Part shown: piece by piece, positions 1 through 64,000 of the stretch
Layout of the letters: each line of letters opens with the position of its first letter
Position numbering within the stretch: position 1 is the stretch's first letter
Assembly: GCA_038245295.1 (NCBI GenBank)
Contig: JBBRSP010000006.1
Location: forward strand, 174,021 to 238,020
From: Candidatus Binatia bacterium
GTDB lineage: Bacteria; Desulfobacterota; Binatia; HRBIN30
Direction of reading: 5' to 3'
DNA: 64,000 bases
Notes under the pieces: model-generated
Seen by the model: the letters and a program-made list of their open reading frames with translations, nothing else
What the model was told of the DNA's origin: nothing
Databases searched by the model: none
Translations under genes and position numbers: made by a program

Positions 1-28
1 TCGGAGCTATGTGGTCGGATTGTCGAGT

Positions 29-940
29 TCATCGGGATGGTGAGGGCAATAGCCGCGCATCGGGCGGACCTTTGCCCCTTGTGCTGCGGACGTTTTCTCC
101 CGGCGTCCCTTCCTTACTGTAGGGAAGTCCGGCGAGCTCTCGTAAGGAATGCGGCACCGCGCTCGCGGCCGCTCGCCAGATCGCTCCCGTGGGGTCGCTC
201 GTCACATCGTGCAGCGAGGCAAACCACACCGGGAGGGACGCGCGCACGTGAGCCACTCGCGCCCGGTAGCGTTCAAGCCAGACGGGATCGTGTCCAACGA
301 CGAGGACGATTTCCGGTGTGTCGCTCGGCTGCCAGTGGCTCGCCGTATAGCCGTATACCTTCTTCAAGAACCGCTGCGGTGTTCTCGTCTGATGTTCGAC
401 CTCGAGAGCGAACGTTGCGTGGACCTGATCGTCCCAGCCTACATCGAAGTGCGCGTCGGGAACGATTCGTCGAAGGCGCGGCGTGCGCAGTTCCCAGTCA
501 GACCGCCACGACAGGATCGCTCCGCCGGTTGCATCGAGCCCCCGCGCCAGGTGCACGCGGACCGTGTTGATCGCGAGGAGGTGCTCCAGGTTTCGGTCGA
601 GGCCCCGTGGGACGCGGTAGCGCTCATCGGCCGCTCCTTCATTTGCGAGAACCAGTCGTCCCGAGTTCGCTAGACTATAGACGTTGTCTCCCGAGAGGCT
701 GCGTACCCACACGCGCACAAGGCCTGCGTTGAGCAATCGGCGCAGGCACTTGTTCGTCGCGGATCGCGTGCCGAAGCACATGGTCTGGATCTGCGTCGTT
801 GTGAGGAAGCGCATCTTCGCCAGTGCTTCGAGGAGCCACTGATCACGATCGGTCAGGCGCACACGCGCCGCGTTTGCTCGCTTGAGTGTGCGGCGAGTGC
901 GGCAGCACTTTGACAGCAAAGCAATCGGTGTCTCGATCAT
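29..940 (-). CDS. Replication-relaxation family protein (wHTH N-terminus). ATG at 940 overlaps the stop of the upstream Zn-ribbon gene (ATGA). A longer alternative start lies at 985.
   Basis: N-terminal motif LTDRDQWLLEALAKMRFLTTTQIQTMCF...NKCLRRLLNAGLV is typical of the Replic_Relax family of actinobacterial plasmids/ICEs. It is the last gene of a coupled minus-strand operon. Confidence 0.6.
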   Translation of the reverse strand: MIETPIALLSKCCRTRRTLKRANAARVRLTDRDQWLLEALAKMRFLTTTQIQTMCFGTRSATNKCLRRLLNAGLVRVWVRSLSGDNVYSLANSGRLVLANEGAADERYRVPRGLDRNLEHLLAINTVRVHLARGLDATGGAILSWRSDWELRTPRLRRIVPDAHFDVGWDDQVHATFALEVEHQTRTPQRFLKKVYGYTASHWQPSDTPEIVLVVGHDPVWLERYRARVAHVRASLPVWFASLHDVTSDPTGAIWRAAASAVPHSLRELAGLPYSKEGTPGENVRSTRGKGPPDARLLPSPSR

Positions 941-1260
941 ACGCTCTGCACCGGGTTCTTGAGACCAACCCCGCATACCTGGCACGGAATGAAGGGCGGA
1001 GCGGCGCCGCAGACGGCGCAGCGCGTGAACGCAAAGCCATCAAACACGTATCGACAACGCCCGCATTCGAAACGACCGACCAGACTAACTGGCGAACCGC
1101 ATCCGAAGCAGGGCAACGCGTCCCGACGGGTCAGCACAACCGCGCCAGCGAGTTGCTTGGTCCAGCGGTAAAGACGACTCGCCACGCCGAATGGTAGCAG
1201 CACCGCCCAAAGGGCGAGCCGGATGGTCAGCAAGAGCGAGCGGAACATCAGATCTTCCAT
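937..1260 (-). CDS. Small membrane-anchored double zinc-ribbon protein (107 aa)
   Basis: Internal start MEDLMF at 1260-1258 overlaps the ATPase stop (TGATG). One TM helix is followed by four CxxC pairs (CFGCG, CGRC, CAVCG, CQVCG). Confidence 0.45.
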   Translation of the reverse strand: MEDLMFRSLLLTIRLALWAVLLPFGVASRLYRWTKQLAGAVVLTRRDALPCFGCGSPVSLVGRFECGRCRYVFDGFAFTRCAVCGAAPPFIPCQVCGVGLKNPVQSV

Positions 1261-2867
1261 CAGCCGAGTCGTGGCCTTCCCCGCCGAGTTGGCGGAACGG
1301 GCTCTTGAGACACGACGACGATCGGCGGCCGAACAAGTTCCCGGAGGCGAGCTTTCCGCGCGGTGAGTTGGCGACGCAACACTTCTCTCGGGACGGCGAA
1401 ACCGCCGTGGTCGATCCCCTGTTCCCTGATGAACGCGTCGAGCCGGTTCGCGGAGATCCCGATCCGCTCGTGTGGGGGCACGAAGTCCGCGACTCGAACT
1501 TGGACTGCACGGTATGGTTTGCGACGATCGTACCAGTAGCACATGCGGTTCGGCAGCCGCTGTAGTTTCTCCATCAAGTGACGGCGCATTTCGCTGCGAC
1601 TGGGAACCTCCCCTGAGCGGCGCAGGGCGCTTCCCACCATTTCCGGGTCGACGTCGGGAAGGAAGTCACCGAAGAATTCGGCGTTCCGCCCCGACGTCCG
1701 AAACAGCGCCATGAGGTCGCAGTTCGCAAGCATCGTCTCCCGGAGCGCCGGCGGCACTTGCGAGAAGTTGTGCATGACGAGTGCCAGGTGCACACCGAAG
1801 CTCCGAAGCGTCGTGAGTGCCGTCGCGAAGCGGTCGGCCAGCGCCGGGGCGGCGAGCAGGTGGAAGAATTCATCGAGGACGACGAGGTACGGACGATGTT
1901 TGCCTTCCGAGGCATAGGCCGCCTGGAACAACAGCTGAAGCAGCAGGCTGCCGAGCAAAGCCACCACCTCTTCTGGAATGCCGGCACCTTTGCCGAGAAA
2001 TACGAGCAAAGGATCACCTCGTGAGATGACGTCGCTCAGATCGATGAGATCGTCCGCCCCGAGCATGAGGCGGACGTTCTCGGCGAGCAGCAATGCCTGC
2101 AGCCGAGCGGTGAGCGCATGCTTCGACGTCTCCGGGAGAATCGCGTACGTCCGAAAGAAGAACTCCTTCAGGCGTTGGTCCGCCGACCGCTCGACGAGCA
2201 CACCGCGCAGCACGTCATCTTCCAGGACGGCAGGCGCCTCGACGAGCGACAGACCGGCCTCGGTGAGGAGCATCACCAAGTGACGGAGGATGTTCTCCAT
2301 ATGAATACTAAGCGAGGCCTCAAAGAGACGCGCGAATGCCAGGGTGACGTCGTAGGCCTGCACTTCGGCCGTCGATCCGGATGGTACCCGGCAGATGTTC
2401 AAAGGCGGCAGCGCATCGCTGAATGGGTTGATGATCGCGAGTCGCTCAATGAAGGTGGTGCGATCCCCTGGGTTCATCTCCCACGCGATTGCGGCAGCTG
2501 ACTGCAACACCATGTGAAAGAATCCCGACTTGCAATCGACGACGCCGATCGGTCGTCGTACCGAGAGTGCCCAGTCGACGCACGACGTAACGAAGGTCGT
2601 CTTGCCAGTACCGGTCCCACCCTGAACGAGCCAGTGCGCGGCGAAATCATCCGGGCTGAGTCGTAGACGCACCATTTTACCGGCCGCGTCGCCCGCCGTG
2701 CCAATCTGCAGCGCAAGCTCTTTATCCTGACTAGTTGTAACAAAAGCGTCGTAGTCACCGACGGCTTCGCGAAACACCCGGGCGCTCGCCCTTGCCACCT
2801 CGGCTCGTGCCTTCTGGCGATCACGCGCATGGCCGCGCGCGACTTGAATCCAACGCTCAAGTGCCAT
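1260..2867 (-). CDS. FtsK/HerA/TraD (VirD4)-superfamily P-loop ATPase, type IV coupling-protein-like
   Basis: Walker A GGTGTGKTT, Walker B LVVLDEFFH and a VVDCKSGF motif resembling T4CP DPKG. Paralogous to the 37685-38950 ORF. Confidence 0.6.
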   Translation of the reverse strand: MALERWIQVARGHARDRQKARAEVARASARVFREAVGDYDAFVTTSQDKELALQIGTAGDAAGKMVRLRLSPDDFAAHWLVQGGTGTGKTTFVTSCVDWALSVRRPIGVVDCKSGFFHMVLQSAAAIAWEMNPGDRTTFIERLAIINPFSDALPPLNICRVPSGSTAEVQAYDVTLAFARLFEASLSIHMENILRHLVMLLTEAGLSLVEAPAVLEDDVLRGVLVERSADQRLKEFFFRTYAILPETSKHALTARLQALLLAENVRLMLGADDLIDLSDVISRGDPLLVFLGKGAGIPEEVVALLGSLLLQLLFQAAYASEGKHRPYLVVLDEFFHLLAAPALADRFATALTTLRSFGVHLALVMHNFSQVPPALRETMLANCDLMALFRTSGRNAEFFGDFLPDVDPEMVGSALRRSGEVPSRSEMRRHLMEKLQRLPNRMCYWYDRRKPYRAVQVRVADFVPPHERIGISANRLDAFIREQGIDHGGFAVPREVLRRQLTARKARLRELVRPPIVVVSQEPVPPTRRGRPRLG

Positions 2868-2875
2868 CTCGATCC

Positions 2876-3166
2876 TCAGTGGTCGCGCTGCTCATGTCGC
2901 CGTTCGGCAATCCCCGCCGGCCGACGCACCGGTGGAATGCGGAGCGGCTGTTCATCCTCGATCTCCACATGCCCATGCCGCCGTATGGTCATCCCCGCAC
3001 CCAGGCATACCGCTACGATTCCCACGAGCAAGAGCCACGGCAGCACGACACTGATGACTAGAACGATTGCCTGGAAGGCGCAGCACATGAGCGGCTGCAC
3101 GATGAGCAGCGCCACCACAAGCTCGACCAGCGTGTCCATCGATGCCCGGCCGCGCTCATCGTTCAT
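2876..3166 (-). CDS. Small hydrophobic membrane protein (96 aa)
   Basis: Two predicted TM segments. Its start ATG overlaps the JAB-E1 stop (ATGA). Confidence 0.45.
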   Translation of the reverse strand: MNDERGRASMDTLVELVVALLIVQPLMCCAFQAIVLVISVVLPWLLLVGIVAVCLGAGMTIRRHGHVEIEDEQPLRIPPVRRPAGIAERRHEQRDH

Positions 3167-4605
3167 CCGGAGGCGCCTTCCGCGTGGCCGACATCATCCA
3201 GACCAGGGATGACCGGTGGTAACTCACTCCTGCTCATGCGGTTCGGGCGCCAGGTCGGAACAAGATCACCCAGACCCAGCCGTCCTTCTGCGCTGCAGTG
3301 CAAACACCCCTTTGTTTCCGGCACGGTGATTGAGAAGATCTCCCCTTCGAGTTCGCGATAGACGAGGTACGGCCGCGGGTTCCGGTAGGGGGCGACGAGG
3401 TTGTGCAGCTCTGCCACAGCAAGCGAGGCCACCACACCGTTTAGGTGGTACACCGCGGGCGCAGCTACTCCGGTCAAGTATCCGCGTTGCGTCAGAAGCG
3501 CCCGCTCCTCTGGTCGTGCCAGATCTTGTGCTGCACGCGTCGCGTCAAGCACACCTGCGCAGAGCAGGCACCACGCTCCCAGGGGCGGCACCACGACTTC
3601 GCCGCTGATATCGTCAAAGCGTCCGTCGTCGCCCACGCTGAGGTTGACCCCAGCGTGCAGAATCGGAATCAGATATTGCGCGGCCAAGGCGTTGAGCACG
3701 AGACGGGAAGCATCGTTGTCCGTGGCAGCGATCAAGACATCGCAACCACTGAGCGCCCTGAGCGAGCGCTCCGTGAACACGGTACAACGCAGCGCCTTGA
3801 TTTCCGCATCGTCGTCGATGCTGCGAATGTTTCGCGCCGCCACATCGACCTTGGCGATTTCTTCGGTCGCATCGGAGAGCGTGGTCGCGAGCAGTCGATT
3901 GAGGTTGCTGACTTCGACAATGTCCGGATCGACCAGCACCCAATCCCGCACCCCGAGTCGGGTGAGCTCCTCAACAATGACACTGCCAATGCCACCCACG
4001 CCGACAATTCCCACGCGCAGCGCTCGCATCCGCGCCTGAAACCCTCTCCCAAAAGCGCCGATCTGCCGATCGAACCGAGCGGCGTCGACCGCTGACAAGC
4101 CCGCATCCCCATCGAACATCAGCATCGCTCCATCGAAGGACGGCGACGGAATTCGAACCGGCCTCGCTTCGTCATCGCGCACCTCCCAAATGCGTGTGGC
4201 TGTGCTCGATGGATTGACGACGACCGAACCGTAAACCGTTTCAGGCAGGCGCTCCGCGAGGTAGGCAGCCATTACGAGTTCGTTTTGATCATCGATACAC
4301 GAGAAATCGACGTGCGGGCCGTCACCGGGGTGCGAGTGGAAGTCGACCTGCGACAAACCCTCTTGGGCGGCCAGTTGCAGGACGTGCTGCTGCACCTCGG
4401 GTCGCAGGGTCAGACCGCCCGCCGATTGATGACTGAATGCCTCAGGCGGCATGAGTACGAGGTGACGTCCCAGAAGCCTCAGTTGTGTGCCTGTGCGGTG
4501 CAGGCCGCAGAGTACGATAGCCATTTGCTCACGCTCTCGATCGTGGAGCAGGTGCGTGCGGAGTTCTCCTCCCATGGTTGGTGGAAGGACGATTCGATAG
4601 TTCAT
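3163..4605 (-). CDS. JAB/MPN(JAMM) deubiquitinase-like domain fused to E1-like ThiF/MoeB adenylyltransferase domain
   Basis: The N-terminus has a JAMM-like motif EG...FHSHPGDGPHVDFSCIDD. The central region has the ThiF Rossmann motif GIVGVGGIGS...VLVDPDIVEVSNLNRL. C-terminal CxxC pairs (CLLCAG, CLHCSAEG) are present. Start MNYRIV at 4605 is 11 nt after the E2 stop. Confidence 0.75.
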   Translation of the reverse strand: MNYRIVLPPTMGGELRTHLLHDREREQMAIVLCGLHRTGTQLRLLGRHLVLMPPEAFSHQSAGGLTLRPEVQQHVLQLAAQEGLSQVDFHSHPGDGPHVDFSCIDDQNELVMAAYLAERLPETVYGSVVVNPSSTATRIWEVRDDEARPVRIPSPSFDGAMLMFDGDAGLSAVDAARFDRQIGAFGRGFQARMRALRVGIVGVGGIGSVIVEELTRLGVRDWVLVDPDIVEVSNLNRLLATTLSDATEEIAKVDVAARNIRSIDDDAEIKALRCTVFTERSLRALSGCDVLIAATDNDASRLVLNALAAQYLIPILHAGVNLSVGDDGRFDDISGEVVVPPLGAWCLLCAGVLDATRAAQDLARPEERALLTQRGYLTGVAAPAVYHLNGVVASLAVAELHNLVAPYRNPRPYLVYRELEGEIFSITVPETKGCLHCSAEGRLGLGDLVPTWRPNRMSRSELPPVIPGLDDVGHAEGASG

Positions 4606-4616
4606 GACGGATGTCC

Positions 4617-5168
4617 TCAATTGTCGTTGGTCAACACGTCGCGCACGAGCGACAAGAAGGTCCACAGATTGTCGGAATCGCGGAAGTCGGCCGATGGCTG
4701 CCAACCGCCATCGTCAGGAGCCTTCGGCCAGACGCAATACCAGTGCCAACCTGCTGCCAGAAGATCGGGCGCACCATGAAATGCGGAGCTGGTGAGATGT
4801 GGATCACCCCCGCCGTCGGCCAGAGGAAATTTCCTGTCGAGATAGAAACCGAGTGGCGGTGAGATCGGGTAGGTCTGTGGGAACACGACTAAGAGCTGCG
4901 CCCAGCGGTGCTGCCAGCGTTCCGGGAGCGCGAACTGTTGGATGCGAAGCCAATCGCCGTTCGCTTCGTCGAAGTCGACGCCACCGCGATCGCTGAAACG
5001 CGGCGCGATCATCAGGACCTCGTTCTGAATGCGCGTTGTGCGATCGTCGAACCCCGAGGGGCCAACGGCAGCCCGGCGCGCTGGCGCTCTGTCGGGCGTC
5101 ACGTCGATCGCCGTATCATGGCCGTCTGGTATGAACAGTGCCTCAAGGACTCGGACGAATGTGCTCAT
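4617..5168 (-). CDS. E2/UBC-like ubiquitin-conjugating enzyme homolog
   Basis: UBC-like FPQTYPISPPLGFYLD motif (compare eukaryotic FPxxYPFxPPxxxF). A candidate catalytic Cys sits in WHWYCVWP. The gene lies between the Ubl and JAB-E1 genes, and the Ubl stop overlaps its ATG. Confidence 0.55.
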   Translation of the reverse strand: MSTFVRVLEALFIPDGHDTAIDVTPDRAPARRAAVGPSGFDDRTTRIQNEVLMIAPRFSDRGGVDFDEANGDWLRIQQFALPERWQHRWAQLLVVFPQTYPISPPLGFYLDRKFPLADGGGDPHLTSSAFHGAPDLLAAGWHWYCVWPKAPDDGGWQPSADFRDSDNLWTFLSLVRDVLTNDN

Positions 5169-5392
5169 GAAAACCTCCCCCTGGCCTGCCCTTTGACCCG
5201 CGCCGGCGCATCGAGAAATACGTCCCCGTCGTTGATCGGAACTCTGCTGCCCTTCGGGATCATGAAGTTGCCTTCTCGCGTTCGGCGCATGAGATTGCGC
5301 TTGCCGTCGATGTTGCCGATCCGACGGATATCCGCATCGGAGGCTGACTCCGGCAAATTCACCTGACGACCGTTGATGATTGCTGCTGCCAT
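5165..5392 (-). CDS. ThiS/MoaD-like beta-grasp ubiquitin-like protein (75 aa), no C-terminal Gly-Gly
   Basis: MAAAIINGRQVNLPESASDADI...IPKGSRVPINDGDVFLDAP fits the ThiS/MoaD pattern. A GGGAGA RBS lies 7 nt upstream of the ATG. It is the first gene of the coupled operon. Confidence 0.5.
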   Translation of the reverse strand: MAAAIINGRQVNLPESASDADIRRIGNIDGKRNLMRRTREGNFMIPKGSRVPINDGDVFLDAPARVKGQARGRFS

Positions 5393-5788
5393 TTTGTGTT
5401 CTCCCTTTTTGTGTTGTGCTGCTGTTGAAGGACTATCGGTTCCGCCCGCGGCGCTTCGGCGCGCCGCCGAAGAGTTGCTTGGCAACCTCATGGCCCAGCC
5501 CGCCAAGCTGTCGCGTCGCTTCGCCCTTGAAGCCTCGCAGTTGCCACTCGGCCTCGCGGCCAAAGCCGCGGAGCTGCCGACTCGCTTCACGACGGATTTG
5601 GCGAACGAGCCCGCTCCGTCTGTCATCGCCTCGCTTTGCCATTCTTGTCCTCCTCTCTTGTTTTTTGATCGGTCATGGCTCGCGTCGAAGCGCCGTACAG
5701 AACGCCTCACGTGTGACCGGATCCTAGAGCGGATTGAGAAAAGGGGTACGGTAACGACGGGGCTACGGAGAGGGATACTGAGGATAGG

Positions 5789-6658
5789 TCAAACGACCGC
5801 GAGGACGCGGCAGATTTGGCGAACGACGTCGGTGGCAATCGCGCTTTGGGCGTGCAGCAACTGGGACTCGGAGAAAGGGTAAGAGCTGGCCCACAGGACT
5901 TCTTGTTTCTTTGTGTCGGTCAACTCGACGTCGAGTCGAGCGACATCACCGTGCGCGCGAAGGATACCGATGAGCACGGCACAGACTTCGTCGGCGCGAA
6001 CGTCGCGCTGTCGGTTCTCAGCTTTACTGTGAGCTGCAATCTCGAGAACAGTGGCCAGATCCGCAGAAACAACTCGCAGTCCGCGGACGCTGGAAAGCTG
6101 CGCGAGAATGGTCGCACGAAAGCCGCCGGCCAAATCTGCGCCGAGTCGTTCACCTGTGGCCGCTTGGAATGCAGGCATGAGTAGACAGTGGTTGAACGAG
6201 ACGCCAGCCGACTCGGCCCGCACGAGCTCGCGCCAGTCCACTCGCCACCCGACCCGCACGCTCAACACGTCGGCAAGTTTTACCAGCGAGCCACTCGTCG
6301 CTCGACCCCCGCTGCGCCACTTCTTGATCGTGCCTTCCGAAAGAAGCCGGCTCTCGAGCGCCAGTCCAGGTTCGTAGAGGTCGATGATTTTCAAGCCGGC
6401 CTGTCGGCAGAGCGTCTTGAGCTTGGGGTAGTCAACGGAGTAGCCGCGGCGATGCTCATCGTTTGCTGTTGTGGTGGCACGCGATATCGCGCGCCCTCCG
6501 CCGCTCTTACCTTGTCGTGGTCGTGAAGATCGGGCAAGACGTCGTGTAGCCGCTCCCACCACGGTGGTTACTGGCGATACCGGATCAGGAGCGACGAACC
6601 CTCGCGTTTCGTGCCGACGCTGCGCCGGCTCGGCTCCTTCTGATGCACGACGGTTCAT
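5789..6658 (-). CDS. HTH (XRE-like) domain protein with an R-rich N-terminus
   Basis: LKTLCRQAGLKIIDLYEPGLALESRLLSEGTIKKWRSGGRATSGSLVKLADVL resembles a Cro/C1 HTH. It lies upstream of the Ubl operon on the same strand. Confidence 0.4.
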   Translation of the reverse strand: MNRRASEGAEPAQRRHETRGFVAPDPVSPVTTVVGAATRRLARSSRPRQGKSGGGRAISRATTTANDEHRRGYSVDYPKLKTLCRQAGLKIIDLYEPGLALESRLLSEGTIKKWRSGGRATSGSLVKLADVLSVRVGWRVDWRELVRAESAGVSFNHCLLMPAFQAATGERLGADLAGGFRATILAQLSSVRGLRVVSADLATVLEIAAHSKAENRQRDVRADEVCAVLIGILRAHGDVARLDVELTDTKKQEVLWASSYPFSESQLLHAQSAIATDVVRQICRVLAVV

Positions 6659-7743
6659 TGCCTGGCCTCCTTCCGAGGGCGAGTACTTTGACGGCGAGAC
6701 GTTTGTCTCCTCGTGGAGGATTTTGGGGTCTTTCCTCTAGGTGACGAGACAGGGGCGATATGAGGGGCCTTCGGAACATCGCCAACGTCTGGAACCGCGG
6801 CGATTTCATCTATGCTCGACGGCGGTAGCAAGGTGACCTCTTCCTTAATGCCAGGACGCAGCCGTTCGGCGAGTTGCAACCTGCGGCGAAACCATATGCG
6901 GTAGTCGGCTGACGACGCTCGCGGTATCGCGTCCACGCCACTCGCGACGAGCCACCCGTGGGCAGCTGCGAGTGTGGCATTGAACTCCTCGATCAGTCCG
7001 TCGACCGGATCGTGTCGATCCAGCGGAAAGCCGCTCGTCTCGATTTCTTGCAGCAGCTCATCGCCAATCGGCAACAGGCGGTGAGTTGCGAATTGGACGA
7101 ACCGGAGGGGCTCACCCACGGCGTGTGGGAGCAAGTATGAAACGAGTCGGAAATTCGCGTCGACAGCGTGCGGGACTTCACCTAGCGCGAGCGCTGTCAG
7201 ATAGTGGTAGCGACGACATTCGTTCCACAGGAGAAACGCATAGGCGGCCTGCTCGTTCGGCAAGAGCCCTTGAATTAGTACGCCAGCCGCCGCCAACCGA
7301 AGAGCGGATTGGAGGTGGCGATCCAGTTGATCGCTGTACGCGACGACAACGATCCTTCTCTCCGGAAAAAACAGGGCGCCCATGCGCTCGGCTTCCTTTA
7401 GCGATCGCACAATTAGTTTGGATGGACCCATCCACGTCCACAAGCGATAGCGGCGATCACGGGTTTCAAAGAGGAGCGGAAGGTAGCGCACCTTCCGCGT
7501 CGAGCGCTGTTCGAGACGTCGCTCCTGTCGCAGAGCCTCTAGGCCGATCTTTCCGCCACCGTGAGCGCGGACAAATTCCGACCGGTAGACTTTCTTGTAC
7601 GCCGCCGAGTGACGCCGTCCCAAGCCGCGTTTAGTCACAAGCCTCTTCCTCTTCCTCTTCTCACCGCTTTCTGTTGATACCGGTCGGCGCGCTTCACGGG
7701 GTGAGGCGGGCGGTGGGTTATGTTTGTTGTCGTCCATCGTCAT
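6655..7743 (-). CDS. Hypothetical protein (362 aa)
   Basis: Long ORF with a 4-nt overlap to the downstream gene. No recognisable motif. Confidence 0.35.
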   Translation of the reverse strand: MTMDDNKHNPPPASPREARRPVSTESGEKRKRKRLVTKRGLGRRHSAAYKKVYRSEFVRAHGGGKIGLEALRQERRLEQRSTRKVRYLPLLFETRDRRYRLWTWMGPSKLIVRSLKEAERMGALFFPERRIVVVAYSDQLDRHLQSALRLAAAGVLIQGLLPNEQAAYAFLLWNECRRYHYLTALALGEVPHAVDANFRLVSYLLPHAVGEPLRFVQFATHRLLPIGDELLQEIETSGFPLDRHDPVDGLIEEFNATLAAAHGWLVASGVDAIPRASSADYRIWFRRRLQLAERLRPGIKEEVTLLPPSSIDEIAAVPDVGDVPKAPHIAPVSSPRGKTPKSSTRRQTSRRQSTRPRKEARQ

Positions 7744-7921
7744 TCAGGGAAGCCGTCGAGTGCTTCACCATTCCTCTACTCGACAAACTACAGCACGCGC
7801 GCATCGCGTTCGACGGCCAGAACCGGTTGGACCGACACAACGCGACCCTTGTCGGCGTGACGAAACAAGCGGCGCTACAGGTCTTCCTGAAGCGCCGCTT
7901 TCGTATTGCTGCCCAAGGTCG

Positions 7922-8464
7922 TCACCTCCGCGATGCAGGGTGTCGTATGGGGAGGGAATGGTTGCCGTCAGCTGAATAGTAGTAAGTAAGGGCGAAAGAG
8001 ACGGCATCGAAAATCGCCATCCGTTGGTCCTCGCTCATCCAGAGCTTGCGAATCGGCGGCACCGATACCGCTAAGGCAGGGAGATGTTCCGCAACGGTGC
8101 GGGCCATCCGGTCTTTGTTCGGTCGCTCTTCCCCTTTGAACATCTCGCGGACTTCCCGCGCCGAGACGATGTGAAGGTCAAGGCCAAGGTGGATGACGAG
8201 CCGCGAGATTCCTCGAATCAAGGCACGCGCGCGTCGTCGACGCCGACAGCTTGAGTCCGCGCAATTCTCAACGATGACGATGTCCGGTTGGTACTGCTGA
8301 ATGAGCTGGGTCACCTTCTGGAGTGCCACTCGTCGCGTACCACCACGGCTTCGACTCAGACCCCAATCTACAAGGTCACCCGGGCCTTCAAGGATTGCAT
8401 ACCCAAAACCACGCGAGAACGGATCCACCCCTAAGACCCGGCGCGTCATGCGCTCGCGTCTCAT
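7922..8464 (-). CDS. RuvC/YqgF-like RNase H-fold resolvase-like protein
   Basis: VLGVDPFSRGFGYAILEG...PDIVIVEN resembles the RuvC N-terminal motif (LGIDPG...G.A). Its start overlaps the upstream HTH gene stop. Confidence 0.45.
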   Translation of the reverse strand: MRRERMTRRVLGVDPFSRGFGYAILEGPGDLVDWGLSRSRGGTRRVALQKVTQLIQQYQPDIVIVENCADSSCRRRRRARALIRGISRLVIHLGLDLHIVSAREVREMFKGEERPNKDRMARTVAEHLPALAVSVPPIRKLWMSEDQRMAIFDAVSFALTYYYSADGNHSLPIRHPASRR

Positions 8465-8826
8465 ACCGATGCATCGTTATCGGTCTGATGCGCTCCTGCT
8501 GCGTTGGCGATCGCCGAAAGCGTCTCCAGTTTGCGCTGGTGTAGCGGACCGCCATGGCTGGTGGACAGACGTTGCACGAGCGCGTGCACACGTTGAATGA
8601 CGTCGCTCGTGGCCCGCTCATGTGCGCCCGCAAAGAGCCGCTCCAGCGGTAGACGAAAAATGATGGCGCACGCAAACATCGTGGCGACGTTTGGGTGGCG
8701 TACGAATCGCTCGTAGCGCGATACTTTGCTGCCATGTTGGCAGCCGAGCAGGAAGGAAACCTCAGCCTGAGACAGGCCTGCCTCCCTCCGCGCTGCCCGA
8801 ATGTAGTTCGGGAGCTTCTGAGGCAT
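8461..8826 (-). CDS. XRE-family HTH transcriptional regulator
   Basis: AARREAGLSQAEVSFLLGCQHGSKVSRYERFVRHPNVATMFA is an HTH_XRE pattern. Confidence 0.6.
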   Translation of the reverse strand: MPQKLPNYIRAARREAGLSQAEVSFLLGCQHGSKVSRYERFVRHPNVATMFACAIIFRLPLERLFAGAHERATSDVIQRVHALVQRLSTSHGGPLHQRKLETLSAIANAAGAHQTDNDASV

Positions 8827-8999
8827 AGGTTCTACTTTTAGAAACTGTCGCCGCAGGGATGCGGCGACAAATGAATAATCTTTTCATTGTACGATGGCCG
8901 CCAGCCTTGTTGGAGGATATCCGTTGTGCCGTCAGCGGCAACTTGCAACGAGAGCCTGAACGAAAAAGAAGGCAAGCGGGGATGCTTGCCTTCTGTGCT

Positions 9000-9941
9000 T
9001 TAGTTGAGCGCCGCAGTCAGGAGCGATCCGCCGAAGCGTTCCATCTCGATGCGTCGCAGCGGTGCCAATGTTTGGGCCGCTCCGGTAAAGGCGTTGATGA
9101 TCCCGAACCGATTCGCCTCGGGGTCGCCAATGTAGCGTGCCATGATTTCATCGGTGAGCTTCTGGCTCATCTTGCGCTCTTCGGCGATATTCCGGATGAC
9201 GTCGAACGGATCAGCGATGGGCTCCTCCCTGGTCTTCAGGAATGCGTCGAGCACCTGGCTTGCTACCACGAAGCCGTCGCCAATCGCCTCGGCCATGCGG
9301 CGGGTGAGTTCGTTTGCCGTGAAGTGGATGTGCGCGTGCCGAAAGGCTTTCTCCTCGGCCACCACCAGGTCGTTCGTGCATGCTTTGCGGAACACGAACG
9401 GCTCGACCGACACGCTTCCCATGCCGACCTCGGAATTGCCAATCATGATGCCAGCCTTCAGGCCACTGGTGGGCTCGACCAACTCCTCGGAGACGATCTT
9501 TAAGAAGCAGTGGGTCTCTTCGAGCACAAACGACTTGATCCGAAGGGTGTCGCTTCTGAGCAGCTCTTCCACCGTCTCGGCGATCTGCCGGTTGTCGAAA
9601 GCGACGTACTCGCCGGAGAGGAAGGCGCGCACGTGAGCGGCTTTGCCGCGCAAGAGAAAAGCTCGTTCACTCATTCGTGAGAAGTCGAAGTTCGCTACCT
9701 TGGCTCTCATGTCGTTCGGCAGCCGCCGGTAGTACGCCACCGGGATACTGAGGCGTTCGCACATTTGACTCGTTGCGAGATCCGAGAGCGTCAAAGATTC
9801 CGGCGCAGGTCCTCCATTCTTCGCCAAGAGATCGCCGCGCTCACCGATCCAGAGCTGCGGGGTGGGCATCTTGCGATCCCATTTTCCGACGTCGTCAGCG
9901 GAGATCCGCGTGGCAACGTCATTCCAGGTTACTCGGTCCAT
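9000..9941 (-). CDS. DUF932-like phage/plasmid-associated protein
   Basis: Start MDRVTWNDV at 9941, with a perfect AAGGAGG RBS 7 nt upstream. The overall pattern (LTLSDLATSQMCERLSIPVAYY...) resembles DUF932 proteins of ICEs. Confidence 0.45.
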   Translation of the reverse strand: MDRVTWNDVATRISADDVGKWDRKMPTPQLWIGERGDLLAKNGGPAPESLTLSDLATSQMCERLSIPVAYYRRLPNDMRAKVANFDFSRMSERAFLLRGKAAHVRAFLSGEYVAFDNRQIAETVEELLRSDTLRIKSFVLEETHCFLKIVSEELVEPTSGLKAGIMIGNSEVGMGSVSVEPFVFRKACTNDLVVAEEKAFRHAHIHFTANELTRRMAEAIGDGFVVASQVLDAFLKTREEPIADPFDVIRNIAEERKMSQKLTDEIMARYIGDPEANRFGIINAFTGAAQTLAPLRRIEMERFGGSLLTAALN

Positions 9942-10263
9942 TGTTCTTTCCTCCTTTATTTGAACGATCTGGAGGGAAGCGTACGGCGAACGATGGATGC
10001 GTTGAAGAATGGTCCTTTTGCCGCTCGGGATCATGCCGCTTCTCTTGGCAAGTGAGGAGGTTGAGACACGAAGAGACAGGGAATTCTCGGCTGCTCACTT
10101 GTTGTCCTGTTGAACGGACATCCGCGTCTGAACCGTCCGCCTGGGCAGACAAGCCGTGCTGCGCCCTTGTCCATCAAACAATAACCGCCACCGAACTACA
10201 CAGGCGTAATTCTTGCTTCTAACGGAAGTCAAATTCTGGCTCGAATTAAAGGGGGCAAATTAA

Positions 10264-10746
10264 ATGTGGGCAAGACTGGCAGCGGTTATCTACTTCTTCT
10301 TGTCGCAAATCGGCGGGGGCGGGAGCCTACCTGCACAGAGCGGCATCGTCCTGAGCTGTGCGGGCGCCACGTGCACCCCGACATCTACGCGCACACGAAC
10401 GCCAACACGGACCCGGACACCGACCCCAACATGCACGGAAACACCGACGCCGATCGCAGAACCGGTGGTACACGCTGACATCGCGTGCTGGAAAACAGGC
10501 GTTCAGTGCTACGCCTGCAACCGGGGCCCGGACGACGCAACGATTCACGGTTTCGTTACGCCCGCGACAATGCCGGCGAGCCCCGACTTCTCGATCTCGT
10601 GTGGCAGTACGCTTTTCGTTTGGGCGGCGGATGGCGCCTCGGATCCGGCATCTGTCACCTGCCTCGTTTCAGTGGTGGGGAATGGACCGAAGAACATCAG
10701 TTGCGGAACGGTGCCGGTATCCTCCTGCGACTGTCTTGCGCCGTGA
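10264..10746 (+). CDS. Small secreted protein with a signal peptide and PT/RT-rich linker
   Basis: N-terminal hydrophobic segment, a TPTSTRTRTPTRTRTPTPTCTETPTP low-complexity tract and multiple Cys. Confidence 0.45.
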   Translation: MWARLAAVIYFFLSQIGGGGSLPAQSGIVLSCAGATCTPTSTRTRTPTRTRTPTPTCTETPTPIAEPVVHADIACWKTGVQCYACNRGPDDATIHGFVTPATMPASPDFSISCGSTLFVWAADGASDPASVTCLVSVVGNGPKNISCGTVPVSSCDCLAP

Positions 10747-10947
10747 CCATCAGAACTATCTCGTTGGGAAGCACACACTCACCGGCTCGCAAGAGCCGGT
10801 GAGGACTGCTCCGAACGAGACGCGTCGACAGACCATCGATCGGGAACGGTCGGACCCTGAAGTCGTGTCGCCGGTCTCAATTCCAAAGTAGCAGGAACGA
10901 GTCTACTACTTTGGAAAGCGCAAGGCTTTGCCAAAGCGGTGGACATT

Positions 10948-10980
10948 GGGTGACTTCAGGTGACTTTGGGTGACATTGAC
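10948..10980. repeat. Three GGTGAC motifs phased at 10 bp (iteron-like). Left arm of an inverted pair.
   Basis: GGGTGACTTCAGGTGACTTTGGGTGACATTGAC. The inverted partner at 11071-11100 has three GTCACC, also at 10-bp phasing. Confidence 0.7.
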
Positions 10981-11070
10981 CGGGCGGTGTCGACGGCACA
11001 CCACGCAGCATCCCGAGCTGCCGCGCTGATTCGTCGAGCCTCGGTGGCCACCTCTCCGCTTCCCATCCTG

Positions 11071-11100
11071 AAGTCACCCAAAGTCACCTAACGTCACCTG
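11071..11100. repeat. Three GTCACC motifs phased at 10 bp. Right arm of the inverted iteron pair. Overlaps the last codons of the helicase-like gene.
   Basis: AAGTCACCCAAAGTCACCTAACGTCACCTG. A GGTGGCCACC palindrome at about 11043 lies between the arms. Confidence 0.7.
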
Positions 11101-12438
11101 GTCGTCAGTTGGTGCTCGCTGCTCCGCGCCTTCGGCCAGGCCGTACTTCTCGCGCAGGCGCTGGAGCTTTGGGAAGTCTTCGAGGGCGATGACGTAGCTT
11201 CCTTGAACTCGTTGCGGCTTGAGACCAAGGCGCTTTCGTAGAATGCCGCCGATCCACTTGTTCGTCACCTTGCGCTCGTATTCGTCACCAAAGCGTTCCG
11301 TAAACTCGGTCGTGATCTCTTTGACAGAAAGACGCGACTCGGCGCTGAGAAGCAACAGTTCATTGATGACGTCGACCACTTGCGCCTCGGTGCTCATCCC
11401 TCGCTCGGAAACGGTATCGTGCTGATAGCGGTGCGCGAGCTCCGTGATTTCCAGACGAACGGCCGCATCGTCGATGATGCTGAGCAAAGGCACGAAGACC
11501 TGATTGAGACGCGGTTCGAGGCTCCGGTCGACGAACGCTTCGTTCGGACGGCATCGGGGTAAAGTCCGGAAACGGAACAGCAGGAGCTTGTTCCGCAGCG
11601 CACGTGCTTCATTCTCAAATGCTTCGGGAAGGCTGATCGGAATGTCCTCGCGCAACGGACGTTGCCCCATGTCTTCGGTCAGGCAGCGACTCTCAAGAGC
11701 GTTGTCTTCAAAGAAGCCGCGGGTAGCGATAATCTTCGGCCCAAACACCGCATAGGCGCGCGGGTTGAATTCGCCCTTGCCGTTCGCCTCGCTCCTGAGC
11801 ACGGGGAAGCCCCGGCCGTTCCCGTTGTTGAGGATCTTGACGACTTCAGCCTTCGCGTCGGTCTGGCGCCAATCGCTCTCGTCGACGACGAGAGTGCCGC
11901 GAAAGGTGTCGATCAGCCGAAAGATTGGCGAGACGGTTGAGGCGCCACTGGCGAAGATTGGTTTGTAGCAGAGCGATCCGACGGTCAGGAGAAACCGGCT
12001 TTTGCCGCTGCCGGCGTCACCGCGGACGCGAAGGTATGGCAGCTCGTTGAACCGATCGTAGACCCACGTGAAGAGGATGTAGTAGCTCGCGATCTGTTCA
12101 TAGATCGGGCTCAGATCAACGTAGCGATGCAGAAACGCCTGGAGTTCGTGGATCAAGTCAGACTCTGCACCGTACTCCTCGGGCGCAGACGGAAACATCA
12201 CGACGCGATGTTTCACGAGGTTGTTGCTGGCGGCGTAGGGCACGAGAGTCTCGGAGGCACTGAGTTCAACGCGGGGCTGTTCGTGCCACGTGCCGTCGTT
12301 CCACACGGCGAAGGACGTCGAGACCTTCTCAGGGTCGTAGACCATTTCCACGACTCGCCCATCGGCAAGCACCGCAGATACGGCCGGGACGCCGCGCGAG
12401 GTGGTCGGCTCTTGTTTGTCAAGCTGCTTCTCGTCCAT
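11074..12438 (-). CDS. P-loop NTPase, putative replicative helicase-like protein of the element
   Basis: Walker A RGDAGSGKSRFL and Walker B-like TLVVDESDW. Lies immediately downstream of the TOPRIM/zf-CHC2 primase gene and overlaps it. Confidence 0.5.
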   Translation of the reverse strand: MDEKQLDKQEPTTSRGVPAVSAVLADGRVVEMVYDPEKVSTSFAVWNDGTWHEQPRVELSASETLVPYAASNNLVKHRVVMFPSAPEEYGAESDLIHELQAFLHRYVDLSPIYEQIASYYILFTWVYDRFNELPYLRVRGDAGSGKSRFLLTVGSLCYKPIFASGASTVSPIFRLIDTFRGTLVVDESDWRQTDAKAEVVKILNNGNGRGFPVLRSEANGKGEFNPRAYAVFGPKIIATRGFFEDNALESRCLTEDMGQRPLREDIPISLPEAFENEARALRNKLLLFRFRTLPRCRPNEAFVDRSLEPRLNQVFVPLLSIIDDAAVRLEITELAHRYQHDTVSERGMSTEAQVVDVINELLLLSAESRLSVKEITTEFTERFGDEYERKVTNKWIGGILRKRLGLKPQRVQGSYVIALEDFPKLQRLREKYGLAEGAEQRAPTDDQVTLGDFG

Positions 12439-13498
12439 CGGTTTGAGAGTGAAGGTTTTCCAAAAACTCAAGCGCTTTCAGGAACGGTAACCGCTCGACG
12501 GCGATCACGAACGTGATCACGTCACCGTACCGGCCGCAGCCGTAGCAGCGGAACCGACCGGCCTCGGGGTACACCATGAGCGAGGGGTAGTGGTCTTCGT
12601 GGAAGGGGCACCGGCCACGCAGACTCGCGCCGGACGGGCGCAGTTGGATGTAGCGCTCGATCAGATCGCCAATGGGAACCGCCGCCTTTACGTCAGCAAC
12701 GCGACGACTCACTTCGTTGAAGGGACGCGAAAGACCAGACGACGGTATCACCGGTAGGGTCACGGGAAGCACGGGTACCGGCGTCGCTCGCTCAAGGAGC
12801 CCGAGAAAGTCTTCGCGCGTGTGTTGAAGTCGCACGAAGAAGTCGGTGATGTCACCGGCCGGACCCACCTCGTCGGGTAACTGGACGATTTTTGCATGTG
12901 GCAGGAATTGGCCGACGCGCAGCGCTCCAGCCCGGCCGGCGCCGTCGAGATCAAAGCAGAGGTAGATCTCCGGAATTGGTGCGAGATCATCAACCCACTC
13001 GGTACGGAGGGTACCCGCGCCACCGGTCGACGTCACGGCCGCGAAGCCGTGCGACTCCAAGACCAGTCGATCGAACTCGCCTTCGCAAATGATGAGGCGG
13101 CACGGTTTCGCGAGCACACGCTCCCAACCGTAGAGTTCTACTGACCCGCCGCGCGACGTCAGCATTTTTGGATCGTCGTTGCTGCCTTCCGGATCCCTCG
13201 CCAGTTTGAAGCAAACCACTTCGTCCAAGCGGTTGCGGATCGGAATCGTAATGCGCCGACCGTTCCAACCGAGCTGATGGAGTGTGATCACCTCGTCCGC
13301 GATACCGCGCGCCACAAGATACGTGCGAATGCGGTCGGGCAGCGCTTCGTGGTACCGAATGGCTTGGGCGCGAAGGTCGTCATGCATGATTCGCACGGTA
13401 CGACAGTCTACTACGTGGCCGAAGGCGGCGCGGTATGGCGACAACGGCAAGTCGGCCAGTCTTCGGTGCATTGAGGACGACGCGTAGGATGGACGCAT
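12419..13498 (-). CDS. Primase-like protein with a TOPRIM domain followed by a C-terminal CHC2 zinc finger
   Basis: TOPRIM motifs LIICEGEFD and CFDLDGAGR are mid-protein. The zf-CHC2 motif CPFHEDHYPSLMVYPEAGRFRCYGCGRYGDVITF is at the C-terminus. Confidence 0.6.
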   Translation of the reverse strand: MRPSYASSSMHRRLADLPLSPYRAAFGHVVDCRTVRIMHDDLRAQAIRYHEALPDRIRTYLVARGIADEVITLHQLGWNGRRITIPIRNRLDEVVCFKLARDPEGSNDDPKMLTSRGGSVELYGWERVLAKPCRLIICEGEFDRLVLESHGFAAVTSTGGAGTLRTEWVDDLAPIPEIYLCFDLDGAGRAGALRVGQFLPHAKIVQLPDEVGPAGDITDFFVRLQHTREDFLGLLERATPVPVLPVTLPVIPSSGLSRPFNEVSRRVADVKAAVPIGDLIERYIQLRPSGASLRGRCPFHEDHYPSLMVYPEAGRFRCYGCGRYGDVITFVIAVERLPFLKALEFLENLHSQTDGREAA

Positions 13499-13668
13499 GT
13501 CTACTCGCTTGCCTTACATTTCACGTCTTGAAGCGTGTCTTGAACCCCCAATCCCTGAGCGCTCAGCCGGGGTGCGATCTGGTCAACTTGCGCGAGTGGG
13601 TGGTACCCTGTGGGTACCCACGGGTGGCGGGCTAGCCTCCTCCCGGTGTTGCTCATCGACAACTTAAT

Positions 13669-13896
13669 ATGGCGGTTGAACGACGCGAACTGACTTCGCT
13701 CCGTCATCTCCTCACCCTAGGAGAGGTGGCGGAGTTTCTGCGCATCTCAAAAACCAGCGTCTATCGGCTCGTCGATCGGCGCGAACTTTCCTGCTGCCGT
13801 GTCGGTCGCAGCCTCAGGTTCACGATCCACGATGTAGATACCTACTTGCGTAGTCAACGCATCGGACCAACTGCCGCTGATCAAGACAACCTATGA
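13669..13896 (+). CDS. xis: Excisionase-family HTH DNA-binding protein
   Basis: LLTLGEVAEFLRISKTSVYRLVDRRELSCCRVGRSLRF matches the excisionase/AlpA-type HTH. Overlaps the integrase start by 4 nt. Confidence 0.6.
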   Translation: MAVERRELTSLRHLLTLGEVAEFLRISKTSVYRLVDRRELSCCRVGRSLRFTIHDVDTYLRSQRIGPTAADQDNL

Positions 13897-15080
13897 GCGC
13901 ACGGAAAATAGGACACTCCTGGTGGGTGGATTTCCGACACGCTCACCAGAGAATTAGAAAACGAAGTCCAGACAACAGTCGCGCTGGCGCTGCGGTATTC
14001 GAGGCGACGCTGCGCGGTCGCTTGGCTCGCGGAGAACCGCTGTTTCCAGCGGTGCACCGACCCCAGCCAAAGCCGCGCTTCGAAGTGTTCGCCTGGCACT
14101 GGTACGACGTCTATGTGAAGACCAACAACAAGCCGTCCGAGCAGCGGACGAAGCGAATAGTCCTCCGAAGGCACCTCGTACCGTGTTTTGGGAAGTCCGC
14201 TCTCGACGCGATCACGGCGCTCCACATCGAGCAATTCAAGGCGTCGCAACTTAAGTCGGGCCTTGCCCCAAAGACTGTCAACAACTCCCTAGCGATCCTT
14301 GGAAAATGCCTTCGAACCGCAGAAGAATGGGGCGAGGTTGTTCGCATGCCCAAGATCAAGCCGTTGCAGGTGCCGCCGCAGAAGTTCGACTTCCTGTCGG
14401 TCGAAGAAGCGAATCGGCTCATCCGCGCAGGGAACGATCCTCAGTGGCGAGCGATGGTCGTAGTCGCACTTCGAACCGGTCTCCGGCTCGGCGAGCTACT
14501 CGCGCTCGATTGGACAGATATCGATCTGGAAGCCTCGAGACTCACGGTACGGCGGTCGGTCTTCGGGAACCAGTTCGTTTCGCCGAAGAGCAACCGCATC
14601 CGGCACATTCCGCTCACAGATCAGACGCTACGGGTGCTCTGCGCGATCAAACAACCGGCCGGTCTTGTTTTCAAGCGCCGCGGTCCCGGACCTCTGAATC
14701 GTAAGACCCCAGCAAGAGTGATTTCGCTCCTTTGCACCGCAGCGGGCATTCGCCAAATCGGATGGCACGTCCTCCGACATACATTCGCCAGTCACCTGGC
14801 GATGGGCGGCGTTAGCATGAAGGCAATTCAGGAACTGCTTGGCCATTCAGACATTCGAACGACGATGCGCTACGCCCATCTGACTCCATCGATACTGCAG
14901 GACGCAGTGCGCGTTCTCGAGTCCGAGCCGACGCCAGCGGACACGCTTGTTGGGCAACCGGCGGGCAACGCTTTTGTAGCCGCCGTGGAGGACAAACAAA
15001 AACACCCCAGTATACGGGGCGTTTCTGCGGAATTTGTTGGCTCGGGAGGTGGGATTCGAAACGCCGGGCACGACGTTTGA
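13893..15080 (+). CDS. int: Tyrosine site-specific integrase
   Basis: C-terminal catalytic motifs HVLRHTFASHLAMGGVSMKAIQELLGHSDIRTTMRYAHL (R...HxxR...Y). Core-binding N-terminal domain present. Confidence 0.85.
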   Translation: MSARKIGHSWWVDFRHAHQRIRKRSPDNSRAGAAVFEATLRGRLARGEPLFPAVHRPQPKPRFEVFAWHWYDVYVKTNNKPSEQRTKRIVLRRHLVPCFGKSALDAITALHIEQFKASQLKSGLAPKTVNNSLAILGKCLRTAEEWGEVVRMPKIKPLQVPPQKFDFLSVEEANRLIRAGNDPQWRAMVVVALRTGLRLGELLALDWTDIDLEASRLTVRRSVFGNQFVSPKSNRIRHIPLTDQTLRVLCAIKQPAGLVFKRRGPGPLNRKTPARVISLLCTAAGIRQIGWHVLRHTFASHLAMGGVSMKAIQELLGHSDIRTTMRYAHLTPSILQDAVRVLESEPTPADTLVGQPAGNAFVAAVEDKQKHPSIRGVSAEFVGSGGGIRNAGHDV

Positions 15081-15272
15081 GAAGTACTGCAAATCAACAA
15101 CTATCGCGGTACGACATAGGTGATCATCATTTGCAGTGATCTGCACATGGAACACCCTGTCGCCACCATTTGTCACCTCGTGGGCAACAGATGGGCAACA
15201 CATCTGGGAGGGTGACGAATGCGGAATGCAAAGGGCGGAGCTACGGCTCCGTTCTTTGCATTCCGCGACGGA

Positions 15273-18260
15273 TTACGAGTGCTCGCCCGCTGAGGCGTCA
15301 CCAATTGCTTGCCCCCAACGAAGACGGTATCGGCGTTCGCGTTCCAGAAATGCACGCTCACCACCTTCGAGGATATCGCAAACAAGCCGGCGAATTGTCG
15401 GGTGCTCCAGCGATCCGCTTCGATACGACATCGTTGGCAGGCCACCTGTTGGACTGGACGTGACCGCCGCAACGATCACTTGGTCGACGTCGGCGTTGAC
15501 GACAAGGTTCGCGTTGTGGGTGACGATGATCACCTGTCGCCGCTTCCGAGCTTGGCGAAAGTGGGGCACCAACTCCCGGAACACGGAGTTCGGATCAAGG
15601 TTTTCTTCGGGTTGGTCGATGATCAATGGGCGTCGATCATGATGGTCGACCGCCAAATACAGAAGCAGGAGAACGATTCCGCGCGTTCCGGGCGATAGTT
15701 GCTCAATCGGCACACCGTCGTATTCAATACTGTAGCGAACTCGCAGATGATGGGTTCCGTAGAGCCATGCCCCGACTTGCTGGTTCCATCGAGGGCGGTT
15801 CTCGGTTGCAATAGTGCCGGGTCTGCCGGCAACGATGTCCTTACCGAAGTGCTCCCGAAAACCTTCTATCGCGCGCGCAACCTCTTCAGACGTGCCGCCC
15901 CGCCACGGTTTGAGCAGGTACATTTGTGCATGATTGGCGAGGGAACCTTGTCCTCGGAACTCTCCGGCATTTCGGAGGTCGAGCAACTGTTCTCCCTCCG
16001 ATGCCCACGAGACGATATCAACTGAGCGCTGGACGACGAACTTGAGCTTGCTTAGTGCACCCGTGGATTGATGAAAGGAGGCCGCCAGCGGGAGATAGAG
16101 GGTACGCAGCGCCTCCTCTTCTTCGACAAATGTGTCGACGACGCTGGTATACGTCTCCTTCCGTAGATCCAGTAGGGTTCGACGCCGCATGTCCGCCCCT
16201 TCGGCATGTTTAATCTCCTCGTGCAGCCGACCAAGCTTGAGATCGTTCTCGTTCACAGCTCGTTGGAGGATGTCGAAGGTTCTCTGCTTCCCAGCGTCGG
16301 CGCCTACGTCTTTCTTGAGCTGATCTCGATGTCGGCGGAGGACGATCACCGGCCAGTCTACCGTCGGTGGCAGTGTCTCGTTGACGACGAGACCAGGCTT
16401 GCCATTGATCAGGGAATCAATGGTTTGATCAAGTTCTTGTAGTTTCTTCGTAAGCAAAGCCGCCACGTCACCCTTGAACACCATCTGAAACAAGTCCCAA
16501 TCGGCCAACTCAAGACCGGCCGCGTTGAACCGACGTCGCATCTCCGACACTCGCGACGGCTCGTTCGCAAGAATGCGTTGCGTTTCTGCACGAAGGTCGT
16601 CCGCTGACTTCCTTCGTAGCCGCAAGTTCTCCACCTGCGCTTCCGCGGCTCGACATACTGTCTCGACGCGGGACAGCTCTCGGCCTCGCTCCTGCATTCC
16701 CTTTGGGAGGATCTGGCCTAGTTGTTTGCGGTCACTCTCCAGCTGCTTCTCCAAAACGACACATGCCTTCTTCTGGTCCGGTAACCGGTCCTTCAGCGAC
16801 TCCTCACGGGCAACCTCATCGGAGATCCTGTCAATTGCTTTCTGGAGTTCACCGCGTCGCTCCCTGATAGGATTGACCGCGGTGTCGACGAGTTGATCAA
16901 ACGACTCCGCTTCTAGACGGTCCGTAGGATCAGTCTCCAAGAAGACGAGTCGTTCCATTTCCTTCCGAAGCTCACTCGCCAGACCGGCCGAGGAGCACAG
17001 TTCCTCTACAAAGTGTTGCGACAAATACCGCGCGTTTTCGTCTTGGAGATCGTCGGTCTGCCAGGGAGGACCCAACGCTTTGGCCGCCGATGTCTCTCCG
17101 GAATACCACGTCAGTTGTACCTGTTCCTCGAGGAGTTGCTCTGCTGCGCGGTACAAGAACGACGACGCACCGGGTGAGTTCGTCATGGCACCGGCGCCGA
17201 CGGCGATGATATCCGCGAGGGCTGTCTTCCCCGATCCACGAGGGCCGATGATCGCGATCATTCCTTGGTTGAGATCAAGTGACTTGTTTTCGATCCATGG
17301 AGCACCGAAAATTTCCACGCGTGAAATGCATGACGAAGACGGCGGTGGAGTCGGCGGCTCTGCCCCTATCCAGACACGTTCCTCGGGCTCAAGAACCGCT
17401 TGACGCAACGCCTCGAAGGACAGGTCTCCCTTGATCCAGCAAAACCGATCTTGAGCTGGAGCAGCAACCAGGTCGAGTCGATGGGCGTCCGACCCATGGA
17501 GACACGGCTTCAGGCTTCCGAAGGTTTCCTCGATCCAGGCAGGAGGACTTCCCTCCTTCTGGCCGAGCCAAAACGTTCGCTCGCTCGGAGTCCCGGCAAA
17601 GATGACGTGCGCGGTACGTAGGATCTCCTGGCGAAACGAGGCGAACGAATCGTCATGTTGAATGCCAGCCGTTCCATCAGTGGAACTCGCGCAGGCAGCG
17701 ATCAAGCAGTTTTGCTGTAGCCAGTCGTCGCTTCGGAAGACTTGTTTTAGCTGCGCCAGCGAGACCTTGAATTGATTCGCGCCTTCACTCACGGCCGTCG
17801 CCCCGCTCACTCCTGGAATGTGTTTCTTGCCAAGTCTTGCCAGATCATCTCGAACGCAGGCGAAGGTTTCGCCGTCAACTTCAATGGTGAATCGACGAAG
17901 AGTGCGTTCGATACGCTCTTCGTGGTCGGAATCGAATGGTGAGAAGAGGAGATGGAGGTTGATGCCTGGTCCCTTCTCAGTTTTCACATCTAAGCGAACT
18001 TCGACGTTCGGGAAGAGAAGCTGAATGCCTGGCAATCGGCCTTCCGCTTTGCGCCGTCGGACTTCACGGTAGGTCTGGATTCCGAAGTAGTCCGTCACTC
18101 CGAGAGCGCTGATCAGCGGCGATGCATTCTCTAGTGCTTGTAGGTATCCTTCCCAATCGCCCCCGAACTCGTCGTTCAAAAGAGTGCCTGGCGCATGTAT
18201 ATGCGGATCCCAGCGGCGCCATTCGGAGCCGCGCGAGGTTTCAAGGTCGGGATGGTTCAT
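15273..18260 (-). CDS. PHP-domain (putative phosphoesterase/nuclease) fused to an SMC/Rad50/SbcC-like ABC ATPase with a coiled-coil insert
   Basis: N-terminus WDPHIHAPGT is PHP-like. Walker A IIGPRGSGKTALADII is at about residue 330. A ~350-aa coiled-coil region follows. ABC signature QLSPGTRG and Walker B/D-loop LIIDQPEENLD are near the C-terminus. Confidence 0.6.
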   Translation of the reverse strand: MNHPDLETSRGSEWRRWDPHIHAPGTLLNDEFGGDWEGYLQALENASPLISALGVTDYFGIQTYREVRRRKAEGRLPGIQLLFPNVEVRLDVKTEKGPGINLHLLFSPFDSDHEERIERTLRRFTIEVDGETFACVRDDLARLGKKHIPGVSGATAVSEGANQFKVSLAQLKQVFRSDDWLQQNCLIAACASSTDGTAGIQHDDSFASFRQEILRTAHVIFAGTPSERTFWLGQKEGSPPAWIEETFGSLKPCLHGSDAHRLDLVAAPAQDRFCWIKGDLSFEALRQAVLEPEERVWIGAEPPTPPPSSSCISRVEIFGAPWIENKSLDLNQGMIAIIGPRGSGKTALADIIAVGAGAMTNSPGASSFLYRAAEQLLEEQVQLTWYSGETSAAKALGPPWQTDDLQDENARYLSQHFVEELCSSAGLASELRKEMERLVFLETDPTDRLEAESFDQLVDTAVNPIRERRGELQKAIDRISDEVAREESLKDRLPDQKKACVVLEKQLESDRKQLGQILPKGMQERGRELSRVETVCRAAEAQVENLRLRRKSADDLRAETQRILANEPSRVSEMRRRFNAAGLELADWDLFQMVFKGDVAALLTKKLQELDQTIDSLINGKPGLVVNETLPPTVDWPVIVLRRHRDQLKKDVGADAGKQRTFDILQRAVNENDLKLGRLHEEIKHAEGADMRRRTLLDLRKETYTSVVDTFVEEEEALRTLYLPLAASFHQSTGALSKLKFVVQRSVDIVSWASEGEQLLDLRNAGEFRGQGSLANHAQMYLLKPWRGGTSEEVARAIEGFREHFGKDIVAGRPGTIATENRPRWNQQVGAWLYGTHHLRVRYSIEYDGVPIEQLSPGTRGIVLLLLYLAVDHHDRRPLIIDQPEENLDPNSVFRELVPHFRQARKRRQVIIVTHNANLVVNADVDQVIVAAVTSSPTGGLPTMSYRSGSLEHPTIRRLVCDILEGGERAFLERERRYRLRWGQAIGDASAGEHS

Positions 18261-18345
18261 AATTGTGAGAGGTTGGTGACCGAAGCCCCGGTCTTCAGAA
18301 GTTTAGCGCTCATCTTTATTTCCCCCTGCGTGGTATTTCACACCT

Positions 18346-19386
18346 TTGAGCGCACTTCGTAAAGCGTTCTGGGGCAATCTCTCGAATCGGCAGCGGCCAG
18401 GGACTCTTGATGGTGATCGCATAGTCGGCAGTCCCGCATTGGCAACTGCCGCAAAGTCTCACCACCTGCCAAAAGATCAGCGCATAAAGCGATCTGTCGA
18501 GATCCAACGGTCCTTCTCACTGATCTCGCCTCGAGCGCCGAACCAGTCGAGTACCGTACTGATGAGATCCGCAGCGACAGTGGGCATCCATTGCACGACG
18601 ACGTCGAGCGTTTGCCGTAAGCGGATTCCGGATCAGCCCCTGCGTGAAAGGATCAGCGATCCTCGCTTCGCAGATTTTAACGAAGGCGCTAGGTGGGACT
18701 CGGTAGGAGGTGGCGTTTGCGTGGCAATGACTATTGAAGATGTCGAGCAACGTGCCGGTCGCGTTCTCAACGCGCAACTCCGAAACCCGAATCGCGATGT
18801 TCAGGACGCGATGTTTCGCGTGCTATGCGCCAGAGTCGTAAAATTTGGCAACGCTGCCAGCATGCTGCGATCAGCGGGATATGCTGAGCCAGCAATGGTA
18901 ATGTTGCGATGCATTTACGAGACCTATCTGTGGACTCGTTGGATTCTGATAGATCCGAAAAACGCGCAGCAATATTGGGATATCGGCAAGCGAGAAGCGG
19001 CCCGATTAACTGGAAAAATGGTTGGACAATACGAGATCAAGATCCGTGACTTTCCAAAGGACTCGCACGTACGCCAGGCCTATAGTGACCGCCAGGCGAA
19101 GAGTATCGACCTTCCTGATCCATCGCGCCTAGCTGCAACTGTGGGGGTGCAGCGCCTTCACGACGCCGTCTATCCGCTTCTCTCGTGGATGACACATGGG
19201 AACATTCTTTCGCTCGGCGAAGGCATGCTTGCGTCGACGAACGGCCAGTCTGTTCCGACGGGGGCAAGCGAGCTGAACGTCATGTTGTTCGACGTCATGG
19301 CGGCAAGAGTCGGTGAGGCATGCGTCGAAATCCTCGAGACCTGGTCCGAACGCCACGAGGTTGCACCGCCGTTCATTTGGAAATGA
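18346..19386 (+). CDS. Hypothetical protein. The true start is possibly the internal M near 18727.
   Basis: ORF only. No recognisable motif. Divergent from the PHP-ATPase gene. Confidence 0.3.
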   Translation: MSALRKAFWGNLSNRQRPGTLDGDRIVGSPALATAAKSHHLPKDQRIKRSVEIQRSFSLISPRAPNQSSTVLMRSAATVGIHCTTTSSVCRKRIPDQPLRERISDPRFADFNEGARWDSVGGGVCVAMTIEDVEQRAGRVLNAQLRNPNRDVQDAMFRVLCARVVKFGNAASMLRSAGYAEPAMVMLRCIYETYLWTRWILIDPKNAQQYWDIGKREAARLTGKMVGQYEIKIRDFPKDSHVRQAYSDRQAKSIDLPDPSRLAATVGVQRLHDAVYPLLSWMTHGNILSLGEGMLASTNGQSVPTGASELNVMLFDVMAARVGEACVEILETWSERHEVAPPFIWK

Positions 19387-19724
19387 GCGCAAGTCGATCT
19401 AGCTGCACCGGGCGATCAGCTGACGTGGGGCACCCTGAACGGGGTGGTTACTGAAGCCCGACACTAGGTTCCGAACACGAAGTCTGTAGCCAACTCTGGG
19501 TCCAACGGCTCGACCGAAGCGCACAACTCTCCATACAGCGCCTCCCAGAGATCGCGCTCGCGACCCACCGCAGGTCGATCAAGCACGCGGCCCAACAGGC
19601 ACCGAACTCAACCATGACCGTTGGACTGCAGAACTCCTTGAAATGCTCAACCTCATAGCGCCCCGGCATTGGCCCGTTCCACGTGACTGGGCGGAAATCC
19701 TCCTGCGTCACCGGAATCCGATAC

Positions 19725-22610
19725 TCACCCTCGAACTCCGGTGGGGTTACCGCAACTTAGAGATCGGTCGACAGCCCGATCCGCGCGATCTGGAGGGCGG
19801 TTTCCTTGTCGCGCCAATTCGCAGCCGTTCAGCGCGTTGTTTACCGCCGCAATGATCTCGTTGATCGTGATGTCGCCCGACCCATCAATGTCGCCGGCAG
19901 CGCAGGCGGAGACATTCGCGTTTCCGAGAGCAATGTTGACCATCGTGATGATGTCGTTCACCGTGACGTCGCCCTCCTGGTCGCAGTTGCCCGCGCACGA
20001 GATTGGCGTGCGGGTTGGACTCGGAGAACCGGTCGCGGTGGGCGTAGGGATTCTTGACGGTGACGCTGTCGCGGTGGCAGTCGGCGTTCCGGTCGCGGAC
20101 GCACTGGGCGTAGGCGTGGCGGTATAGGTCGGGGTGATCGTCGCCGTTGCCGTTGGTATCGCCGTCGGTGTCTGCGTACCGGTCGCCGTGGGCGAGGTCG
20201 TTAGCGTTGCGGTCCCAGTCACCGTTGGTGTTGGTGTCGCGGTGAACGTCGCTGAGGGCGTGGCGGTAAGCGTCTGAGTTGGTGTCGCCGTAGCAGTAGC
20301 TGTTGGCGTCTGGCTCGGCGTCGCGGTACGCGTCCCCGTAGAGCTCGCCGTTACCGATGGCGTCGCGGTGAACGTTTGCGTCAATGTTGCGCTGAGTGTC
20401 GGCGTCGAACTCGGCGTAGCCGTTACCGTCGGTGTGTTGGATCTCGTTCCTGTTGGCGTTGGCGTGCCGGTCGGTGTGGACGTAGCTGTAACGGTGGCGG
20501 TCGATGTGTTCGATGGCGTAGCCGTGAATGTGCGTGTCGGCGTGGGAGTCTGGGTTGCTGTCCGCGTGGCGGTTGGCGTTGCGACCACCCCGAACGAGCT
20601 GACAGCGCTCTGCGTCTTGCGTCCCGCAACGTCGACCGCCTTCACAAACCACGTATGGGGACCAATGGTCAGCGGCACCAAGGGAACAAAGGCCGTCTGC
20701 AACACCGCGACGATGCACGGCGCACATTGGCCACCGGCGCCGCTGTCGATCCAGACTTCGTAGTTGGCAAGGCCGCTGCCGACATCGCTCGACGCCAACC
20801 ACGAGAAAGTGGGGAGAGACCCGGTGATGGTTGCCTGATCGGGCGGACTGACGAGCATGAAGGACGTTGGCGGTTGGGTGTCGACGTAGAACGTGAACGT
20901 TTCGAGCGAACGCGCTGTGTTGCCCACTTTGTCGAACGCCTCAATATACCACTGGTACGCGCCATCGGTGAGAGCCGATGGCGGCGTGGTGCAGGTACTC
21001 GATACAGTAATGTTGTCCCGGATGAGCGTGCCACCAAAGTAGAGGCGGTAGCCGACCACTCCAGAGACAGCATCCGTGGCGCCCGTCCAGCAAATCTGTG
21101 GCGTCAGACTCGACACAATCGCGCCATCGGCGGTACCAGGACTGAGACCGTTGAGGCGCAGGCCGGTGGGGGCGGTCGTATCGACTAGAAACGAAAACAG
21201 GTTGGTGCTGCTCGAATTGCCAGCTTGGTCGGTTGCGAGCACGGACCAATGGTGCAGTCCGTCGGCAAGCTTCATCGGAAACGTAAAGCTCGACGCCGCG
21301 AGCCCGGGATCAAAGACAGGGAAGGAATCGAGGTACACTCCTTGGCGGGCAAGGCCGCTCTCGGTGTCAGACGCGATCTGCCACTGGACGGTTGGCATTT
21401 GGTTTGTGATGTAAGACCCATGTGCGGGCGCCGGACTAAACGCCGGGAAGACCGGTGCGGTCGAATCGATGCGCACGGTACGGGCCGGCGCTGTGGCGCT
21501 GTTGCCAACTTTATCCACCGCAGAGGCAGACCAGGTATGCGTGCCGTTCGTCAGGGCCGAGAAAACGCCGAAAGTGAACGAGGAGGCATTCGTCTCCGCT
21601 GCCGGTACGGTTGTTCGAACCTGTCCATCGATTGTCAGGTCGTAGTGATCCAATCCGGACGGTGAGGGGCTGGCTCCGTCGCTCGTCGGTGCCCACTGGA
21701 AGCTAAACGCAGAGTTCCCGGATTTCCATGCCAGGTCGTCGGGAGCCGTCAGTGCAAAAGGCGCGGGCGGCGTGGCGTCAACGTTCACGGTGAACGTATT
21801 GGGAGACTGCGTACACGTCCCGAGTGAATCACAGGCTTGGATCGTCCAGGCATGCACCCCTTCGCTCAATTGTTCGGAGACGGTGAGCGTATAGCTTTGA
21901 ATCGTTGGCGGGATGTTGTTCTTCTGCACCGCTCCATCTACTCGAAGGACATACTTGGCCACCGAGAAATCTGAAGGAGGCTCCGCCCAGATGAACGTGC
22001 AGGACCGCCTGCAGAATCCGTTCTGGACGGGTTGGATCAAATCGAGGGGCGGCGACGTGTTCAAGAAGCTGGTGAAGTACGTGTTCATGTAGGACCCGCC
22101 CGAGCCATTTTCGACCGCCACCGCGATCAGATTCGTTTCACCCGGAATGAGATCCGCACTGATGTCGAGATTGATCCGAGAACCGGAACAACCTCCGGTG
22201 TTGCCAACGCATCCAAAACCGAAGCAATTGCCGCCCCAGTGCCCTTTGTAGGCGTTGTTCACGTAAACATCGATCCCGTCGTCGCTGTCGAAAGAGATTG
22301 TCGCATTGGCCAGGCCGCCGGGGACAAATGTCCCGCGGTAGAAGCGCGTCCGGCTTCCCGGAATGTCGTTGTGGGCAGGAAGCGAGATTGCGCTCCACGA
22401 CGAGTCGTCGAAGGCGGGATGGTACCAAGCGTTGCCGGCGCCATCGGTTGGTCCACTGCAGCTGGTGCTGATGGGTGAAGCACGCCAAATAATCGTTGGC
22501 GCGGCCATCGTCGGATTGCAGAGAGGTCCGACACACAAGCCAGCGACTGCGGTCGCGACAACCGACCAGAAGAACAACCGATGAAGAAGAACCCGGGCAA
22601 CTCTCGTCAT
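19725..22610 (-). CDS. Large secreted multi-domain protein: signal peptide, Ig/FN3-like repeats, PT-rich linker, C-terminal tandem dockerin-like repeats
   Basis: Long [15 protein letters not shown]... linker. C-terminus has [19 protein letters not shown] and [25 protein letters not shown] (dockerin type I-like EF-hand pair). Confidence 0.5.
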
Positions 22611-22712
22611 TTGCTCCCCCTAAACTGTGCTCGCTCGTGTCATTCACCGCAGTGACCAAGCCCGAGACGCCGAGCTTCTACACATGTGTAGAAGCAAATC
22701 AAGCACTCTAGA

Positions 22713-22955
22713 TTGATGCGGAGAACATCGGGCTTTCTGGCGGTGCGTTTGGCGCGAGGGTTGGCAGGGTTTCGCGGCGACGCCTCGCAGAATCAGTTTG
22801 CCAAGAAACTTGGCATTTCAAATGCCTCGCTGAACCGGATCGAGAATCGCAGTCAGAACGTGTCCCTGAAAACTCTCGAGACGCTCTGCCGGCGTCTCAA
22901 CTGCGACATTGCCGATCTGTTTCCGTCGGAAGACCCGCCGAGAAGCACGCGATAG
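22713..22955 (+). CDS. XRE-family HTH regulator
   Basis: QNQFAKKLGISNASLNRIENRSQNVSLKTLETLCRRLNCDIADLF. Confidence 0.55.
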   Translation: MMRRTSGFLAVRLARGLAGFRGDASQNQFAKKLGISNASLNRIENRSQNVSLKTLETLCRRLNCDIADLFPSEDPPRSTR

Positions 22956-22973
22956 AGAGCGCGCCCCAACGAG

Positions 22974-23210
22974 CTAGCCCGGCGTCCATCCGCGGACTTT
23001 CATGCACCGCACGAACATCTCCTTCCGCAGGGCGGGGCCGAACGGATTGTTCGCCGGCTGCGCTTGCCTCGCCTGGAGCTCGCACTCGTAAGCGTCCTTA
23101 TCGAGATCGGCTTGCGACCAATTTGGTTTCGTCCAGGTGGCCGTGGATACGCAGCCACTACTCAAGAGAAGTGTGATCACTGTGAGACGGACGAACAGCC
23201 TGCTCCGCAC
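22974..23210 (-). CDS. Small lipoprotein
   Basis: Signal peptide with a lipobox LLSSGC. 78 aa. Confidence 0.4.
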   Translation of the reverse strand: MRSRLFVRLTVITLLLSSGCVSTATWTKPNWSQADLDKDAYECELQARQAQPANNPFGPALRKEMFVRCMKVRGWTPG

Positions 23211-23407
23211 AATGCTCTCCTAGATTGAGCGGCACCGCTCCAGGCGGCCAAACTCTTTCCAATGGGATGCCAAATAGCACTTATGCAGTGTGTTGGCAAT
23301 CCATTTTGCATCGCAATGCAGTGCATATTGGCGCTTTGGCAATGCGACGCACTGTGGCCGACAGACCCCGATTCATTCCATCTTCAGGTTCCCCGGAGGT
23401 AGCCAGG

Positions 23408-23728
23408 ATGGACAACCGAGTGGCACTTGGCCTGCGAATCAAGGAGTTGCGAAAAGCGCGTTCGCTCTCTCAGGAAGCCTTGGCGGAGAAGATGGAGGTA
23501 CATCCCAAGTACCTCGGATCGGTCGAACGCGGCGAGCAGAATCCCACCATGGAGTTTCTCGAGAAAACAGCGCTTGCGCTTAGAGTCGACCTATCGGCGC
23601 TGTTCAATTGTCCCTGGCAGAGGATGAATGAGAGTGACCTCAAGAAGAAGCTCCACGCCCTTGTCGAAAAGTCGACCCTGGAGAGCCTTCGCGAAGTCTT
23701 AGCTATCCTGAAGTCGCGAGAGTTATAG
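23408..23728 (+). CDS. XRE-family HTH regulator
   Basis: Start MDNRVALG at 23408 with a GGAGGT RBS. LRKARSLSQEALAEKMEVHPKYLGSVERGEQNPTMEFLEKTALAL. Confidence 0.55.
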   Translation: MDNRVALGLRIKELRKARSLSQEALAEKMEVHPKYLGSVERGEQNPTMEFLEKTALALRVDLSALFNCPWQRMNESDLKKKLHALVEKSTLESLREVLAILKSREL

Positions 23729-23801
23729 TCGAGAGTTCCGGCGCGAGTGTGCCGGCGAGATCGGAATGCTCCTTGTCATCGGGTGTGCTTAGACTCCATG
23801 T

Positions 23802-24572
23802 TTGTTGCCTACCCCGCCATTGGTCGCGCGAGGCCGCTCCCGGAAGGCGTCTGCGTCAAGGGGTAACGAGGTGAATTCGGACGTCGACCCCGACCTTCAA
23901 CCGATCGAGTTGGCTGTCCGGCTGCTTCAGAATCGCTGGGCCGGAATCTTCGGCGCAGTTGCCGCCGTCCATCCAAGCGTACAATTCGATTGGGTGGACG
24001 AGGCCCGTGCGCAGGGTATGTCCCCGGTACGCAGAGCGGACTTTATTGGCGGACGACTCGCGGCGAGGCAGGCATTGGTTGCAGCTGGTTTGGTCGACGG
24101 AACCATCTCAGTTGATGATGACGGTGGCCCGATTTTCCCTCGCGGCTATACTGGCAGTATCGCGCATAAGCATGGTCGGGCGGTCGCCGTCGTGGGGCGA
24201 ACAGGGAGCTACGACGGCATCGGTGTTGACCTGGAGTATGATGAGGACCGTGATGAGGATAAGTTGGCGGCAGAGGTTGTCACCGCGTCGGAGGAGCGCC
24301 GGCTGCTGGACCTGCGCGCCGTCGAACCGATTCTCTCCTCGCCCGCGACACTGATTCTCGCCGCAAAGGAGGCCGTATACAAGGCCGCCTTCCCGATCAC
24401 CCGGAAGGACTTCTCGTTCGACGAGGTGGAACTGATCTTCGCGTCGGACTCCCGATCTTTTGATGCCGTTTGCTTTCCCGGTTACGAGCTGGTCTCCGTC
24501 TCTGGGTCGTACGAAATCGTGAGTCGGTGGATTGTGACGATAGCCGTCGCCCTCCCAGGTTCATACGTTTGA
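23802..24572 (+). CDS. 4'-phosphopantetheinyl transferase (Sfp/EntD type). The true start is possibly near 24018.
   Basis: Motifs GSIAHKHG, GIGVDLEY and AKEAVYKA (PPTase signatures). Confidence 0.55.
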   Translation: MLPTPPLVARGRSRKASASRGNEVNSDVDPDLQPIELAVRLLQNRWAGIFGAVAAVHPSVQFDWVDEARAQGMSPVRRADFIGGRLAARQALVAAGLVDGTISVDDDGGPIFPRGYTGSIAHKHGRAVAVVGRTGSYDGIGVDLEYDEDRDEDKLAAEVVTASEERRLLDLRAVEPILSSPATLILAAKEAVYKAAFPITRKDFSFDEVELIFASDSRSFDAVCFPGYELVSVSGSYEIVSRWIVTIAVALPGSYV

Positions 24573-24629
24573 CAATCAAACAAGTCTCTGCCATTATGTT
24601 CGACATTCGAACAGACGTGGAGGGCGCGA

Positions 24630-24989
24630 ATGTCGCTCAAATACACCCCGACGATCAACAAGCAAGAATTCGATGCAGTGGCGGAAGAACTGAGGAAGCG
24701 TTTGAAGCTCAGATACGAGATGTCGAAGAACGACGCGGATAAACCTCCGATCAACCCGGCAACGATGGGTGCCTTTGATCACCTGCCTGATCTCGATTCC
24801 AAGACTGTCGCGCGGTGGTCTTCCGACGTGCAGACATTTCTAGGTTGCAAGCTCAATCCTCGGTTAATCCGAAAGGGTGGGTACAATTCGTTTGATGATT
24901 TCTGGACAGACGTGTCTGCGAAGCTACGTGAGACGTGTTCTGAAGTCCGTAGCACGTTCACGTCAGAGCAAGCAGGAGCTGCACTATGA
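24630..24989 (+). CDS. Hypothetical small protein (119 aa), locally lower GC
   Basis: ORF whose stop overlaps the next HTH gene start (ATGA). Confidence 0.3.
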   Translation: MSLKYTPTINKQEFDAVAEELRKRLKLRYEMSKNDADKPPINPATMGAFDHLPDLDSKTVARWSSDVQTFLGCKLNPRLIRKGGYNSFDDFWTDVSAKLRETCSEVRSTFTSEQAGAAL

Positions 24990-25318
24990 GCGATGAGAAA
25001 CGCAAGAAATTGGCCGAACGCCTGCGAATGGCGCGCGAGGCGGCGAAACTCTCACAGGATGATGTTGCCCGAGAGCTCCTACTTCCTCGCCCGGCTATCT
25101 CACAGATCGAGAATGGGCATCGACGCGTGGAGGCGTTGGAACTGGCGCGCCTCGCGAAGCTTTATGGACGTCCCCTCGGCTTTTTTGCGGACGAAGAACC
25201 AATGGGTGCCGATGCGCTGTACCGCACTACGGCGGCCCTTTCGGAAAAGGATCGCGCCGAGGTGCTTCGATTCGCCGAGTTCCTTCGTCAAAAGGCCGAT
25301 GACACGGGGGAGCCGTGA
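24986..25318 (+). CDS. XRE-family HTH regulator (ImmR-like partner of the ImmA peptidase)
   Basis: LRMAREAAKLSQDDVARELLLPRPAISQIENGHRRVEALELARLAKLY. Immediately upstream of, and overlapping, the ImmA-like gene. Confidence 0.6.
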   Translation: MSDEKRKKLAERLRMAREAAKLSQDDVARELLLPRPAISQIENGHRRVEALELARLAKLYGRPLGFFADEEPMGADALYRTTAALSEKDRAEVLRFAEFLRQKADDTGEP

Positions 25319-26325
25319 TGGTCGAAGTTGTGCGAGAGGCGATTCTGCGTGGCATAGGCGGTGCTGCGGAGGCTCATGATGCTTTCAGGTTTCGGCAGCG
25401 CCATGAGGATGGCCTGCGTGCAATCGATGTCTTCGGCGTCATCGCGGAGCTAAAGCTCCCACTTGCGTTTCAGGCTCTCGACGAATTGTTGGGCGCGTGT
25501 ATCAGGGTGAGCAGCAGTGAAGTTGGAATCCTTGTCACTTCGCAACGTGATCTACACATGCAGCGTTTCACTGCGGCTCATGAGCTTGGGCACTTCGTCT
25601 TGGAGCATGAAGGCAGCCTAGACCGCGAGATCCGGTTGCCCGGCGATACGAAGGGGCGTGATCCGCGCGAGATCGAAGCCGACGCATTCGCCGCGGAATT
25701 CTTGATGCCCAAATGGCTCGTCAAAGCTGCGGCCCAGCGACGGCATTGGTGGGGTGACGACCTGTTGCGGATCCCGGAAGTCGTCTACCAACTCTCACTC
25801 CGACTTGCCGTCAGCTATGAGGCTACATGTTGGGGATTGGCTGCCCACGACTTTGTCCGACGTGATGTAGCAAGAGCCCTCACTGTCAAAAAACTGAAGG
25901 ACGTCAAGAAGAAGGTCCTTAGAGGTGTTCCGCTAGGCGACCCATGGGCCGACGTTTGGCAACTCGGTTCGGGAGACGATGGTGCTCAGCTCGACGCTGG
26001 CCCAAACGATCTCTTCGTCTTCGAACTCGCGGAAAGGGCCGCATCGGGATTCCGATGGGATGTGCAATCCGCAATCGATACGGGCTTCGCCCTTCTCGCC
26101 GACACGAGCGAGTTCGACGAGCGGGTGGTTGGTGGACAAAGCGAGCGGCGTTTGGTCCTCAGCGCGCCTCCGCCAGGCACTTATGAGCTTCACTTGCCGT
26201 TGCGGCGCTCCTTTGAGGCAACACCAGCCAACGGAACAGCGTTCAGTATCTCGATTTGTACGATCGGAACTCGACGCGACGAGTATCCGGCGGAGTTTTC
26301 TACGGCGGTAAGCACAGTGCACTAA
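25315..26325 (+). CDS. ImmA/IrrE-family Zn-metallopeptidase domain protein with an extra C-terminal domain
   Basis: HEXXH motif AAHELGHFVLEH and downstream EIEADAFAAEFLMP. The stop TAA overlaps the next ATG (TAATG). Confidence 0.6.
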   Translation: MMVEVVREAILRGIGGAAEAHDAFRFRQRHEDGLRAIDVFGVIAELKLPLAFQALDELLGACIRVSSSEVGILVTSQRDLHMQRFTAAHELGHFVLEHEGSLDREIRLPGDTKGRDPREIEADAFAAEFLMPKWLVKAAAQRRHWWGDDLLRIPEVVYQLSLRLAVSYEATCWGLAAHDFVRRDVARALTVKKLKDVKKKVLRGVPLGDPWADVWQLGSGDDGAQLDAGPNDLFVFELAERAASGFRWDVQSAIDTGFALLADTSEFDERVVGGQSERRLVLSAPPPGTYELHLPLRRSFEATPANGTAFSISICTIGTRRDEYPAEFSTAVSTVH

Positions 26326-26948
26326 TGGAAGTGATCCACGTGCTGCCTTCGGTTCGGGATCAGGGTGAGAGGGGAACTTGCCTCAGTATCGCAATGACCG
26401 ACGGACATCACGCGTCGCGCGCTGAGCCGCCCCCGCTGGCTGTCGACTTCCTGCATTTCAATGCGTCAACCCTCGCCGGGGTTGGTATCAATGATGCGGT
26501 CCCTGTGACCGCCGCGATGCTGGCACTCGAGGACGATGGCCAACCGATGGAGTCGGAGTGTCCATACTCCCCTATTGCGCTCCCAAGTACGTGGCTACCG
26601 CCGAAGACAATTGGCAAAATCTGGCGCCAGAAGACGGCCGTGCAATACAAGCATCCATGGGCGGTTATTGCAGCGCACGTCGGCATCGGCCAAGCGGCCG
26701 TCCTCGCGTTGAAAATCGACGACGCCTTTTGGAGCCCGGTGAATGGAGTCATTGATACCCCGATTGGTCCACCTCGGGCATTGCACGCCGTCCTCGCTGT
26801 AACCGCGGCCACTACTCCTCCGACTCGTGTTCTTGTGCGCAATAGCTGGGGTCCGAATTGGGGCGTCGGCGGTTACTCGTGGCTTTCCTCAGCATACGTG
26901 GCGGCATACTGTTTAGCGGTGATCACATTCCAAGGAGCGATTGAATGA
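26325..26948 (+). CDS. Papain-like (C1 family) cysteine peptidase, no pro-domain
   Basis: Cys motif DQGERGTCLSIAMT (compare QGxCGSCWAF). His/Asn region HAVLAV...VLVRNSWGPNWGVGGYSWL (compare NSWGxxWGExGY). Confidence 0.5.
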   Translation: MEVIHVLPSVRDQGERGTCLSIAMTDGHHASRAEPPPLAVDFLHFNASTLAGVGINDAVPVTAAMLALEDDGQPMESECPYSPIALPSTWLPPKTIGKIWRQKTAVQYKHPWAVIAAHVGIGQAAVLALKIDDAFWSPVNGVIDTPIGPPRALHAVLAVTAATTPPTRVLVRNSWGPNWGVGGYSWLSSAYVAAYCLAVITFQGAIE

Positions 26949-27745
26949 CACCAATAGTTCAGACGACCTGCGAACTCGCTTGGCTTGAGGCAGCCGAACA
27001 CCTTGCGCAGGTCAGCGACAATAGTGAGTACAACCTTGTCGTCGAAATCGCGAAGCCGACGTGGCATACGGCTGCAGACCTGCGCGTGCGCGCGACGGTC
27101 GACCAGTTTCTTCGTCGCCACAACACCCACCCGATCTCTACCGTGGCGGGCACTATATTTCCGGCGGCCGAGTACGTAAATCACGGCGTTCGTGGAGTGT
27201 ATGAATTCTACCCCGAGCAGGTATATCCCGCGATCAAGGAATCCACGGAATGGGGCCGATATGCGTACCGCCTGGTCCGCTGGGAGACTGCCTCGGGTAG
27301 AGTCATTAACCCTCTCGAGATCCTCATTGGGAAGATGAAGCAGCAACTCACGAATGGCAGACGCATGAGGGCGTGCTATGAGCTGTCCCTCGCGGATTCG
27401 GCGATTGACCTTCCGCTCTATGATCCGACTATTGATGCTCATCAAGCTCGTGGTGGTCCTTGCCTCTCCCATGTGAGTTTGAAGCTCGGCGCAGCGGACA
27501 CCCTCTACCTCACGGCGTTGTACCGCTCGCACTCGTACGTCGCGCGAGCGCTTGGGAATTTTCTTGGACTTGCAGATCTTCAAGCGTTCATCTGTGAACA
27601 GACGGGACTCTCCCCAGGACCGCTGATGAGCGTCTCGAGTTACTCCCGGCTTGAGACCGACGGCGGATGGTCGCGGGGGGAGGCGCTCCATCTCGTGAGG
27701 GATGCGCGCTCAGCATTCAACGGGGCAGTTCATGCGGCTGCGTGA
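26945..27745 (+). CDS. Thymidylate synthase / dCMP-dUMP hydroxymethylase-fold protein (divergent)
   Basis: GGPCLSHVSLKLGAADTLYLTALYRSHSYVARALGNFLGLADLQAF aligns by eye to E. coli ThyA [41 protein letters not shown]. The catalytic Cys is retained. The RSCD Asp is not conserved. Confidence 0.45.
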   Translation: MTPIVQTTCELAWLEAAEHLAQVSDNSEYNLVVEIAKPTWHTAADLRVRATVDQFLRRHNTHPISTVAGTIFPAAEYVNHGVRGVYEFYPEQVYPAIKESTEWGRYAYRLVRWETASGRVINPLEILIGKMKQQLTNGRRMRACYELSLADSAIDLPLYDPTIDAHQARGGPCLSHVSLKLGAADTLYLTALYRSHSYVARALGNFLGLADLQAFICEQTGLSPGPLMSVSSYSRLETDGGWSRGEALHLVRDARSAFNGAVHAAA

Positions 27746-28772
27746 ATACCAAGCGGCAGCCAAGAGCACCGATCAGTTCCCGAAAACGAAAGCGATCAAG
27801 GGGGCGAACAGCTCGCTTCAAAAGGCCGAACTGGTGCCACTCCTCGGCTTGACTGGCGAGATCGGTGCGTTGCTTTCCGAGTACAAGAAACTGCTTCGAG
27901 ATGGTCCCATTCATCTGCGGTTTTCTGATCGTCTCAAAGAGGAACTCGGCGACATCCTTTGGTATGTGGCGACTGTAGCGACAAAGTTCGATCTGCCCCT
28001 GGAGGAGATCGCTCGTCTGAACCTAAAGAAAGTGGCCGACCGATGGTCAAAGCCTCGACGCCGTGAGCCGTTGGACACATCCTACCCGCCCAACGAACGG
28101 CTGCCGCGAAGGTTTACGTACCGGTTCACCTACGAACATCGGAAGGACCTAACGCGGGGCGTTGCTGTCGTCGATCACGACGGCACGCGCATCGGCGACC
28201 TGCTTACGGACAACGCTCACGAGAACGATGGCTATCGATTTCACGACGTCATGCATTTCGCGTTCGTGGCGTTGCTTGGTTGGTCGCCTGTCGTACGCAA
28301 GCTTTTGCAGAGAAAACGCAAGAGCATCCGGAGCTCGGACGAAGTTGAGGACGGGGGGCGGGCAGGAGTCGTAGACGAAGCGATTGTGGCGATGGTGTTC
28401 GACTATATTCAGCATGACCTCGCTTCAACAACCGGAATGACCCGTATCGACTCCGATACTCTCCGCAGCATTCGCGCCCTTACCCGAGGGTTTGAAGTCA
28501 ACGTGCGAACCGAAGCGGAGTGGGAAGAGGCGATCCTGAAGGGCATCGAGGTATGGCGGCAGATCGAGGCTCACGATGGCGGAACAGTGGTCGGAGACTT
28601 TACGCGTCGCTCCTTCACGTTCAGTCCGAAGGGTGGACGAAGTCGAAGGAGATCTGCTCACGTCGCGAACCCCGTGCCGCGCCGTCGTAGGGCAAAGGAG
28701 CCCCGTTCAACTTCCACTTCGGTGGGTAGAACTGGGGTAGCGGATCGAGACTCGGCGAGAAGTTCTGTTTGA
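27732..28772 (+). CDS. MazG-like all-alpha NTP pyrophosphohydrolase domain protein with an unknown C-terminal domain
   Basis: Start MRLREYQ. Motifs LGLTGEIGALLSEYKK and EELGDILWYVA (EExGE / EELGDxLW MazG/HisE signatures). Confidence 0.55.
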   Translation: MRLREYQAAAKSTDQFPKTKAIKGANSSLQKAELVPLLGLTGEIGALLSEYKKLLRDGPIHLRFSDRLKEELGDILWYVATVATKFDLPLEEIARLNLKKVADRWSKPRRREPLDTSYPPNERLPRRFTYRFTYEHRKDLTRGVAVVDHDGTRIGDLLTDNAHENDGYRFHDVMHFAFVALLGWSPVVRKLLQRKRKSIRSSDEVEDGGRAGVVDEAIVAMVFDYIQHDLASTTGMTRIDSDTLRSIRALTRGFEVNVRTEAEWEEAILKGIEVWRQIEAHDGGTVVGDFTRRSFTFSPKGGRSRRRSAHVANPVPRRRRAKEPRSTSTSVGRTGVADRDSARSSV

Positions 28773-29898
28773 TGCGTGTTCGGCCCGAAATGCCGACGCA
28801 TTCGGGATGCGCCACACGGGCATATTTGCTCACCTCGCAAAAGAGATTCTGGTGATCAATTAGTTGTAAGGGGCGAATACCCCCCAGCTTGTCAAACTGG
28901 AGGCCCAGCCGATCAAATTCGACTTCGGCGATCGAAGCGACGTAGCCGATTATTTCGCTCTCGGCCATTCCGGAAGTGTTGCTGAAGCACTTCACAATTC
29001 CGTCGAGCGCACCAGGTCCTGGAACTACGAAATCCATTTCGGAAAAATCGGTTAGTTCGCTGTAGTTGACGTCAATCGCATACTGGAACGCGAGAAATGC
29101 ACCCAGCGATGGGTAGCTGCGGAGGATTGCAAAAACCTCCTCAAGAGACTTAGCCCTACCGACTCGACTTGGAGTACCGTCGCGCATCATTCGTTCAAGA
29201 AGCTGAAGATGATTGCGATGTTTCCGAGGACTGCCGAACGGAGGCGACGGCATGATGTACGCAGCAGAGTAAAGACGCTGACCCCGCGCATAGGCGGCGT
29301 CTAGGATCCGACCATATCTCTCCTCGTCGAAGCCGTACCACGCCGGAAGTTCTCCGAGTTGGTTGATCAGGAGCTCCCAAGTCCCGATGCGGTTAAAGAA
29401 TTTGAAAAGAAGAATTCGAAAGAAGACGTCATCCGCATGCTGAGACCCTTCGTAGATCACATGCCGAATCAGATACTGACTTACCCGATCCGATGCGCGG
29501 TAGGCATTTGTGAACCGGTGCGAAGCAATGATCGGATCGCTGCTCCACGGCAGCGACGCACCCTCAACGCGACGCATGAAGACTGCTTGTCGCTCGGCCG
29601 CAAAGCGCCAATAGGTATCAAAGACAGGCGTAGCTTCGACCGCCCGCCTGTAGGTTGCCTGAAGCAATCGTCCCAACCGAACACCCTCCTCCGTCCCCGA
29701 CGAGCGAAGCAAGGATATCCGCAGATGGCTTGGAGGTCCACCGCAAGACGTGGTGTTTTTGAGCTTCGCAGCAAAAGGTGCGAAGCGATCTGACGCGACG
29801 AAAGAACGAACCCGATCGGAGGGTCCGTTTTGTTTCGCGTCATTGCGCCTGGAATTTGACGAGGTCCGTTGCGCTTGTGCGTCGTTGCCGAGACACAT
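28621..29898 (-). CDS. Hypothetical protein (425 aa), convergent, low-GC
   Basis: Large ORF with about 50% GC over 28800-29500. No confident motif. Confidence 0.3.
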   Translation of the reverse strand: MCLGNDAQAQRTSSNSRRNDAKQNGPSDRVRSFVASDRFAPFAAKLKNTTSCGGPPSHLRISLLRSSGTEEGVRLGRLLQATYRRAVEATPVFDTYWRFAAERQAVFMRRVEGASLPWSSDPIIASHRFTNAYRASDRVSQYLIRHVIYEGSQHADDVFFRILLFKFFNRIGTWELLINQLGELPAWYGFDEERYGRILDAAYARGQRLYSAAYIMPSPPFGSPRKHRNHLQLLERMMRDGTPSRVGRAKSLEEVFAILRSYPSLGAFLAFQYAIDVNYSELTDFSEMDFVVPGPGALDGIVKCFSNTSGMAESEIIGYVASIAEVEFDRLGLQFDKLGGIRPLQLIDHQNLFCEVSKYARVAHPECVGISGRTRIKQNFSPSLDPLPQFYPPKWKLNGAPLPYDGAARGSRREQISFDFVHPSD

Positions 29899-29904
29899 GG
29901 CAGC

Positions 29905-29956
29905 CTTCAGCGCTTTCCAGAATTGACCCGGGCCTGCTCGTCAAAAGTGACCCACC
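29905..29956. repeat. ~52-bp repeat (copy A). Contains GAATTGACCC and GTGACCCACC half-sites. Coincides with a decayed serine-recombinase 5' end.
   Basis: CTTCAGCGCTTTCCAGAATTGACCCGGGCCTGCTCGTCAAAAGTGACCCACC. About 75% identical to 51915-51968. The minus-frame translation gives ...GSILESAEG, like the recombinase N-terminus GSILTSAED. Confidence 0.6.
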
Positions 29957-30162
29957 AAAATATCGCGACCAACCCTTCCAGAGACCATCGAACGCCGCCT
30001 TGATGTTCGATACCGCAGTGCTCGGACGCGTCAAGCGCCCGTCGATCAGCGTGCCATATTGCAGCGTAGTTTCGGGCGCTTGACCCATCCTGCGCGCCGC
30101 GGCCTGAGTCTTTAGGCGGCTTGGCTCGTAGTGTTCGGATTTCGGCAAAAATGAAGCGAACG

Positions 30163-30178
30163 ATTGGCGCGCGCCAAT
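30163..30178. repeat. Perfect 16-bp palindrome ATTGGCGCGCGCCAAT adjacent to repeat copy B
   Basis: Read directly from the sequence. Confidence 0.6.
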
Positions 30179-30184
30179 TGTTCG

Positions 30185-30238
30185 CAGGTGGGTCAATTCT
30201 GACGAGCGAAGGTGGGTCAATTCCGGCGAGCGCTGAAG
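30185..30238. repeat. ~54-bp repeat (copy B), inverted relative to copies A and C. Contains a tandem GGTGGGTCAATTC.
   Basis: Its reverse complement CTTCAGCGCTCGCCGGAATTGACCCACCTTCGCTCGTCAGAATTGACCCACCTG matches 51915-51968. Confidence 0.65.
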
Positions 30239-30242
30239 TACA

Positions 30243-30310
30243 GTAGCTGCACCAGCGGCCGAGTCGGCGATAAAGCTGCGTGGCTCGATTTCGTGAACGA
30301 CGAGGCATCC
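30243..30310 (-). pseudogene. Fragment homologous to the 3' end of the Cas4-like PD-(D/E)xK nuclease gene at 35830-36744
   Basis: The minus-strand translation ...QLYRRLGRWCSYC matches the C-terminus ...RFYRRPGRWCSYCDYLPVC. About 70% nucleotide similarity to 35880-35960. Confidence 0.45.
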
Positions 30311-30705
30311 TACGCGATGTATTTCTTTGAGATCGCCGGGTTCGCGACGACTCGCCTGCCCACTCAGTCAGAAAGATCGCATCGGAGGCGACATTCGACT
30401 GATTGAGAAGGTCATTGAAATGCGCGAGCGGTATCCCGATCCCGTTGCCGCCGTCCCCTCCACCCGCACTTGCTAATCGACAAGACCTTCGAAGGTGTCG
30501 GTAAACTGAAGAAGGAACAGCGCGAACTTTGTTGTCACCACAGGCAAGGAAGCGATGGGAAAATGCATCGGCGAGACCGGCATGCGCGAGCTGCGCAAGA
30601 GGGGCTTCATCAAGTAACGAAAAGTAGCGAGCTTCGGCTGCCCCAGAATGCGGCCCGCGGCACGAAGTGCCCTGTCACCATCCCTCTATACCTCGACACC
30701 GATGC

Positions 30706-33045
30706 CTATCGTCGAAGGAGTCGGTCGAGCCACGAGCGCCGATGTGGCGTAGCTTCGGACGGTTGTGACAACTCACCCCGGATTTGCCCCGGGCTTGGAG
30801 GGCTAGCACTCTTCGATACGACGACGCCGGGAGACCGATACGCCTCTGCTGGTGGAATCGGTTCCCCGCTTGCCCGGGCGATGGCCTGACCGTAGATCGA
30901 CCAAGCCGTTTCGACATCTTTCGACAGCGGTTCCGCAATCCTCCCGAAGCCCGAACGGCCAAATTGATCAACAGTTGGCGCCTGACCAAGTGCTTCCGAC
31001 AGCTGAAGGTACCACAATGACTCTTCGGCCAAGCGCTTGAGCTGATGGTTACGCTGTTGTGCTTCGACCTGCACCTTGGCTTCTTCGGGGTTTGCCACTA
31101 GGCTCCTTCGCTCGAACGGTTGTCCACCAAGCGCACAGAAAACCGACCACGTGAATCCGACGCGATCCGCCGGCATGATGGTCTCGCGTGTCGGCATTCG
31201 CGGGGCCTTCTCTCGGATGGTTGCATACAGCCCGCTGACGTCACCACCGAACCAATGGTTCGTGGCTCCCGCGCCGAATTTCATGAACTGCTTGAGAGTC
31301 GGAGGCTTTCCTCGATCCGCGAGCATACGATGGAATCGCTCTGCGGCACCTCGGATCTCCGTCTCCCAGCGGGCATGCAGGTAGCTATCAAGATACCCCT
31401 CGGCCCATGCGCGACGATGCTTGGTGATGATGTCGCGCAGGAACTCGAATCCTTCCCGCCGTGTACCACTGGAGGTCTGTATGCGTATTGAGACACCGGG
31501 GAATACCTCTGTTTTCGAGGATCGGTCGACGATCTCTTGTGGAGGCCCGAGCTTCGTCTCACCCAGACGGAGTTCTTCAAAAAGGTCCCTCGGTATTGGG
31601 CACTGAAGCTCCTGGAGGATGTCGACGTCCGCCGCATGGTACTGCGACAGACCTGCCATGTCGGTGCGCGAGGATGGACCCTCGCAAAGAAACCATGCTG
31701 TGAGAGCGCAGCCGTGCCAGACCCTGAGCGCGGCTCCAAAGGTCTGCGCCATGGCGGTATGCGGAAACGGCTCACTTACGACCCGATCTGGAAAGCGTTC
31801 TAAAACGGTCGTACCCCAGAGACGATCAATCTCCACGATAAGGTCTGCGGATAGGAAATCGCGGTAAAGGCCAGGCGTGTAGGGAGAACGCCACACGTCG
31901 TCAAACGTGATGAAGCCGCCCTCGTCGACAAGGCCCCAGAGTGACGGTTTCCCGGGGAGCTGCCGAGCATGCACCTCGTCGAACGCACTCCAGTACTTCC
32001 GCAGCGCAGCAACGCGTCGCTCAACCGGCGAAGACGTCCCAGTCTCCGCCCAGTAGGTGGAGAGGATATCTCGCACAGCGTCGGGAGAAACTCCCTGAGC
32101 CGCCGCGATTTCTTTCACCTGCCTCTTCGCCCTGACAAAGGGGCGAACTTTGGGGAGTGCCGTAATGATCTGCTCGTCCGGATGCGGTGGCTCGCCAATA
32201 TATTCGAGAAACGCCAACCAGCTCCCACCGAAGAACGCTGAAAGTAGGCGCTGGTACGGTTTGGTCAAAACCTGTTTCTTTTTTGGGGCGCCGTTGCGGG
32301 CGCTTTCGTAGTAACGCTGGACGAGTGTGACAAGAGCGGACGCTCGATAATGCTTGGCCTTGTCCACGCCAACCTGGTTTCCGAGCGCGCTCAAGAGCGC
32401 CCGCTTCACGTCCAGCTGCTCGGCAATCGCCATCGTGCTCCAATCGCGACCAGATCGCATCGGGCTGAGTTGATCCCCGACCTGGAAACCCATCGCACTC
32501 AGGTTCTCCGTCGCAGATGCCCACGCTCGTTGCGCGTCCTCCCGACTCATCGTGCCGGAACGATGTCCACGAAGAGCGAACACTTCGAACAAGCGCTCGA
32601 ACAAGGGTTCGAGCATTGCCCAGGAGAACACGGCGTCTGATGCAGTCTTGAAGATCACGCTCGCTTTCTCGGCGATTGTGGCTCCCCAGGCGAAGCGATC
32701 CTGCTGTCGGAAGTGAGCAGGAAAGTTCGCCATGCCGATTGAGACGCTTGCCCTCTCCGGGAAGTACCAGGCACCTTGAGAGTTCTGACCTTCAAGGCTG
32801 AAGACGCTATCCAGAAACTTCCGCTGCCGAGTGTCGAGGCCCGCGACACTCACGTCGTCGTTCCCGCGCGGACCGCCACGATGCGTAATGACCGTCTCAC
32901 CATGAAGTCCTCGCGCCAGCACGGTAGCAACAACCTCATCGATTTCTTCGAATACGATGCCAGCACGGTGCTCGACCTCGAGCGCCAATAGCTGCGATGG
33001 CTGAGCAAGAATCATTCGCCCAAAGGTGTCCAAGCGATCACTCAT
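30706..33045 (-). CDS. Hypothetical protein (779 aa), translationally coupled to the upstream DUF559-helicase
   Basis: Its start overlaps the helicase stop by 4 nt. No confident motif. Confidence 0.35.
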   Translation of the reverse strand: MSDRLDTFGRMILAQPSQLLALEVEHRAGIVFEEIDEVVATVLARGLHGETVITHRGGPRGNDDVSVAGLDTRQRKFLDSVFSLEGQNSQGAWYFPERASVSIGMANFPAHFRQQDRFAWGATIAEKASVIFKTASDAVFSWAMLEPLFERLFEVFALRGHRSGTMSREDAQRAWASATENLSAMGFQVGDQLSPMRSGRDWSTMAIAEQLDVKRALLSALGNQVGVDKAKHYRASALVTLVQRYYESARNGAPKKKQVLTKPYQRLLSAFFGGSWLAFLEYIGEPPHPDEQIITALPKVRPFVRAKRQVKEIAAAQGVSPDAVRDILSTYWAETGTSSPVERRVAALRKYWSAFDEVHARQLPGKPSLWGLVDEGGFITFDDVWRSPYTPGLYRDFLSADLIVEIDRLWGTTVLERFPDRVVSEPFPHTAMAQTFGAALRVWHGCALTAWFLCEGPSSRTDMAGLSQYHAADVDILQELQCPIPRDLFEELRLGETKLGPPQEIVDRSSKTEVFPGVSIRIQTSSGTRREGFEFLRDIITKHRRAWAEGYLDSYLHARWETEIRGAAERFHRMLADRGKPPTLKQFMKFGAGATNHWFGGDVSGLYATIREKAPRMPTRETIMPADRVGFTWSVFCALGGQPFERRSLVANPEEAKVQVEAQQRNHQLKRLAEESLWYLQLSEALGQAPTVDQFGRSGFGRIAEPLSKDVETAWSIYGQAIARASGEPIPPAEAYRSPGVVVSKSASPPSPGQIRGELSQPSEATPHRRSWLDRLLRR

Positions 33046-35123
33046 GAATCGAGTTCTTTGATGATCTCTAAGTATTGCTCGAACGTGACCGGCTCGGGCG
33101 AGTTTTGCGCATAGACTGCGTAACGCTGCGCAAGGGCTTCGCGTTCACGTTCTTGCCGGCGCTGCTCCACGCGTCGCTCGTCATGCACCAGTCGCTCTTC
33201 AACGGCCCCACGCTGGAAGACCACAAACGTTTCTGGGCGCCCCGCTGCGTCCTGCCCACGCGTACCCGGCAGGTCCTCCGTGGCGGACACACGACTCCAT
33301 TCGGGCGGAATTTCATGGCTCGTGAGTGGGTCCATGTCGTTCTCTCGGTAGATTGTATCGATATGCTCGTCGAGACCCAGTTCCGCATGGTAGATGACGT
33401 CGAGAAACTGCTGATGTCCATCGGTCCGACCCACAAGCGCAGGATGCGTCAGCACTCGTATTCCGCGGCCGACAAACTGATAGAATTCGCTGAAGCTGTT
33501 GTACGGCCGCATCGGGACGATGACGGTAACAGGGGGAAAGTCATATCCCTGCCCCAGCATGCGTAGCTGGACGATCCCTTGCAGGTCGCCGGACTCTTGC
33601 TCAAAACGATCCCGGATCGCTGTGATTCGAGCATCCGTCATCGAGTGGTGCAGATGGGCGCACGGTATCCCGTGCTCTTCGGCGATCCGAGCGATTTGTT
33701 CGGCGTGGCGTTCTCCCAGGGCAGAGAAAAGAACGCGAGGCTTGATGGGATAGAGGGCCGATGTCTGTGCGTCCAGCGCCCCTCGGACGGCGCGCATTAC
33801 TTGGCGGATTGGCTCGGTCGATTTCGCTGTGATGCGCGCAAGCTTCCGCTCGTCCTGGATGAGTTCGAGAATCGCATCCCTACCCGCAATCTCCTCGCGT
33901 GCTCCGTCGGGCCATACTAACTCGTAGGTTGTCTGGGTCGGGTCCGGCGCGAATCGATACACCCGAAGATTCTTGGCGTTTCCATCGGCGATCGCGTCGA
34001 TGAGCCGGTAGCGATACACAACATCGGCATCGATGGACTTCCCGTCTAGCCGCTGAAAACACGCGGACATGAGAAGTGTGCGTGCGCCGGCAAAATGACG
34101 AAACGTCCTCTGGTACGATTCGGCCGCTGCGATGTGCGCTTCGTCAATGACGATGAAATCGATGTCGTCCGGTCGCAACTTCATCAAGAGGTCGTCCGCG
34201 TCTCCGCCGGTTCCAAGAGAGTGGAAGTTCGTCACGACTACGTCGGCACCGAGAAGCTGCTCGCGCGTGACATCGCGGATCGCCGCTTCATCTCGATCGA
34301 GAACCCGTACCTTTGGGGGGGGAGTGCCCGGAATCAGTGGGCCACCCGGGAGCCCATATAGGACGTTGCCAACGGCGCTGTGATCGAACGCTTTGGCGAA
34401 CGTGCCGCGGATGACACTGCCGGGCGTTACGACCAGCGCGCGCTTCCGAGTGAAGGCCAATGATGCCACAACGGCCAAGGCGGTCTTGCCGGATCCAACC
34501 GACATTACGCAGGCTGCTCTGGTCCCACCGGAGCGCAGATAGTTTGCCAGCGCAACTACCGCCTCCCTCTGACAGCTGCGGAGGGTGCGCTGATTGAGCT
34601 TGTCGCGTACCTGGTCGAAGTAGGTCATGGGTGCGCCGTTTCTCGATAGTTCCCCATCCCACCCGAAGGGACGCAGCGCCTTGAGCCGATCTGGATCCAT
34701 CTCGGGCGTCTCCACGACCGGATCGCGAAGCAACAAGACTTGGAGTGCGGGATCTGTAGCGAGAATCGTTTGGAGTTGGGAAACGCATCGACCCGTCTCT
34801 CGACGAATCGAGTCGTACGAAAATCTGACAACGACCCTCCCAGAACCCTGGAGGTCGTTCTGTCGCATGCGGTCGTAGCTAAAAGCTGAACGATGTCCAT
34901 GAAACTCGAACCCGTCGAGCTCGATGATGAAGGTCTTCTCGTCGCCCTGGATTTCATAATCGACCCGATAGCACCGTGTGCCGATCTCCAGCTCTCGCTG
35001 CGGAACCACGCGGGCACGGATCTCCCGTCTAGCGGCAGGCGCGAGGACCCAACGCAGGAACGCGTACTCGAGGAATGAGCTTGCCGCGACGTCCTCATAA
35101 AGTTTCGCATCATCCGGCATCTT
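33042..35123 (-). CDS. SF2 DEAD/DEAH-box helicase with an N-terminal DUF559/Vsr-like PD-(D/E)xK endonuclease-like domain
   Basis: N-terminus VDYEIQGDEKTFIIELDGFEFHG...DRMRQNDLQGSGRVVVRF (DUF559). Helicase motif I VMSVGSGKT, motif II VIDEAH and motif VI QFVGRGIR. An alternative longer start is at 35204. Confidence 0.6.
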   Translation of the reverse strand, partial: KMPDDAKLYEDVAASSFLEYAFLRWVLAPAARREIRARVVPQRELEIGTRCYRVDYEIQGDEKTFIIELDGFEFHGHRSAFSYDRMRQNDLQGSGRVVVRFSYDSIRRETGRCVSQLQTILATDPALQVLLLRDPVVETPEMDPDRLKALRPFGWDGELSRNGAPMTYFDQVRDKLNQRTLRSCQREAVVALANYLRSGGTRAACVMSVGSGKTALAVVASLAFTRKRALVVTPGSVIRGTFAKAFDHSAVGNVLYGLPGGPLIPGTPPPKVRVLDRDEAAIRDVTREQLLGADVVVTNFHSLGTGGDADDLLMKLRPDDIDFIVIDEAHIAAAESYQRTFRHFAGARTLLMSACFQRLDGKSIDADVVYRYRLIDAIADGNAKNLRVYRFAPDPTQTTYELVWPDGAREEIAGRDAILELIQDERKLARITAKSTEPIRQVMRAVRGALDAQTSALYPIKPRVLFSALGERHAEQIARIAEEHGIPCAHLHHSMTDARITAIRDRFEQESGDLQGIVQLRMLGQGYDFPPVTVIVPMRPYNSFSEFYQFVGRGIRVLTHPALVGRTDGHQQFLDVIYHAELGLDEHIDTIYRENDMDPLTSHEIPPEWSRVSATEDLPGTRGQDAAGRPETFVVFQRGAVEERLVHDERRVEQRRQEREREALAQRYAVYAQNSPEPVTFEQYLEIIKELDS

Positions 35124-35712
35124 CGGACTCGATTTGGCGCAGCCGCTCCGTGATTTCCTCGCGTTCCTCGGATCCCTGACCAAGCCGTTCTGCAGCTTCC
35201 GCAACCTTTAAAGCCTCGCGAAGATACCCTTCGTTCTGGTAAAGCCGAAGCAGATGGGAGAACGACAGAATCCCGAACTGGCGCACCACACCGTCGGCTT
35301 CGTAGGATACGGCCTCCGGAAGGGATTCGGCGAGGCTAATGTCGAGCCAGCAAAGGCGTTCGACTTCTACAAGAACTGAGGGTTCCTCTATCCTTCGCTT
35401 CCAGAGCTGATCGGCGACACCTTGGATCGCGAAGTGGTATTCACTCCCCGTTCCGGGCAGTTCGAGAACCTCGGACAGATGTCGGAGTAGTCCGACGGTT
35501 GATGCTTCCGAAGAGGAGTGCTGCGAAGCTGGAGACGCTGATGTCTTCCCGTTGCCGGTGAGCAGTGGCCAGCTCAAAGATTCCTCACGTTTGCCTTCCA
35601 TATCGAAGACGTGACGCTCCGGAACGGCATTCTGCCCTGGAAGCCTCCCAGTACGTGTCCCTTGATAGGTCACACCGGGAATGTCAGCGAAGCGTTTGAA
35701 CCACTGAGGCAT
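35110..35712 (-). CDS. Hypothetical protein (200 aa)
   Basis: ORF upstream of, and overlapping, the helicase start region. Confidence 0.3.
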   Translation of the reverse strand: MPQWFKRFADIPGVTYQGTRTGRLPGQNAVPERHVFDMEGKREESLSWPLLTGNGKTSASPASQHSSSEASTVGLLRHLSEVLELPGTGSEYHFAIQGVADQLWKRRIEEPSVLVEVERLCWLDISLAESLPEAVSYEADGVVRQFGILSFSHLLRLYQNEGYLREALKVAEAAERLGQGSEEREEITERLRQIESEDAG

Positions 35713-35829
35713 GGTAGGCCATTATTCACACGTGCTTGGAAGGCGGCAAGCGCACGCGACCTTTTCATTTCGAGAGAAAGAAAAGAAGAGCCCGATCGGA
35801 GTGATCCGTCGGGCTCGTTTGTGGTTGCG

Positions 35830-36744
35830 TCACGGGGCTAGAACTTTGACCAAGGTCCGCTCGGCAAGAGCTTCGTCGCCAAGGCACACGGGCAGGTAGT
35901 CGCAGTAGCTGCACCAGCGGCCGGGACGACGATAGAATCGCTCGGCCGTGATTTCTTGAGCGACATATCCGGCCTTCGCGATGTATCGGGTGAGATCGGC
36001 CGGTTCACGGCGACTGAGGTGCCATTCGATTTTGGGTTGAGTCGTTTTCACGAGGACACAGAGCGCCGTTTGGGTCGCATCGGGCTCCGCGAGTTGATAC
36101 GCGGTCAGTTGATCGGACAACGCGGCTTCAAACGGGGGGTACGTTGTGGCTGAAGTCTTGAAGTCGAGGACGGTTCGTTGGCCGTCGACATCGGCGACGA
36201 GATCGATGATGCCAACAAGTTTGAGCGAGAGACTGGTCACCGTCACGGTAAACGGTCGTTCCACGGCCCTGACCGTCGTGATGCGGCCGACATCCGTGCG
36301 CGCGAACTGTTCCATGAGGGTGACGCCGATGGCGAGGAGCTTGTCCCAAGACTCGCGGTCTTTGTAGCGAACCGGAGCTTGTCGGATCGCGTTCCACTGC
36401 GTACGGAAGGTGACCACCGGATCCTCGCCGCCCCGAAACAACGCCTCGAGGGCAGCGTGCACGATCTTGCCGAACACCAAACTCGCGTCTGGCACCCGGC
36501 GCCGCAGATTCTCGTGATAATACAGCCGATATTGCTCGGGGCAGTGCAGATATCGGCTGACGCGCGAATGGGAGAGATGAGGCGCCTGTTTTGAAACGCC
36601 TCCATTCTGTGTCCGTTCTTGCTCTGGTGCGTCCACGGTCAATCCCTTCGCACGGCGCGAAGCGGAGGTGCTGAGAGCGGCGGGAGTACCTGAGCGACGT
36701 TGGTGTAGCGGCCATCCGGACTTGGCTGTGTCGTGACTCCACAA
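35830..36744 (-). CDS. Cas4/RecB-like PD-(D/E)xK nuclease with four Fe-S-type cysteines
   Basis: N-terminal HLSHSRVSRYLHCPEQYRLYY. C-terminal C-x2-C-x5-C (WCSYCDYLPVC). The position of the true N-terminus is uncertain. Confidence 0.5.
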   Translation of the reverse strand: MWSHDTAKSGWPLHQRRSGTPAALSTSASRRAKGLTVDAPEQERTQNGGVSKQAPHLSHSRVSRYLHCPEQYRLYYHENLRRRVPDASLVFGKIVHAALEALFRGGEDPVVTFRTQWNAIRQAPVRYKDRESWDKLLAIGVTLMEQFARTDVGRITTVRAVERPFTVTVTSLSLKLVGIIDLVADVDGQRTVLDFKTSATTYPPFEAALSDQLTAYQLAEPDATQTALCVLVKTTQPKIEWHLSRREPADLTRYIAKAGYVAQEITAERFYRRPGRWCSYCDYLPVCLGDEALAERTLVKVLAP

Positions 36745-37535
36745 GGGATGTTCAGGATCGTGCCTTCGGTGAGCGGTTGCGGCGCGACGTAGCCGGCGGT
36801 CTCGATATGCTGCCGCAGCTGATCGGCCGAACCGAAGAGCTTAGAAGTGCGACCACCGATGTCGACAGTGACGAAGAGGCGCCGTCCCCATCTGCCGTCC
36901 ATTCCGCCGACGTCCACGAGTCGCGCCGGGACCGCGTTGTTGTTCCCGGTTGGCGGAGCGCCTTGCTCGCGTCGCACCGGCGGCGGTGTTGATGCTCCAT
37001 TACCATTGCGTTGCCGGTTCGGCCCAAGAAAGCGTGACACGATTCCCGACTGCACGAGTAGCATGTGATCGGCTTGGCTTTGAATCGAGTCGATGGTCAG
37101 CTGCTCGATCGGCGCGGAGAACTCAATCGAGAGCGAGTCGATTCTGCCATCCGGGCTGACACTACGCTTGAGCACCATCTGCGTTCCGCTGCCATGACCG
37201 TTGCCGTTCCCATTGGTCGTGGTCTTGCGTCTCCGCGGCGCGGGTGGCTCGTTTTGAATCGCGTTGCGCTCTGCCTGATCGTACGTGGCGAGCGGGCCAG
37301 AGCTAGTTCCGTGGAGCTGGTGCAGCACCGCCTGAACATGGGCGCAGTACTCACCCGTATGTGCATTCGCCTGAAACTCGGCGCATGTGCATTGCGGCAC
37401 ATCGGCACTGCCTGTCACCAGAAACTGTTGCCGCGGGTCGCTCGGCGCGTAAACGCGCCAGCCGTTCTCTGTTTCGCTGATGACGAGCGGCTCCTCTTGG
37501 TTCGCCAACGGTCGGGTTGATGTTGCGTGGTTCAT
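36639..37535 (-). CDS. SWIM zinc-finger protein
   Basis: CTCAEFQANAHTGEYCAH (CxCx(n)CxH). Confidence 0.4.
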   Translation of the reverse strand: MNHATSTRPLANQEEPLVISETENGWRVYAPSDPRQQFLVTGSADVPQCTCAEFQANAHTGEYCAHVQAVLHQLHGTSSGPLATYDQAERNAIQNEPPAPRRRKTTTNGNGNGHGSGTQMVLKRSVSPDGRIDSLSIEFSAPIEQLTIDSIQSQADHMLLVQSGIVSRFLGPNRQRNGNGASTPPPVRREQGAPPTGNNNAVPARLVDVGGMDGRWGRRLFVTVDIGGRTSKLFGSADQLRQHIETAGYVAPQPLTEGTILNIPCGVTTQPSPDGRYTNVAQVLPPLSAPPLRAVRRD

Positions 37536-37684
37536 TTCTCTTCCTCCTTCTGAAATTGGTTGGTGTGAAAGAACTGAGAGGAAGTGTGCGGCGGACAGAC
37601 GAACACCCGTAGGATGGCAGTAGTGCCGCTTGCGGCAATCGTCAGATCCTTCGTGGACGGTGCCGAGTCGCCGACAATGAGGGG

Positions 37685-38950
37685 ATGATCACGACCCTTG
37701 GCTTGACCACCTTCCGCGACGATCGCCGGCCATTCGGTATCCGGCGCGAAGATCGACGGGCGCACATCTACGCGATCGGGCAAACTGGCACAGGAAAGTC
37801 GACACTCCTGGAGACGATGATTCTCCAAGACCTCGCCGTCGGCGAAGGGCTGGCCCTTCTCGATCCGCACGGTGACCTGGTTGAGCGTGTGGTTTTGCGC
37901 GCGCCAGAGAACCGCCGCGAAGACATCATCTACTTCGACGCACCCAACCCGACGCAGCCGTGGGGCTTCAACCCGCTTGCCAATGTCCCGGCAGGCAAAC
38001 GAGCGCTGGCGGCGTCAGCACTCCTCGGTGCGTTCAAAAAACAGTGGGCCGAGTCCTGGGGACCGCGAACAGAGCACCTGTTGCGGAACAGCTTGCTCGC
38101 TCTGCTCGATCAGCCCAATGCGACGCTGGCTGACGTCTTGCGCCTCCTCTCCGACGAAGACTACCGCCGTAACGCAATGGCGAATGTCCAAAGCAGGACG
38201 GTGCGGAACTTTTGGCTGCGTGAGTACCGCGACTACACGGCGCGGCTAAGGGCGGAAGCTATTGCCCCACTCCAGAATAAGATCGGAGCTTTTCTCGCCG
38301 ACCCGCTCCTCCACCGTATTCTCACCGAGCCCGAGCAACTGCTCGATCTCCGCGCCATCATGGACAAGGGCCAAGTGCTGTTGGTGAACCTCTCGAAGGG
38401 AAGGCTCGGCGAAGACACCGCCGCCCTCCTGGGATCGCTCTTGGTCGCAAGCCTTGGGGCAGCGGCGTTCGGTCGCGCGGAACAAGAACCCGATCAACGC
38501 CGCGATTTCTGGGTCTACCTCGATGAGTTCCACAATTTCACGACGCTCAGTCTCGCGACGATGCTCTCTGAGCTGCGGAAATTCCATGTCGGTTTTATTC
38601 TGGTACACCAGTACATCGCTCAGCTCGGCGATGAGGTACGGGCCGCGGTCTTCGGAAACGTGGGAACGATCTGTTGCTTTCGCGTCGGCGCCGATGATGC
38701 CGAAGCGTTGGCGCCGCAGTTCGCGCCAGTCGTTACGTCACACGATTTGGTTCGCGTGCCAAATCATCACATGTACGTGCGCCTAATGGTCGATGGAAAA
38801 CCGACTGAGCCATTCAGTGCAGAGGCAAGATTACCGACAGTATATAAGGGAGGTAGCGGTGCTCTCTTGCCCGTTTTTGCCGCTTCATCCACAGCAGACG
38901 TGCACGTTGTTGACGACGACAATGGGGCTTGCGCTGCGATCGACGCGTAA
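37685..38950 (+). CDS. TraD/VirD4-like type IV coupling-protein-family P-loop ATPase (second copy)
   Basis: Walker A IGQTGTGKST, T4CP-like LLDPHGDL and Walker B WVYLDEFHNF. Confidence 0.6.
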   Translation: MITTLGLTTFRDDRRPFGIRREDRRAHIYAIGQTGTGKSTLLETMILQDLAVGEGLALLDPHGDLVERVVLRAPENRREDIIYFDAPNPTQPWGFNPLANVPAGKRALAASALLGAFKKQWAESWGPRTEHLLRNSLLALLDQPNATLADVLRLLSDEDYRRNAMANVQSRTVRNFWLREYRDYTARLRAEAIAPLQNKIGAFLADPLLHRILTEPEQLLDLRAIMDKGQVLLVNLSKGRLGEDTAALLGSLLVASLGAAAFGRAEQEPDQRRDFWVYLDEFHNFTTLSLATMLSELRKFHVGFILVHQYIAQLGDEVRAAVFGNVGTICCFRVGADDAEALAPQFAPVVTSHDLVRVPNHHMYVRLMVDGKPTEPFSAEARLPTVYKGGSGALLPVFAASSTADVHVVDDDNGACAAIDA

Positions 38951-39166
38951 AGCTGCTTGGGACTCGAATATAAATGATTCTGGAGCACCCCGTCCAGACC
39001 CATTTGCGAGTGTCGTTTTTTTGACGAACCGACAAACCGGATCCGAGCCTCTCGCACCCGTCCGCACCCGTCTGAGAGTCATTGACTTTGAGGCAATTGC
39101 CGTGCAAACTGTCGGGTCCAAGATGCCCCAGAGCTGAAGTGATCGTCTCTACTGCAATGTGGCGAC

Positions 39167-42100
39167 TTGGGAAGGGGGTCACCAGTGGATCTCAGCAACC
39201 CGCCCGCATCGAGTTCCGCGGCCGTACGGTGGGCAGCACTTTTCCCACTGCGGGCTCTCATGGCTCTGATTCGGCGAGTGGTACGGCTAGCGGGGCGTCC
39301 CGTCTTACTCCTTCTGTTCAACGCTGCTTTCCTCCCCGATGTTGAATCAGCTGCAGCCAGTACGATAGCTGGCCAGATTCGCTATTTCGGAAGCGGACTG
39401 CCTGTCAGCGGTGTGACCTTGCAACTGCTTGGCTCAAATATAGCGTTCGTGCAGACCGACGGGAACGGCAAATACGCATTTACCAACGTGGGTCCCGGCG
39501 ACTGGCGTGTAGAGCCACAGAAATTTGGGGACGCACACGGCGCCCTGACGGCTCTAGATGCAGTTTGGGCGCTACAAGCTGTCGTCGGTCTTCGAACCAT
39601 TGACTCCTACAATCGAGTTGCTTGTGACACTGACGGAACCGGCTTTCTGAGCGCAGTCGATGCAGTGTTCATCCTTCAGTACAAGGTCGGCCTGATCAAT
39701 ATGTTGCCTTCGACTGAGACCTGTGGGTCGGAGTGGGCCTTTGACCCTGTGCCTTTTCCAGTCACCAATCAGCAGATCGACCGTCCGCAAGCAATGCCAG
39801 CGGGGTGCCGCCATGGCGACATTGCTTATCGCCCTCTGGTCGAGGACGTGGACAATCAAGATTTTCTTGCAATACTCGTAGGCGACTGCAACGGAAGCTG
39901 GCAAGGCGTTCCTGCCACGCCAACGCTAACGGTAAGTGCCTCGCCTTCTCCTACTCCTACGTTCGGTCCCGTATGTTTGACTTCCACCACCGTCGCGTTC
40001 TTTGACCCTATTCAAATGGGCGGGGACTCCATCAGTAGCAACCGTATTGAAGACGGCCTCGCTGCCGCCGCAAAGATAACACGCGGCGTCCTCATTCAAG
40101 GGTACTACGGACAACACACTGCGCCGCGCGAAGCTCGGCTGCGCGGGTTTGAGGTTGCGGCAAATGCCTCTCTGAATGGCACAGAAAATGATGCTACGGA
40201 GCTTGGGCTACTCGCCCAAGACACAAATACTGGAGTCGTCCAGTTTCCGATGGTAGGTGGATCAAACGCCATCACGGATCAACACCTTAGCGAATCATAT
40301 ATCGGAACCCAACTCGCAACGTTCCGCCGGTTAATTGCCGCAAATACATTGGTGGGCATGTCTGAACGCGCAAGCACAATGCTCGACACGACCCATCTTT
40401 CGTTCTTCGGTGCGACAGCTACTACGTCACCGGATGTTCTTGTTGCATCGATTCTTCCACAGATCTCGGGTGTAATAAGCCCTGTAGCTGGTCGGGATGC
40501 AGTTTTCAGCACCATTAACCAACTGCGACAGGCTTATCCGACAAAACCTCAGTACTATCTAGTCGGTTGGTCTACAACCGGCAGCTCTGTGACGGAACAA
40601 TCGTCCTTTGTACGGCTCGTGCTAGCAGCCCAGTCGGAACTCAAGAGCCAAGGTAATCTGGTTGATATTTGGTGGTACAACAACGAGGATGAACAGTGGC
40701 TGACCGCATACAGCAGGATTCTCGGTGGTTTCGGATTTGAATTTGAGAGCGATTTCTCGACGAAAGACCCATCTCTTTTTTCGAGCGCATGCTTACAAAC
40801 TGCTCCGTTCAGCCCCCCGACCGTTACGCCGATTATGTCACCCTTACGAACGACTACCCAGGCAGCGCCGCAGACAACGTCTGGCCCATCAACCTCGACA
40901 CCGATTCTGACTGCTACCGGCGTGTTTACACATAACATCATGGGGCCGACACCGTCAGCCACTCCCAGTCCTACCTCCATCCCCACACCGCCAGATCTCA
41001 CTTGGACTTCTCGGGGTGACGGATTGGCAGGCGGACAGGTTGAGACCAGTGTCATGTGGGGAGACAATCTCTACGCATTCGGGCTTGGTTCTCCAACCAG
41101 CCTTTATATCTTGAATACGGTCAGTAACGTTTGGCGCGAAGGGACTCCCACGCTCCAACAGGTGAACACCGGCAGCGCGGCAGCCTGGAATGGGGAGATT
41201 TTCGTTTTGTCGGGGTACGGCGAGCAACGCCTCCAGGTTTACACTGCAGCTACCGGACGTTGGCGCCTGGCCGCTCAACTGCCTGCCAGCCATCTTGGAT
41301 ACCCCGGGACGATGCTTATAGCCTTTGGTGCCAAGGTCTATGCGTTCGGAGGCATCCTTACGGATCAACTCAGCATCTACGATATCGCGACCGACAGTTG
41401 GAGTGCCGGGCACGCAATGCCGATGGCTCGCAGCTTGGCTGTCACCGCGGTGCTCCGCGACAAGCTGTACCTAGTTGGTGGTCAAACGTCCTTCGGGTTG
41501 TCTAGCCAAGTCGTCGTCTATGATCCTGCTTCGGAGGGCTACACCGTAGCGGATAACTCGACTGGAGATTGGACAACGCTCGACGGGCTTGTCGTCACCC
41601 GGCGCACTGCTTCGATAGGCGTAGTGGCAGACGATCAGATTTTTGTACTTGGTGGCCTCGAATTCTCTCAAGGGTTCGGGCAGGCGACTGCAATGGTCGA
41701 GTCTTATGATCCGAGCGCTCCTCCTTGGACTCGCTGGCGACGTCATGCTCCGTTACTCAGAAGCCGCGCTCATCTCGCAGGGGGTTCGATCGGGAACAAA
41801 CTCTATGTCGCGGCGGGACAGGATCTGGCGAGCGATATATCCTCCACAGAGGAAGGAACGCTCATTTACGTCCCGACCGCAACACCAACACCGCTCCCTT
41901 CTCAAACACCAACACCCACACCCACAGTCTTCTATTTAAATCTCATCGTAACGGATACGTATCTAGTAAATGTCGCGACTGGAAAACGAGTGGACAGTCC
42001 ACTCTTGGGACAACAGGTTCGCCCTTGCGTCGAATGGTTCGCCGAAGGGCCAAGTAGCTCGTCTATCGATCACGACGTCGCCACCTGGTATGATAGCGTG

Positions 42101-44164
42101 CCTAACGAAGTGCCCGCTGCTCGGGTATCGGATCAAGGTGGCAATTACAATAGCTATTGTCGAGGCGATGGGTTCGTCGTCACCGCGGGCTTCCACACCG
42201 CATCTGTCGATATCGACCCTCGCAACGAGGTTCCCGAACCCGCGGACCAAGACAATGTCGGCTCGATCAGTTGGTTGAGTTGGACCGGTCCGAGCCCGAC
42301 ACCGACGATACCGTTACCGGTGACGCCCTATAACCTTGTCGTGGATGAGGTTTGGGTAGAGGACCTCGCCGGAGCTCGAGTGAGTTCGCCCGGAGTCGGC
42401 GACACGATCCGGGTTGCTGCACGATGGCACGTGGAAGGATCGGGAGTGGCAAGCTTCACTATCCGAGCCTCCGTAAGTGGCCACATCCTCGATGACGTAA
42501 CCAACTACGTCGCGGCTGCAAACCAGTCTTTTACAATGAGAACATCGCTCACGCACGTGATTTTAACCGACGGACCAATCACTGCGAGTTGGGAGCTTGA
42601 TCCGCAGAACGCCCGCAATGAACCGAACGAAGACGACAATTCACGACAGTTTACCTGGATTGCACGGGACGATGGGCCTGCCGATATTGCTGTCGCCCGC
42701 GTGATCGTTAGCGATGCGGCATCACCTGACGCTAGCTTGAATACTTCCAACAGTCTAGGCCCAGAGGGACTACTAGCAGAGCGAGTCTCAGGTGACCTCT
42801 CGAACAGCTCCGCGGCATCTTCACCTGTTAGAGTTACGCCGCTCCTCAGTGACTCGGTGGTATTAGATACTGCCTTGACGGCGGTGCGACTGCCCCGAGG
42901 GGGGACAATCACACTGACAGCGTATCTGAGACCGACAGGCACACCTGAACTCAATTGCGGGACGCAAACGATTTCCACCGACCAAGTCACCACGGGAACC
43001 GTGTATTTGAGCGTCGTCTGTGACACAACCTTTGCAAATCCAAATGTCTCCTACCTCCCATTGGTCAAAGCGACCGTTTCCAACTTCACCGACATCGACC
43101 CAACGAACAACGAGACGGCTGGAGATAAACTCATAACACCCCAGTCGCGACCAGGAGGAAACGTACGATTCAGCTCCTCGTTCCTGCCTCTAAAAGATGT
43201 CACGCTCTATACGTTGGCTGGCGTGCAGATTGGCGGTCCGCGCACGGCGCTTGCCGACGGTCGAGTGTTTACTACGATCGATAATGGCAGTTATCTTGTT
43301 GGCGTCACAACAATGATCGGTACCCCACTGTATGACAACTCCGCGACTGGGAGTCCAGCATATTTTCTTGATGTCGCGCCAACGGGCAACACTGCAGTCT
43401 CGTTCGACGACGCTACCCCGCAAAGTTGTCCACTCGGGAGGTGCGCCAAACTGACCGTGGGAGGTGAAGCCACGGTCATAAGCGGCCTCGAAGGTATGAA
43501 GCGTCGCGTCTTATGGGAAGCGGCCTATGCCATGAACGGATGCCAAAACAACGGTGGAAACCCGAGAACGGGTTGCGTCACTGCGACAACGCCGTACAAG
43601 GACAACATCGTCGGCAACACAACATATGCGACGTTTTCTTATCTTGCAAGCGATGAGACCGCCGCGAAGGCTGCTTTTTCTGATGACGCATTGCACGGAA
43701 CATGTTACAATCATAGCTATCCGCCCATCTCTACATATGACTGTTCAGTCCAACACGATCCCGTGACCGAAGTGCTTCAATATTCTAGGCATCCAGGACG
43801 AGATTCGGAGGGGGTCTACTCACGTGGTGGTCAGTGTAAAAAATTTGTCGCGCTGGTTCTATATCGGAGCGGGATTCGCCATACAGTAGCCGGATCGTTC
43901 AGTCGTCTACCTGAGGATGCAAAGATTAGTAACGATCTCGTGATGTTTCCTGTTGTTGCTATCCCACATCCAGGAGATATCTTACGCCGCCCGAATGGGC
44001 ACGCCTTGATTGTTGCGGCATCTATTGCGGGGTTGGGCCTGATAGCCGTCGATTCAAATTATTCCGGGGGCGATGGCCACGAACGCATCGCCGTTCATTT
44101 AATGGGGCCCGCGAGCTTGGTCGAATATCACAACTTGAACTGCGTATACACAGGAGCATGCTGA
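39167..44164 (+). CDS. Giant secreted protein (1665 aa): carboxypeptidase-regulatory-like domain, dockerin-like repeats, Kelch beta-propeller repeats, PT linkers, C-terminal CHAP-like amidase/peptidase domain
   Basis: GQIRYFGSGLPVSGVTLQLLG...DGNGKYAF at the N-terminus. A DTDGTGFLSAVDAVFILQY dockerin-like motif. Repeated ...LYxxGG... Kelch motifs. C-terminal GGQCKKFV...PGDIL...NGHALIV is CHAP-like. Confidence 0.5.
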   Translation: MGRGSPVDLSNPPASSSAAVRWAALFPLRALMALIRRVVRLAGRPVLLLLFNAAFLPDVESAAASTIAGQIRYFGSGLPVSGVTLQLLGSNIAFVQTDGNGKYAFTNVGPGDWRVEPQKFGDAHGALTALDAVWALQAVVGLRTIDSYNRVACDTDGTGFLSAVDAVFILQYKVGLINMLPSTETCGSEWAFDPVPFPVTNQQIDRPQAMPAGCRHGDIAYRPLVEDVDNQDFLAILVGDCNGSWQGVPATPTLTVSASPSPTPTFGPVCLTSTTVAFFDPIQMGGDSISSNRIEDGLAAAAKITRGVLIQGYYGQHTAPREARLRGFEVAANASLNGTENDATELGLLAQDTNTGVVQFPMVGGSNAITDQHLSESYIGTQLATFRRLIAANTLVGMSERASTMLDTTHLSFFGATATTSPDVLVASILPQISGVISPVAGRDAVFSTINQLRQAYPTKPQYYLVGWSTTGSSVTEQSSFVRLVLAAQSELKSQGNLVDIWWYNNEDEQWLTAYSRILGGFGFEFESDFSTKDPSLFSSACLQTAPFSPPTVTPIMSPLRTTTQAAPQTTSGPSTSTPILTATGVFTHNIMGPTPSATPSPTSIPTPPDLTWTSRGDGLAGGQVETSVMWGDNLYAFGLGSPTSLYILNTVSNVWREGTPTLQQVNTGSAAAWNGEIFVLSGYGEQRLQVYTAATGRWRLAAQLPASHLGYPGTMLIAFGAKVYAFGGILTDQLSIYDIATDSWSAGHAMPMARSLAVTAVLRDKLYLVGGQTSFGLSSQVVVYDPASEGYTVADNSTGDWTTLDGLVVTRRTASIGVVADDQIFVLGGLEFSQGFGQATAMVESYDPSAPPWTRWRRHAPLLRSRAHLAGGSIGNKLYVAAGQDLASDISSTEEGTLIYVPTATPTPLPSQTPTPTPTVFYLNLIVTDTYLVNVATGKRVDSPLLGQQVRPCVEWFAEGPSSSSIDHDVATWYDSVPNEVPAARVSDQGGNYNSYCRGDGFVVTAGFHTASVDIDPRNEVPEPADQDNVGSISWLSWTGPSPTPTIPLPVTPYNLVVDEVWVEDLAGARVSSPGVGDTIRVAARWHVEGSGVASFTIRASVSGHILDDVTNYVAAANQSFTMRTSLTHVILTDGPITASWELDPQNARNEPNEDDNSRQFTWIARDDGPADIAVARVIVSDAASPDASLNTSNSLGPEGLLAERVSGDLSNSSAASSPVRVTPLLSDSVVLDTALTAVRLPRGGTITLTAYLRPTGTPELNCGTQTISTDQVTTGTVYLSVVCDTTFANPNVSYLPLVKATVSNFTDIDPTNNETAGDKLITPQSRPGGNVRFSSSFLPLKDVTLYTLAGVQIGGPRTALADGRVFTTIDNGSYLVGVTTMIGTPLYDNSATGSPAYFLDVAPTGNTAVSFDDATPQSCPLGRCAKLTVGGEATVISGLEGMKRRVLWEAAYAMNGCQNNGGNPRTGCVTATTPYKDNIVGNTTYATFSYLASDETAAKAAFSDDALHGTCYNHSYPPISTYDCSVQHDPVTEVLQYSRHPGRDSEGVYSRGGQCKKFVALVLYRSGIRHTVAGSFSRLPEDAKISNDLVMFPVVAIPHPGDILRRPNGHALIVAASIAGLGLIAVDSNYSGGDGHERIAVHLMGPASLVEYHNLNCVYTGAC

Positions 44165-44242
44165 TCAGTAGTCTGGTGGCGGTTCACATCGGGTATATTA
44201 CTCACCGTAGATATCGGAGGTTAAACTATAAGCGTGTAGTGT

Positions 44243-45040
44243 ATGGAGCATTCATGTGTGTTACGCGCGCTGTCGCTGCGCTCGAGTGTTGTCGTATTCG
44301 TAGTCGGCGTCGCTATCGGCGTTGTGGCCGTCAGGGCGGAGGCGCTGTTGACATTTGGCTCCAGGGATTCCGGCTCGATGTCTGCTGTCACCGTTCCGGT
44401 TGCTCCTGACCTGAGCCCGGAATATTTCTCAACGACGGTCGTCCCGCACACTCAAGTAGAGTTTGCTCGTGAAAAGCTGCCCGCGGGAATTGAGTGGGCA
44501 ATAACAGATGACGCGGATGTGAGGCATGGCGACACGACGGAGGGCATGACTCTGGTTGGAGCGATACGGATGAAAGTAGCTGGTGCGGACTTGAGGGACC
44601 TCGTCAACAGAGCCATCGATCCTGGAAAGCAAGACTACGACCCAAACTTATTGTATTCGTTTTGTACACTTGGGCCCAGGGTGATTACCGTGATGCAACC
44701 AAAGGCGGGATCGATAGGCTTGGAGGACTATTTGAGGAGAGAACGCGATGCGTCAAGCAGCGACTTCGAGAATGCTGCCGATAGCGGCATGATGACATCC
44801 ATAAACGGGAAGGATGTGTTGTTCTATCGGAGCGGAGACGAATCGGGCAATGAATTGTTGATCGCCTTGATGAATATTGGCTCATCCATCGTTAAAGTGA
44901 TTCAAACCAAAGGCGATTGCGAGCGAGTGAAGGAATTTGACCGAGTCCCGCTGTCAATAACGCGCAACCTGTCACGTGTCTCGGATTATGCATTTTATCG
45001 CGTCGTTAAGTCTATTGCATTTCTCAACGTTGTCAAATGA
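44243..45040 (+). CDS. Hypothetical secreted protein, lower GC
   Basis: N-terminal hydrophobic segment. ORF only. Confidence 0.3.
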   Translation: MEHSCVLRALSLRSSVVVFVVGVAIGVVAVRAEALLTFGSRDSGSMSAVTVPVAPDLSPEYFSTTVVPHTQVEFAREKLPAGIEWAITDDADVRHGDTTEGMTLVGAIRMKVAGADLRDLVNRAIDPGKQDYDPNLLYSFCTLGPRVITVMQPKAGSIGLEDYLRRERDASSSDFENAADSGMMTSINGKDVLFYRSGDESGNELLIALMNIGSSIVKVIQTKGDCERVKEFDRVPLSITRNLSRVSDYAFYRVVKSIAFLNVVK

Positions 45041-45168
45041 ATGATTATGTGTCGTCTGGCGAGCTGTGAAGGCAGTGTCCCCGGTTCGGAGCATTTGCGA
45101 TATTTACGATATATGTCTCTCGGTACGACGGAGCCCGTCAATGAAAGTGAGACACTCCCGTTCATAAT

Positions 45169-46290
45169 TTAGTGTATCGCCGCCTCTGGCGGCGATTGGT
45201 GTTTCAGCCGCGCGCTGGCGCGATTTGAAGCAGCGCCGTCGACCTCAACTGAAGGCGGATCGGTGCTCACGGGGCTTCCCAGAGCGCCGCCTTTGTCGGC
45301 AGCGCCGCCTTGGATCGCGGTTGGTGGGTTGATGTACACCGCGGTCGGCAATGTTGGTGACAGGGGTTTGTGTCCTTTAAAGCGTTGCGGGTTTCGCTCA
45401 AAAGCTTGGTCGAGTGCAACCGTTCGGATGGCGATGAGCCGTTGCGCATCGTCGTAGTGCACGACCTGCGGCGTCAGAAAGCCGAGACCGCTGTGATGGT
45501 GTTTGGTGTTGTACCAGGAAAAAAATTCACGCCCGAAAGCCATGGCCTGCTGGTTGGTAGCAAAGCGGTCGGGAAACTCGGGCCGGTACTTGGTGGTTTT
45601 GAACAACGCTTCGCTGAACGGGTTGTCGTTGCTGGTGTAAGGGCGACTGTGGGTCTTGGTGATGCCCAGATCCCCCATCATCTGCGCCACGCCCTTGGAT
45701 GTCATGCTCGGGCCGCGGTCGCTGTGCACAGTGAGCTGCCCGGGCTCGACGCCTTGCTTGTGAGCGCTCTCGGAGATCAGGCGCTGCGCCAGTGCCGAGC
45801 ATTCGCGCTCGGCCACCAACCAGCCGACCACGTAGCGGCTGAAGATGTCCATGAGCACGTAGAGATAGAAGTAGCTCCACTTGGCCGGCCCCATCAGCTT
45901 GGTGATGTCCCACGACCACACCTGATTGGGTGCGGTAGCAATCAGCTCGGGCTTGGCCACCGGCGGATGCGTCAGTTGGCGGCGGCGTTCGCGAACTTCC
46001 TGGTGGCGAGCGAGCAGGCGATACATCGTGCGCGCCGAACACAGATATTGCCCTTCATCGAGCAACGTGGCGTGAATCTCCGCCGGTGCGTCGTTCACGA
46101 AGCGCTCGCAGTGCAGGATGTCGAGTATAACTTGTTCCTCGCTCCTGCTGAGCGCCAACGGTGGGCGCGGTCGCAGCGCTGGTGGGAGCTTGGGCTGGTT
46201 TCGACGATAGAACGTCGGACGTGCCACGCCCAGGGCGGTGCACGCCGGACGCACCCCGACCCGATTGGCCAGATCAATGGTGGCTATCAT
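45169..46290 (-). CDS. IS3-family transposase OrfB (DDE)
   Basis: HSDRGPSMTSKG...HSRPYTSNDNPFSEALFKTTKYRPEF. Confidence 0.8.
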   Translation of the reverse strand: MIATIDLANRVGVRPACTALGVARPTFYRRNQPKLPPALRPRPPLALSRSEEQVILDILHCERFVNDAPAEIHATLLDEGQYLCSARTMYRLLARHQEVRERRRQLTHPPVAKPELIATAPNQVWSWDITKLMGPAKWSYFYLYVLMDIFSRYVVGWLVAERECSALAQRLISESAHKQGVEPGQLTVHSDRGPSMTSKGVAQMMGDLGITKTHSRPYTSNDNPFSEALFKTTKYRPEFPDRFATNQQAMAFGREFFSWYNTKHHHSGLGFLTPQVVHYDDAQRLIAIRTVALDQAFERNPQRFKGHKPLSPTLPTAVYINPPTAIQGGAADKGGALGSPVSTDPPSVEVDGAASNRASARLKHQSPPEAAIH

Positions 46291-46760
46291 GAGGCGCTCC
46301 CGTCGCTCGGGTCCGTTGCCAGGAGCGCCGCCACTTTTTTTTGGACGTCGATGATGATCTCGGCTTTCTCCAGCTTGGCCTGGAGACGCGCGTTCTCACG
46401 TTCGAGTTGGGCGACGCGAGCGGCAAGCGGATTGGCAGTGGGCTTGCGGCCACGCCGTTTGGGCTCAAGGCTCTGCGCTTGTTGCTCGCGCCAGTTGGAC
46501 AGGTGCGAGGAGTACAAGCCCTCGCGGCGCAACAGCGCTCCGATCGCTCCCGGTGACGTGCAGCGCTCTGCTTCACGCACGATGCGAAGTTTGTAGTCGG
46601 CGCTGAATCGCCGGCGTGCCGCTTTGGCGCTGCTCACCTCCGGGTCCCGTCGCGCCGCCGCAGCAGGAGCTGACTGCGCTCCGGTCGCTATCGCTCCCTT
46701 CGCTCCGTCAGCCCCTGCTGCGGCCCCGTTGGTAGGTCTCCCGTCCGTACTGCCATGCAT
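46287..46760 (-). CDS. IS3-family transposase OrfA (HTH/leucine-zipper)
   Basis: ADYKLRIVREAE...LEKAEIIIDVQKKVAALL. A -1 frameshift site A AAA AAG lies upstream of its stop. Confidence 0.75.
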   Translation of the reverse strand: MHGSTDGRPTNGAAAGADGAKGAIATGAQSAPAAAARRDPEVSSAKAARRRFSADYKLRIVREAERCTSPGAIGALLRREGLYSSHLSNWREQQAQSLEPKRRGRKPTANPLAARVAQLERENARLQAKLEKAEIIIDVQKKVAALLATDPSDGSAS

Positions 46761-46953
46761 TTGCTTGATTCGATTCTCCGCCCTCTACAGTAATTTCCCC
46801 AAGGGGAAATGTCTCACTGTCATTGGCAGAGAGGGCGATCTTCTCGCGAGCTCCTTTGACATCAGCGCCAAACGGCGTCGCTTCGAGGACCCGCCGCACG
46901 GTGATTGATTTCGGCCGAAGGAAGCCGGAAGACGGATCCCTAGATGCGTTGGG

Positions 46954-48069
46954 TTGCTGCCGCCGAGCAAGACGGTCATGCTAAGATCAGTGATGAGCAA
47001 GACAGACGATCGGTTCCTCCAACAAGCCCCCAGTTTCATCGATCAGGCCCTCGCGGCTCTCGGCGTAGGAGCCATGGTCGACCTGCCGCCCATCGACAAC
47101 TTGCCAAGTCCCGTCAACCCAGTCTGTGTTCGCGACCTTCTGCAGGTGTCCGATGAAGAGAAGGCTGATCTTGCAAGGATGTTCTATGGCAGACAAGGCG
47201 TGGCGGCGTTCAGCTTGGCGAAACCCAGTTATGCTCGCAAGCACCCCCTGATAGAACTCGCTAGTCAGCTATCGGATGCGTTGCCGCTAATGTATCCAAT
47301 CGCTCATCCTGGTGAGTCGGATAGAGGAGCTCTGACGCATTTTGGCAGCCCCGATGGCACCCTGAAAGTCTTTCAGCGATCCGATCAAAAAACCTCGCTT
47401 CAGTCCGAAGAGTTGCACTTGCACCAGGATGGAGTCGGATTGGCGGGTGCTGTGGTAGCGGTCGGCCTGTATTGTGAAAGTGGGCCGCTTTGGGGTGGGC
47501 TGACGTGCTTTCAAAATGCGTTGCGTCTGGTCGTCGAACTCGCGCGGATCGATCTATCGGCCTTTGCATCCCTCTTTCTTCCCAGTGCGCTGACGATCCT
47601 TAGAACGGGAGGTAGGGCTCTTCAGGTCACAGGCCCCGTGCTTTACTTGAACACGATGGGGCAGCCGCAGTTATTCCTGAGAGCCGAAGGTGGAGAGTAC
47701 GAGATGCGCTGGTTAAGCGACCCTGCAATATCACGGGCGAGGGACTTTCTGAGATATTATCTGCGACCTTTGGCGCCTTCATCTAACTTTGTGCAGCTAT
47801 CAGTGGAGGGCCAAGGCTGCTTTATTCGCAATGCGGTGGTACTGCATGGACGAACTCGGTTCGTGGAGGGCGATTCGCGAAAACGCATTTTGGCGAGAAA
47901 GTGGTTTGCGCTCACGGCGGCTGAAGCATTGATGAAGCAGGTTCCTGGTCTGCGAATCCTTGACGCGTATGCGGTCTTACGCCCCGATCTCTTCGGGAAG
48001 GAGGTCTTGAGCGGCCACTGGAGATACGATGAAGCCGCCTTAGCGAACGTGGCACAAAAGTCCGAGTGA
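46954..48069 (+). CDS. Hypothetical protein (371 aa), low GC, coupled to the downstream SIR2 gene. Possible cupin/2OG-oxygenase-like HxD...H, which is weak.
   Basis: HLHQDG and VVLHGRTRF motifs. Its stop overlaps the SIR2 GTG start (GTGA). Confidence 0.3.
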   Translation: MLPPSKTVMLRSVMSKTDDRFLQQAPSFIDQALAALGVGAMVDLPPIDNLPSPVNPVCVRDLLQVSDEEKADLARMFYGRQGVAAFSLAKPSYARKHPLIELASQLSDALPLMYPIAHPGESDRGALTHFGSPDGTLKVFQRSDQKTSLQSEELHLHQDGVGLAGAVVAVGLYCESGPLWGGLTCFQNALRLVVELARIDLSAFASLFLPSALTILRTGGRALQVTGPVLYLNTMGQPQLFLRAEGGEYEMRWLSDPAISRARDFLRYYLRPLAPSSNFVQLSVEGQGCFIRNAVVLHGRTRFVEGDSRKRILARKWFALTAAEALMKQVPGLRILDAYAVLRPDLFGKEVLSGHWRYDEAALANVAQKSE

Positions 48070-50129
48070 AGTGTCGAAAGAACGGGATGCCACGGCTGGG
48101 CTCAAGAGATCGGCTTCTTATCTTTTGCGGTGCCGGGATTTCTGTCGACGGACCTTCCCACCTGCCGAAGGCGGAAGAGCTCTCGCATCGGGTACTCGAC
48201 ATGCTTGTTGACCCCGGTGATCGAGTGGTGGACGCGCAAAGCCTTGAGCACCTTCGCTCGGCTGCCGACACGCTAAGGCTTGAGCTTGTTCTGGAACTGC
48301 TTGCTGATCACATGGATCCGCGGGTTCTGGTCGAGGTCTTCGCAATGTTACGATCGGCGCAGCCAAACCCAAATCATTTCGCGCTTGCCGCTGGGCAGTT
48401 TGATATTCTTACGACCAACCAAGATCTCTTGATCGAAGCTGCTGCTGCCACCCTGGATCTTCCATCGAACGTGCTGCATCTCCATGGTCGATGCGATCGA
48501 CCAACAACCATAATCACTTTGATCAGCCAATATGTTGCGGGCCTTCCAGAACCGCTGTCGCGTCAATTCAAACAGAAACTCGAGGAGAGGCATGTTCTTG
48601 TTCTCGGCTACAGCGGACGCGATCGCGATATCATGCCATTGATTGAGCACTCATCAGCCAAGCACATCGAGTGGATACTACATCCTGGCGCACCTGAATC
48701 GCCAGAACTGCGACGCCTTCGAAGCCGCCTGGGTGACCGCATAACCGTATGCTCGGAGTGGGCGTGTATGAGCCTCATGCGTCTGTTGACGTTGCGTCAA
48801 CGCGCCATGGTGCTCCGCGGGGTCAAAAAGCTTACGATGGAACCGGCCCTCCACGATCAGGTTCAGGTTTCAACACAATTTGCCTCAATCGGACGTCTGG
48901 AGCGAAATCTCGGGCTTGCCGCTGTCTTGCGGCATGCCTCATTTTACCGTGATGCTGAGCGAATATATGCGGCACTCGGCGGCACAGAAGATAACGCCCC
49001 CGCGTCGCTGCGCCTTGCAATCGCGTCGTCGCGCCTGTTTCAGCAGCACTTCGACGACGCTGTTTCGGGTTTTGACAGGGTGCTATCTACGCCCGGCGCT
49101 GGCTTTCATGAGCGCGCGGACGCACTACTTGGGAAAGTTGAGGCATTCCGCAATACCTCGCAGGGTGTTGCTGCGGTTCGCTCGTTGCGCGACTTGTTGC
49201 GGATTGCCGCCAAGATGCCGCGGGGCCGAAAGCGTGCTCGGTGTTTTGGGCGAGCAGCCAGTCACGCTGGCGGAATCGCCAGGGTCGACGGTAACCTTGC
49301 CGAAGCGGCCGTACAGTATTCCTCCGCAGTCGCCTGGTTTCGTCGCAGTAGAGATCTCGACGAGCAGCTAGAGAATAAATGCTGGCGAGGAGACGTTCTG
49401 AGGATGCGTGGACATTATCGACGCGCCCATGCCATGGTTTCAGACGTTCTCGAAGATTCGATGCTTTACGTCCGCCACCGCGTGCGTGCGTGGGCGTACC
49501 TCGTGAGCGCAGACATAGACTGTGGACGCGGCCAGATAGTGGAATCTGCTCGCTGGCTAGCACTTGCGGCCCAAGAGTTCAGTTCCTCGGAGAACCCTCA
49601 AGGCCTCGTGTGGACCGATCTCGTTCGAGCAACGTTATTGCGGACGAGGGGGGATCTCAGTGAGGCAGAGGGAGCACTCGACGATGCCGAGCGACGGAGT
49701 CGCGATGGCGCGGCTCCTCGGCATCTCGCGCAGGCGCGGTTGCATCTTGAGCGGGCCGAAGTGGCCCGAGGCAAGCATCAGGGGGACATGATCGGCCACC
49801 ATCTTCGACAGCTGACGGACCTTCTCCACTCGTCAAAACACTTCTCGACAAGACCTGAGTATCTCTACCTTCAAGCAGCGCTCGTGAACGCAGAATTCGA
49901 GCGTGATCGAGGTCGCGATATGGCAAACGACCTCTCTTCTCTTGGCGTGAAATTCGAAAGGCTCGGACTCAAGGGGTTATGCTCCCGCGCCTACGTAGCT
50001 GCATGGCTCAACGGTGGGGGCAAGTATCCTGTAGAACTGCTGCGTAGTTGTCGCGCTCACAACCGGCAGCATGAGGTAGCGCGACTCGAACGAGCGGAGG
50101 ATGGATTCTATCCTATTATTTTTGCATAG
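48066..50129 (+). CDS. SIR2_2-family (defence-type SIR2) domain protein with a C-terminal TPR-like helical repeat region
   Basis: LLIFCGAGISVDGPSHLP, ILTTNQDLLIE, VLHLHGRCD and VLGYSGRDRD match ThsA/DSR-type SIR2 motifs. The C-terminal ~430 aa are Ala/Leu/Arg-rich repeats. Confidence 0.65.
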   Translation: MKCRKNGMPRLGSRDRLLIFCGAGISVDGPSHLPKAEELSHRVLDMLVDPGDRVVDAQSLEHLRSAADTLRLELVLELLADHMDPRVLVEVFAMLRSAQPNPNHFALAAGQFDILTTNQDLLIEAAAATLDLPSNVLHLHGRCDRPTTIITLISQYVAGLPEPLSRQFKQKLEERHVLVLGYSGRDRDIMPLIEHSSAKHIEWILHPGAPESPELRRLRSRLGDRITVCSEWACMSLMRLLTLRQRAMVLRGVKKLTMEPALHDQVQVSTQFASIGRLERNLGLAAVLRHASFYRDAERIYAALGGTEDNAPASLRLAIASSRLFQQHFDDAVSGFDRVLSTPGAGFHERADALLGKVEAFRNTSQGVAAVRSLRDLLRIAAKMPRGRKRARCFGRAASHAGGIARVDGNLAEAAVQYSSAVAWFRRSRDLDEQLENKCWRGDVLRMRGHYRRAHAMVSDVLEDSMLYVRHRVRAWAYLVSADIDCGRGQIVESARWLALAAQEFSSSENPQGLVWTDLVRATLLRTRGDLSEAEGALDDAERRSRDGAAPRHLAQARLHLERAEVARGKHQGDMIGHHLRQLTDLLHSSKHFSTRPEYLYLQAALVNAEFERDRGRDMANDLSSLGVKFERLGLKGLCSRAYVAAWLNGGGKYPVELLRSCRAHNRQHEVARLERAEDGFYPIIFA

Positions 50130-50254
50130 TGTTGAACGGAATCCAAAAGCCACCCAATAGCTAAATAGGCCCCGGGGGCCTAAATTAATGCATTTTGCCA
50201 GTTGTCATGAGCGGATGCGATTTACCAATCCCGCGGGAAACCGCTAACTTGCGC

Positions 50255-50288
50255 TAGGAAGCGCTGGCCGCTCACGGGTTCGATTCCC
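50255..50288 (+). other. tRNA/tmRNA 3'-end-like fragment (T-arm plus acceptor 3' strand). Probable att core.
   Basis: CACGGGTTCGATTCCCCCCGCCTCCAC. A T-loop TTCGATT is flanked by a G/C stem. It resembles a tmRNA/tRNA 3' end, but no complete cloverleaf exists upstream. Its complement encodes the recombinase C-terminus. Confidence 0.4.
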
Positions 50289-51954
50289 CCCGCCTCCACT
50301 TTCGCAATGTATTCGAACCGGACTCCGGATCACCTGATTCGGGGTCCGCGTCCAACAAAGCCAATACATCGAGGCTCGAGTGGGCTCGGTAGTATGGTCG
50401 GCCGATTTCGCCCTTGGTCGGCTCCAAACGGACTGGTCCCAGCACTTTCCGCAGGATGAGCGCCGCCGGCGCCGTGCGACGCTCCAGGATCTCCTGGATG
50501 CGAGCGAGTCTTTCCTCGATCCATACTCTCGGCGGCGGGGTGAGCGTGTCCTCACAGCTGCGTCGCATCATTTCGAGCTCGTCGCTCAGGTCTTTGGCCC
50601 GTCTCTCGGCCTGTGATAGCGCGTCAGCCAGCGTGCGGGTCCCGCGTCCTTCACCGATGAACTCGATAAAGTTGTGAATCCTCCGCTCCTCCGCCTGAAG
50701 ATCGGCTTCCTTCAATCGCACCGCATTCGGCAAGTCCGCAGTCAGGCGACCAACTTCTTCGCTGGCACGGCGGAGCACGTATTCGATGTTGCCCGGCTGG
50801 ATGATGTGCTCGTGCAGCTCGCTCAGAATGACTCGCTCGACGAGTTTTCGCTTCACGAGAAGCCGGTTATTGCAACCGCGCTTCGCCGCCGTCAGGCAAC
50901 CATAGTAGCCACCGTCCTTGCCACTCACCTGGGCAATGGTCTTCCCACAGCAGCTGCAGAGCATCGATCCGGACAACAAATGAGTCGGATAGACGCGTGT
51001 GCGAGATCCGTGCTGCACCTCAAAGCCGCGCTTTCCTTTCTGTCCCGGCCAGATTTTTGCGACTTCAGTCAGCCGCGTTTGGACGCTGTCCCATACGTCT
51101 TGTGGAACGACGCGCAGGGCTTCATCCGCATTGACCATCCAGGAGGATTCGGGCTTGGCAAACTTGCGGCGGCGCCCGTTGGTGGGGTCGCGGCGCGTCT
51201 CGGTCCGATTCCAAACCCAGCGGCCGATATATTTCTCGTTGCGCAGCATGCGCGTGATGGTGGCGGGTGACCATGCCTTGGCGCGCCGCAGCTGTCCCGC
51301 GACGTTGTCTTGGTTGAGACGCTTCACAATGTGAGTAAGGGCCTTGCCCGCGGCGAAGCTACTGAAGATGTCTTGTACGATCGCGGCTTCACGTGGCTCA
51401 ACCGTCATCTTGTATCCGTCAGGACGCGGACGTCCCTTCTTGTCCATACGGATCGTGCCGACGGGGATAGATCGGTAGCCAAAGGTCCGTTCACCAACTG
51501 AGAACCCCCGTTCCTTCTGGCCGATCTGCCCACGCAGCGTCTTCTTCCGCAGGTCGCGCAGCTGCAGTTCGTTGAAGATGCCGCGTATCTGAATGCCCAA
51601 TGCTGCCTCGTCATCATCGCTGTCGAGCCCGTCAGCGACGGAGATGACGCGCACGCCGCTGAAGCGCAGTTGCGCGAGCACCGAGAGCATGAGGTAGTTG
51701 TCGCGAGCCAGACGAGACAGATCGTCGATGAGGACAGCCTCGAAAGCGCCGCTTTCGCTCGCCGCAACCAGCTGCTTGAGACCCGTCCGATCGCGGCGGG
51801 CGCCCGATGCGGCCTCGTCTGCGTAAACATGGTCATCAAGAACTTGTATCCCTCGGGTCAGAGCGAACTTGCGGCAGGACGAGACCTGGTCGGTGATGCT
51901 CTCCGGCCGTTGGTCTTCAGCGCTCGTGAGAATTGACCCACTTGCGCTCGGCAA
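50272..51954 (-). CDS. Large serine recombinase (resolvase/invertase catalytic domain, recombinase domain, zinc ribbon, coiled coil)
   Basis: N-terminus (TTG)PSASGSILTSAEDQ...ADEAASG...LIDDLSRLARD (catalytic Ser/resolvase fold). Central GYRSIPVG and C-terminal CxxC...CxxC region. The ORF's upstream S/T/P-rich extension was rejected. The likely TTG start at 51954 lies inside repeat copy C. Confidence 0.75.
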   Translation of the reverse strand: MPSASGSILTSAEDQRPESITDQVSSCRKFALTRGIQVLDDHVYADEAASGARRDRTGLKQLVAASESGAFEAVLIDDLSRLARDNYLMLSVLAQLRFSGVRVISVADGLDSDDDEAALGIQIRGIFNELQLRDLRKKTLRGQIGQKERGFSVGERTFGYRSIPVGTIRMDKKGRPRPDGYKMTVEPREAAIVQDIFSSFAAGKALTHIVKRLNQDNVAGQLRRAKAWSPATITRMLRNEKYIGRWVWNRTETRRDPTNGRRRKFAKPESSWMVNADEALRVVPQDVWDSVQTRLTEVAKIWPGQKGKRGFEVQHGSRTRVYPTHLLSGSMLCSCCGKTIAQVSGKDGGYYGCLTAAKRGCNNRLLVKRKLVERVILSELHEHIIQPGNIEYVLRRASEEVGRLTADLPNAVRLKEADLQAEERRIHNFIEFIGEGRGTRTLADALSQAERRAKDLSDELEMMRRSCEDTLTPPPRVWIEERLARIQEILERRTAPAALILRKVLGPVRLEPTKGEIGRPYYRAHSSLDVLALLDADPESGDPESGSNTLRKWRRGESNP

Positions 51955-51968
51955 AGTTGACCCAGTCG
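51915..51968. repeat. ~54-bp repeat (copy C), direct to copy A and inverted to copy B. Spans the serine recombinase start codon.
   Basis: CTTCAGCGCTCGTGAGAATTGACCCACTTGCGCTCGGCAAAGTTGACCCAGTCG. Confidence 0.65.
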
Positions 51969-52102
51969 AAGTTTTGGAAAGCGGAGACGATTCTGAGTCT
52001 GCGATCGCCGATGGCACTGCGGTGCACGTCGCCGGGGCCGATGCAGGCGTAGATGAGACGGAGTTGAGGTGGGTGGAGTGTGATGTTGCCGGGCGAAGCG
52101 GA

Positions 52103-52846
52103 TTACTCCTGCGGCGGGCGCAGGGATGTGCCGGTGATGCGCACGGTGGTGCAGTGGTGACGCAGGCGACTGAGTAGGGCGTCGACCATGTTTTTCTGCC
52201 CGAGGAATTCGTACCACTGCTCGTAGTCGAGGTTGGTGGTGATGATCGTTGACTTACGCCGGTAGCGCTCCTCCATGAGCTTGAAGAAAATGTTGGACTG
52301 CTCGGGGCGCAGATTGAGATACCCAAGCTCGTCAATGAGTAGGACGTCGATACGCAGCAGGCGATCGACGAGCTTGCGCGAGGAGCGATCGGCAAGGCTG
52401 GCGTACATCTCGTCGAATAGATCCTGGGCTTTGACGAAGAGCCCGCGGTAGCCGTTCTCCAGCGCTTTGATCAGAATGCCGGTGGCGAGGCCCGTTTTAC
52501 CGACGGCGGTTTCTCCGACAAACACGACGTTGGCGGCGCGGCTGACGAAGTCGAGCTCGGCAAGCTGGCGGATCTGCGTGCGGTTGACCCCAGGCTGCTG
52601 GTCGAAGGGGAAGGTCTCGATGGTCCAGCGCTCGGGAAGCCGAGCTTGGTCGATGCGGTACTTCATCGACTGCTCGCGCCGGTAGAGGTACTCCTCGCGA
52701 AACAGCCGGGCCAGCACCTCGCGCACCGTCGAGCCCTGCTTCTCGGCCCGCTCCAACTCGCGCTCGATGATCTTGCCGATCTGCTTGAGCTTGAGGGAAG
52801 CGCACAGTTGGTCGAGGTCGTCGTCAGATCTGTTTGCCGTCGTCAT
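52103..52846 (-). CDS. istB: IS21-family IstB ATP-binding helper protein
   Basis: Walker A VFVGETAVGKTGLA, LLIDELGY and the C-terminal pattern. Start MTTANRS at 52846. An upstream istA is represented only by a C-terminal remnant (about 52850-53250). Confidence 0.75.
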   Translation of the reverse strand: MTTANRSDDDLDQLCASLKLKQIGKIIERELERAEKQGSTVREVLARLFREEYLYRREQSMKYRIDQARLPERWTIETFPFDQQPGVNRTQIRQLAELDFVSRAANVVFVGETAVGKTGLATGILIKALENGYRGLFVKAQDLFDEMYASLADRSSRKLVDRLLRIDVLLIDELGYLNLRPEQSNIFFKLMEERYRRKSTIITTNLDYEQWYEFLGQKNMVDALLSRLRHHCTTVRITGTSLRPPQE

Positions 52847-53250
52847 CGTCGTTTCCTGTGTTGGCTGGGGTGAGGCGGAAGTAGTCGCCGGCGATCTGCT
52901 TGAGCAGCAGCTTCTCCAGCCGCACGAGATCGGTGAGCCCGTAGCCGCAACAGGAAAAGGGGATGACCCCCATTTCGCAGTCTCAACGGCAGAGCCGAAC
53001 GGCGAGTTCAAGCGATATATCTTGCGCGTACCACCAGAGATGAAGACGGCAAAAGAAGCCGTCGCATGGACGTTCGGCCTTACGGCGGACGAGTATTGTC
53101 CGCGGGTTGAGTCGTGATCGACGTCGGGGACGAGAGAGCATTGGCGGGTAGGCCGGGCAATGCATGGGGGCACCGGCCGGGACGTTGTGAGGTTCCTCAA
53201 CTCTCGAAGACTTACGAAAGTTCCAGCAACTTCCCCATTCGCCAACACCG
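52103..53250 (-). mobile_element. IS21-family remnant (intact istB, truncated istA)
   Basis: The istB ORF is preceded by only a short istA-derived reading frame. The insertion abuts the truncated cyclase gene. Confidence 0.5.
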
Positions 53251-53288
53251 AGCCTTAGAGCGATGAAAGCCGCCCCGAAAACATCGAT

Positions 53289-55619
53289 CTAAGGCCAAAA
53301 ACGAGGCCGGTTTTCGATGATTGGTTTATGATTTCCGCCGAGTACAGTGGTCCGACCCGGGAAAAGCCCCCCCTGCGACCAGTGACGGCGCGACGCGGCC
53401 AGGTCGCTAGCCCGGACCCAGCGTGCGGCGCGCACATGCCAGGTGGCGGCGCGCAGGGCGTCGCCCGCTTCCGTCCAGTGATGCGCCAACAGGCCGGCGT
53501 GCTCGTCGAGACGCTCGGCGTGGGCGGCCGCGATCGCCTCGGCGACCGACGCGTGACGCGCCCGCCGCGCCGAGACGAGCTGAGCGCCCAGGGCCACCTC
53601 GTGCGTCAGCGGATGCTTGAAGGCGTACTCCGCCACCGGATAGAGGGCGCGCTCGCGCACCAGCTCGGTGGCGAGCAGCGCCGTCAGCGCCGTCTCGAGA
53701 TCGTCGCCGCGGATCTCGATCACTGCCTCGAGCAGCGGCCGCAGGAACTCCTTGCCGATGACGGCCGCGGTGTAGAGCAGCAACTTCTCGCGCGCGCCGA
53801 GGCGGTCGATGCGCGCCGCCAGCAGCGATTGCACTGTCGCCGGCACCTGCAGCGCGTCGATCGCCGTCGCCAGCTCGTAGGCGCCGCGCACACCGACGAG
53901 GCGGCCGGTGTCGAGCAGCGAGAGGACGATCTCCTCGGCGAAGAATGGGTTGCCGCCGGAGCGCGCCCCGACGAGAGCCGGAAGCCCCGCCACCGACGGG
54001 CTCGAACCGACCCAGTCGCGCACCAGGTCCGCCAGCGCCTCGGCGCCGAGCGGCGCCATCGGCAGTTGCAGCACCCACGACTTACGCGTCCAGTCCGCCT
54101 GATACTCGGGGCGGAAGTTCACCAGCAGCAGCGTGCGCGTGGCGCTCACCGCCTCGACGATCTGCGCCAGGAAGAGGTCGCTGCCGGGATCGATCCAGTG
54201 CAGGTCGTCGACCAGCAACACGATCGGCTCGGCCTCGGTGCGCAATTGAATGAGGCGGCGCAGGAAGGTGAACAGGCGGCGCTGGCGCACCGCGGGCTCG
54301 AGCTGGAGAGGCGGTGCCTTCGGATCGCCGACGCCGAGGAAGTCGAGCACCAAGGCGCGGTCGTCGGCGAAGGCGTCGTCGAGCAGCGCCAGCTCGCCGG
54401 CGATCTTCGGCCGCGCCTCGCGCGGCCCGTCCTGATCGGTGATGCCGAAGAGATTGCGCAGCAGCTCGAGCAGCGGCAGATACGGGATCGTCTTGCCGTG
54501 CGCCGGGCAGTGGGCCTCGTAGACGACGAGTCCGCGGGCGCGGCAGCTCTCGACGAACTCGGCGCAGAGGCGGCTCTTGCCGACCCCTGCCTCGCCGATG
54601 ACGGCGGCGACGCGTCCGGTGCCCTCGAGCGAGCGCGCCAGCGCCAACCCCAGCGCCTCCATCTCGCTGCGGCGTCCTACGAAGCGCGACAGCCCGCGCG
54701 CCCGCGAGGTATCGAGGCGGGTGCGGTGGCTGCCCACTCCTTCCAACACGAACACCCCCACCGGCTGGCGCGATCCCTTCACCTGCAGCGGCCCGAGCGA
54801 GCGGGCGGCAAAGTAACCGTCGACGTGCTTCTGCGTGTGCTGCGACAGCGCGATACCGTCCGCCGGCGCGAGCTGCTCCATGCGCTGCGCCAGGCCGACC
54901 GTGTGCCCCTGCGCCGTGTAGTCCATGCGCAGATCGTCGCCGATCTTGCCGACGATCACCTCGCCTGAGTTGAGGCCGAGGCGAAAGGAGAAGTTGACGC
55001 CCGGGTCGAGGCGCAGCTCGTCGGCGTACGCCCGCAGGCGATCGCGCAGATGCAGCGCCGCGTAGCAGGCGCGCTGGGCGTGGTCCTCGTGCGCGATCGG
55101 CGCGCCGAAGAGAGCCATGATGCCGTCGCCGGTATACTGGTTCACCGTGCCCTCGAAGCGATGCACGCCTTCGGTGAGAATCTGGAAGAAGCGGTCGAGG
55201 ATCGTGTGCCACTCCTCCGGATCGAGCTGCTCGGCCAACTCCATCGAGCCCTTGACGTCGGCGAACAGGACGGTGACCTGCTTGCGTTCGCCTTCGAGGG
55301 CCGACTTCGATTGCAGGATTTTATCGGCGAGGTGTTTTGGGGTGTAGGCGCGTGGCGAGAGGTTGTTGGTTGTTCGTAAGGAAGGACTGACCGGCGCGCC
55401 CGCCATCGTGGCCGATGCCACGGACGACGAGGGATCACCGTTGAGCTCGGCAATCGCCTTGAGCAATTTCTTGCGGTGGCCCATCGAGACGCCGAGCTTC
55501 TCGAGGTCCTGCTCCGACAGGCTCGGCAGGATATCCAGATCGATGTCGTCGGCTTCGAATCGATCGCCGTATTGATCGAGCCCCAGCTTCTCCAGCCACT
55601 GGCGGATTGGGCCGCTCAT
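53289..55619 (-). pseudogene. SAM domain, class III adenylate/guanylate cyclase, STAND/AAA ATPase (TPR) protein, C-terminally truncated
   Basis: N-terminal SAM (LEKLGLDQYGDRFEADDIDLDILPSLSEQDLEKLGV). CHD cyclase (VTVLFADVKGS...TGDGIMALFGAP). P-loop AAVIGEAGVGKSRL. The reading frame terminates in IS-derived sequence next to the IS21 remnant. Confidence 0.55.
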
Positions 55620-55899
55620 GTGGCCAGCTCGCTCAGCAGCGTCTTGGCGTCCTTCAGATCGCGCCTGTCGAAGCCTTCCGCACTCCGGAGGCCTCCGGCG
55701 GACGTGTCGGTGAGCCGGACGTAGAGCACGGCGAGGAGAGCGCGAATACGGGTCTCCAGTTCATGATTCGAGCTTTCGCACATCGTCCGATACTTACCCT
55801 CTATGTGGCTCACAGCCAAATCGGGCGTTTGTTCGGGCTATCCGCCGTGAAGGCCGCGAGCTATTCCCTGCGAGCCGTTGGACTGCAGGACACGCCGCG

Positions 55900-56301
55900 T
55901 CATCGCGTTCCCCCAGATCCACTCGCTTTAGCACGGGCGATCATGAACGCGACCGCGTCGTTCATGCCAACGGGTTCGAGCTTCATCTCCGGGTGGTGAC
56001 GCGCGAAGATACGAAACACTTCGTCGCAGAAGCCCTGGCCGACGACATCTACGCCGCTGAAATCCAGCACCGCTTGCTCAAACTCGCTCAGCCGCTGGAC
56101 AACCCAGCGCGCCTCCGAGCGCGAGATCAGTGCGGATCCCAGGCTGCTCAGTCGCACCGTCGTGCACGTGCGGGTGAATCTGAGCTTGGCCGGGTCGGTG
56201 AAGGGGCGGAAGACTTCCTCAATCGGACCGGGCTGGCGATAGTTTTTCCACCATTGTTTGGATGCGGCCTCGGCAATGAGGACAACAACGGCGTCTTCCA
56301 T
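55900..56301 (-). CDS. STAS-like (DUF4325-type) domain protein
   Basis: Start MEDAVVVL. LDFSGVDVVGQGFCDEVFRIF pattern. Confidence 0.45.
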   Translation of the reverse strand: MEDAVVVLIAEAASKQWWKNYRQPGPIEEVFRPFTDPAKLRFTRTCTTVRLSSLGSALISRSEARWVVQRLSEFEQAVLDFSGVDVVGQGFCDEVFRIFARHHPEMKLEPVGMNDAVAFMIARAKASGSGGTR

Positions 56302-56632
56302 CTTATGATAACCGACAGGGATGGTTAGCGGCGACCGGTCTTGCGTCCGGTGACGGTGATCAACATGAGCCCAGGGCTGAGGAGCCGATGGAACGGCAAC
56401 CGCAGGATCGCCGCCACGACGCCGTTCAGGCGGGTCGATAACTCCGGGCAAAGCCGGTCTGGCCACATTTACCGCCAATAACTCGCAGATCATCCTCCGG
56501 TGCATGTATCAATTCGCCGACAAGTCCCCTACTCAGGCGACAATGATGGCCATGGGGACGATGCCGGCGACCACATCCGTCCGGCGTTCGCCGCGCTATC
56601 CGGCCGCGAACGAGCCTGGTACGGTCGCCGCC

Positions 56633-57067
56633 ATGACGGCTTGGATTTGTATGGCGCTGGCGGTGATCGCTGGGCTTGCCCTCGGGGTGCAGGGGCCGGC
56701 GAATGGGGCGTTGGCGCGCACGTGGGACTTCTGGCGCGCTGTGACTTTGAACGGTTTCGTGGTTCTGCTGGCGACCGCTGTCGGCATGGTGCTGACACGT
56801 GGCGGCGCCCCGGTTCCCGGGCGGGCGCCATGCTCGCAGATGATTGGCGGGTTATGCGGTGCCGTCGTGATCTGCTCAGCCGCCTATGTCGTGCCGCGTC
56901 TCGGGGCGGCGAAGTTCAATGTTGGGTTGGTGTTCGGGATGCTCGTCGCGGCAGCGTTGGTCGATCATTACGGGTGGTTTGGTCAGGTGGTGCAGCCGCT
57001 CACTGTGAGTAAAATTGCCGGGCTTGGTTTGGTGGTTGCCGGTGTGGCTGTGATGCGGTTGATGTGA
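56633..57067 (+). CDS. DUF606/YdcZ-like DMT-superfamily membrane transporter
   Basis: Four predicted TM helices. GVQGPANGALAR motif. Confidence 0.45.
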   Translation: MTAWICMALAVIAGLALGVQGPANGALARTWDFWRAVTLNGFVVLLATAVGMVLTRGGAPVPGRAPCSQMIGGLCGAVVICSAAYVVPRLGAAKFNVGLVFGMLVAAALVDHYGWFGQVVQPLTVSKIAGLGLVVAGVAVMRLM

Positions 57068-57185
57068 AGGCGGCGGCAGGCCGGCTGCGCCCGCGCCTGA
57101 CCGACGACACTTGAGGCGCCGCTCGGCGGTGGCTACGGCCTGCGCAAAAGAATCGACCTGGCCCCACCAAGCAAGGAGATGCCCC

Positions 57186-58436
57186 ATGCGCATGAACGTC
57201 CGCCCCATCCCAACCGTGTCGGAACGCATCAATCAGATTCGCGAGCTCACCGCGAAGATCATCAATCACGAGATTCTGCCGCACGAGAAAGCGCTCTGGG
57301 TCGGGCGCCGCGGTGGTGCTGCCAACGAGACGGCGGTGAAGCAGGCTCACGAATTGCGCGAGGGGGTAAGGCAGAAGGTGAAGCAGGCGGGGCTGTGGGC
57401 GCCGCACCTGCCGCGCGAGTATGGCGGCGCCGGGCTGAACTTCCTTGAACATGCGTACATGAACGAGGTGCTCGCCTATGCCATGGGCGCCGCCGCGCTG
57501 TTCGGCGTTGTGGCGCCGAACTCGGGCAACCAATCCATCCTGGTGAAGTACGGCACCGAGGAGCAGAAGAAGAAGTGGCTCATCCCGATGATCGAGAACG
57601 GCATGGAGTCGGGTTTCTCGATGACCGAGCCGGATAGCCCCGGATCCGATCCGCGCGCCATCCGCACGACGGCGACGCGTGACGGCGACGACTGGGTGAT
57701 CAATGGCCACAAGTGGTTCACCTCCAACGGCAAACGCGCCGCCTTCTTCATCGTCATGTGCCGCACCGAAGATCCCAACGGCCCGGCCGATCGCAACGGC
57801 AAGATGACGCAGATCATCGTGCCTTCCGACACACCCGGCGTGCGCATCGCGCGCGGCATCCCGGTGTGGGGCCGCGATAGCGACCACTGCGAGATCTACT
57901 ACGACGACGTCCGGGTGCCCGTCAGCAATGCCCTCGGACGCACCGGCTCCGGCCATCAGGCGGCCCAAGACCGCCTCGGCGCCGGCCGCGTCTACCACTG
58001 CATGAACTCGATCGGCCAGATGTGGCGCGCCTTCGATCTGATGGTCGAACGCTCCATGATGCGCGAAGTGCACGGCGGCAAACTCGAGACCAAACAGTTC
58101 ATCCAGGGCTTCATCGCCGAGTCGTACATCGACTTGCAGGCGGCGCGCCTCATGACTCTCCACTGCGCCGAGAAGATGGAAAGCGGCGGCGACCCGCGCA
58201 CCGATATCTCGGCCATCAAGATCTTCGTGCCGGCGGCCTATCACCGCGTCGTCGACCGGGCGATCCAGGTGTGGGGCGGCGCCGGTGTCTCCGGCGACCT
58301 GCCGCTCGCCGAGATGTACCAGGGGGCGCGCACGCTGCGTATCGCCGATGGTCCGGACGAAGTGCACAAGATCCTCATCGCCAAGAATGTGCTCAAGGCG
58401 TATCGCGATGGCGACGGGTGGGATTTCGGGAACTGA
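57186..58436 (+). CDS. Acyl-CoA dehydrogenase family protein
   Basis: FSMTEPDSPGSDPRAIRTTATRDGDDWVINGHKWFTSNG and a C-terminal ACAD pattern. AAGGAG RBS 8 nt upstream. Confidence 0.8.
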   Translation: MRMNVRPIPTVSERINQIRELTAKIINHEILPHEKALWVGRRGGAANETAVKQAHELREGVRQKVKQAGLWAPHLPREYGGAGLNFLEHAYMNEVLAYAMGAAALFGVVAPNSGNQSILVKYGTEEQKKKWLIPMIENGMESGFSMTEPDSPGSDPRAIRTTATRDGDDWVINGHKWFTSNGKRAAFFIVMCRTEDPNGPADRNGKMTQIIVPSDTPGVRIARGIPVWGRDSDHCEIYYDDVRVPVSNALGRTGSGHQAAQDRLGAGRVYHCMNSIGQMWRAFDLMVERSMMREVHGGKLETKQFIQGFIAESYIDLQAARLMTLHCAEKMESGGDPRTDISAIKIFVPAAYHRVVDRAIQVWGGAGVSGDLPLAEMYQGARTLRIADGPDEVHKILIAKNVLKAYRDGDGWDFGN

Positions 58437-58564
58437 TCTCCGTTGGGGAAGCGACCGCAGGCTGAAGCCTGCGCCTACCACTCCGAGCGGTTTCCCCCCG
58501 CCGTTTGACAGGCGCGGCACCCCCGCCGTAGGAAAGGCGCACAAGGGGGACCGCGCATGGTCGT

Positions 58565-59935
58565 ATGGTTCAGGCCGGTTTTGCGCTCGTGAGATCACCG
58601 GAGACGCGGATCGCCATCGTTGGCGCCGGTGCTGCCGGTTTGTCGACTGCCTGGTTTCTCAAGCAGAGCGGCTTCGTACACGTCACCGTCTTCGAATCGG
58701 ATGATCGCATCGGCGGCAAGTGTAAGTCGCTGACCTACGACGGCCGCTCGTTCGACCTGGGCGCCAACTATATTACCTCCAGTTACGCTCAGGTGCGTGC
58801 GCTCGCCGCCAAGTTTGGCCTCACCATGTTCACCGAACACCCCGGCCACGCGCTCGATCCGCAGACCGGCAAGCTGAGTTCGTTGCTCACCGCCACGACA
58901 CAGGGGCACAGCATCTTCGCCGTCGGCTGGGCTGCCCTGCGTTATCTCTTCCACCGCTGGCGACTGCGTAATCTGCTGGCGCCCAACGCGCCCGGCTTTC
59001 TGGCGGCCAGCAGCCGCGACGACCTGTGCGGCCCACTCAGCGACTGGCTCGAGAAGCGCCACCTCGAATGTCTCGAACCGATGTTCAACGTGCCGATCAC
59101 GCTGATGGGCTACTCCAAGCTGCGCGTCATCCCGGCCGCCTACGCGTTGACCTACATGAACCCGCGCACCTTCCTCGATCTCATGTTGTTTGCGCTCAAT
59201 CCGCCCGGACGCGCCTGGCCGAAGCGCTTCACACTCGGCTACGAGCGCCTGTGGGAACGTGTCGCCGCCGAAATTGCCGTGCTGCGCGGCGCCCAGATCA
59301 CTCGCATCCAGCGCGGCGATCGCATCGCCATCGACTTCGAGCTCGAAGCAACACAACTCACCGGTAGCACCGTCGACCGCCACCACGACGACTTCGACGT
59401 GCTCATCCTCGCCTGCCCGCTCGAACCGTCCGTCGTCGGCCCATTCCTCGACCTGAGCGCGGCAGAGCTGGCGCTGTTCCAACAGATCGAGCTCGATCCG
59501 TTTGTCGTCACCACCTACCCGACGTCTTGCAAGACGCCGGTGCACGCCGTCTCGTTCTTGTTCCCGCGGCCTGACATCGGTCATCCTTACGTCGTGACGC
59601 AGCAGTTTGCCGACACACCACTGCTGTCGATCTACTCGCGCATCGATCGCAAAGGCACAGTGACGCGCGACGAAGTTCTCCAGAACAACCGCGAGCTACT
59701 GCGCACCATCGGCGCCAACGATCCCGACGTCGAGCTCTACACCTACGACGAGTTCCCCTACTTCCCGCACGTCACCAGCGACTCCATGCGCCAGGGCTTC
59801 TATCGCCAACTCGAAGGCTTGCAGGGGAAGCGCAGCACGTACTACGTCGGCGGTCTGCTCGCCTTCGAGCTGGTCGAGACGATCGCGGAATACTCGCGCC
59901 ATCTGGTGGCGACGCATTTCGGAGGCCCACAGTGA
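58565..59935 (+). CDS. FAD-dependent oxidoreductase (amine-oxidase/PPO-like)
   Basis: Dinucleotide-binding motif RIAIVGAGAAGLSTAWFLKQSGF.HVTVFESDDRIGGKC. Confidence 0.6.
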   Translation: MVQAGFALVRSPETRIAIVGAGAAGLSTAWFLKQSGFVHVTVFESDDRIGGKCKSLTYDGRSFDLGANYITSSYAQVRALAAKFGLTMFTEHPGHALDPQTGKLSSLLTATTQGHSIFAVGWAALRYLFHRWRLRNLLAPNAPGFLAASSRDDLCGPLSDWLEKRHLECLEPMFNVPITLMGYSKLRVIPAAYALTYMNPRTFLDLMLFALNPPGRAWPKRFTLGYERLWERVAAEIAVLRGAQITRIQRGDRIAIDFELEATQLTGSTVDRHHDDFDVLILACPLEPSVVGPFLDLSAAELALFQQIELDPFVVTTYPTSCKTPVHAVSFLFPRPDIGHPYVVTQQFADTPLLSIYSRIDRKGTVTRDEVLQNNRELLRTIGANDPDVELYTYDEFPYFPHVTSDSMRQGFYRQLEGLQGKRSTYYVGGLLAFELVETIAEYSRHLVATHFGGPQ

Positions 59936-61710
59936 GACCCCACCTCTGGTTCCGCCGCGGCAGCTACGGGCTCATCGCCCTGGCCGTCATCCATTTTCTC
60001 AGCAACCGTCACGGCCTGCCGATCTCCGTCGACGACCCGGCCGGCCGCGAGCTGTTGCGCCTGATGGCCGACTACAAGATCAACTTCTTCGGCATCGAAC
60101 GCAGCATCGACGCAACCATTGACGGCTTCATCCTGAGCTGGGGCTTCCTGCTGCTGTGTGTCGCCGCCATCAACCTGTCGATCGTCAATCGCGGCACAGC
60201 GGTCGAGCCACCCGCCTCTCTCAAACTGATCAACATCGTCACCTGGGGATTATGCGCCGTGGTCGCCGTGTTCTTGTGGAGTTGGCCGCAAGCACTGATC
60301 CTCGGCTGCATCACACTCGCCTTCGTCGTCTCGGCCTGGCCGCAGGTGTCGCCGAGCCACGCCGCGCCGCCAGCGACACCCCGCGCCGATCCGCGCATCG
60401 CCATCATCGGCGCCGGCGCCGCCGGCCTCAGCGCCGCCTGGGCTCTCAAGAAGAAGGGGTACTCGAACGTAACCGTCTTCGAAAAGGCCGATCGGGTTGG
60501 CGGCAAGTGCGTCACCTTTGAATACGAGGGACACGCCATCGACCTGGCGGCGCACGAAATGCTCGCCGGGTACACCGACGTGATGCGCATCGCCGACGAC
60601 GTCGGCGCGCCGACGCAGGGTTGGCAGGACGTGCTCGTCTACGATCGCGCTTCGCAACGCTTCCTCGACATCATGAGCGCCAGTACCACCGGCGGGTATT
60701 CGACCCTACAGGTCGCCGGTGCGTCGCTGCGGTACACGTGGATGTTGTTGACCCGCTACCGCAACTTCGCGCGGCCGGGCACCGGGCTTGCCGAGGCTCC
60801 CGACGAGTTGTTCCAGCCGGTCGGCTCGTGGCTGAACGCCATGCGCCTCGACGCGCTGCAGGTCATCGTCACCTTCGTCATGCAGGTGCAGGGCTATGGG
60901 CGCATGGACGAAGTACCGGCCGCCTACTTCGTCAAGTTTCAGGGACTACGGAACTGGGTATCGAACGTCCTGCACAACATCGGCATCATGCACGGCTGGC
61001 CGCGCGTGTTCTCGCGTGGCTTCCAGGATCTCTGGGATCGTGTCGCGGCCAACCTCGACATCCGTTTCAACAGCCAGATCGTTTCGATCGAACGCCAGCT
61101 GAAGCCGGGCGCCGCGGTGACTGGCGTCAACATCTCCCTGCTCGGTCAGGAGGCTGAGCAGTTCGATGCGCTCATCCTCGCCACACCGCTCGATCGACCA
61201 ACCCTGCAGGGCCTCGGCCTCGATCTTTCCGAACAGGAGAGCCGACTGTCAGCGCAGGTGCGCTACCACACGTTCGTCACGACGGCGTGTCGGGTTGAAG
61301 GACTGCCGGCCGGCGTCGTCGGGACGATTCCGCTGCCGGGCATGCTTGAATACACGGGCTACATCAAAGTGTATAAAGATTGTGACGTCGCCGTGTTCTT
61401 CTCCGTGGCGCCGACACCCACACCGGACCTCGACGACATTTACCGTCGCATCTGCGCAACCGTCGCGGCAATTCCGCCCGGCCAGGGCACACAGCCACGC
61501 GTCGTCGAGCGTGTGCGACAACAGGCGTGGCCGTATTTTCCGCATCCCGAGACCACCGCCATGGCCGCCGGCTACTTCGTCGAACTGCAAGCGCTACAGG
61601 GCGTGCGCCAGACATTTTACGCCGGCTCGCTGTTGGAGATGGAAACCGTCGGTAATACCGTCGCCAATGCGCTGTACCTGATCGAGCAGCAGTTCCCGCC
61701 ACGCCAGTGA
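59932..61710 (+). CDS. Membrane-anchored FAD-dependent oxidoreductase, paralog of the preceding gene
   Basis: N-terminal ~130-aa TM region, then RIAIIGAGAAGLSAAWALKKKGYSNVTVFEKADRVGGKC. 4-nt overlap with the upstream paralog. Confidence 0.55.
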   Translation: MRPHLWFRRGSYGLIALAVIHFLSNRHGLPISVDDPAGRELLRLMADYKINFFGIERSIDATIDGFILSWGFLLLCVAAINLSIVNRGTAVEPPASLKLINIVTWGLCAVVAVFLWSWPQALILGCITLAFVVSAWPQVSPSHAAPPATPRADPRIAIIGAGAAGLSAAWALKKKGYSNVTVFEKADRVGGKCVTFEYEGHAIDLAAHEMLAGYTDVMRIADDVGAPTQGWQDVLVYDRASQRFLDIMSASTTGGYSTLQVAGASLRYTWMLLTRYRNFARPGTGLAEAPDELFQPVGSWLNAMRLDALQVIVTFVMQVQGYGRMDEVPAAYFVKFQGLRNWVSNVLHNIGIMHGWPRVFSRGFQDLWDRVAANLDIRFNSQIVSIERQLKPGAAVTGVNISLLGQEAEQFDALILATPLDRPTLQGLGLDLSEQESRLSAQVRYHTFVTTACRVEGLPAGVVGTIPLPGMLEYTGYIKVYKDCDVAVFFSVAPTPTPDLDDIYRRICATVAAIPPGQGTQPRVVERVRQQAWPYFPHPETTAMAAGYFVELQALQGVRQTFYAGSLLEMETVGNTVANALYLIEQQFPPRQ

Positions 61711-64000
61711 TGTCGCGCCGCCTTGCCACCTTGATTCTTCTGATCACCGTTGCCGCGCCCGCCGCGGCGGCGACGGTAGTGCTCGGACCAACCGACAGCG
61801 AACGCAACATCGGTGCGCAGGTCGAGTTCTACCGCGACTCCTCGCAACACGAGACGATCGACACGGTCCAGTCCCTGCCCTTCCAGGGGCATGGCTCCCA
61901 GAACCTGAGCTTCGGCTTTACGAACGATGCCATCTGGGTGCGCTTCTCGGTGCGTGCCGACTACGACGCCGAGCGCGAATGGTTCCTGGAGATCGACCAC
62001 CCATTGCACGATCGCGTCGAGCTCTACTCGGCGACGCCTAGCGGTTGGCAACGCAAGCTCAGTGGCGACATGGTCGCCGAGGGCGACAAGCCCTTGAACA
62101 TGCGCAGCATCGTCTTCCCGCTGCCGCTGCAACCACAGCAGGGCGCGACGTATTACCTGCGCATCGTCAGCGGCAACAGCATCGTCGTGCCGGTCGTGCT
62201 CATCGAAAAGTCGCGCTATCTGAGTCGCTCGGCCAATATCGAGCTCGCCTTCGGGCTGTTCTACGGCAGCCTGCTCATCATGGTGCTGTTCAACCTGGCG
62301 CTGTACGTATCGCTGCGCGACAGCAGCTACCTGCTGTACTCGGCAGCCGTGTTGTCGACGACATTGTTCCAAGCGACGTTGTCGGGCCACGCCATGCATT
62401 ACTTGTGGCCGCACAACGCCGACCTCAGCAATCCCGTCTCGCTGTATGCGCTGATTGCCACCATCGCCATGGGGCTGTGGTTCTCGATGCGCTTTCTCGA
62501 CTCGCGGCTTCACTTGCCGTTCTGGCATTGGGCGATGGTTAGCCTGGCCGTGCTCTCACTGCTCTTGGCACCGCTTGATTGGATCAAAGGATACACCTCG
62601 GCGATCGGCGCCGGCGCGATGCTCTCGGTGGTAAGCGCCAGCGTCGGTCTCATCGCCGGCATCGCATCGATACGCACGGGTGTGCCGTCGGCGCGCCTGT
62701 ACGTTCTGGCGCGTTCCGGCTTTTGCATTGGCTCGGTGCTGACGGCTGGCCGCCAGCTTGGTGCGTTTCCCGACATGTTCCTCACCGAGCACGGGATGCG
62801 CATCGGCAGCCTGCTCGAAACCGTGCTGCTCGCCTTCGCCTTGAGCGACCGATACAACGCGCTACGCGCCGAGAAAGAGGCGGCGCAGAAGCAGGTCGCC
62901 GACGAACTGTTGCGTCTCGACAGCCTCAAAGACGAGATCCTCGCCAATACCTCGCACGAGCTGCGCACGCCGCTGCAGGGTATCATCGGCCTGTCGGAGT
63001 CGATGCTCGACGGAGCTGCCGGCGACATGAGTGCGGCGGCGCAGAACAATCTCTCGATGATGGTGGCGAGTGGCCAGCGCCTGGCGCGTCTGGTCGACGA
63101 CATCCTCGATTTCTCGCGGCTGAAGACCAAAGACCTGCATCTCGACCCGAAACCTGTCGACCTTCGCGTCGCGGTCGACGTCGTGGTGACCCTGATGCAG
63201 CCGCTGCTGCGCGATCGTCCGGTTCGCCTGATCAACGACCTGCCGCCGGGCCTGCCGGCCGTCCTCGCCGACGAGGCGCGCTTGCAGCAGATCCTCAACA
63301 ACCTGATCGGTAACGCCGTGAAGTTTACCGACGAAGGCGAGGTGCGTATCAGCGCCGGCCGTGAGAACGGCGACGTGCGCATCGACGTCACCGACACCGG
63401 CATCGGTATTCCGCCGGAGGCACAGGGGCGGATCTTCGAGGCGTTCGAGCAGGGCGAAGGCGACGCGGCGCGTCTGCGCGGCGGCACCGGCCTGGGCTTG
63501 TCGGTGACGCGCAGCCTCGTCGAGCTGCTCGGCGGGCGTATCTTCGTGAGGTCCGAGGTCGGTCGCGGTTCGACGTTCAGCTTCACCATGCCCACCTCCT
63601 CCGTCGCCGCCGAACAGGTAAAGACGACCGCGCTTCCAGCCACGGTCCGCAGTTTTGCATCGGGGACCGCACACGACACGGCCGAACCTGACGCGTCGTT
63701 GATCAGCCCCGATATAGACCGCCGCATCCGCATCCTCGTCGTCGATGACGAGCCGGTCAACCAGCAGGTGCTTTCGAATCACTTGAGCCTGGCGCGTTAC
63801 TCCGTGGTGCAGGCGATGAATGGCCATGAGGCGCTGCAGCTGATAGAGTCGGGAGCGCCCTTCGATCTCGTGTTGCTCGACGTCATGATGCCGCGCATGT
63901 CAGGCTACGAAGTGTGCGAGAAGATCCGGCGTACGCATCTCGCGACCGAGCTGCCGGTCATCATGGTGACCGCCAAGACGCGTGCCGATGACCTCGTCAC
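61710..64000 (+). CDS. Hybrid sensor histidine kinase (7TMR-DISM extracellular and 7TM domains, HisKA, HATPase_c, REC), 3' partial at the window end
   Basis: ATG at 61710 overlaps the upstream stop (TGATG). Signal peptide, 7TMR-DISM-like periplasmic domain, seven TM helices. H-box TSHELRTPLQG, N/G boxes GNAVKF/DTGIGI/GGTGLGL. Receiver VVDDEPVNQQV...LDVMMP. Confidence 0.75.
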   Translation, partial: MSRRLATLILLITVAAPAAAATVVLGPTDSERNIGAQVEFYRDSSQHETIDTVQSLPFQGHGSQNLSFGFTNDAIWVRFSVRADYDAEREWFLEIDHPLHDRVELYSATPSGWQRKLSGDMVAEGDKPLNMRSIVFPLPLQPQQGATYYLRIVSGNSIVVPVVLIEKSRYLSRSANIELAFGLFYGSLLIMVLFNLALYVSLRDSSYLLYSAAVLSTTLFQATLSGHAMHYLWPHNADLSNPVSLYALIATIAMGLWFSMRFLDSRLHLPFWHWAMVSLAVLSLLLAPLDWIKGYTSAIGAGAMLSVVSASVGLIAGIASIRTGVPSARLYVLARSGFCIGSVLTAGRQLGAFPDMFLTEHGMRIGSLLETVLLAFALSDRYNALRAEKEAAQKQVADELLRLDSLKDEILANTSHELRTPLQGIIGLSESMLDGAAGDMSAAAQNNLSMMVASGQRLARLVDDILDFSRLKTKDLHLDPKPVDLRVAVDVVVTLMQPLLRDRPVRLINDLPPGLPAVLADEARLQQILNNLIGNAVKFTDEGEVRISAGRENGDVRIDVTDTGIGIPPEAQGRIFEAFEQGEGDAARLRGGTGLGLSVTRSLVELLGGRIFVRSEVGRGSTFSFTMPTSSVAAEQVKTTALPATVRSFASGTAHDTAEPDASLISPDIDRRIRILVVDDEPVNQQVLSNHLSLARYSVVQAMNGHEALQLIESGAPFDLVLLDVMMPRMSGYEVCEKIRRTHLATELPVIMVTAKTRADDLV

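Follow-up and report, generated by a model that had tools for sequence, protein, structure and literature searches.

A putative Bub-type ubiquitin-like conjugation cassette chained to the transfer core of a small integrative element

Seven minus-strand genes at positions 29-5392 of the window (the whole 64,000-nt stretch of DNA that was analysed) join a triad of ubiquitin-like (Ubl), E2 and JAB-E1 genes to the transfer core of an integrative element of about 17 kb. We give an even chance to the reading that this triad is a self-contained accessory Ubl-conjugation module of the Bub (6E) lineage, chained to that core. The triad comprises Ubl (5165-5392, 75 aa), E2 (4617-5168, 183 aa) and JAB-E1 (3163-4605, 480 aa when counted from the ATG at 4605). 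It is followed by a two-TM protein (TM96; 2876-3166, 96 aa), an ATPase (1260-2867, 535 aa), a TM protein with four CxxC pairs (ZnR; 937-1260, 107 aa) and a Replic_Relax protein (29-940, 303 aa). Reading of the sequence confirmed the coordinates and the chaining given in the first-pass annotation. ATGA overlaps join Ubl to E2, JAB-E1 to TM96 and ZnR to Replic_Relax, a TGATG overlap joins ATPase to ZnR, and gaps of 11 and 8 nt separate E2 from JAB-E1 and TM96 from ATPase, respectively. Many independent contigs repeated the gene string, with protein identities of 40-76%, indicating that the seven genes are real and excluding chance ORFs. In the Logan copy of the contig (L001), the operon runs on past the left edge of the window into an HTH_17 gene and then an integrase gene, in agreement with the integrative-element location proposed earlier.

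The 480-aa protein is a JAB(JAMM)-E1(ThiF) fusion, homologous to Citrobacter BubCD. A phmmer comparison with BubCD (9ea4_A) gave a full-length match (E = 1e-38, residues 4-409). The Pfam HMM for ThiF matched at 6e-35. Although the Prok-JAB match (6e-4) fell under the Pfam cut-off, the JAMM residues E26, H90, H92, S102 and D105 were invariant in a 19-sequence alignment, and the fusion called at first pass was upheld. The ATP loop was found at G202-G207 and a Zn site at C346/C349/C434/C437, while R237 corresponded to BubCD R227 and the crossover-loop Tyr376 (codon 3478-3480) to BubCD Y370. The crossover loop contained no Cys.

The 183-aa protein is a UBC-fold E2 of the BubB family (Pfam Prok-E2_E), consistent with its earlier description as E2/UBC-like. 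The Prok-E2_E HMM matched at 7.8e-7 (29.3 bits, cut-off 25), and a profile of the E2 family found Citrobacter BubB (9eae_C; E = 8e-6) and, after it, eukaryotic UBCs. The predicted catalytic residue is Cys145 (codon 4734-4736), within the motif WHWYCVW; a YPxxPP motif and His124 were also conserved. In the alignment, W-S333-R-H335 of BubB lay against W-Y-C-V-x of the E2 family, in which Cys was ~94% conserved at the Cys145 position. The column of BubB Ser333 held Cys in 62 of the 64 aligned loci without BubE, and Ser-x-His in 20/20 aligned loci with it. Among the gathered loci, a Cys-E2 was paired with absence of BubE, and a Ser-x-His-E2 with its presence, almost without exception. An HMM search found no BubE match in the window operon, nor did any locus of the window's clade have BubE; 22 more distant loci did.

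The AF2 model of the 75-aa protein (pLDDT 85.5) displayed a beta-grasp fold. Its best Foldseek matches in the PDB were 9d59_A, 9cd2 and 9ea8_B (BubA; TMq 0.66-0.74), structures of Bub multi-ubiquitin proteins, with ThiS, MoaD and ubiquitin next; the HMM search returned no match. The protein is a single beta-grasp domain of BubA type, and the Ubl assignment made at first pass stood. Across the Ubl family (n = 36) the ending R[VI]KG was invariant. The C-terminus fell exactly at the Gly in 18/36 members, was extended by short tails in 15/36 and continued into an in-frame E2 fusion in 3/36. For the window Ubl, the mature C-terminus was predicted at Gly68 (codon 5189-5191), in the motif DAPARVKG, giving the end R-V-K-Gly68.

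The remaining four genes were also as first described: a membrane protein, an ATPase of FtsK/HerA/TraD class, a TM double Zn-ribbon and a replication-relaxation protein. A hydropathy scan of TM96 identified a two-helix hydrophobic segment at residues 8-63. Its gene is translationally coupled to that of the ATPase, and a counterpart of 92-101 aa took this place in other elements, whether or not they had the triad. TM96 may anchor the ATPase to the membrane, much as coupling proteins are anchored by an N-terminal TM domain. The ATPase is a P-loop protein of the VirB4/VirD4(TrwB)/DptH/HerA branch of the FtsK-HerA superfamily, with Walker A GGTGTGKT (83-90) and Walker B DE (332-333); its fold matched VirB4, DptH, TrwB and HerA, and the data do not separate T4CP from the VirB4, DptH or HerA classes. 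ZnR combines an N-terminal TM helix (4-28) with four conserved CxxC pairs, forming a double Zn-ribbon, and was kept directly after the ATPase with or without the triad. A role for ZnR as a BubE-like Ser-His protease was ruled out, as the protein contains no His. The 303-aa protein matched PF13814 (Replic_Relax) at 1.1e-17 (65 bits, cut-off 25.3), with conserved PD and LE motifs. This family has been equated with the MOBC relaxases (PMC5357655 Table 1) and combines a wHTH with a PD-(D/E)xK nuclease of restriction-endonuclease fold (PMC3424549).

Downstream of Replic_Relax, HTH_17 and a tyrosine integrase, or a serine recombinase, were found in at least 11 loci; the HTH protein is excisionase-like. 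A family of small integrative elements shares the run TM96-ATPase-ZnR-Replic_Relax-HTH-integrase as its conserved core, and positions 29-5392 form the recombinase-proximal half of the present one. The backbone continues on the minus strand with genes for a RuvC-like protein (7922-8464), an HTH protein (8461-8826), DUF932 (9000-10034), a 465-aa protein (11074-12471) and a DnaG-type primase (12419-13498), and on the plus strand with a tyrosine integrase (13893-15080); these assignments rest on Pfam matches. Between the RuvC-like gene and the Ubl cassette lie two overlapping minus-strand genes of 289 and 362 aa (5789-7743). These had no Pfam, PADLOC or NCBIfam match and no homologue in any gathered locus, being seen only in this element. 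Just upstream of Ubl, a 69-aa minus-strand ORF with REAxRQLRGF-like repeats (5433-5642) was conserved at 47-67% in L002, L098, L132 and the triad-less L138; the operon may begin with it. The element, in which no T4SS genes, oriT or att sites were identified, is probably mobilizable.

Linkage of the triad to the core was examined in loci gathered by pattern-seeded scans, a partial sample of those that exist. Thirteen non-redundant loci had JAB-E1 identity of at least 47% and at least 3 kb of downstream sequence. In 13/13 of these close relatives, ATPase and Replic_Relax lay downstream on the same strand as the triad, which was directly upstream of the TM-ATPase core in all of them. The linkage was maintained across three gene orders, and a rough NJ tree suggests that it is ancestral for the clade. 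Pairwise distances for JAB-E1 correlated with those for ATPase (r 0.88) and Replic_Relax (r 0.89). The association with the triad was retained even in L088, where the ATPase module had been swapped (26% identity). The invariant slot, the translational coupling and the co-divergence also fit a direct partnership with the ATPase complex.

Other loci in the sample had one part without the other. L139 had no triad, its RuvC-like gene joining TM-ATPase directly, and shared primase, the 465-aa protein, DUF932, HTH, RuvC-like, TM, ATPase (61%), ZnR and Replic_Relax, a backbone at 51-78% identity. L138 (ATPase 59%) likewise had no triad, and in L134-L137 a multi-TM protein of 533-545 aa occupied the triad slot. 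Conversely, a nested Anaerolineae sister clade had the triad but neither ATPase nor relaxase; the neighbours of the triad there were Cas6, NYN and type III CRISPR-Cas genes. The siblings that share the backbone and lack the triad indicate an accessory cassette in a fixed slot; together with the same triad beside CRISPR-Cas and NYN genes elsewhere, they suggest a self-contained accessory module. The stoichiometric coupling to transfer proteins proposed in the first-pass annotation is weakened by the same two groups of loci.

These data bear on whether the Ubl pathway is instead a working part of the transfer apparatus. Under this explanation, the Ubl would be attached to the small repeat protein, the Replic_Relax nuclease or one of the proteins in the membrane ATPase complex. 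The tag would act as an on/off switch for DNA processing or translocation, or would label the nucleoprotein substrate for the ATPase. The same-strand position in every locus of the linkage set, the start/stop overlap with the next gene, the co-varying distances, the apparently ancestral linkage and the behaviour of L088 would all be expected. However, the cassette is absent from siblings of the same backbone and hence dispensable for the core, an unrelated membrane protein fills its slot in other relatives, the nested clade has no ATPase or relaxase for it to serve, and TM96 contains no lysine. On balance, we consider this explanation possible but doubtful.

It is improbable that the seven genes are cargo that forms a single defence system against phages or plasmids, with the Ubl pathway as sensor or regulator of two effectors, a HerA/DptH-like ATPase and a PD-(D/E)xK nuclease. 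The ATPase did match PADLOC mad8 (2e-15) and HerA models, Replic_Relax has a restriction-endonuclease fold, and the Bub, Bil and CBASS precedents have links to defence. Nevertheless, TM-ATPase-ZnR-Replic_Relax was a constant block of the element family beside the edge recombinase, with or without the triad, as expected of a core mobility module and not of cargo. PF13814 is the MOBC relaxase family, and the T4CP families TrwB_AAD_bind, TraG-D_C and T4SS-DNA_transf were found on ATPase homologues. A ThiS/ThiF-type sulfur-carrier or cofactor-biosynthesis set merely adjoining mobility genes is scarcely credible, for although partial NCBIfam ThiF/MoeB matches (all far under cut-offs) and the retained ThiF/MoeB-type tetracysteine Zn site would suit it, it is already contradicted by the conserved E2 and JAB peptidase, the absence of a rhodanese domain, sulfurtransferase or ThiG/MoaE partner, the Cys-less crossover loop, a Ubl that ends in KG and whose tails or E2 fusions need proteolytic maturation, and closest structural and sequence matches that are Bub proteins.

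If the triad is an accessory conjugation module, its chemistry may be modelled on the biochemically characterised Citrobacter Bub system. The JAB domain would presumably cut off the 7-aa Ubl tail QARGRFS, exposing Gly68, which the E1 domain would adenylate. Tyr376 would then take the Ubl as an oxyester, and the Ubl would move to Cys145 of E2 as a thioester, instead of to Ser, before ending on a lysine of a target protein. We know of no demonstrated Tyr oxyester to Cys thioester relay in any system. As BubE is absent, the JAB domain would have to carry out any deconjugation. The cassette would be co-expressed with the transfer genes and could act on a protein while the element is being induced, transferred or established; this target would more probably be a protein of the host or of a rival element than an indispensable component of the DNA-transfer machinery.

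MOBC mobilization modules with their own coupling ATPase are known, classical examples being CloDF13 MobB/MobC and pAD1 TraX. As in these, a mobile element that has no T4SS of its own in the sequenced part carries a Replic_Relax-family protein next to a TrwB/VirD4-like ATPase associated with the membrane. The present element differs in being integrative, with tyrosine integrases, in having a soluble ATPase whose small TM partners are separate proteins, and in placing a Ubl-conjugation cassette at the head of its operon; the relaxase role is predicted from the family. PRTRC is a ParB-related, ThiF-related cassette of plasmids and ICEs, represented in the TIGRFAM set. It too places a ThiF-like E1 with E2/JAB-like partners on conjugative elements, but its partner genes differ, the window operon has no ParB, and no PRTRC model was among the NCBIfam matches of the window E1. 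A preprint passage mentions 'ParB/ThiF partitioning systems' of ICEs. CRISPR-linked NYN/ThiS/Prok-E2/ThiF genes appear as putative CRISPR auxiliary genes in a figure legend of Altae-Tran et al. 2023 (PMC10910872). The Anaerolineae sister clade, with Cas6-NYN-Ubl-E2-JAB/E1 beside type III CRISPR-Cas, resembles these, whereas the window has an ATPase/relaxase core in place of NYN, cas genes and CRISPR context. Bil (BilABCD) and CBASS Cap2/Cap3 are likewise bacterial E1/E2/JAB conjugation modules on mobile or defence islands. In Bil, however, JAB is a protein of its own and the two-domain E1 includes a mobile Cys domain, and Cap2, in which E2 is fused to E1, conjugates the cyclase without a Ubl; PADLOC E1-E2 models matched the window E1 in the Rossmann core only.

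The closest comparison is with Type I Bub operons ("6E"; BubAB, BubCD, BubE; formerly 6E.1/DUF6527) (Ye, Gong, Chambers and Corbett 2024, PMC11601596), the same Bub-type operons as in row 6e of Table 1 in Iyer, Burroughs and Aravind 2006 (PMC1779556), of which the triad is a relative. The domain arrangement, claimed as novel at first pass, is not, since these operons already combine a beta-grasp Ubl and a JAB-E1 fusion with an E2 of the family seen here. BubE is reported to be present in every Bub operon (Ye et al. 2024, PMC11601596), whereas the window operon is without this DUF6527 protease. In the window E2, Cys stands in place of the catalytic Ser, and neither the His nor the Asp that goes with it is conserved. 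Ubl and E2 are encoded by two genes that overlap, E1 retains the CxxC...CxxC Zn site and carries a further conserved motif at its C-terminus, and the set forms part of an ATPase/relaxase operon. In the literature searched, no report linked such a Ubl set to a coupling-ATPase/relaxase operon, and neither the BubE-less Cys-E2 variant nor the transfer-gene wiring was found. The enzyme set itself is of a known kind. As in Type I Bub, JAB-E1 is homologous over its full length, the catalytic crossover-loop Tyr, Cys-less loop and adenylation Arg are conserved, the E2 is of the Prok-E2_E family, the beta-grasp Ubl ends in Gly and would need JAB maturation, Ubl and E2 are fused in some relatives of the triad, and the genes are carried on mobile elements.

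The operon occupies positions 29-5392 of the window, on the minus strand throughout. In transcriptional order it encodes a 75-aa ubiquitin-like protein (Ubl, 5165-5392), a 183-aa E2 (4617-5168), a JAB-E1 fusion (3163-4605, 480 aa from an ATG behind an 11-nt gap), a 96-aa hydrophobic protein with about two TM helices (2876-3166), a 535-aa ATPase (1260-2867), a 107-aa TM/Zn-ribbon protein (ZnR, 937-1260) with one TM helix and four conserved CxxC pairs, and a 303-aa Replic_Relax protein (29-940). The genes are joined, from Ubl to Replic_Relax, by an ATGA overlap, an 11-nt gap, a second ATGA, an 8-nt gap, a TGATG and a third ATGA; these junctions, and the seven chained genes, were as the first-pass annotation had read them from the sequence. 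A Shine-Dalgarno sequence, GGGAG, lies ahead of the Ubl start. No intergenic terminator-like site was prominent within the operon, and a promoter/terminator scan performed at chance level. The seven genes can be taken as real, because the identical gene string was found on many independent contigs. Directly upstream of Ubl lies a 69-aa ORF with REAxRQLRGF-like repeats (5433-5642, minus strand). It was kept in three other loci (L002, L098 and L132), and also before the ATPase of L138, a locus without the Ubl, E2 and JAB-E1 genes (hereafter the triad). This ORF may be the first operon gene or a backbone gene.

The JAB-E1 fusion matched Pfam ThiF (6e-35) and Prok-JAB (6e-4), and its phmmer match to Citrobacter BubCD (9ea4_A), of the bacterial Ubl pathway Bub, had an E-value of 1e-38 (query 4-409 against chain 8-407). 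The window fusion has only one adenylation domain, attached to JAB, and lacks a Cys domain. Across a 19-sequence family alignment the JAMM residues E26, H90, H92, S102 and D105 were invariant, as were the ATP loop, the CxxC...CxxC Zn site and R237, the equivalent of BubCD R227. Equally invariant was Y376, in the motif RGYLTGV, which aligns with Y370 in RGYITGV of BubCD, the catalytic tyrosine of the Bub pathway (PMC11601596). The crossover loop contains no Cys between C349 and Y376. A further invariant motif, G-x-L-G-L-G-D-L-x-P-x-W (residues 441-452, within window 3163-3300, minus strand), was seen past the second CxxC, outside the part alignable with BubCD; it is kept in the element-linked clade as well as in the CRISPR-linked one, both described below.

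The window Ubl had no match in Pfam, PADLOC or NCBIfam. A family profile searched against the PDB returned only noise, and Multi_ubiq was matched weakly by 2 of 20 family members. The fold was settled by AF2 and Foldseek, the AF2 model (pLDDT 85.5) being a beta-grasp, as the Ubl assignment of the first-pass annotation had implied. All 36 family members share an invariant ...DAPxR[VI]K-Gly, the glycine being Gly68 in the window protein. Half of them (18/36) stop at this Gly, 15 carry tails of 1-13 residues and three are fused in frame to E2; the window tail is QARGRFS. The fused, BubAB-like proteins occur in relatives L119, L093 and L013, and in the window the two genes are separate with an ATGA overlap. 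An invariant Gly followed by variable tails or E2 fusions typifies a conjugatable Ubl that an adjacent JAB domain matures. Such maturation was shown by experiment for BubCD acting on BubAB (PMC11601596), and the C-terminal Gly of the window Ubl is predicted to be exposed in the same way by its JAB domain.

The E2 passed the Pfam Prok-E2_E gathering score, and a profile of 18 family members matched BubB (9eae_C) at E 8e-6, ahead of eukaryotic UBCs. The profile alignment placed W-S-R-H of BubB on W-Y-C-V-x of the family, with Cys145 in the Ser333 column. Compared with S333, H335 and D299 of BubB, the window E2 has Trp at the +2 position and Leu in the D299 column. According to Ye et al. (2024, PMC11601596), every Bub operon encodes BubE, a DUF6527 protease, and BubB works via Ser333 with His335. 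No operon product matched the BubE family PF20137 at E ≤0.1. A jackhmmer search seeded with Conexibacter BubE, run on the ORFs of fetched loci, found 22 positive loci, none of them in the window's clade. Ser-x-His occupied the catalytic column in all 20 aligned E2s from BubE-containing loci, and Cys in 62 of 64 from BubE-less loci; the counts include some duplicate loci of one contig, but the partition is clean all the same. Against 1.84 billion cluster representatives, the window E2 matched 206 clusters at E ≤1e-3, and the catalytic residue among the best 150 of these was Cys in 133 and Ser in eight. Together, this partition and the cluster counts indicate that a sizeable sister lineage exists in which a Tyr-E1 goes with a Cys-E2 and BubE is absent; no description of it was found in the literature searched. 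Four cluster representatives (P0285, P0294, P0296 and P0303), each about 1,130 aa long, carry the E2 domain at their C-terminal end. ZnR, the one small Cys-rich product of the operon, was considered as a diverged BubE, since a Cys4 cluster and a hydrophobic extension are features of BubE too; this was rejected, as ZnR has no His for a Ser-His dyad and gave no PF20137 signal.

A scan of genome contigs with the single JAB-E1 protein returned no relative, but alignment-seeded scans succeeded, yielding 80 genome and 44 metagenome loci that fell into three groups by JAB-E1 identity to the window. At ≥47% identity there were 13 non-redundant loci with 3 kb or more of downstream sequence, and in all 13 the ATPase and Replic_Relax genes followed on the same strand. 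Three gene orders were found among these loci, and BubE in none. Every close relative belongs to an uncultured bacterium, examples being MAGs of Candidatus Binatia and Syntrophorhabdaceae. At 42-47%, in Anaerolineae/Chloroflexota, the triad stands alone and the operon ends after E1, with Cas6 and an NYN gene upstream and a convergent type III CRISPR-Cas locus downstream. At ≤36% were the 22 loci with BubE and a canonical Bub appearance, such as that of Conexibacter. In a rough NJ tree the single-Ubl clade was monophyletic, and the CRISPR-linked group was nested within the ATPase-linked ones. Over 66 pairs, JAB-E1 distances were correlated with ATPase distances at r 0.88 and with Replic_Relax distances at r 0.89; L088 was one clear module swap in which the association was kept.

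The CRISPR-linked triads (L006, 7177-20768; L014, L015, L018, L096, L112, L114 and L117) are accompanied by type III (RAMP) genes and by no ATPase or relaxase gene. A figure legend of Altae-Tran et al. (2023, PMC10910872) gives NYN, ThiS, Prok-E2 and ThiF as putative CRISPR auxiliary genes. A gene for an NYN domain, a predicted RNase, was also observed directly upstream of Ubl in L088 (8594), L009 (8552), L010 (8416), L094 (1673), L095 (4347) and L045-L055. These include mobile-element-linked loci and a more distant E2/E1 clade; neither the window nor its closest relatives have the gene.

The Replic_Relax protein matched PF13814 at 1.1e-17 (65.2 bits, cut-off 25.3), and NCBIfam MobC_subf only at 0.007, far under its cut-off. 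PF13814 represents MOBC relaxases in CONJscan (PMC5357655), and the family has a PD-(D/E)xK fold (PMC3424549), of which the PD and LE motifs are kept. The ThiF, Prok-E2_E and Replic_Relax matches and the intact JAMM motif bear out the corresponding gene identities of the first-pass annotation. The ATPase scored just under the cut-offs of two Pfam T4CP families, TrwB_AAD_bind (19.8 bits, cut-off 20.5) and TraG-D_C (20.0, cut-off 22), which many of its homologues carry in precomputed matches. In a PDB profile search, HerA and DotL were matched over the P-loop only. The protein is a motor of the VirB4/T4CP/HerA branch, not narrowed to a coupling protein in the strict sense. It also matched PADLOC mad8, to which the text of the MADS preprint gives no domain assignment. 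The 96-aa and 107-aa proteins flank the ATPase in every related element. ATPase homologues were found neither in PLSDB plasmids nor in IMG/VR, and plasmid matches to JAB-E1 were all at ≤34% identity, the canonical Bub range. A second TrwB_AAD_bind ATPase in the window (37685-38950, plus strand, 421 aa) is 26% identical to the operon ATPase and has no Replic_Relax gene nearby.

The operon lies in a small integrative element, about 17 kb long. In L001, the Logan copy of the window contig, it runs on past the window edge into an excisionase-like HTH_17 gene and then a tyrosine integrase. Upstream of the triad the window encodes a RuvC-like protein, an HTH protein, DUF932, a 465-aa protein, a DnaG-type primase and a second integrase (13893-15080). 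Behind Replic_Relax, at least 11 loci have either HTH_17 plus an integrase or a serine recombinase, with host genes beyond; the layouts of L132 and L139 likewise end at host genes. The element is probably mobilizable, since no T4SS was seen. An integrase and HTH_17 pair appears to lie at each end in inverted orientation (window 13893-15080, plus strand, and L001 15022-16392; L139 1-390 and 11880-13459), and such pairs may mark two adjacent elements. Origin from a phage or satellite with an FtsK/HerA-type packaging ATPase was rejected, there being no viral contig match and no structural genes. Beyond the element, the window to about 52 kb (15273-52395) has a mosaic appearance, with mobile and defence genes: a 995-aa SMC_N/AAA_21 ATPase with DUF5677 (15273-19386), a 5-hmdU DNA kinase (28621-29898), a ResIII helicase with a DUF559 nuclease (33042-35204), a SIR2_2-TPR protein (48066-50129) and a large serine recombinase (50272-52395). 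Near 52 kb the GC content goes up from about 0.58 to 0.64.

Sibling elements without the triad were identified. L139 shares the window backbone (primase 60%, 465-aa protein 72%, DUF932 78%, HTH 55% and RuvC-like 51% identity) and the core (ATPase 61%, ZnR 53%, Replic_Relax 47%), followed by HTH_17, integrase and host genes. Its RuvC-like gene directly adjoins the TM-ATPase genes, with no triad between. L138 (ATPase 59%) also lacks the triad, and in L134-L137 a multi-TM protein of 533-545 aa fills the slot. The ATPase family is, moreover, bigger than the close JAB-E1 clade. These data indicate that the mobility core can do without the Ubl pathway. The slot protein (L134 8077-9714; L136 8115-9716), encoded upstream of the TM-ATPase genes, has 4-5 TM segments; by eye, its C-terminal part shows a DxSxS-like motif suggestive of a vWA domain, and L138 has small VWA-annotated fragments there. 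Two triad-less loci carry a diversity-generating-retroelement-like pair (bAvd and reverse transcriptase) upstream of the ATPase core (L136 4955-6334; L137 1462-2841).

What the data establish are the homologies, the conservation of catalytic residues and of the genomic slot, and C-termini of the maturation type. Going by the biochemistry of Citrobacter Bub, JAB would trim the Ubl to Gly68, which E1 would adenylate; the Ubl would then form an oxyester on Tyr376 and pass via E2 to a target lysine. From the present analysis, the E2 intermediate would be a Cys145 thioester and JAB the sole deconjugase. What the pathway acts on can be read in several ways. The reading we prefer, held with about as much confidence as doubt, is that the triad is an accessory, self-contained module, co-expressed with the transfer genes and acting on host or rival proteins; the triad-less siblings and the free-standing CRISPR-linked triads are consistent with this. 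Direct action on the transfer machine, with which the fixed slot and the correlated distances would agree, is possible but doubtful given a core that does not need the pathway. The covalent Tyr link that usually pilots DNA is missing in MOBC enzymes. As a third Bub type, the Cys-E2, BubE-less triad might natively control horizontal DNA transfer by tagging a component of the membrane ATPase/MOBC nuclease, or its nucleoprotein substrate, the CRISPR-linked copies being a later domestication. This seems unlikely; if true, it would give bacterial conjugation or mobilization its first example of a ubiquitin-like modification at work. That all seven genes form one defence system, as the mad8 match might hint, is less likely still, the core being the constant part of the element family with or without the triad. 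A sulfur-transfer set, for which the CxxC...CxxC Zn site of E1 might speak, is scarcely credible beside the E2 and the intact JAMM motif.

The Cys-E2 lineage has two recurrent homes, a fixed slot before the ATPase/relaxase core of small integrative elements and a place beside type III CRISPR-Cas, and these point to inter-element conflict or transfer control. As natural siblings exist with and without the cassette, the role of a bacterial Ubl pathway for a mobile element becomes directly testable. A Ubl cassette wired into an ATPase/relaxase operon was not reported in the literature searched, and in its PF13814 protein, a putative relaxase, the operon resembles MOBC mobilization modules. The domain architecture itself is not novel. 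Although the first-pass annotation held that known systems are arranged differently, a JAB-E1 fusion with an E2-like protein and a Ubl is already present in row 6e of Iyer et al. (2006, PMC1779556) and in Type I Bub (formerly 6E.1); its gene identities stand, but the JAB-E1 is BubCD-like. What remains of value is the Cys-E2, BubE-less lineage, the fixed mobility-operon slot, and the siblings with and without the cassette.

Among known systems, Bil (BilABCD) has a separate JAB gene and an IAD-AAD-CYS E1, and the operon has neither. CBASS Cap2/Cap3 combines an E2-E1 fusion with an adjacent cyclase, whereas the window E2 is a separate gene and the operon contains no cyclase. Bub pathways were biochemically defined in 2024, and the authors report no phage protection so far (PMC11601596). 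With Type I Bub the locus shares a JAB N-terminally fused to a homodimer-type E1, a crossover-loop Tyr without a crossover-loop Cys, a BubB-family E2 and a beta-grasp Ubl with a C-terminal Gly, and by analogy it may work in a similar way. It differs in that Cys145 replaces the Ser/His/Asp oxyester set, BubE is absent from the operon, and Ubl and E2 are separate genes instead of a BubAB fusion. The locus is kept apart from Type I Bub because it lacks BubE and a Ser-E2, two stated defining features. The sister lineage, which keeps the unusual Tyr-E1 but has a Cys-E2 and lacks BubE, offers a natural comparison for asking why Bub uses oxyesters and what BubE does.

Follow-up and report, generated by a model that had tools for sequence, protein, structure and literature searches.

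We conclude, with a probability of roughly 0.75, that the window (the whole 64,000-nucleotide stretch of DNA analysed here) encodes a bifunctional BubCD-family enzyme as the central component of a conjugation operon, composed of a ubiquitin-like protein (Ubl), an E2 and a JAB-E1 fusion and carried on an integrative element. The domain identity, the conservation of catalytic residues, the homology to BubCD and BubB, and the structure and context of the operon are directly established. Coordinates are collected in Table 1.

Table 1. Positions of the operon, its functional residues and its neighbours in the window.
Feature	Position	Strand	Basis
Ubiquitin-like protein (putative), 75 aa	5165..5392	-	gene call, alignment, profile match, synteny
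Ubl Gly68 (predicted conjugating residue), then 7-residue tail QARGRFS	5189-5191	-	conserved
E2/UBC-fold protein, Prok-E2_E family, 183 aa	4617..5168	-	Pfam, model, hhalign
E2 D122-P-H124	4797-4805	-	D122, H124 invariant in 70/70
E2 Cys145	4734-4736	-	invariant in 70/70
JAB-E1 fusion gene, BubCD homologue, 480 aa	3163..4605	-	ORF, phmmer, Foldseek
JAB/JAMM (MPN+) peptidase domain, residues 1-152	4150..4605	-	conservation, BubCD alignment, model
E26	4528-4530	-	exact codons translated
HxH...SxxD motif, HSHPGDGPHVDFSCID	4291-4338	-	exact codons translated
E1/ThiF adenylation domain, residues 172-445	3271..4092	-	Pfam ThiF, conservation, fold match
GVGGIG	3985-4002	-	exact codons translated
CLLC, first CxxC (C346, C349), directly ahead of crossover loop	3559..3570	-	invariant in 84/84
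Tyr376, crossover loop, equivalent of BubCD catalytic Y370	3478..3480	-	conservation, BubCD alignment
CLHC, second CxxC (C434, C437)	3295..3306	-	exact codons translated, conservation
96-aa membrane protein	2876..3166	-	start overlaps JAB-E1 stop (ATGA)
535-aa FtsK/VirD4-like (coupling-protein-like) ATPase	1260..2867	-	weak Pfam, NCBIfam, PADLOC, synteny
107-aa protein, N-terminal hydrophobic helix and four CxxC (double zinc ribbon)	937..1260	-	gene call, weak DZR match
Replication-relaxation protein of mobile element	29..985	-	Pfam Replic_Relax E 1.1e-17
Tyrosine integrase, far end of same element	13893..15080	+	Pfam Phage_integrase E 5.7e-31

The longest minus-strand frame of the JAB-E1 gene, 3163..4704, opens with TTG and yields 513 aa; the ATG at 4605 yields 480 aa. 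We regard this ATG as the real start, because the E2 gene upstream ends at 4617, just ahead of it, GAGGA is located 8 nt on its 5' side, and approximately 70 homologues of 470-500 aa align with the protein from residue 1. Codon translation confirmed both motif sets of the preliminary description, so that its placing of a JAMM-type (MPN+) peptidase at the N-terminus and a ThiF-type E1 at the C-terminus of one 480-aa polypeptide holds. Its further claim, that such a fusion is unusual, does not: the architecture has been known since 2006, structures of BubCD have been solved, and relatives at 30-34% identity are found by tblastn on 133 plasmids, with at least 80% query coverage in 111 of them. 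The fusion is the defining trait of the "6e" operons of Iyer, Burroughs and Aravind 2006 (PMC1779556), and the same fusion, with crystal structures and biochemistry, is BubCD of the Type I Bub operons, formerly called 6E.1/DUF6527 operons; it was characterised from Citrobacter sp. RHBSTW-00271 (PDB 9ea4, 9ea5, 9ea8, 9eae and 9eav; PMC11601596).

The AlphaFold2 model of the fusion (pLDDT 91.8, pTM 0.90) matches the zinc-bound crystal structures of Citrobacter BubCD along its full length. The top eight Foldseek matches are all BubCD (E about 1e-35, TM 0.70-0.78), and among the matches only BubCD entries cover both domains. The best phmmer match in the PDB is again Citrobacter BubCD (9ea4_A, E 1e-38), with residues 4-409 aligned to 8-407. 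As judged by sequence and predicted fold, the protein is a member of the BubCD family, in which an N-terminal JAB/JAMM domain is docked on a C-terminal E1 of the homodimer type. The preliminary description had chosen Bil (BilC/BilD) and CBASS (Cap3/Cap2) as comparators, neither of which is the closest, BubCD being the best by both sequence and fold; the model comparison that it proposed adds to the full-length match to BubCD matches of the E1 half to MoeB, ThiF and UBA5. The identity between the window protein and BubCD is about 24%, and the Citrobacter protein lacks the CxxC at the first site, whereas the window protein keeps two pairs.

The window apparently derives from a metagenome-assembled contig, in which two neighbouring genes might be read as one through an annotation or assembly artefact, or a decaying gene might be mistaken for an intact one. 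We found no evidence in favour of such an artefact and regard it as vanishingly improbable, since over 100 independent contigs, drawn from many samples, carry the fusion as a single ORF of 450-590 aa, the same fusion is present in the solved crystal structure of BubCD, and the JAB and E1 domains pack rigidly in the high-confidence model.

Two sets of homologues were used, a broad alignment of 84 sequences and a close clade of 51; the latter, searched against genomes, recovered related loci, and the same search of IMG/VR viral contigs gave no related locus. All five JAMM residues (E26, H90-x-H92 and S102-x-x-D105) are invariant in 84 of 84 homologues. In the phmmer alignment, E26/H90/H92/D105 fall on E28/H91/H93/D104 of BubCD, which include its zinc ligands, and every 10-residue block of residues 1-150 averages a pLDDT of at least 94 in the AlphaFold2 model. 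By motif and predicted fold, then, the JAB half is an MPN+ metalloprotease. The domain HMM scan that had been suggested gave a divided outcome: Pfam ThiF lies far above its cut-off (E 6.4e-35, 120.9 bits against 28.1), and Prok-JAB (PF14464) lies below (E 6e-4, 20.1 bits against a gathering cut-off of 25). We count the latter as a shortfall in HMM sensitivity; many of the JAB-E1 homologues do carry a precomputed PF14464 match. The preliminary description had also named an inactive MPN- fold as the finding that would overturn it, and the retention of every catalytic residue in both halves of the protein speaks against this alternative.

In the E1 half, the GxGxxG motif, the arginine finger R237 and the Mg-binding Asp D296 expected of an E1/ThiF protein are all present, and the adenylation residues R180, G202, G204, G207, D226, D228, R237, K252 and D296 are invariant across the 84 homologues. 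R237 aligns to R227 of BubCD (phmmer), which belongs to its characterised catalytic set (PMC11601596). The "GY" that contains Y376 is likewise invariant in 84 of 84 and aligns to the BubCD segment "ERGYITGV"; as in BubCD, the crossover loop (pLDDT 75-84) has no conserved Cys among these homologues. The C-terminal half shares its fold with ThiF and MoeB (TM 0.85-0.89, normalised to target), and the GxGxxG and CxxC...CxxC zinc site with ThiF, MoeB and UBA5. From these proteins we presume that the first CxxC is a structural zinc site. In the second pair, C437 is kept in 83 of the 84 homologues, and C434 and C437 are both invariant in the 51-sequence clade. ThiF and MoeB, however, have neither a JAB domain nor an E2 partner, and UBA5 carries a crossover-loop Cys (C250) where the window protein has Tyr.

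The E2 partner matches Pfam Prok-E2_E above the cut-off (E 7.8e-7). C145, D122 and H124 are invariant in all 70 E2 homologues, and C145 is present in 138 of the best 150 cluster representatives of the E2 family. The best match of its AF2 model (pLDDT 84) is BubB (9eae_C), followed by eukaryotic UBCs. Profile-profile and fold searches were needed to recognise this relation: against the PDB, the single sequence reaches BubB only at a non-significant E of 0.38, and the 70-sequence profile at E 0.006. In hhalign (probability 97.4%, E 1e-11), C145 coincides with the serine in the S-x-H motif of the BubB type, which corresponds to the catalytic S333, suggesting that Cys145 occupies the equivalent catalytic position. 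BubB, the E2 of Type I Bub, has an invariant catalytic Ser, a His at +2 and an Asp, and no Cys (PMC11601596). The window E2, in contrast, has Cys in place of Ser333, and in E2s of its type the equivalent of D299 is Leu or Ile and that of H335 is Trp, Gln or Thr; it is not an E2 of Type I Bub as defined by a catalytic Ser without Cys.

The Ubl is the third partner, and a Ubl ending in Gly together with an E2 of the Prok-E2_E type is also what accompanies BubCD in Type I Bub. Here the Ubl appears to be a single β-grasp domain, as suggested by synteny and by a weak match of its profile to PDB 9d59, "Multi-ubiquitin domain-containing protein" (E 0.004). Pfam gave no match for the window Ubl itself even at E 10; its Conexibacter orthologue matches Multi_ubiq. 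The C-terminal Gly is invariant in related Ubls, followed by tails of 0-13 residues. The window Ubl and E2 are separate genes, joined by an ATGA stop/start overlap, whereas Type I Bub has a BubAB fusion.

The chemical steps, including the Cys145 thioester and the deconjugating role, we infer as follows. The JAB zinc metalloprotease would cut the 7-residue tail from the 75-aa Ubl, exposing Gly68. Acting probably as a homodimer, like BubCD, ThiF and MoeB, the E1 domain would bind ATP-Mg and adenylate Gly68, and Tyr376 on the mobile crossover loop would accept the Ubl as a tyrosyl oxyester, by analogy with Y370 of BubCD. The Ubl would next form a thioester with the E2 residue Cys145, at a step where the studied Bub systems use a serine oxyester, and the E2 would hand it to lysines of target proteins. 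The sequence predicts a Tyr on the E1 and a Cys on the E2, a Tyr-to-Cys relay for which we know of no precedent.

E1-like homodimers, MoeB among them, need no covalent intermediate on the E1. By the same route, Cys145 of the E2 might attack the Ubl-adenylate directly on the E1, with Tyr376 only positioning the substrate; the crossover loop carries no Cys, and the nucleophilic Cys that the E2 offers may make an additional oxyester step superfluous. We consider direct attack the less likely course, though one to be kept in mind, because the Tyr is invariant in the 84 homologues, partners of cysteine-type E2s included, and because Y370 is catalytic in BubCD, where Y370F abolishes conjugation (PMC11601596). 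We favour passage through the tyrosyl oxyester; the Bub pathways conjugate through Tyr and Ser oxyester intermediates without a catalytic cysteine (PMC11601596).

Bearing on the role of the peptidase is BubE, the DUF6527/PF20137 serine protease of Type I Bub operons (PMC11601596). Pfam found no PF20137 match on any neighbouring gene, including that of the 96-aa membrane protein, with the BubE of the related locus L006 as positive control (7e-20); tblastn of BubE, run on the window and on all related loci, gave nothing significant in the window (best E 0.42), and no BubE was found in the examined loci with a cysteine-type E2. The 107-aa zinc ribbon was considered as a divergent BubE and rejected, having neither a DUF6527 match nor a BLASTP match to BubE. 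Since no BubE was found, the JAB domain would be the sole peptidase of the operon and would, most likely, also strip the Ubl from its targets.

For the Citrobacter JAB, the authors propose mainly maturation of the pro-Ubl rather than deconjugation: with E28/D104 as peptidase residues, BubCD cuts BubAB behind the glycine of the Ubl, and an intact peptidase does not stop conjugation (PMC11601596). By extension, the window JAB might be a maturase only, trimming the tail of the pro-Ubl or splitting Ubl-E2 fusions and taking no part in reversing conjugation. Candidate substrates for such an activity exist, namely the tail of the window Ubl, the 13-residue tail of the Ubl in locus L003, and the Ubl-E2 fusions in L007 and L017. 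Nevertheless, in 10 of 15 related Ubls the conserved Gly is already the last residue, leaving no tail to remove; the JAMM residues of the partner JAB-E1 proteins are invariant all the same. This implies that the peptidase has a role beyond Ubl maturation, and no BubE was found that could serve as a second peptidase for deconjugation. A maturase-only role therefore seems quite unlikely to us, and the JAB domain is probably a deconjugase as well.

A further possibility is that the operon is a biosynthetic module for sulfur carriers or small molecules, of the ThiS/MoaD/CysO type with a Mec+-like JAB, and conjugates no protein. The best NCBIfam similarities of the fusion are indeed ThiF and MoeB, but these and all other matches are far under the cut-offs, so that no equivalog applies; neighbourhoods of JAB, E1 and Ubl are also on record in cysteine and siderophore pathways (PMC1779556). 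We reject this explanation as very improbable: the operon has an E2 of its own, with a UBC fold and an invariant Cys, and lies in a mobile element, no rhodanese domain, sulfurtransferase or biosynthetic gene is located nearby, and the nearest relative of known structure has been shown to conjugate proteins.

With the 6e operons, the window operon shares the fusion of JAB to an E1 domain, a Ubl and an E2-fold protein, and the mobility, sometimes on conjugative elements; a standalone E2 between Ubl and JAB-E1, and a solo Ubl, are both on record there (PMC1779556). Their E2-like domain, however, is described as lacking a conserved cysteine and as inactive or RWD-like (PMC1779556), whereas the Cys is invariant here, and they include a metal-binding protein, now BubE, which was not found in the window operon.

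The Bil systems, which have a defence role, resemble the operon in having a Ubl (BilA), an E2 with a catalytic Cys (BilB), a JAB able to pre-process the Ubl (BilC) and an E1 (BilD). They differ in that BilC and BilD are separate proteins, and in that BilD has the eukaryote-like arrangement of inactive adenylation, active adenylation and mobile Cys domains (IAD-AAD-CYS), whereas the window E1 has one adenylation domain and no Cys domain, a minimal fold of the homodimer type; it does not belong to Bil.

Type II CBASS is likewise set apart, although its E1 adenylation core is related and Cap2 structures are among the PDB matches. The PADLOC E1-E2 (Cap2) models match only the E1 core, at about 220-350 in the 513-aa numbering (about 190-320 in the 480-aa numbering), and no PADLOC model matched the window E2 or Ubl. 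Cap2 is an E2-E1 fusion accompanied by a separate Cap3 JAB, in contrast to the JAB-E1 fusion of the window, and what CBASS acts on is a CD-NTase, not a Ubl; the operon neighbourhood showed neither a CD-NTase nor an effector gene.

The fusion itself adds nothing new, the family having been predicted in 2006 and its structures solved in 2024-25. What the window holds is a known architecture in an undescribed pathway variant, as measured against the published descriptions of Bub and 6e. We tentatively raise the possibility that it represents a third lineage of Bub-like systems, in which a Tyr-type JAB-E1 is combined with an E2 whose Cys was kept or regained, conjugation runs through a hybrid oxyester/thioester relay, BubE is absent, the fused JAB is the only maturase and deconjugase, and the genes occur in two genomic settings. 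If this is true, the lineage would stand midway between cysteine-based conjugation of ubiquitin-like proteins and the cysteine-free kind, as a naturally occurring intermediate. The published account of Bub stresses conjugation without a catalytic cysteine, whereas the window clade pairs a Tyr-type E1 with a cysteine E2. The clade could be used to test whether a Ubl can be handed from a tyrosyl ester to a thiol, whether Cys or Ser is the ancestral state, and what the fused JAB does when the Ubl needs no trimming; a cultured Nostoc plasmid, pNPM1, which carries an NYN-Ubl-E2-JAB/E1 cassette, offers experimental access to the JAB-E1 system.

The operon is carried inside an integrative mobile element. 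Its three genes lie on the minus strand, with ATGA overlaps between the Ubl and E2 genes and between the JAB-E1 gene and the next one, and a scan of positions 1..8000 for promoters and terminators turned up nothing promoter-like and no convincing terminator within it. The gene of the 96-aa membrane protein (Kyte-Doolittle means above 2 over residues 13-45) is conserved downstream of JAB-E1 in L002, L003 and L011. The 535-aa ATPase gives weak Pfam matches to TrwB_AAD_bind, TraG-D_C and T4SS-DNA_transf, an NCBIfam match to conju_CD1115 (E 1e-6) and a PADLOC match to mad8/HerA, and its synteny is conserved. Past the window edge, the replication-relaxation gene is followed by HTH_17 and one further gene; between the operon and the integrase lie a primase (12419..13498), DUF932, HTH_3 and a RuvC-like gene. 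A tRNA scan of the window found none, and no attachment site was identified.

In relatives, the Ubl gene is often preceded by an NYN nuclease gene, and the loci adjoin NYN, CRISPR and toxin-antitoxin genes; some E2s of the family to which the window E2 belongs carry a fused TIR or EAD8 domain. The mobile elements, the NYN nucleases and the TIR- or EAD8-fused E2s suggest that the operon may act in conflict or defence, while the tight linkage to transfer genes could instead reflect a role in the biology of the element. As to genomic settings, an NYN-Ubl-E2-JAB/E1 cassette occurs in Chloroflexota, cyanobacterial plasmids and others, and in the other setting, as in the window, the operon is joined to an integrative element's module for transfer and replication.

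The JAB-E1 protein, which joins an N-terminal JAB/JAMM peptidase to a C-terminal ThiF/E1 domain, belongs to the BubCD family. Among solved structures, the nearest in sequence is that of Citrobacter BubCD (9ea4_A, E 1e-38, residues 4-409 against 8-407), and the later matches to UBA7, UBA1, ThiF, MoeB, UBA5 and Cap2 cover the E1 half only. By structure, Foldseek ranks eight BubCD chains first (E about 1e-35, TM 0.70-0.78, some 470 aligned columns), then UBA5, ThiF and MoeB over the C-terminal half only. The preliminary description considered such a single-polypeptide fusion unusual, a view that has to be abandoned: the same fusion is the BubCD of Type I Bub operons, its homologues are widespread, and the Bil and CBASS systems used for comparison are families more distant from JAB-E1 than BubCD. 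The 2024 preprint behind the BubCD structures renamed these operons Type I Bub, comprising a Ubl fused to E2 (BubAB), a JAB-E1 fusion (BubCD) and a DUF6527 serine protease (BubE) (PMC11601596). A word-indexed search yields at least 140 JAB-E1 homologues, many annotated PF14464 plus PF00899, and tblastn in PLSDB places relatives on 133 plasmids, chiefly of Rhizobium, Enterobacter, Bradyrhizobium and Citrobacter.

The co-occurrence of JAMM and ThiF motifs in one 480-aa protein, as claimed in the preliminary description, was confirmed by codon translation for E26, the HxH/SxxD stretch HSHPGDGPHVDFSCID (H90, H92, S102 and D105), GVGGIG (residues 202-207), CLLC (346-349) and CLHC (434-437). The minus-strand ORF 3163..4704 gives 513 aa from a TTG start or 480 aa from the ATG at 4605; we favour the ATG as the probable start because the upstream gene ends at 4617, GAGGA lies 8 nt ahead of it, and the alignment of homologues of 470-500 aa begins at residue 1. 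In the domain HMM scan, Pfam ThiF matches at E 6.4e-35 and Prok-JAB at E 6e-4 (20.1 bits, under the 25-bit cut-off). The weak Prok-JAB score appears to reflect HMM sensitivity, not domain decay. Rather than the inactive MPN- fold that would have spoken against the description, we find the five JAMM residues unchanged in 84/84 aligned homologues and a confidently modelled JAB domain: the AlphaFold2 model on this alignment has pLDDT 91.8 and pTM 0.90, with a mean pLDDT of at least 94 in each 10-residue block of residues 1-150. The adenylation residues R180, G202, G204, G207, D226, D228, R237, K252 and D296 are likewise unchanged in all 84.

In the sequence alignment, with chain numbering shifted by 2, E26, H90, H92, D105, R237 and Y376 correspond to BubCD E28, H91, H93, D104, R227 and Y370, respectively. 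Peptidase activity of BubCD requires E28 and D104, zinc is bound by H91, H93 and D104, alanine substitution of R227, predicted to disrupt adenylation, lowers conjugation, and Y370F, altering the sole invariant residue of the crossover loop, abolishes it (PMC11601596). The 'GY' of this loop, containing Y376, is invariant in 84/84 JAB-E1 homologues, and these share no conserved cysteine in the loop. In contrast to Citrobacter BubCD, the window protein's family retains the ThiF/MoeB-type CxxC...CxxC pairs, with C346 and C349 invariant among the 84 homologues, C437 present in 83/84, and C434 and C437 invariant in the close clade. By likeness to ThiF, MoeB and UBA5, these pairs presumably form a structural zinc site.

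The E2 model adopts the UBC fold, with BubB as top PDB match, followed by eukaryotic E2s. BubB carries an invariant serine where E2s have cysteine (PMC11601596). In the window E2, C145 (motif GWHWYC), D122 and H124 are invariant across 70 homologues, and three more distant relatives have S-x-H in place of the cysteine. The profile of these relatives matches Citrobacter BubB (E 4e-16), placing S-x-H on S333/H335 and PPD on D299. Profile-profile alignment of the cysteine and S-x-H groups (probability 97.4%, E 1e-11) sets C145 on the serine, with Leu/Ile at the D299 equivalent and Trp/Gln/Thr at the H335 equivalent of cysteine-type E2s. Compared with BubB, the window E2 would thus hold C145 at the position of the catalytic Ser333. 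Among 1.84 billion cluster representatives, the E2 profile has 385 matches at E <= 1e-3 (180 at E <= 1e-10). With Cys at the C145 column in 138 of the best 150 of these 385 and Ser in only 2, the cysteine form is a sizeable group within Prok-E2_E; it is not described in the two Bub papers or Iyer 2006 (PMC1779556). Cysteine-type Prok-E2_E domains also occur fused to a TIR domain (P0247) and to Effector-associated domain 8, EAD8 (P0258). Others, among P0214, P0220, P0226 and P0231, are C-terminal in proteins of about 1130 aa, with an RRM domain beside that of P0214.

Features in the window and their coordinates
Feature	Coordinates	Strand	Description
Zinc-ribbon protein	937..1260	-	107 aa; N-terminal hydrophobic helix, four CxxC (double zinc ribbon)
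JAB-E1	3163..4605	-	480 aa; Pfam ThiF
E2	4617..5168	-	183 aa; Pfam Prok-E2_E, E 7.8e-7
Ubl	5165..5392	-	75 aa; C-terminal motif R-[VI]-K-G, conserved; G68 then QARGRFS
Small ORF	5433..5642	-	69 aa; repeated RQLRGFG(R/K)EA-like helical motifs
Upstream gene	5789..6658	-	289 aa
Upstream gene	6655..7743	-	362 aa
Low-complexity ORF	10264..10746	+	160 aa; hydrophobic N-terminus, TPT(x)TRTRTPT repeat
Tyrosine integrase	13893..15080		upstream side of operon
ATPase	15273..18260	-	995 aa; AAA_21/SMC_N (AbiEii/OLD-like)
DUF5677 protein	18346..19386	+	divergent to ATPase gene
Large ORF	39167..44164	+	1665 aa

The Ubl, E2 and JAB-E1 genes are tightly packed on the same strand: the Ubl stop and E2 start overlap (ATGA), 11 nt separate E2 from JAB-E1, the JAB-E1 stop codon and the start of the gene for a 96-aa membrane protein also overlap, and a scan found no convincing terminator within the operon. 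Unlike the BubAB fusion of Type I Bub, Ubl and E2 are unfused here; they are fused in two relatives (L007 and L017). Pfam gives no match on the window Ubl. A small Ubl profile retrieves 9d59, 'Multi-ubiquitin domain-containing protein', from the PDB (E 0.004), and the syntenic Conexibacter gene matches Pfam Multi_ubiq. Just upstream, the 69-aa ORF, also without a Pfam match, has a 65-aa counterpart in the same position of the related locus L002. The two overlapping genes further upstream have no matches in Pfam, NCBIfam or PADLOC, and L002 and L003, syntenic elsewhere, contain no detectable homologues of them.

In contrast to characterised Bub systems, the window operon lacks BubE. No gene neighbouring it matches PF20137, which a genuine Conexibacter BubE matches at 7e-20; a tblastn search of the window with this Conexibacter protein gives no significant match (best E 0.42), and no BubE occurs in the examined loci with cysteine-type E2. 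In L009, a serine-type locus, about 950 nt past the JAB-E1 gene (7365-8312), where BubE would be expected, hold no called gene; close by are genes for Replic_Relax, HTH_17 and an integrase.

Because a 7-residue tail follows G68, the window Ubl is predicted to need trimming, a kind of cleavage that BubCD and BilC make in their own systems. Among 15 distinct Ubls of the related loci, the glycine is the last residue in 10, two run one residue further, two carry tails (of 7 residues in the window Ubl and 13 in L003) and one is fused to E2, and the JAMM residues are invariant in all their JAB-E1 partners. Since most Ubls end at glycine, yet the JAMM residues are invariant and BubE is absent, we infer that removing Ubl from targets is probably a further task of the JAB domain. 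A main alternative is that it is a Ubl maturase only; for Citrobacter BubCD, a mainly maturation role was suggested (PMC11601596).

We propose a scheme to which, as a whole, we give a probability of roughly 0.75, with lower values for its single steps: the JAB domain would cut Ubl back to G68, E1 would adenylate G68, Tyr376 would take Ubl as an aryl ester and pass it to E2 Cys145 as a thioester, aminolysis would transfer it from E2 onto target lysines, and the JAB domain would reverse the modification. The Tyr-to-Cys transfer is chemically reasonable because esters of phenols are more activated than alkyl esters; the other main alternative is that C145 attacks the adenylate directly. The dedicated E2 and the lack of sulfur-transfer genes make a role as sulfur carrier unlikely. 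The window pathway is a variant of Bub that lies on a mobile element, has an E2 of the cysteine type and lacks BubE. We found no description of this variant in the two Bub papers or Iyer 2006, and it is useful as a natural counterpoint to the Bub mechanism, which works without cysteine.

The element is integrative. Downstream of the operon lie the 96-aa membrane protein, a 535-aa FtsK/VirD4-like ATPase, the membrane-anchored zinc-ribbon protein, Replic_Relax and, past the window edge, HTH_17 and one more gene; upstream are RuvC-like, HTH_3, DUF932 and primase genes and the integrase. The order Ubl, E2, JAB-E1, membrane protein, ATPase, x, Replic_Relax, HTH_17 recurs in a Binatia MAG and a JGI metagenome contig (59-71% identity), with an integrase after HTH_17 where the contig reaches that far. 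The zinc-ribbon gene, between ATPase and Replic_Relax, is kept in L002 and L003, and its product has no DUF6527 similarity.

In a second group of loci, a gene for NYN, a PIN-like nuclease, lies directly upstream of Ubl; the window clade has no such gene. The cysteine-type NYN-Ubl-E2-JAB/E1 cassette occurs in at least 12 loci (L004, L005, L010, L012-L014, L018-L022, L025), sometimes beside CRISPR or toxin-antitoxin genes. The group is made up of loci from Anaerolineae/Chloroflexota, from Syntrophorhabdaceae, from MAGs whose only label is uncultured bacteria or Enterobacteriaceae, and from a conjugative plasmid, pNPM1, of a cultured Nostoc (L028, NYN gene at 3382-3954). A search of IMG/VR found no relatives. 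The NYN protein may be an effector or target of the cysteine-type system. The mobile element and the NYN, CRISPR/toxin-antitoxin and TIR/EAD8 associations point to a possible function in conflict or defence, a view that the Bub authors tentatively hold for their own operons.

Just past the integrase, the AbiEii/OLD-like ATPase and DUF5677 genes may form a defence gene pair at the element edge. Within the element, the 160-aa ORF on the opposite strand has no Pfam match. Far from the operon, the 1665-aa ORF and a GC content climbing to 0.64-0.67 past about 52 kb suggest a changed genomic context.

Follow-up and report, generated by a model that had tools for sequence, protein, structure and literature searches.

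Among bacterial operons that encode a ubiquitin-like protein (Ubl) together with its own processing and conjugating enzymes, the class most closely related to the locus described here is class 6e of Iyer, Burroughs and Aravind (2006), in which a polyUbl and an E2-like domain without Cys are encoded together with a JAB-E1 fusion and a protein that binds metal (PMC1779556). The JAB domain in such operons was predicted to process and to remove the Ubl (PMC1779556). Ye, Gong, Chambers and Corbett (2024) renamed class 6e as Bub, with a Type I, formerly "6E.1", that consists of BubAB, BubCD and BubE (PMC11601596). Edman sequencing revealed that the JAB domain of BubCD cuts the Citrobacter BubAB precursor right after a conserved Gly, G229, and the structure of BubCD with BubA has been described (PMC11601596). 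Bub chemistry involves a Ser of the E2 besides a Tyr in the crossover loop of the E1, and the DUF6527 serine protease BubE is carried by all 544 Bub operons (PMC11601596). A comparable maturation step is present in the Bil system (BilABCD; Chambers et al. 2023/2024; Hor et al. 2024), in which E. aridi BilC cuts BilA between G97 and A98, removing one residue and exposing G97 (Chambers et al., bioRxiv 10.1101/2023.09.26.559546).

The DNA analyzed here (the window) is a stretch of 64 kb in which the genes for a Ubl, an E2-like protein and a JAB-E1 fusion head a tight co-directional cluster on the minus strand, with genes that overlap or nearly abut. The features of this cluster, in the order of transcription, are as follows.

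5433..5642, minus strand: Arg/Gly-rich protein of 69 aa, directly upstream of the Ubl gene and conserved in the related loci L001, L004 and L005
5165..5392, minus strand: Ubl precursor gene, 75 aa including the tail (ORF with ribosome-binding site, homologues, beta-grasp model)
5189..5392, minus strand: predicted mature Ubl, residues 1-68 (invariant G68, end point of 24/74 relatives, drop in pLDDT)
5168..5188, minus strand: tail QARGRFS, seven codons, predicted propeptide (junction comparison; translated Ubl-E2 spacer)
4617..5168, minus strand: E2-like UBC-fold protein, 183 aa, with an invariant Cys145 (Pfam, alignment, Foldseek, hhalign)
3163..4605, minus strand: fusion of a JAB/JAMM peptidase with an E1 adenylation domain, 480 aa, starting at MNYRIV (PDB search, Pfam, conservation)
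2876..3166, minus strand: membrane protein, 96 aa, conserved in related loci, with a start that overlaps the stop of JAB-E1
1260..2867, minus strand: P-loop ATPase, 535 aa, distantly VirD4/TraD/HerA-like, a conserved downstream partner
937..1260, minus strand: membrane-anchored protein, 107 aa, containing four CxxC pairs but lacking His
29..985, minus strand: Replic_Relax (MobC-like) protein, last gene of the co-directional cluster

The Ubl gene extends from an ATG, with the ribosome-binding site AAGGGAGAA located 8 nt upstream, to a TGA at 5165-5167, and encodes a 75-aa precursor (MAAAIINGRQVNLPESASDADIRRIGNIDGKRNLMRRTREGNFMIPKGSRVPINDGDVFLDAPARVKGQARGRFS) whose C-terminus reads ...DAPARVKGQARGRFS-TGA. 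The ATG is common to all of the relatives, which share the N-terminal sequence M-A-x-A-x-I-N-G-R. Because all of the relatives begin at this same sequence, a 181-aa GTG-start ORF in the mechanical ORF list (5165..5710, GTG at 5710) was rejected as an artefact, the homologues starting at its internal ATG. A search of 5.8 billion proteins identified 22 close relatives of the Ubl, and 64 more matches came from searching 1.84 billion cluster representatives with a profile, two repetitive proteins among them being left out. These 22 close and 64 more distant relatives confirm that 5165..5392 is a real gene. An AlphaFold2 model, calculated with the 22 homologues in the input, has a mean pLDDT of 85; residues 1-62 form a beta-beta-alpha-beta-beta-beta-beta arrangement with pLDDT >90, the confidence drops after residue 62-67, and residues 68-75 have pLDDT <50, so that the tail is predicted to be disordered. 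In a Foldseek comparison of the model with the PDB, the top matches are structures of BubA ("multi-ubiquitin") from Citrobacter and E. coli (9d59 and 9cd2, with E 5.5e-3 and TMq 0.66-0.74; 9ea8_B, with TM 0.72), followed by ThiS, MoaD and ubiquitin. The identity of the Ubl to the Bub structures is 8-17%. The Ubl has no match at E<=0.1 in Pfam, NCBIfam or PADLOC, including the Multiubiquitin, ThiS and ubiquitin families, and searching the family profile against PDB sequences returned noise only; the link between the Ubl and BubA is therefore a link of fold. The Ubl thus has the composition of a beta-grasp modifier, in which a flexible C-terminal segment ending in a conserved Gly comes after the beta-grasp fold, as revealed by AlphaFold2, Foldseek and the invariance of G68.

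The precursor encoded at 5165..5392 on the minus strand ends in DAPARVKG followed by QARGRFS, with the codon of Gly68 at 5189-5191. The family motif D-A-P-x-R-x-K-G, which contains a single Gly, is essentially invariant in the 22 close homologues. G68 itself is invariant in 22/22, and it is the C-terminal residue of nine of them; the others carry tails of 1-12 residues that are conserved neither in length nor in sequence. When 83 sequences of the family were aligned to the 68-position Ubl profile, a Gly was found at the last profile position (the G68 column) in 74. Among these 74, 24 stop exactly at the conserved Gly, 42 continue into unconserved tails of 1-68 aa (33 with 1-12 aa and nine with 13-68 aa) and eight are fused after the Gly to another protein, namely seven to an E2 (for example, P0102, P0107, P0121 and P0125) and one to a JAB-E1. 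At the sequence level, an invariant Gly with a varied continuation is the signature of a cleavage site, in parallel with polyubiquitin and ubiquitin-fusion precursors, and it points to G68 as the mature C-terminus of the Ubl. The earlier note had described a 75-aa beta-grasp protein with seven residues past a near-terminal Gly, and the ORF, the AlphaFold2 model and the relatives bear this out; an alignment of homologues, the kind of check that it proposed for locating the end of the fold, gave the pattern above, with G68 conserved and the residues beyond it free to vary. It erred in calling this residue the only near-terminal Gly, as the tail contains a second one, G72 (QAR-G-RFS), although G68 alone is conserved in the relatives. 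The Gly-Gly that it found missing is indeed absent from the Ubl; the premise behind that remark does not apply, because the family motif has a single K-G and the absence is thus unremarkable.

Two proteins from the representative search show further arrangements of the domain. P0144 (574 aa) is a Ubl fused to its own JAB-E1 (…FEYG/AGVRRE…HSHP…), which implies self-processing in cis. P0093 (147 aa) is a head-to-tail di-Ubl joined at the conserved Gly (…TKG/AKRVRLNG…) with a tail of nine residues, and is a bacterial analogue of a polyubiquitin precursor.

Regarding the origin of the tail, the DNA of the Ubl-E2 junction was compared in 20 distinct loci. In the subclade of the window, which contains L001, L021 and L022, the E2 gene always begins with its ATG 20 nt past the Gly codon; the loci differ solely in where the first in-frame stop falls. 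The junction of L001, the closest comparable locus, reads GGC/TAG CCG AGC GGA GGA GAG CC ATG and gives no tail; that of L021 reads GGT/CAG GGG AGG AGG GCC TAG and gives a tail of 5 aa; that of the window reads GGG/CAG GCC AGG GGG AGG TTT TCA TGA and gives a tail of 7 aa, with the TGA overlapping the ATG of E2. L001 thus has TAG in place of the CAG of the window, a single-base difference between an untailed and a tailed Ubl. In more distant Chloroflexota-type loci, spacers of 37-122 nt separate the two genes, and the Ubl stop comes either immediately after the Gly or 1-2 codons later. Because the E2 ATG keeps a constant offset and just the stop position differs among the junctions, the tail is, by this comparison, the translated 20-nt intergenic spacer between Ubl and E2. 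The Shine-Dalgarno sequence of E2, GGGGGAGG (5174-5181), is located inside the codons of the Ubl tail, and the translation of this purine-rich element is the reason why the tail is rich in Arg and Gly.

The E2 gene starts with an ATG (5166-5168) that overlaps the Ubl stop as ATGA, a 4-nt overlap. Its product matches Pfam Prok-E2_E above the cut-off (7.8e-7), and a profile built from 24 homologues detects eukaryotic UBC enzymes at E 0.0035 and Citrobacter BubB at E 0.013. The AlphaFold2 model has a pLDDT of 80, and its best Foldseek match in the PDB is BubB (9eae_C, E 1e-4), followed by dozens of eukaryotic E2s. The alignment of the 24 homologues revealed an invariant G-W-x-W-Y-C145 together with D122 and H124, and no invariant Ser. 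In an hhalign comparison with human UBE2D2, C145 falls on the catalytic C85 and H130-G-A-P falls on the HPN motif, an alignment of low probability in which the motifs agree. A UBC fold with a Cys after an HPN-like loop, as indicated by Pfam, the profile, Foldseek and this low-probability alignment, places the protein in the UBC/E2 superfamily.

The JAB-E1 protein starts at MNYRIV (480 aa), and a TTG start that would give 513 aa was rejected because the homologues and the NCBI record and cluster begin at MNYRIV. Pfam identifies ThiF (6e-35) and Prok-JAB domains in it. A phmmer search of the PDB gave Citrobacter BubCD (9ea4_A) as the best match, at E 8.1e-39, with residues 36-442 aligned to 7-407 over about 400 residues. 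The JAMM residues E26, H90, H92, S102 and D105 are all kept, and the residue of the crossover loop is Tyr376; E28/H91/H93/D104/Y370 of BubCD align with E26/H90/H92/D105/Y376 (the chain numbering is offset by two), Y370 being matched by an RGY motif. In 113 JAB-E1 homologues, E26, H90, H92, D105 and Y376 are conserved in at least 98%, with Y376 present in 99%. The sole invariant Cys residues among these 113 sequences are two CxxC pairs, corresponding to a zinc site of the ThiF/MoeB/UBA5 type, and the crossover loop has no conserved Cys. The scores of the E1 domain on the ThiF and MoeB families are far below the curated cut-offs.

Type I Bub and the window operon therefore have several features in common. 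Both encode an N-terminal JAB/JAMM domain fused to a homodimer-type E1, with intact JAMM residues and an invariant Tyr in the crossover loop, where a catalytic Cys is absent. BubA and BubB are the closest solved structures to the Ubl and E2 models, the Ubl precursor extends past the conserved Gly in both systems, some relatives of the window Ubl are Ubl-E2 fusions like BubAB, and both systems are found on mobile elements. In contrast, BubAB is a fusion protein, whereas the Ubl and E2 of the window are separate genes with a 4-nt overlap, and the fused form occurs in 7/83 family members. BubB contains a Ser/His/Asp set, whereas the window E2 has the invariant Cys145 with D122 and H124, and the Ser with His/Asp is lacking across its 24 homologues even though BubB is still the closest fold. 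No match to DUF6527/PF20137 (BubE) was detected in the 19 ORFs of the window at 1-15 kb, and the genes called in L001, L002, L004 and L005 do not include one either. The Cys-rich 107-aa protein was considered as an analogue of BubE and rejected because it has neither a His nor a Pfam match. Moreover, BubCD lacks the two CxxC zinc motifs that the window E1 keeps, the window Ubl has a single beta-grasp domain, and the window operon continues into a TM protein, a VirD4-like ATPase, a Zn-ribbon protein and Replic_Relax. Because three defining features differ (separate Ubl and E2, a Cys E2 and a missing BubE), the window operon is a variant related to Type I Bub and not a member of it. In the Bub papers, all reported E2s have Ser, and the pairing of a Cys E2 with a crossover-Tyr E1 is not described there.

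The Bil system is similar to the window in that a JAB peptidase acts on a C-terminal extension of the Ubl to expose a Gly, as proposed below for the window, and in having a separate E2 with a catalytic Cys. However, the large E1 of Bil has an IAD-AAD-CYS architecture that includes a catalytic Cys domain, and the Bil JAB peptidase is a protein of its own, whereas the window has one 480-aa JAB-E1 fusion without a Cys domain. The Ubls of Bil mostly have two domains, and no sequence similarity was detected between Bil and window proteins. In eukaryotic precursors (polyubiquitin, SUMO and NEDD8), residues or entire proteins follow the activating Gly and are trimmed by the deconjugating peptidase of the pathway itself (DUBs or ULPs), a logic that is proposed for the window as well, and a head-to-tail di-Ubl exists in the window family (P0093). 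The eukaryotic enzyme is a Cys protease, whereas a JAMM metalloprotease fused to the E1 is present in the window, where the tail is a translated intergenic spacer, functionless in itself, and the motif is K-G instead of G-G. In ThiS-ThiF and MoaD-MoeB, too, a beta-grasp protein whose C-terminal Gly is flexible is paired with an E1-like adenylation domain of the homodimer type that contains CxxC zinc motifs, but E2 and JAB partners are absent there and the context is cofactor biosynthesis.

Considering the sequences, conservation pattern, homologies and folds described above, we infer a pathway of precursor cleavage, Tyr-to-Cys relay and target conjugation that is, in our judgment, probably correct. 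The stop after Gly68 would have been lost (CAG for TAG), so that translation runs to the TGA overlapping the E2 start and produces a pro-Ubl with a spacer-derived tail. The N-terminal JAB/JAMM domain of JAB-E1 would cut between G68 and Q69, freeing the carboxylate of Gly68, which the E1 domain would then adenylate. The Ubl would be passed to Cys145 of the E2 as a thioester, either via an oxyester on Tyr376, as in BubCD, or straight from the adenylate, and would finally be moved from Cys145 to a lysine of the target. We propose that the loss of the stop codon was tolerated because the operon already encodes a processing peptidase, and that the presence of such a peptidase in the operon allows the family to vary freely among Gly-terminal forms, short tails and fusions to E2 or JAB-E1. 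The trimming of the Ubl tail is most likely performed by the JAB domain, as in related bacterial systems. The earlier note had suggested maturation by JAB before adenylation, by analogy with pro-ubiquitin, and this idea gains support from comparison and homology because JAB-E1 is homologous to BubCD, whose JAB cleaves after the conserved Gly. A direct transfer from BubCD has its limits: the characterized substrate of BubCD is a Ubl without detectable sequence similarity to that of the window (profile against PDB), and Bub chemistry is not simply transferable since the window E2 has Cys where Bub has Ser.

The single-base difference could be read in other ways. The tail may be the result of a recent stop-codon loss in a single genome that is mildly or fully inactivating, in which case the 75-aa Ubl would stay unprocessed and would not be adenylated, and the Ubl system of the element would be decaying. 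The tail is unconserved and only one base (CAG versus TAG) separates it from a Gly-ending relative, as decay would allow; however, the rest of the operon is intact and its catalytic residues are conserved, and the Ubl body, 76-78% identical to Gly-terminal relatives, lacks disruptive changes. In addition, 50/74 sequences, from many independent lineages, extend past the conserved Gly as tails or fusions, a pattern that would be unexpected if extensions were lethal to function, and we regard inactivation as unlikely. The one-base difference between CAG and TAG is also what a sequencing or assembly error would leave behind if the true gene stopped after G68. Against this, the identical 75-aa protein is found in NCBI and in Logan (two sources that may go back to one set of reads), CAG stands at this position in L021 independently and tails are common among the relatives, so that an error has only a slight probability.

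The remaining alternatives concern the end that is activated and the chemistry that it serves. A different C-terminus would be used if the precursor were cut after G72 (...KGQARG) or activated at Ser75, and the R-G-R around G72 is superficially like the R-x-K-G around G68. Nevertheless, G72 and all residues past G68 are absent or different in all of the relatives, and residues 69-75 are encoded by the ribosome-binding region of E2. Enzymes of the E1 superfamily adenylate a terminal Gly that is held in a narrow channel, and this further argues against G72 or Ser75, the use of which appears highly improbable. The beta-grasp protein could instead be a sulfur carrier of the ThiS/MoaD type or a non-covalent adaptor, making the tail irrelevant to conjugation, and both the scores of the E1 domain on ThiF/MoeB models and the presence of ThiS and MoaD among the Foldseek matches are in line with such a role. 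Those scores, however, are far under the curated cut-offs; the operon encodes a JAB peptidase alongside an E2 of the UBC fold whose Cys is invariant, genes for sulfurtransferases or cofactor biosynthesis are absent nearby and the cluster is located in a mobile element, which makes a sulfur carrier or adaptor very unlikely. Conjugation of a JAB-matured Ubl ending in Gly68 is accordingly the reading that we prefer.

The gene order of the window is also found in the Binatia MAG L001 and in the metagenomic contigs L002, L004 and L005. In these four loci and in the window (29..5642, minus strand), Ubl, E2 and JAB-E1 are always followed, in the same direction, by a small TM protein, a VirD4/HerA-like ATPase of ~540 aa, a TM protein with four CxxC pairs and Replic_Relax, with overlapping stops and starts. 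ATPase and Replic_Relax genes are likewise located near the Ubl system in L008, L009 and L012. Judging by this constant downstream module, the Ubl system may be part of the operon for transfer or maintenance of a mobile element and not of a defence island. Proteins of 289 and 362 aa are also encoded upstream of the Ubl gene. All of the 15 genome matches (15/15) are MAGs, from Binatia, Syntrophorhabdaceae, Anaerolineae/Chloroflexota, Thermoflexus and Armatimonadetes. In the literature, the only match linking Ubl, JAB or ThiF proteins to ICE relaxases was Iyer 2006. The matches of the ATPase (1260..2867) to VirD4/TraD/HerA-type proteins are weak; its best PADLOC match is mad8 of the MADS defence system (E 2e-15), beside weak HerA and VirD4 matches. 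Genes adjoining the conserved module encode a TIR-domain protein in L004 (13660..14610) and a HEPN_AbiV-like protein in L001 (3260..4069), so that these related elements also carry defence-type cargo. The mobile-element backbone in the window consists of the following genes.

7922..8464: RuvC-like protein
8461..8826: HTH_3 repressor-like protein
9000..10034: DUF932 protein
11074..12471: 465-aa protein of no assigned family
12419..13498: CHC2/Toprim primase
13669..13896: HTH_17 excisionase-like protein
13893..15080: tyrosine integrase

Because a primase, DUF932, RuvC-like and HTH_17 proteins and a tyrosine integrase are encoded at 7.9-15.1 kb, the operon is, as judged from these genes, part of an integrative mobile element. 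No tRNA gene that would mark an att site was found in the 64-kb window, and a promoter scan found no promoter and gave terminator-like matches at background level. A 160-aa ORF on the plus strand (10264..10746) has a signal-like N-terminus and a low-complexity region rich in Thr, Pro and Arg (TPTSTRTRTPTRTRTPTPTCTETPTP), without a family match. In the last 12 kb of the window (~52000..64000), the GC content is 0.64-0.67, up from about 0.55-0.60, and this rise may mark the junction of two regions that differ in origin.

The tail by itself adds little, since maturation by JAB was predicted in 2006 and was demonstrated for Bil and Bub in 2023-2024. It does illustrate how cheaply a precursor can originate, as one base turns a stop codon into read-through of the spacer. 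The continuum of Gly-terminal Ubls, short tails and fusions probably explains the origin of BubAB-like Ubl-E2 fusions and of polyubiquitin-like genes. The residual novelty is in the operon family, with its Cys E2 alongside a Tyr E1, the absence of BubE and the linkage to conjugation-type genes. This family is more notable than the tail: it joins the cysteine-free Bub pathway with the canonical thioester E2s, and in MAGs of uncultured Binatia, Chloroflexota and others it is consistently tied to genes of the conjugation type. It is conceivable, though doubtful, that the family represents an undescribed third Bub-like lineage, in which an oxyester-forming Tyr E1 acts with a thioester-forming Cys E2, JAB is the sole peptidase, and Ubl conjugation, encoded in the DNA-transfer operon of the element, controls transfer or establishment. 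If this were true, Ubl conjugation would govern the transfer or establishment of the element itself and would not be phage-defence cargo.

Follow-up and report, generated by a model that had tools for sequence, protein, structure and literature searches.

The closest described system to the locus analyzed here is Ppl of E. coli, an anti-phage protein that has been validated as a single-gene system. Ppl is described as a single-stranded DNA 3′-5′ exonuclease that senses 3′-OH DNA ends, and PMC13223576 lists it together with dsr1, tmn, qatABCD, and others, all with a shared reference. Ppl, the characterized TrlF-type member, is also reported to be inhibited by NTPs and to sense them. The reference behind the group in which Ppl is listed is Gao et al. 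(2020, Science); a 2022 preprint examined for Ppl contains no mention of it. Several other systems are similar in part. OLD-type proteins, Gabija GajA, PARIS AriA, Lamassu LmuB, and Wadjet JetC are defense-associated ABC/SMC-type ATPases coupled to a nuclease, which is TOPRIM or of another type and is often found on a partner. In SbcCD/Mre11-Rad50, an ABC head split by long helices is combined with a metal-dependent nuclease of the calcineurin-like phosphoesterase type, which is a separate subunit.

In the window (the whole stretch of 64,000 nucleotides that was analyzed), the ORF list and its translation place a TrlF-family gene with an ATG start at 15273..18260 on the minus strand, encoding 995 amino acids plus a stop codon. 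An earlier sequence-only reading of this DNA gave no strand for the gene. The N-terminal PHP motif WDPHIHAP that it had pointed out is present at residues 17–24, and the ABC signature LSPGTRG and the Walker B/D-loop LIIDQPEENLD were found near the C-terminus as claimed (855–861 and 879–889). The Walker A motif (GPRGSGKT) also exists, but at residues 339–346 rather than at about residue 330. In addition, we located a second PHP motif, HGSDAH (255–260), the Q-loop LSQHF (413–417), and the H-loop VTHNAN (913–918). Multiple alignment of 119 full-length homologs gave a mean column identity of 59%, with all of the motif residues invariant, indicating that the PHP-ATPase fusion is not a chance event. 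The AlphaFold2 model of the protein has a mean pLDDT of 88.5 and a pTM of 0.78. The fusion is real: A single polypeptide contains a PHP nuclease-type domain and, after it, an ABC ATPase of the SMC/Rad50 kind that is interrupted by helices. Both this one-chain architecture and a defense-type role had been proposed from the sequence and are supported by our analysis.

The same fusion is described by the NCBIfam model NF045780 (TrlF family AAA-like ATPase), which had been suggested as a possible match and which aligns over its full length (model positions 1–944 of 944) with residues 10–979 of the protein (616.6 bits, E = 1.3e-184; the curated cutoff is 350 bits). The protein has the architecture of TrlF: In about 950–1,010 amino acids, a PHP-type domain at the N-terminus precedes an ABC ATPase that carries a long helical insertion. 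Both the length class and the architecture of our protein match those of the best 150 of 1,901 TrlF cluster representatives (50%-identity clusters at E ≤ 1e-30). RefSeq already uses the product name TrlF for plasmid homologs (41–49% identity) and Ppl has the same architecture, so that the PHP effector cannot be regarded as the distinct variant for which it had been taken. Among 5.8 billion proteins, the closest one other than the protein itself has 59% identity. By sequence comparison, the protein is a divergent but architecturally ordinary member of a catalogued family.

Members of the TrlF family are scattered across many phyla in a patchy manner. Matches to the family occur in 1,066 plasmid records, of which 800 are conjugative plasmids; on such conjugative plasmids, TrlF is common in clinical Enterobacteriaceae and frequent in E. 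coli and Klebsiella. It is almost absent from phage genomes (seven weak partial matches), and megablast against plasmids retrieved no close DNA relative of the present gene. In some records, relatives carry the annotation “DNA repair ATPase”. A literature search under the name TrlF found no description of the family, only two unrelated items, a trlF gene of tropolone biosynthesis and the acronym TRLFS from spectroscopy. Ppl proper aside, the searchable literature yielded no TrlF-clade protein that had been tested, nor could the NCBIfam name be traced to its origin there. A large, widely annotated, and apparently unstudied family is now linked to one characterized member, Ppl.

The PHP (polymerase and histidinol phosphatase) domain covers residues ~10–300 (17361..18233, minus strand). 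The Pfam PHP model PF02811, which the sequence-only reading had named for this region, matched neither the whole protein (E ≤ 1) nor the isolated N-terminal domain (E ≤ 10), and a search of PDB sequences with a profile built from the N-terminal alignment yielded no match; PHP_C (PF13263) gives weak matches, the best at E = 0.0022, in 23 of 41 family members. Because PF02811 misses the domain, its assignment is based on structure and motif conservation. Structure comparison confirmed a PHP fold, a distorted TIM-like barrel with N-terminal HxH and C-terminal DxH ligands, and the putative metal ligands are H20, H22, D57, E87, H103, D258, and H260. The N-terminal 300 residues are a PHP-fold metal-dependent phosphoesterase whose ligand set is intact. 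The structural neighbors of this domain include an endonuclease (EndoQ) and a 5′-3′ exoribonuclease (RNase AM); thus, the fold settles neither the polarity of the enzyme nor whether its substrate is DNA or RNA.

The ABC ATPase head consists of two lobes separated by an insertion. The N-terminal lobe (~311–430; 16971..17330, minus strand) is matched by Pfam AAA_23, AAA_15, and the N-terminal part of SMC_N, aligns to the N-terminus of the Smc head, and contains Walker A and Q415 of the Q-loop; G339, G342, G344, K345, and Q415 are kept in 80 of 80 sequences. The C-terminal lobe (~836–980; 15321..15755, minus strand) is matched by AAA_21 (47.2 bits) and SMC_N (45 bits), both above the Pfam cutoffs, so the ATPase models that had been expected to match did so. 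Its signature LSPGT (855–859), Walker B D882 followed by Q883, D889 of the D-loop, and H915 of the H-loop are invariant. Between the lobes lies a helical, coiled-coil-type insertion (~431–835; 15756..16970, minus strand) with its apex at ~567–637. In the AlphaFold2 model, residues ~430–835 are nearly all helical, with long helices at 454–517, 523–566, 656–687, and 689–721, and the coiled coil of ~350 amino acids noticed earlier was roughly right.

Whole-chain Foldseek searches matched JetC, SMC, Rad50, MukB, and RecN, with JetC of Wadjet giving the best matches (E = 2.5e-8); sequence similarity to Rad50 is marginal (E = 0.0033). The protein was previously considered a one-polypeptide SbcCD analog, and in its split ABC head combined with a metal-dependent nuclease, as well as in its Rad50 fold matches, the analogy stands. 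It does not go further: The nuclease has a PHP fold and is fused to the ATPase, no CxxC motif (zinc hook) occurs anywhere in the protein sequence, the helical insertion is about 400 amino acids, and Walker B carries Gln (Q883) where the matched SMC/Rad50 heads have the catalytic Glu. With regard to an Mre11/SbcD-type partner, Metallophos was not among the 25 neighbor families listed of 93, and no such partner is conserved in 81 loci. The invariant Asp-Gln of Walker B suggests an ATPase that would act mainly as a slowly hydrolyzing sensor of nucleotide occupancy and not as a motor, and such a natural “EQ” Walker B may represent an SMC-like head used as a pure nucleotide-occupancy sensor. E885 or E886 could instead serve as catalytic base, in which case hydrolysis need not be slow.

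Matches to defense systems other than Ppl were low scoring and covered only parts of the ATPase, except for a longer but weak match to the PADLOC model mad3. PADLOC models of AriA, LmuB, GajA, and MADS3 matched partially over the ATPase lobes, and JetC, LmuB, and AriA were also found by structure. GajA models match the C-terminal lobe only (E = 4e-6 or weaker), and the LmuB match (31.7 bits) is confined to the initial ~45 residues of the head. Toprim was absent from the Pfam matches of the protein, whose nuclease is a fused PHP domain. Moreover, Wadjet and Lamassu have obligate partner subunits, whereas TrlF has no conserved neighbor.

To Ppl, the protein is homologous along its entire length. 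Domain order is identical (PHP, then the ABC head with its helical insertion), the alignment between Ppl and the TrlF profile extends from one terminus to the other (796 aligned columns; hhalign probability, 99.8%; E = 5.8e-29), and Ppl itself passes NF045780 with 476.5 bits. All of the putative metal ligands given above are identical in Ppl, as are K345, Q415, S856, D882, Q883, E885, D889, and H915, and the two have in common the SPG signature, the DQPE Walker B, Walker A, the Q-loop, and the H-loop. Both are stand-alone genes; for the present protein, the computational support for action as a single gene is the lack of a conserved partner in TrlF loci. The family-wide Gln at the catalytic position of Walker B fits the reported NTP sensing of Ppl. 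On the other hand, our protein fails the Ppl model NF042955 (117.6 bits against a cutoff of 1,000, compared with 1,330.5 bits for genuine Ppl), and the PADLOC model of Ppl (PDLC02208) matches it only partially (104.3 bits). It has 995 amino acids versus 891 in Ppl, and BLASTP finds only two short segments of 34% and 35% identity; in the C-terminal lobe, identity is 34% over 173 amino acids (E = 9e-20). Ppl has T, W, and R at the positions of H113, C253, and H255, which are invariant or nearly so in TrlF alignments. Since the protein fails the Ppl-specific models and pairwise identity is low and patchy, triggers and substrates may differ from those of Ppl, for which alone anti-phage activity and mechanism are known. 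A tentative proposal is that the TrlF clade outside Ppl proper differs in function, for example by responding to another trigger or by attacking targets other than phage DNA, such as plasmids or RNA, and forms an uncharacterized type of defense; if so, this divergent environmental member would be of that type and not a mere Ppl ortholog.

A reasonable hypothesis, and the one we consider probable from sequence comparison, is that the protein functions as a stand-alone Ppl-like defense nuclease of the TrlF family, carried as cargo by a mobile element, restrained by NTPs, and triggered by DNA 3′ ends. By homology with Ppl, it would probably form a dimer held together by the ABC heads and the helical arms, and bound nucleotide would hold the PHP nuclease off at normal cellular NTP levels. 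Depletion of NTPs during infection, together with free 3′-OH DNA ends, would then release the nuclease, and the PHP domain might degrade DNA in the 3′-5′ direction and halt phage replication. Annotation as a TrlF-family, Ppl-like putative defense nuclease on a mobile element accounts for this feature of the window, and the locus itself matters little.

The genomic context agrees with carriage by a mobile element. A tyrosine recombinase/integrase gene (13893..15080, plus strand; Pfam Phage_integrase, E = 5.7e-31) is convergent with the TrlF gene and ends 193 bp from it. Integrases account for 4 of 150 immediate neighbor genes of TrlF at other loci, and this gene is context rather than a functional partner. 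Mobile-element genes flank both sides, and the window includes Replic_Relax and TraG/TrwB-like proteins and a primase (conjugation type). The TrlF gene itself lies within a stretch of at least about 50 kb that resembles a mobile element. No att-like direct repeats were found beside the integrase or TrlF (positions 1–40000 and the whole window were searched), and the window contains no tRNA gene, so that an element junction is not definable. Of the integrase junction proposed previously, the nearby integrase therefore remains, but not the junction.

Each neighbor family recurs in at most 4 of 81 TrlF loci, with no conserved partner gene, and TrlF neighbors elsewhere are often of defense or mobile-element types. 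We examined the divergent neighbor DUF5677 as a possible partner and discarded it, since it lacks conservation beside TrlF and matches no PADLOC or NCBIfam model. The absence of conserved neighbors, the patchy distribution, and the frequent plasmid carriage argue that TrlF is not a syntenic housekeeping gene, the alternative that the sequence-only reading had kept in mind. As a control for core or accessory status, a flanking oxidoreductase was compared in the same way; its best relative is only 69% identical, versus 59% for TrlF, and the host lineage is too thinly sampled for genus-level synteny.

Some of these observations could also be explained by competition between elements. An anti-plasmid factor modeled on the SMC-type systems Wadjet and Lamassu would sense foreign DNA that is small or enters the cell and use the PHP nuclease to destroy that DNA, mostly to the benefit of the carrier element and less for protection against phages. 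The top structural rank of JetC, the many conjugative plasmids among the TrlF-containing records, the conjugation-type genes around the present gene, and the near absence of TrlF from phages are consistent with such a factor. However, Wadjet and Lamassu need partner subunits (kleisin-like, KITE-like, or a separate nuclease), which TrlF has no conserved neighbor to supply, and the only characterized relative, Ppl, is active against phages. We regard this explanation as unlikely. Whether TrlF restricts phages or plasmids bears on phage therapy and plasmid spread, because conjugative plasmids of E. coli and Klebsiella often carry TrlF genes; this relevance is family-wide and not specific to the present locus.

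Less likely still is a role in DNA repair or end processing, with the protein as a one-chain functional analog of SbcCD/Mre11-Rad50 that serves the chromosome or the replication and transfer intermediates of the element. Its structure does resemble Rad50 and RecN heads, PHP domains serve Pol III alpha, PolX, and EndoQ as nucleases for proofreading or repair, and the repair annotation of some relatives points the same way. The patchy distribution and variable gene context, the defense-type and mobile-element-type neighbors, the missing zinc hook, the Gln in Walker B, and the anti-phage function of the homolog Ppl all speak against it. Finally, an RNA-targeting PHP domain that, as in RNase AM, would degrade transcripts or stable RNAs upon activation and so shut down infection is very improbable, given the DNA exonuclease activity and DNA-end sensing ascribed to Ppl and the DNA-binding nature of the SMC/Rad50-type machines whose heads match the ATPase.

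As for expression of the putative defense nuclease, the sequence upstream of the TrlF gene yielded no sigma-70-like promoter. A strong stem-loop (15221..15266, minus strand) is located between the convergent integrase and TrlF genes, 9 nt after the TrlF stop codon. It has no T-run and was not called by the terminator scan; with stems of 13 and 6 bp and an RNAfold energy of −35 kcal/mol, it is a possible transcript end.

A single uninterrupted ORF at 15273-18260 on the minus strand, with an ATG start and 995 codons plus a stop, encodes TrlF, which combines a PHP domain with an ABC/SMC-like ATPase. The sequence-only reading had described the gene correctly, and every motif it named was found in the protein. 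The motifs present are WDPHIHAP of the PHP domain (residues 17-24), a second PHP-type motif HGSDAH (255-260), Walker A GPRGSGKT (339-346), Q-loop LSQHF (413-417), ABC signature LSPGTRG (855-861), Walker B/D-loop LIIDQPEENLD (879-889) and H-loop VTHNAN (913-918). Upstream of the gene, no sigma-70-type promoter was detected.

The ATPase part matched Pfam AAA_21 (47.2 bits) and SMC_N (45 bits), both over cutoff. The Pfam scan did not detect PHP (PF02811) in the protein; the sole sequence-level PHP match was a weak one to the PHP-associated family PF13263, seen in 23 of 41 family members. Searching PDB sequences with a profile of the PHP region gave no match. The PHP assignment is therefore a structural one, backed by conservation of the ligand set: the expected ligands H20, H22, D57, E87, H103, D258 and H260 are each kept in 75-79 of 80 diverse family members.

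The proposal that this fusion represents a new defence variant did not hold, as the same architecture defines a curated and very large family to which the experimentally characterised anti-phage protein Ppl belongs. NF045780, the NCBIfam model for this family ("TrlF family AAA-like ATPase"; cutoff 350), gave the window protein 616.6 bits over model positions 1-944 of 944, whereas the protein fell under the cutoffs of the related models Spaf_1101 (126 bits vs 475) and Ppl (117.6 vs 1000); the PADLOC Ppl model gave only a partial match (104 bits). A word-indexed protein search returned at least 4,875 proteins at E<=1e-5, the best non-self relative being 59% identical. When 1.84 billion cluster representatives were searched exhaustively, 1,901 passed E<=1e-30 and 5,568 passed E<=1e-10; the best 150 of the 1,901 are all about 950-1010 aa long and aligned to query residues ~9-981. 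More than 584 loci were found in species-representative genomes, with hosts in KSB1, Acidobacteriota, Planctomycetota, Verrucomicrobiota, Alpha-, Beta- and Gammaproteobacteria, Actinomycetota, Bacteroidota, Melainabacteria and Leptospirales. On plasmids, tblastn matches occurred in 1,066 records (231 near full length, 800 on predicted conjugative plasmids), and the RefSeq product name of these homologues is already "TrlF family AAA-like ATPase". Carriage by phage genomes is almost nil. The window locus is thus a divergent member of an already known family.

For comparison with Ppl we used the annotated ppl gene of E. coli plasmid pCY708 (WP_000233113.1). In a pairwise BLASTP, no more than two parts could be aligned: the C-terminal lobe at 34% identity over 173 aa (E 9e-20) and, from GSDAH to Walker A, a segment at 35% over 104 aa (E 1e-9). 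A profile from the TrlF alignment matched Ppl with a probability of 99.8% (E 5.8e-29, 796 columns, TrlF 19-988 to Ppl 2-885). Because Ppl also passes the cutoff of the TrlF model (476.5 bits, full length), sequence scores place it as a subclade of the TrlF family as delimited by NCBIfam; the window protein belongs to the same family but falls outside Ppl proper. Ppl acts as a single gene, whose product has an ATPase and a PHP domain and restricts T7, and gp130 of phage Bas63 is a counter-defence gene against it (PMC11482910). According to a 2026 review, Ppl is an exonuclease that degrades ssDNA 3'-5'; its activation requires both the relief of inhibition by NTPs, which bind the PHP and NTPase domains alike, and 3'-OH ends from a phage homing endonuclease (PMC12904381); the primary paper is cited as Xu et al., Mol Cell 2026 (in PMC13223576).

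Walker B Asp is followed by Gln (D882-Q883, "DQPE") in all 79 TrlF sequences, a feature which Ppl shares. In phmmer alignments to B. subtilis Smc heads, Q883 lies opposite Glu in 3zgx and opposite Gln in 5xg3, which we take to be an engineered E-to-Q mutant. In SMC, Rad50 and ABC transporters, the E-to-Q change keeps ATP binding and head engagement and makes hydrolysis much slower. Given this effect and the position of Q883, we infer that the TrlF head works mainly as a nucleotide-occupancy switch, which agrees with the NTP inhibition described for Ppl, though E885 or E886 could stand in as the catalytic base. By homology with Ppl, the best-supported mechanism for TrlF would be a PHP exonuclease that NTPs hold in check and DNA 3'-ends set off. 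What remains of interest is the whole TrlF clade, together with the Gln that its Walker B naturally has.

Alternatively, TrlF could be an anti-plasmid factor, an RNA-targeting nuclease or a repair enzyme. Genomic context bears on the last of these. In 81 TrlF loci, ORFs were called and the genes up to 3 positions away on either side were grouped into families; no conserved neighbour emerged, each neighbour family being present in at most 4 of the 81 loci, and the spacing and orientation of immediate neighbours were variable. Recurring Pfam families among 150 immediate neighbours were ResIII and DEAD helicases (5 each), phage integrases (4), AAA_21 (4), AAA_15 (3) and AbiC, PIN and Xre antitoxin (2 each), and those seen once include AbiEii, HipA, KAP NTPase, TraI, MobA, a restriction endonuclease and a DDE transposase. 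Such variable surroundings, often with defence or mobile-element genes, are the hallmark of a cargo gene that works alone, in defence or on a mobile element, and they rule out a syntenic housekeeping repair factor. The defence interpretation of the sequence-only reading is reasonable. On the E. coli clinical IncI conjugative plasmid pEC3-3 (NZ_CP060981.1, 3244-10960), TrlF lies within a compact defence cluster, between a Gabija-like pair (ATP-binding protein and UvrD-helicase) and an Abi-family gene. An ISEcp1 transposase is at the margin of the examined stretch.

In the window, the suggested integrase junction stood in part: a tyrosine integrase (13893-15080) is convergent with TrlF at a distance of 193 bp on its left, but neither a tRNA gene nor att-like direct repeats were found in the window to mark a junction. 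A strong hairpin (15221-15266, -35 kcal/mol, stems of 13 and 6 bp), which has no T-run, lies between the two genes, 9 nt past the TrlF stop.

Mobile-type genes lie on both sides of TrlF, and G+C rises from ~0.58 to 0.63-0.70 near 53 kb, just past a large serine recombinase (50272-52395, minus strand), which likely marks the right end of the element; TrlF is thus within a mobile-element-like region of ~50 kb or more. To the left are a Replic_Relax protein (29-985), a TraG/TrwB-like protein (1260-2867), a ThiF (E1-like)-JAB deubiquitinase-like fusion (3163-4704, minus), DUF932, HTH and RuvC-like proteins, and a primase-like protein (12419-13498, minus). The fusion adjoins the conjugation-type genes and weakly matches the anti-phage 6A-MBL cap2_3 model. 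The primase-like protein has Toprim at residues 135-197 and a DnaG-type CHC2 zinc ribbon C-terminal to it (266-348), the reverse of the canonical DnaG order. An inverted repeat (10949-10974/11073-11098; 26-nt arms, 92% complementary, with GGTGAC(T/C)T-type iterons) lies just upstream of, and into the start of, a 465-aa ORF (11074-12471, minus), and may be an origin or operator.

To the right, a divergent DUF5677 gene (18346-19386, plus) is 346 aa in the ORF list and 221 aa in the public gene call, which starts at 18721; it matched no defence model and is not a conserved TrlF neighbour in the 81-locus survey. Beyond it, a 961-aa Big_13 Ig-like repeat protein (19725-22610, minus), whose gene holds a degenerate 6-copy DNA repeat (20141-20375), and a 1,665-aa Kelch-repeat protein (39167-44164, plus) are probably surface or secreted. 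A capH-like HTH protein (23225-23728, plus; PADLOC E 7.6e-8) and a capP-like M78 (IrrE-like) peptidase (25315-26325, plus; E 1.6e-19) resemble the regulator pair of CBASS-type systems; they are separated by a 4'-phosphopantetheinyl transferase and two small ORFs, and the peptidase also has a chagasin-like inhibitor domain. A 5-hmdU DNA kinase (28621-29898, minus; Pfam HMUDK_hel, helical domain, E 5.9e-108), an enzyme of thymidine hypermodification pathways in phages, occurs here on a conjugative-element-like island; together with the adjacent 779-aa ORF of no assigned family (30706-33045) and a ResIII helicase with a DUF559/MTES_1575 nuclease domain (33042-35204), it may form a DNA-modification/restriction module. 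A PD-(D/E)XK nuclease and a TrwB/HerA-like ATPase also lie on this side. The SIR2_2 and TPR protein (48066-50129, plus) adjoining the serine recombinase matched no PADLOC model and is a possible NAD-depleting defence effector. The host lineage is probably gammaproteobacterium-like and sparsely sampled: the best relative of a flanking oxidoreductase is 69% identical, and its named relatives, at ~55%, are from Steroidobacteraceae, Woeseiaceae and Halioglobus.
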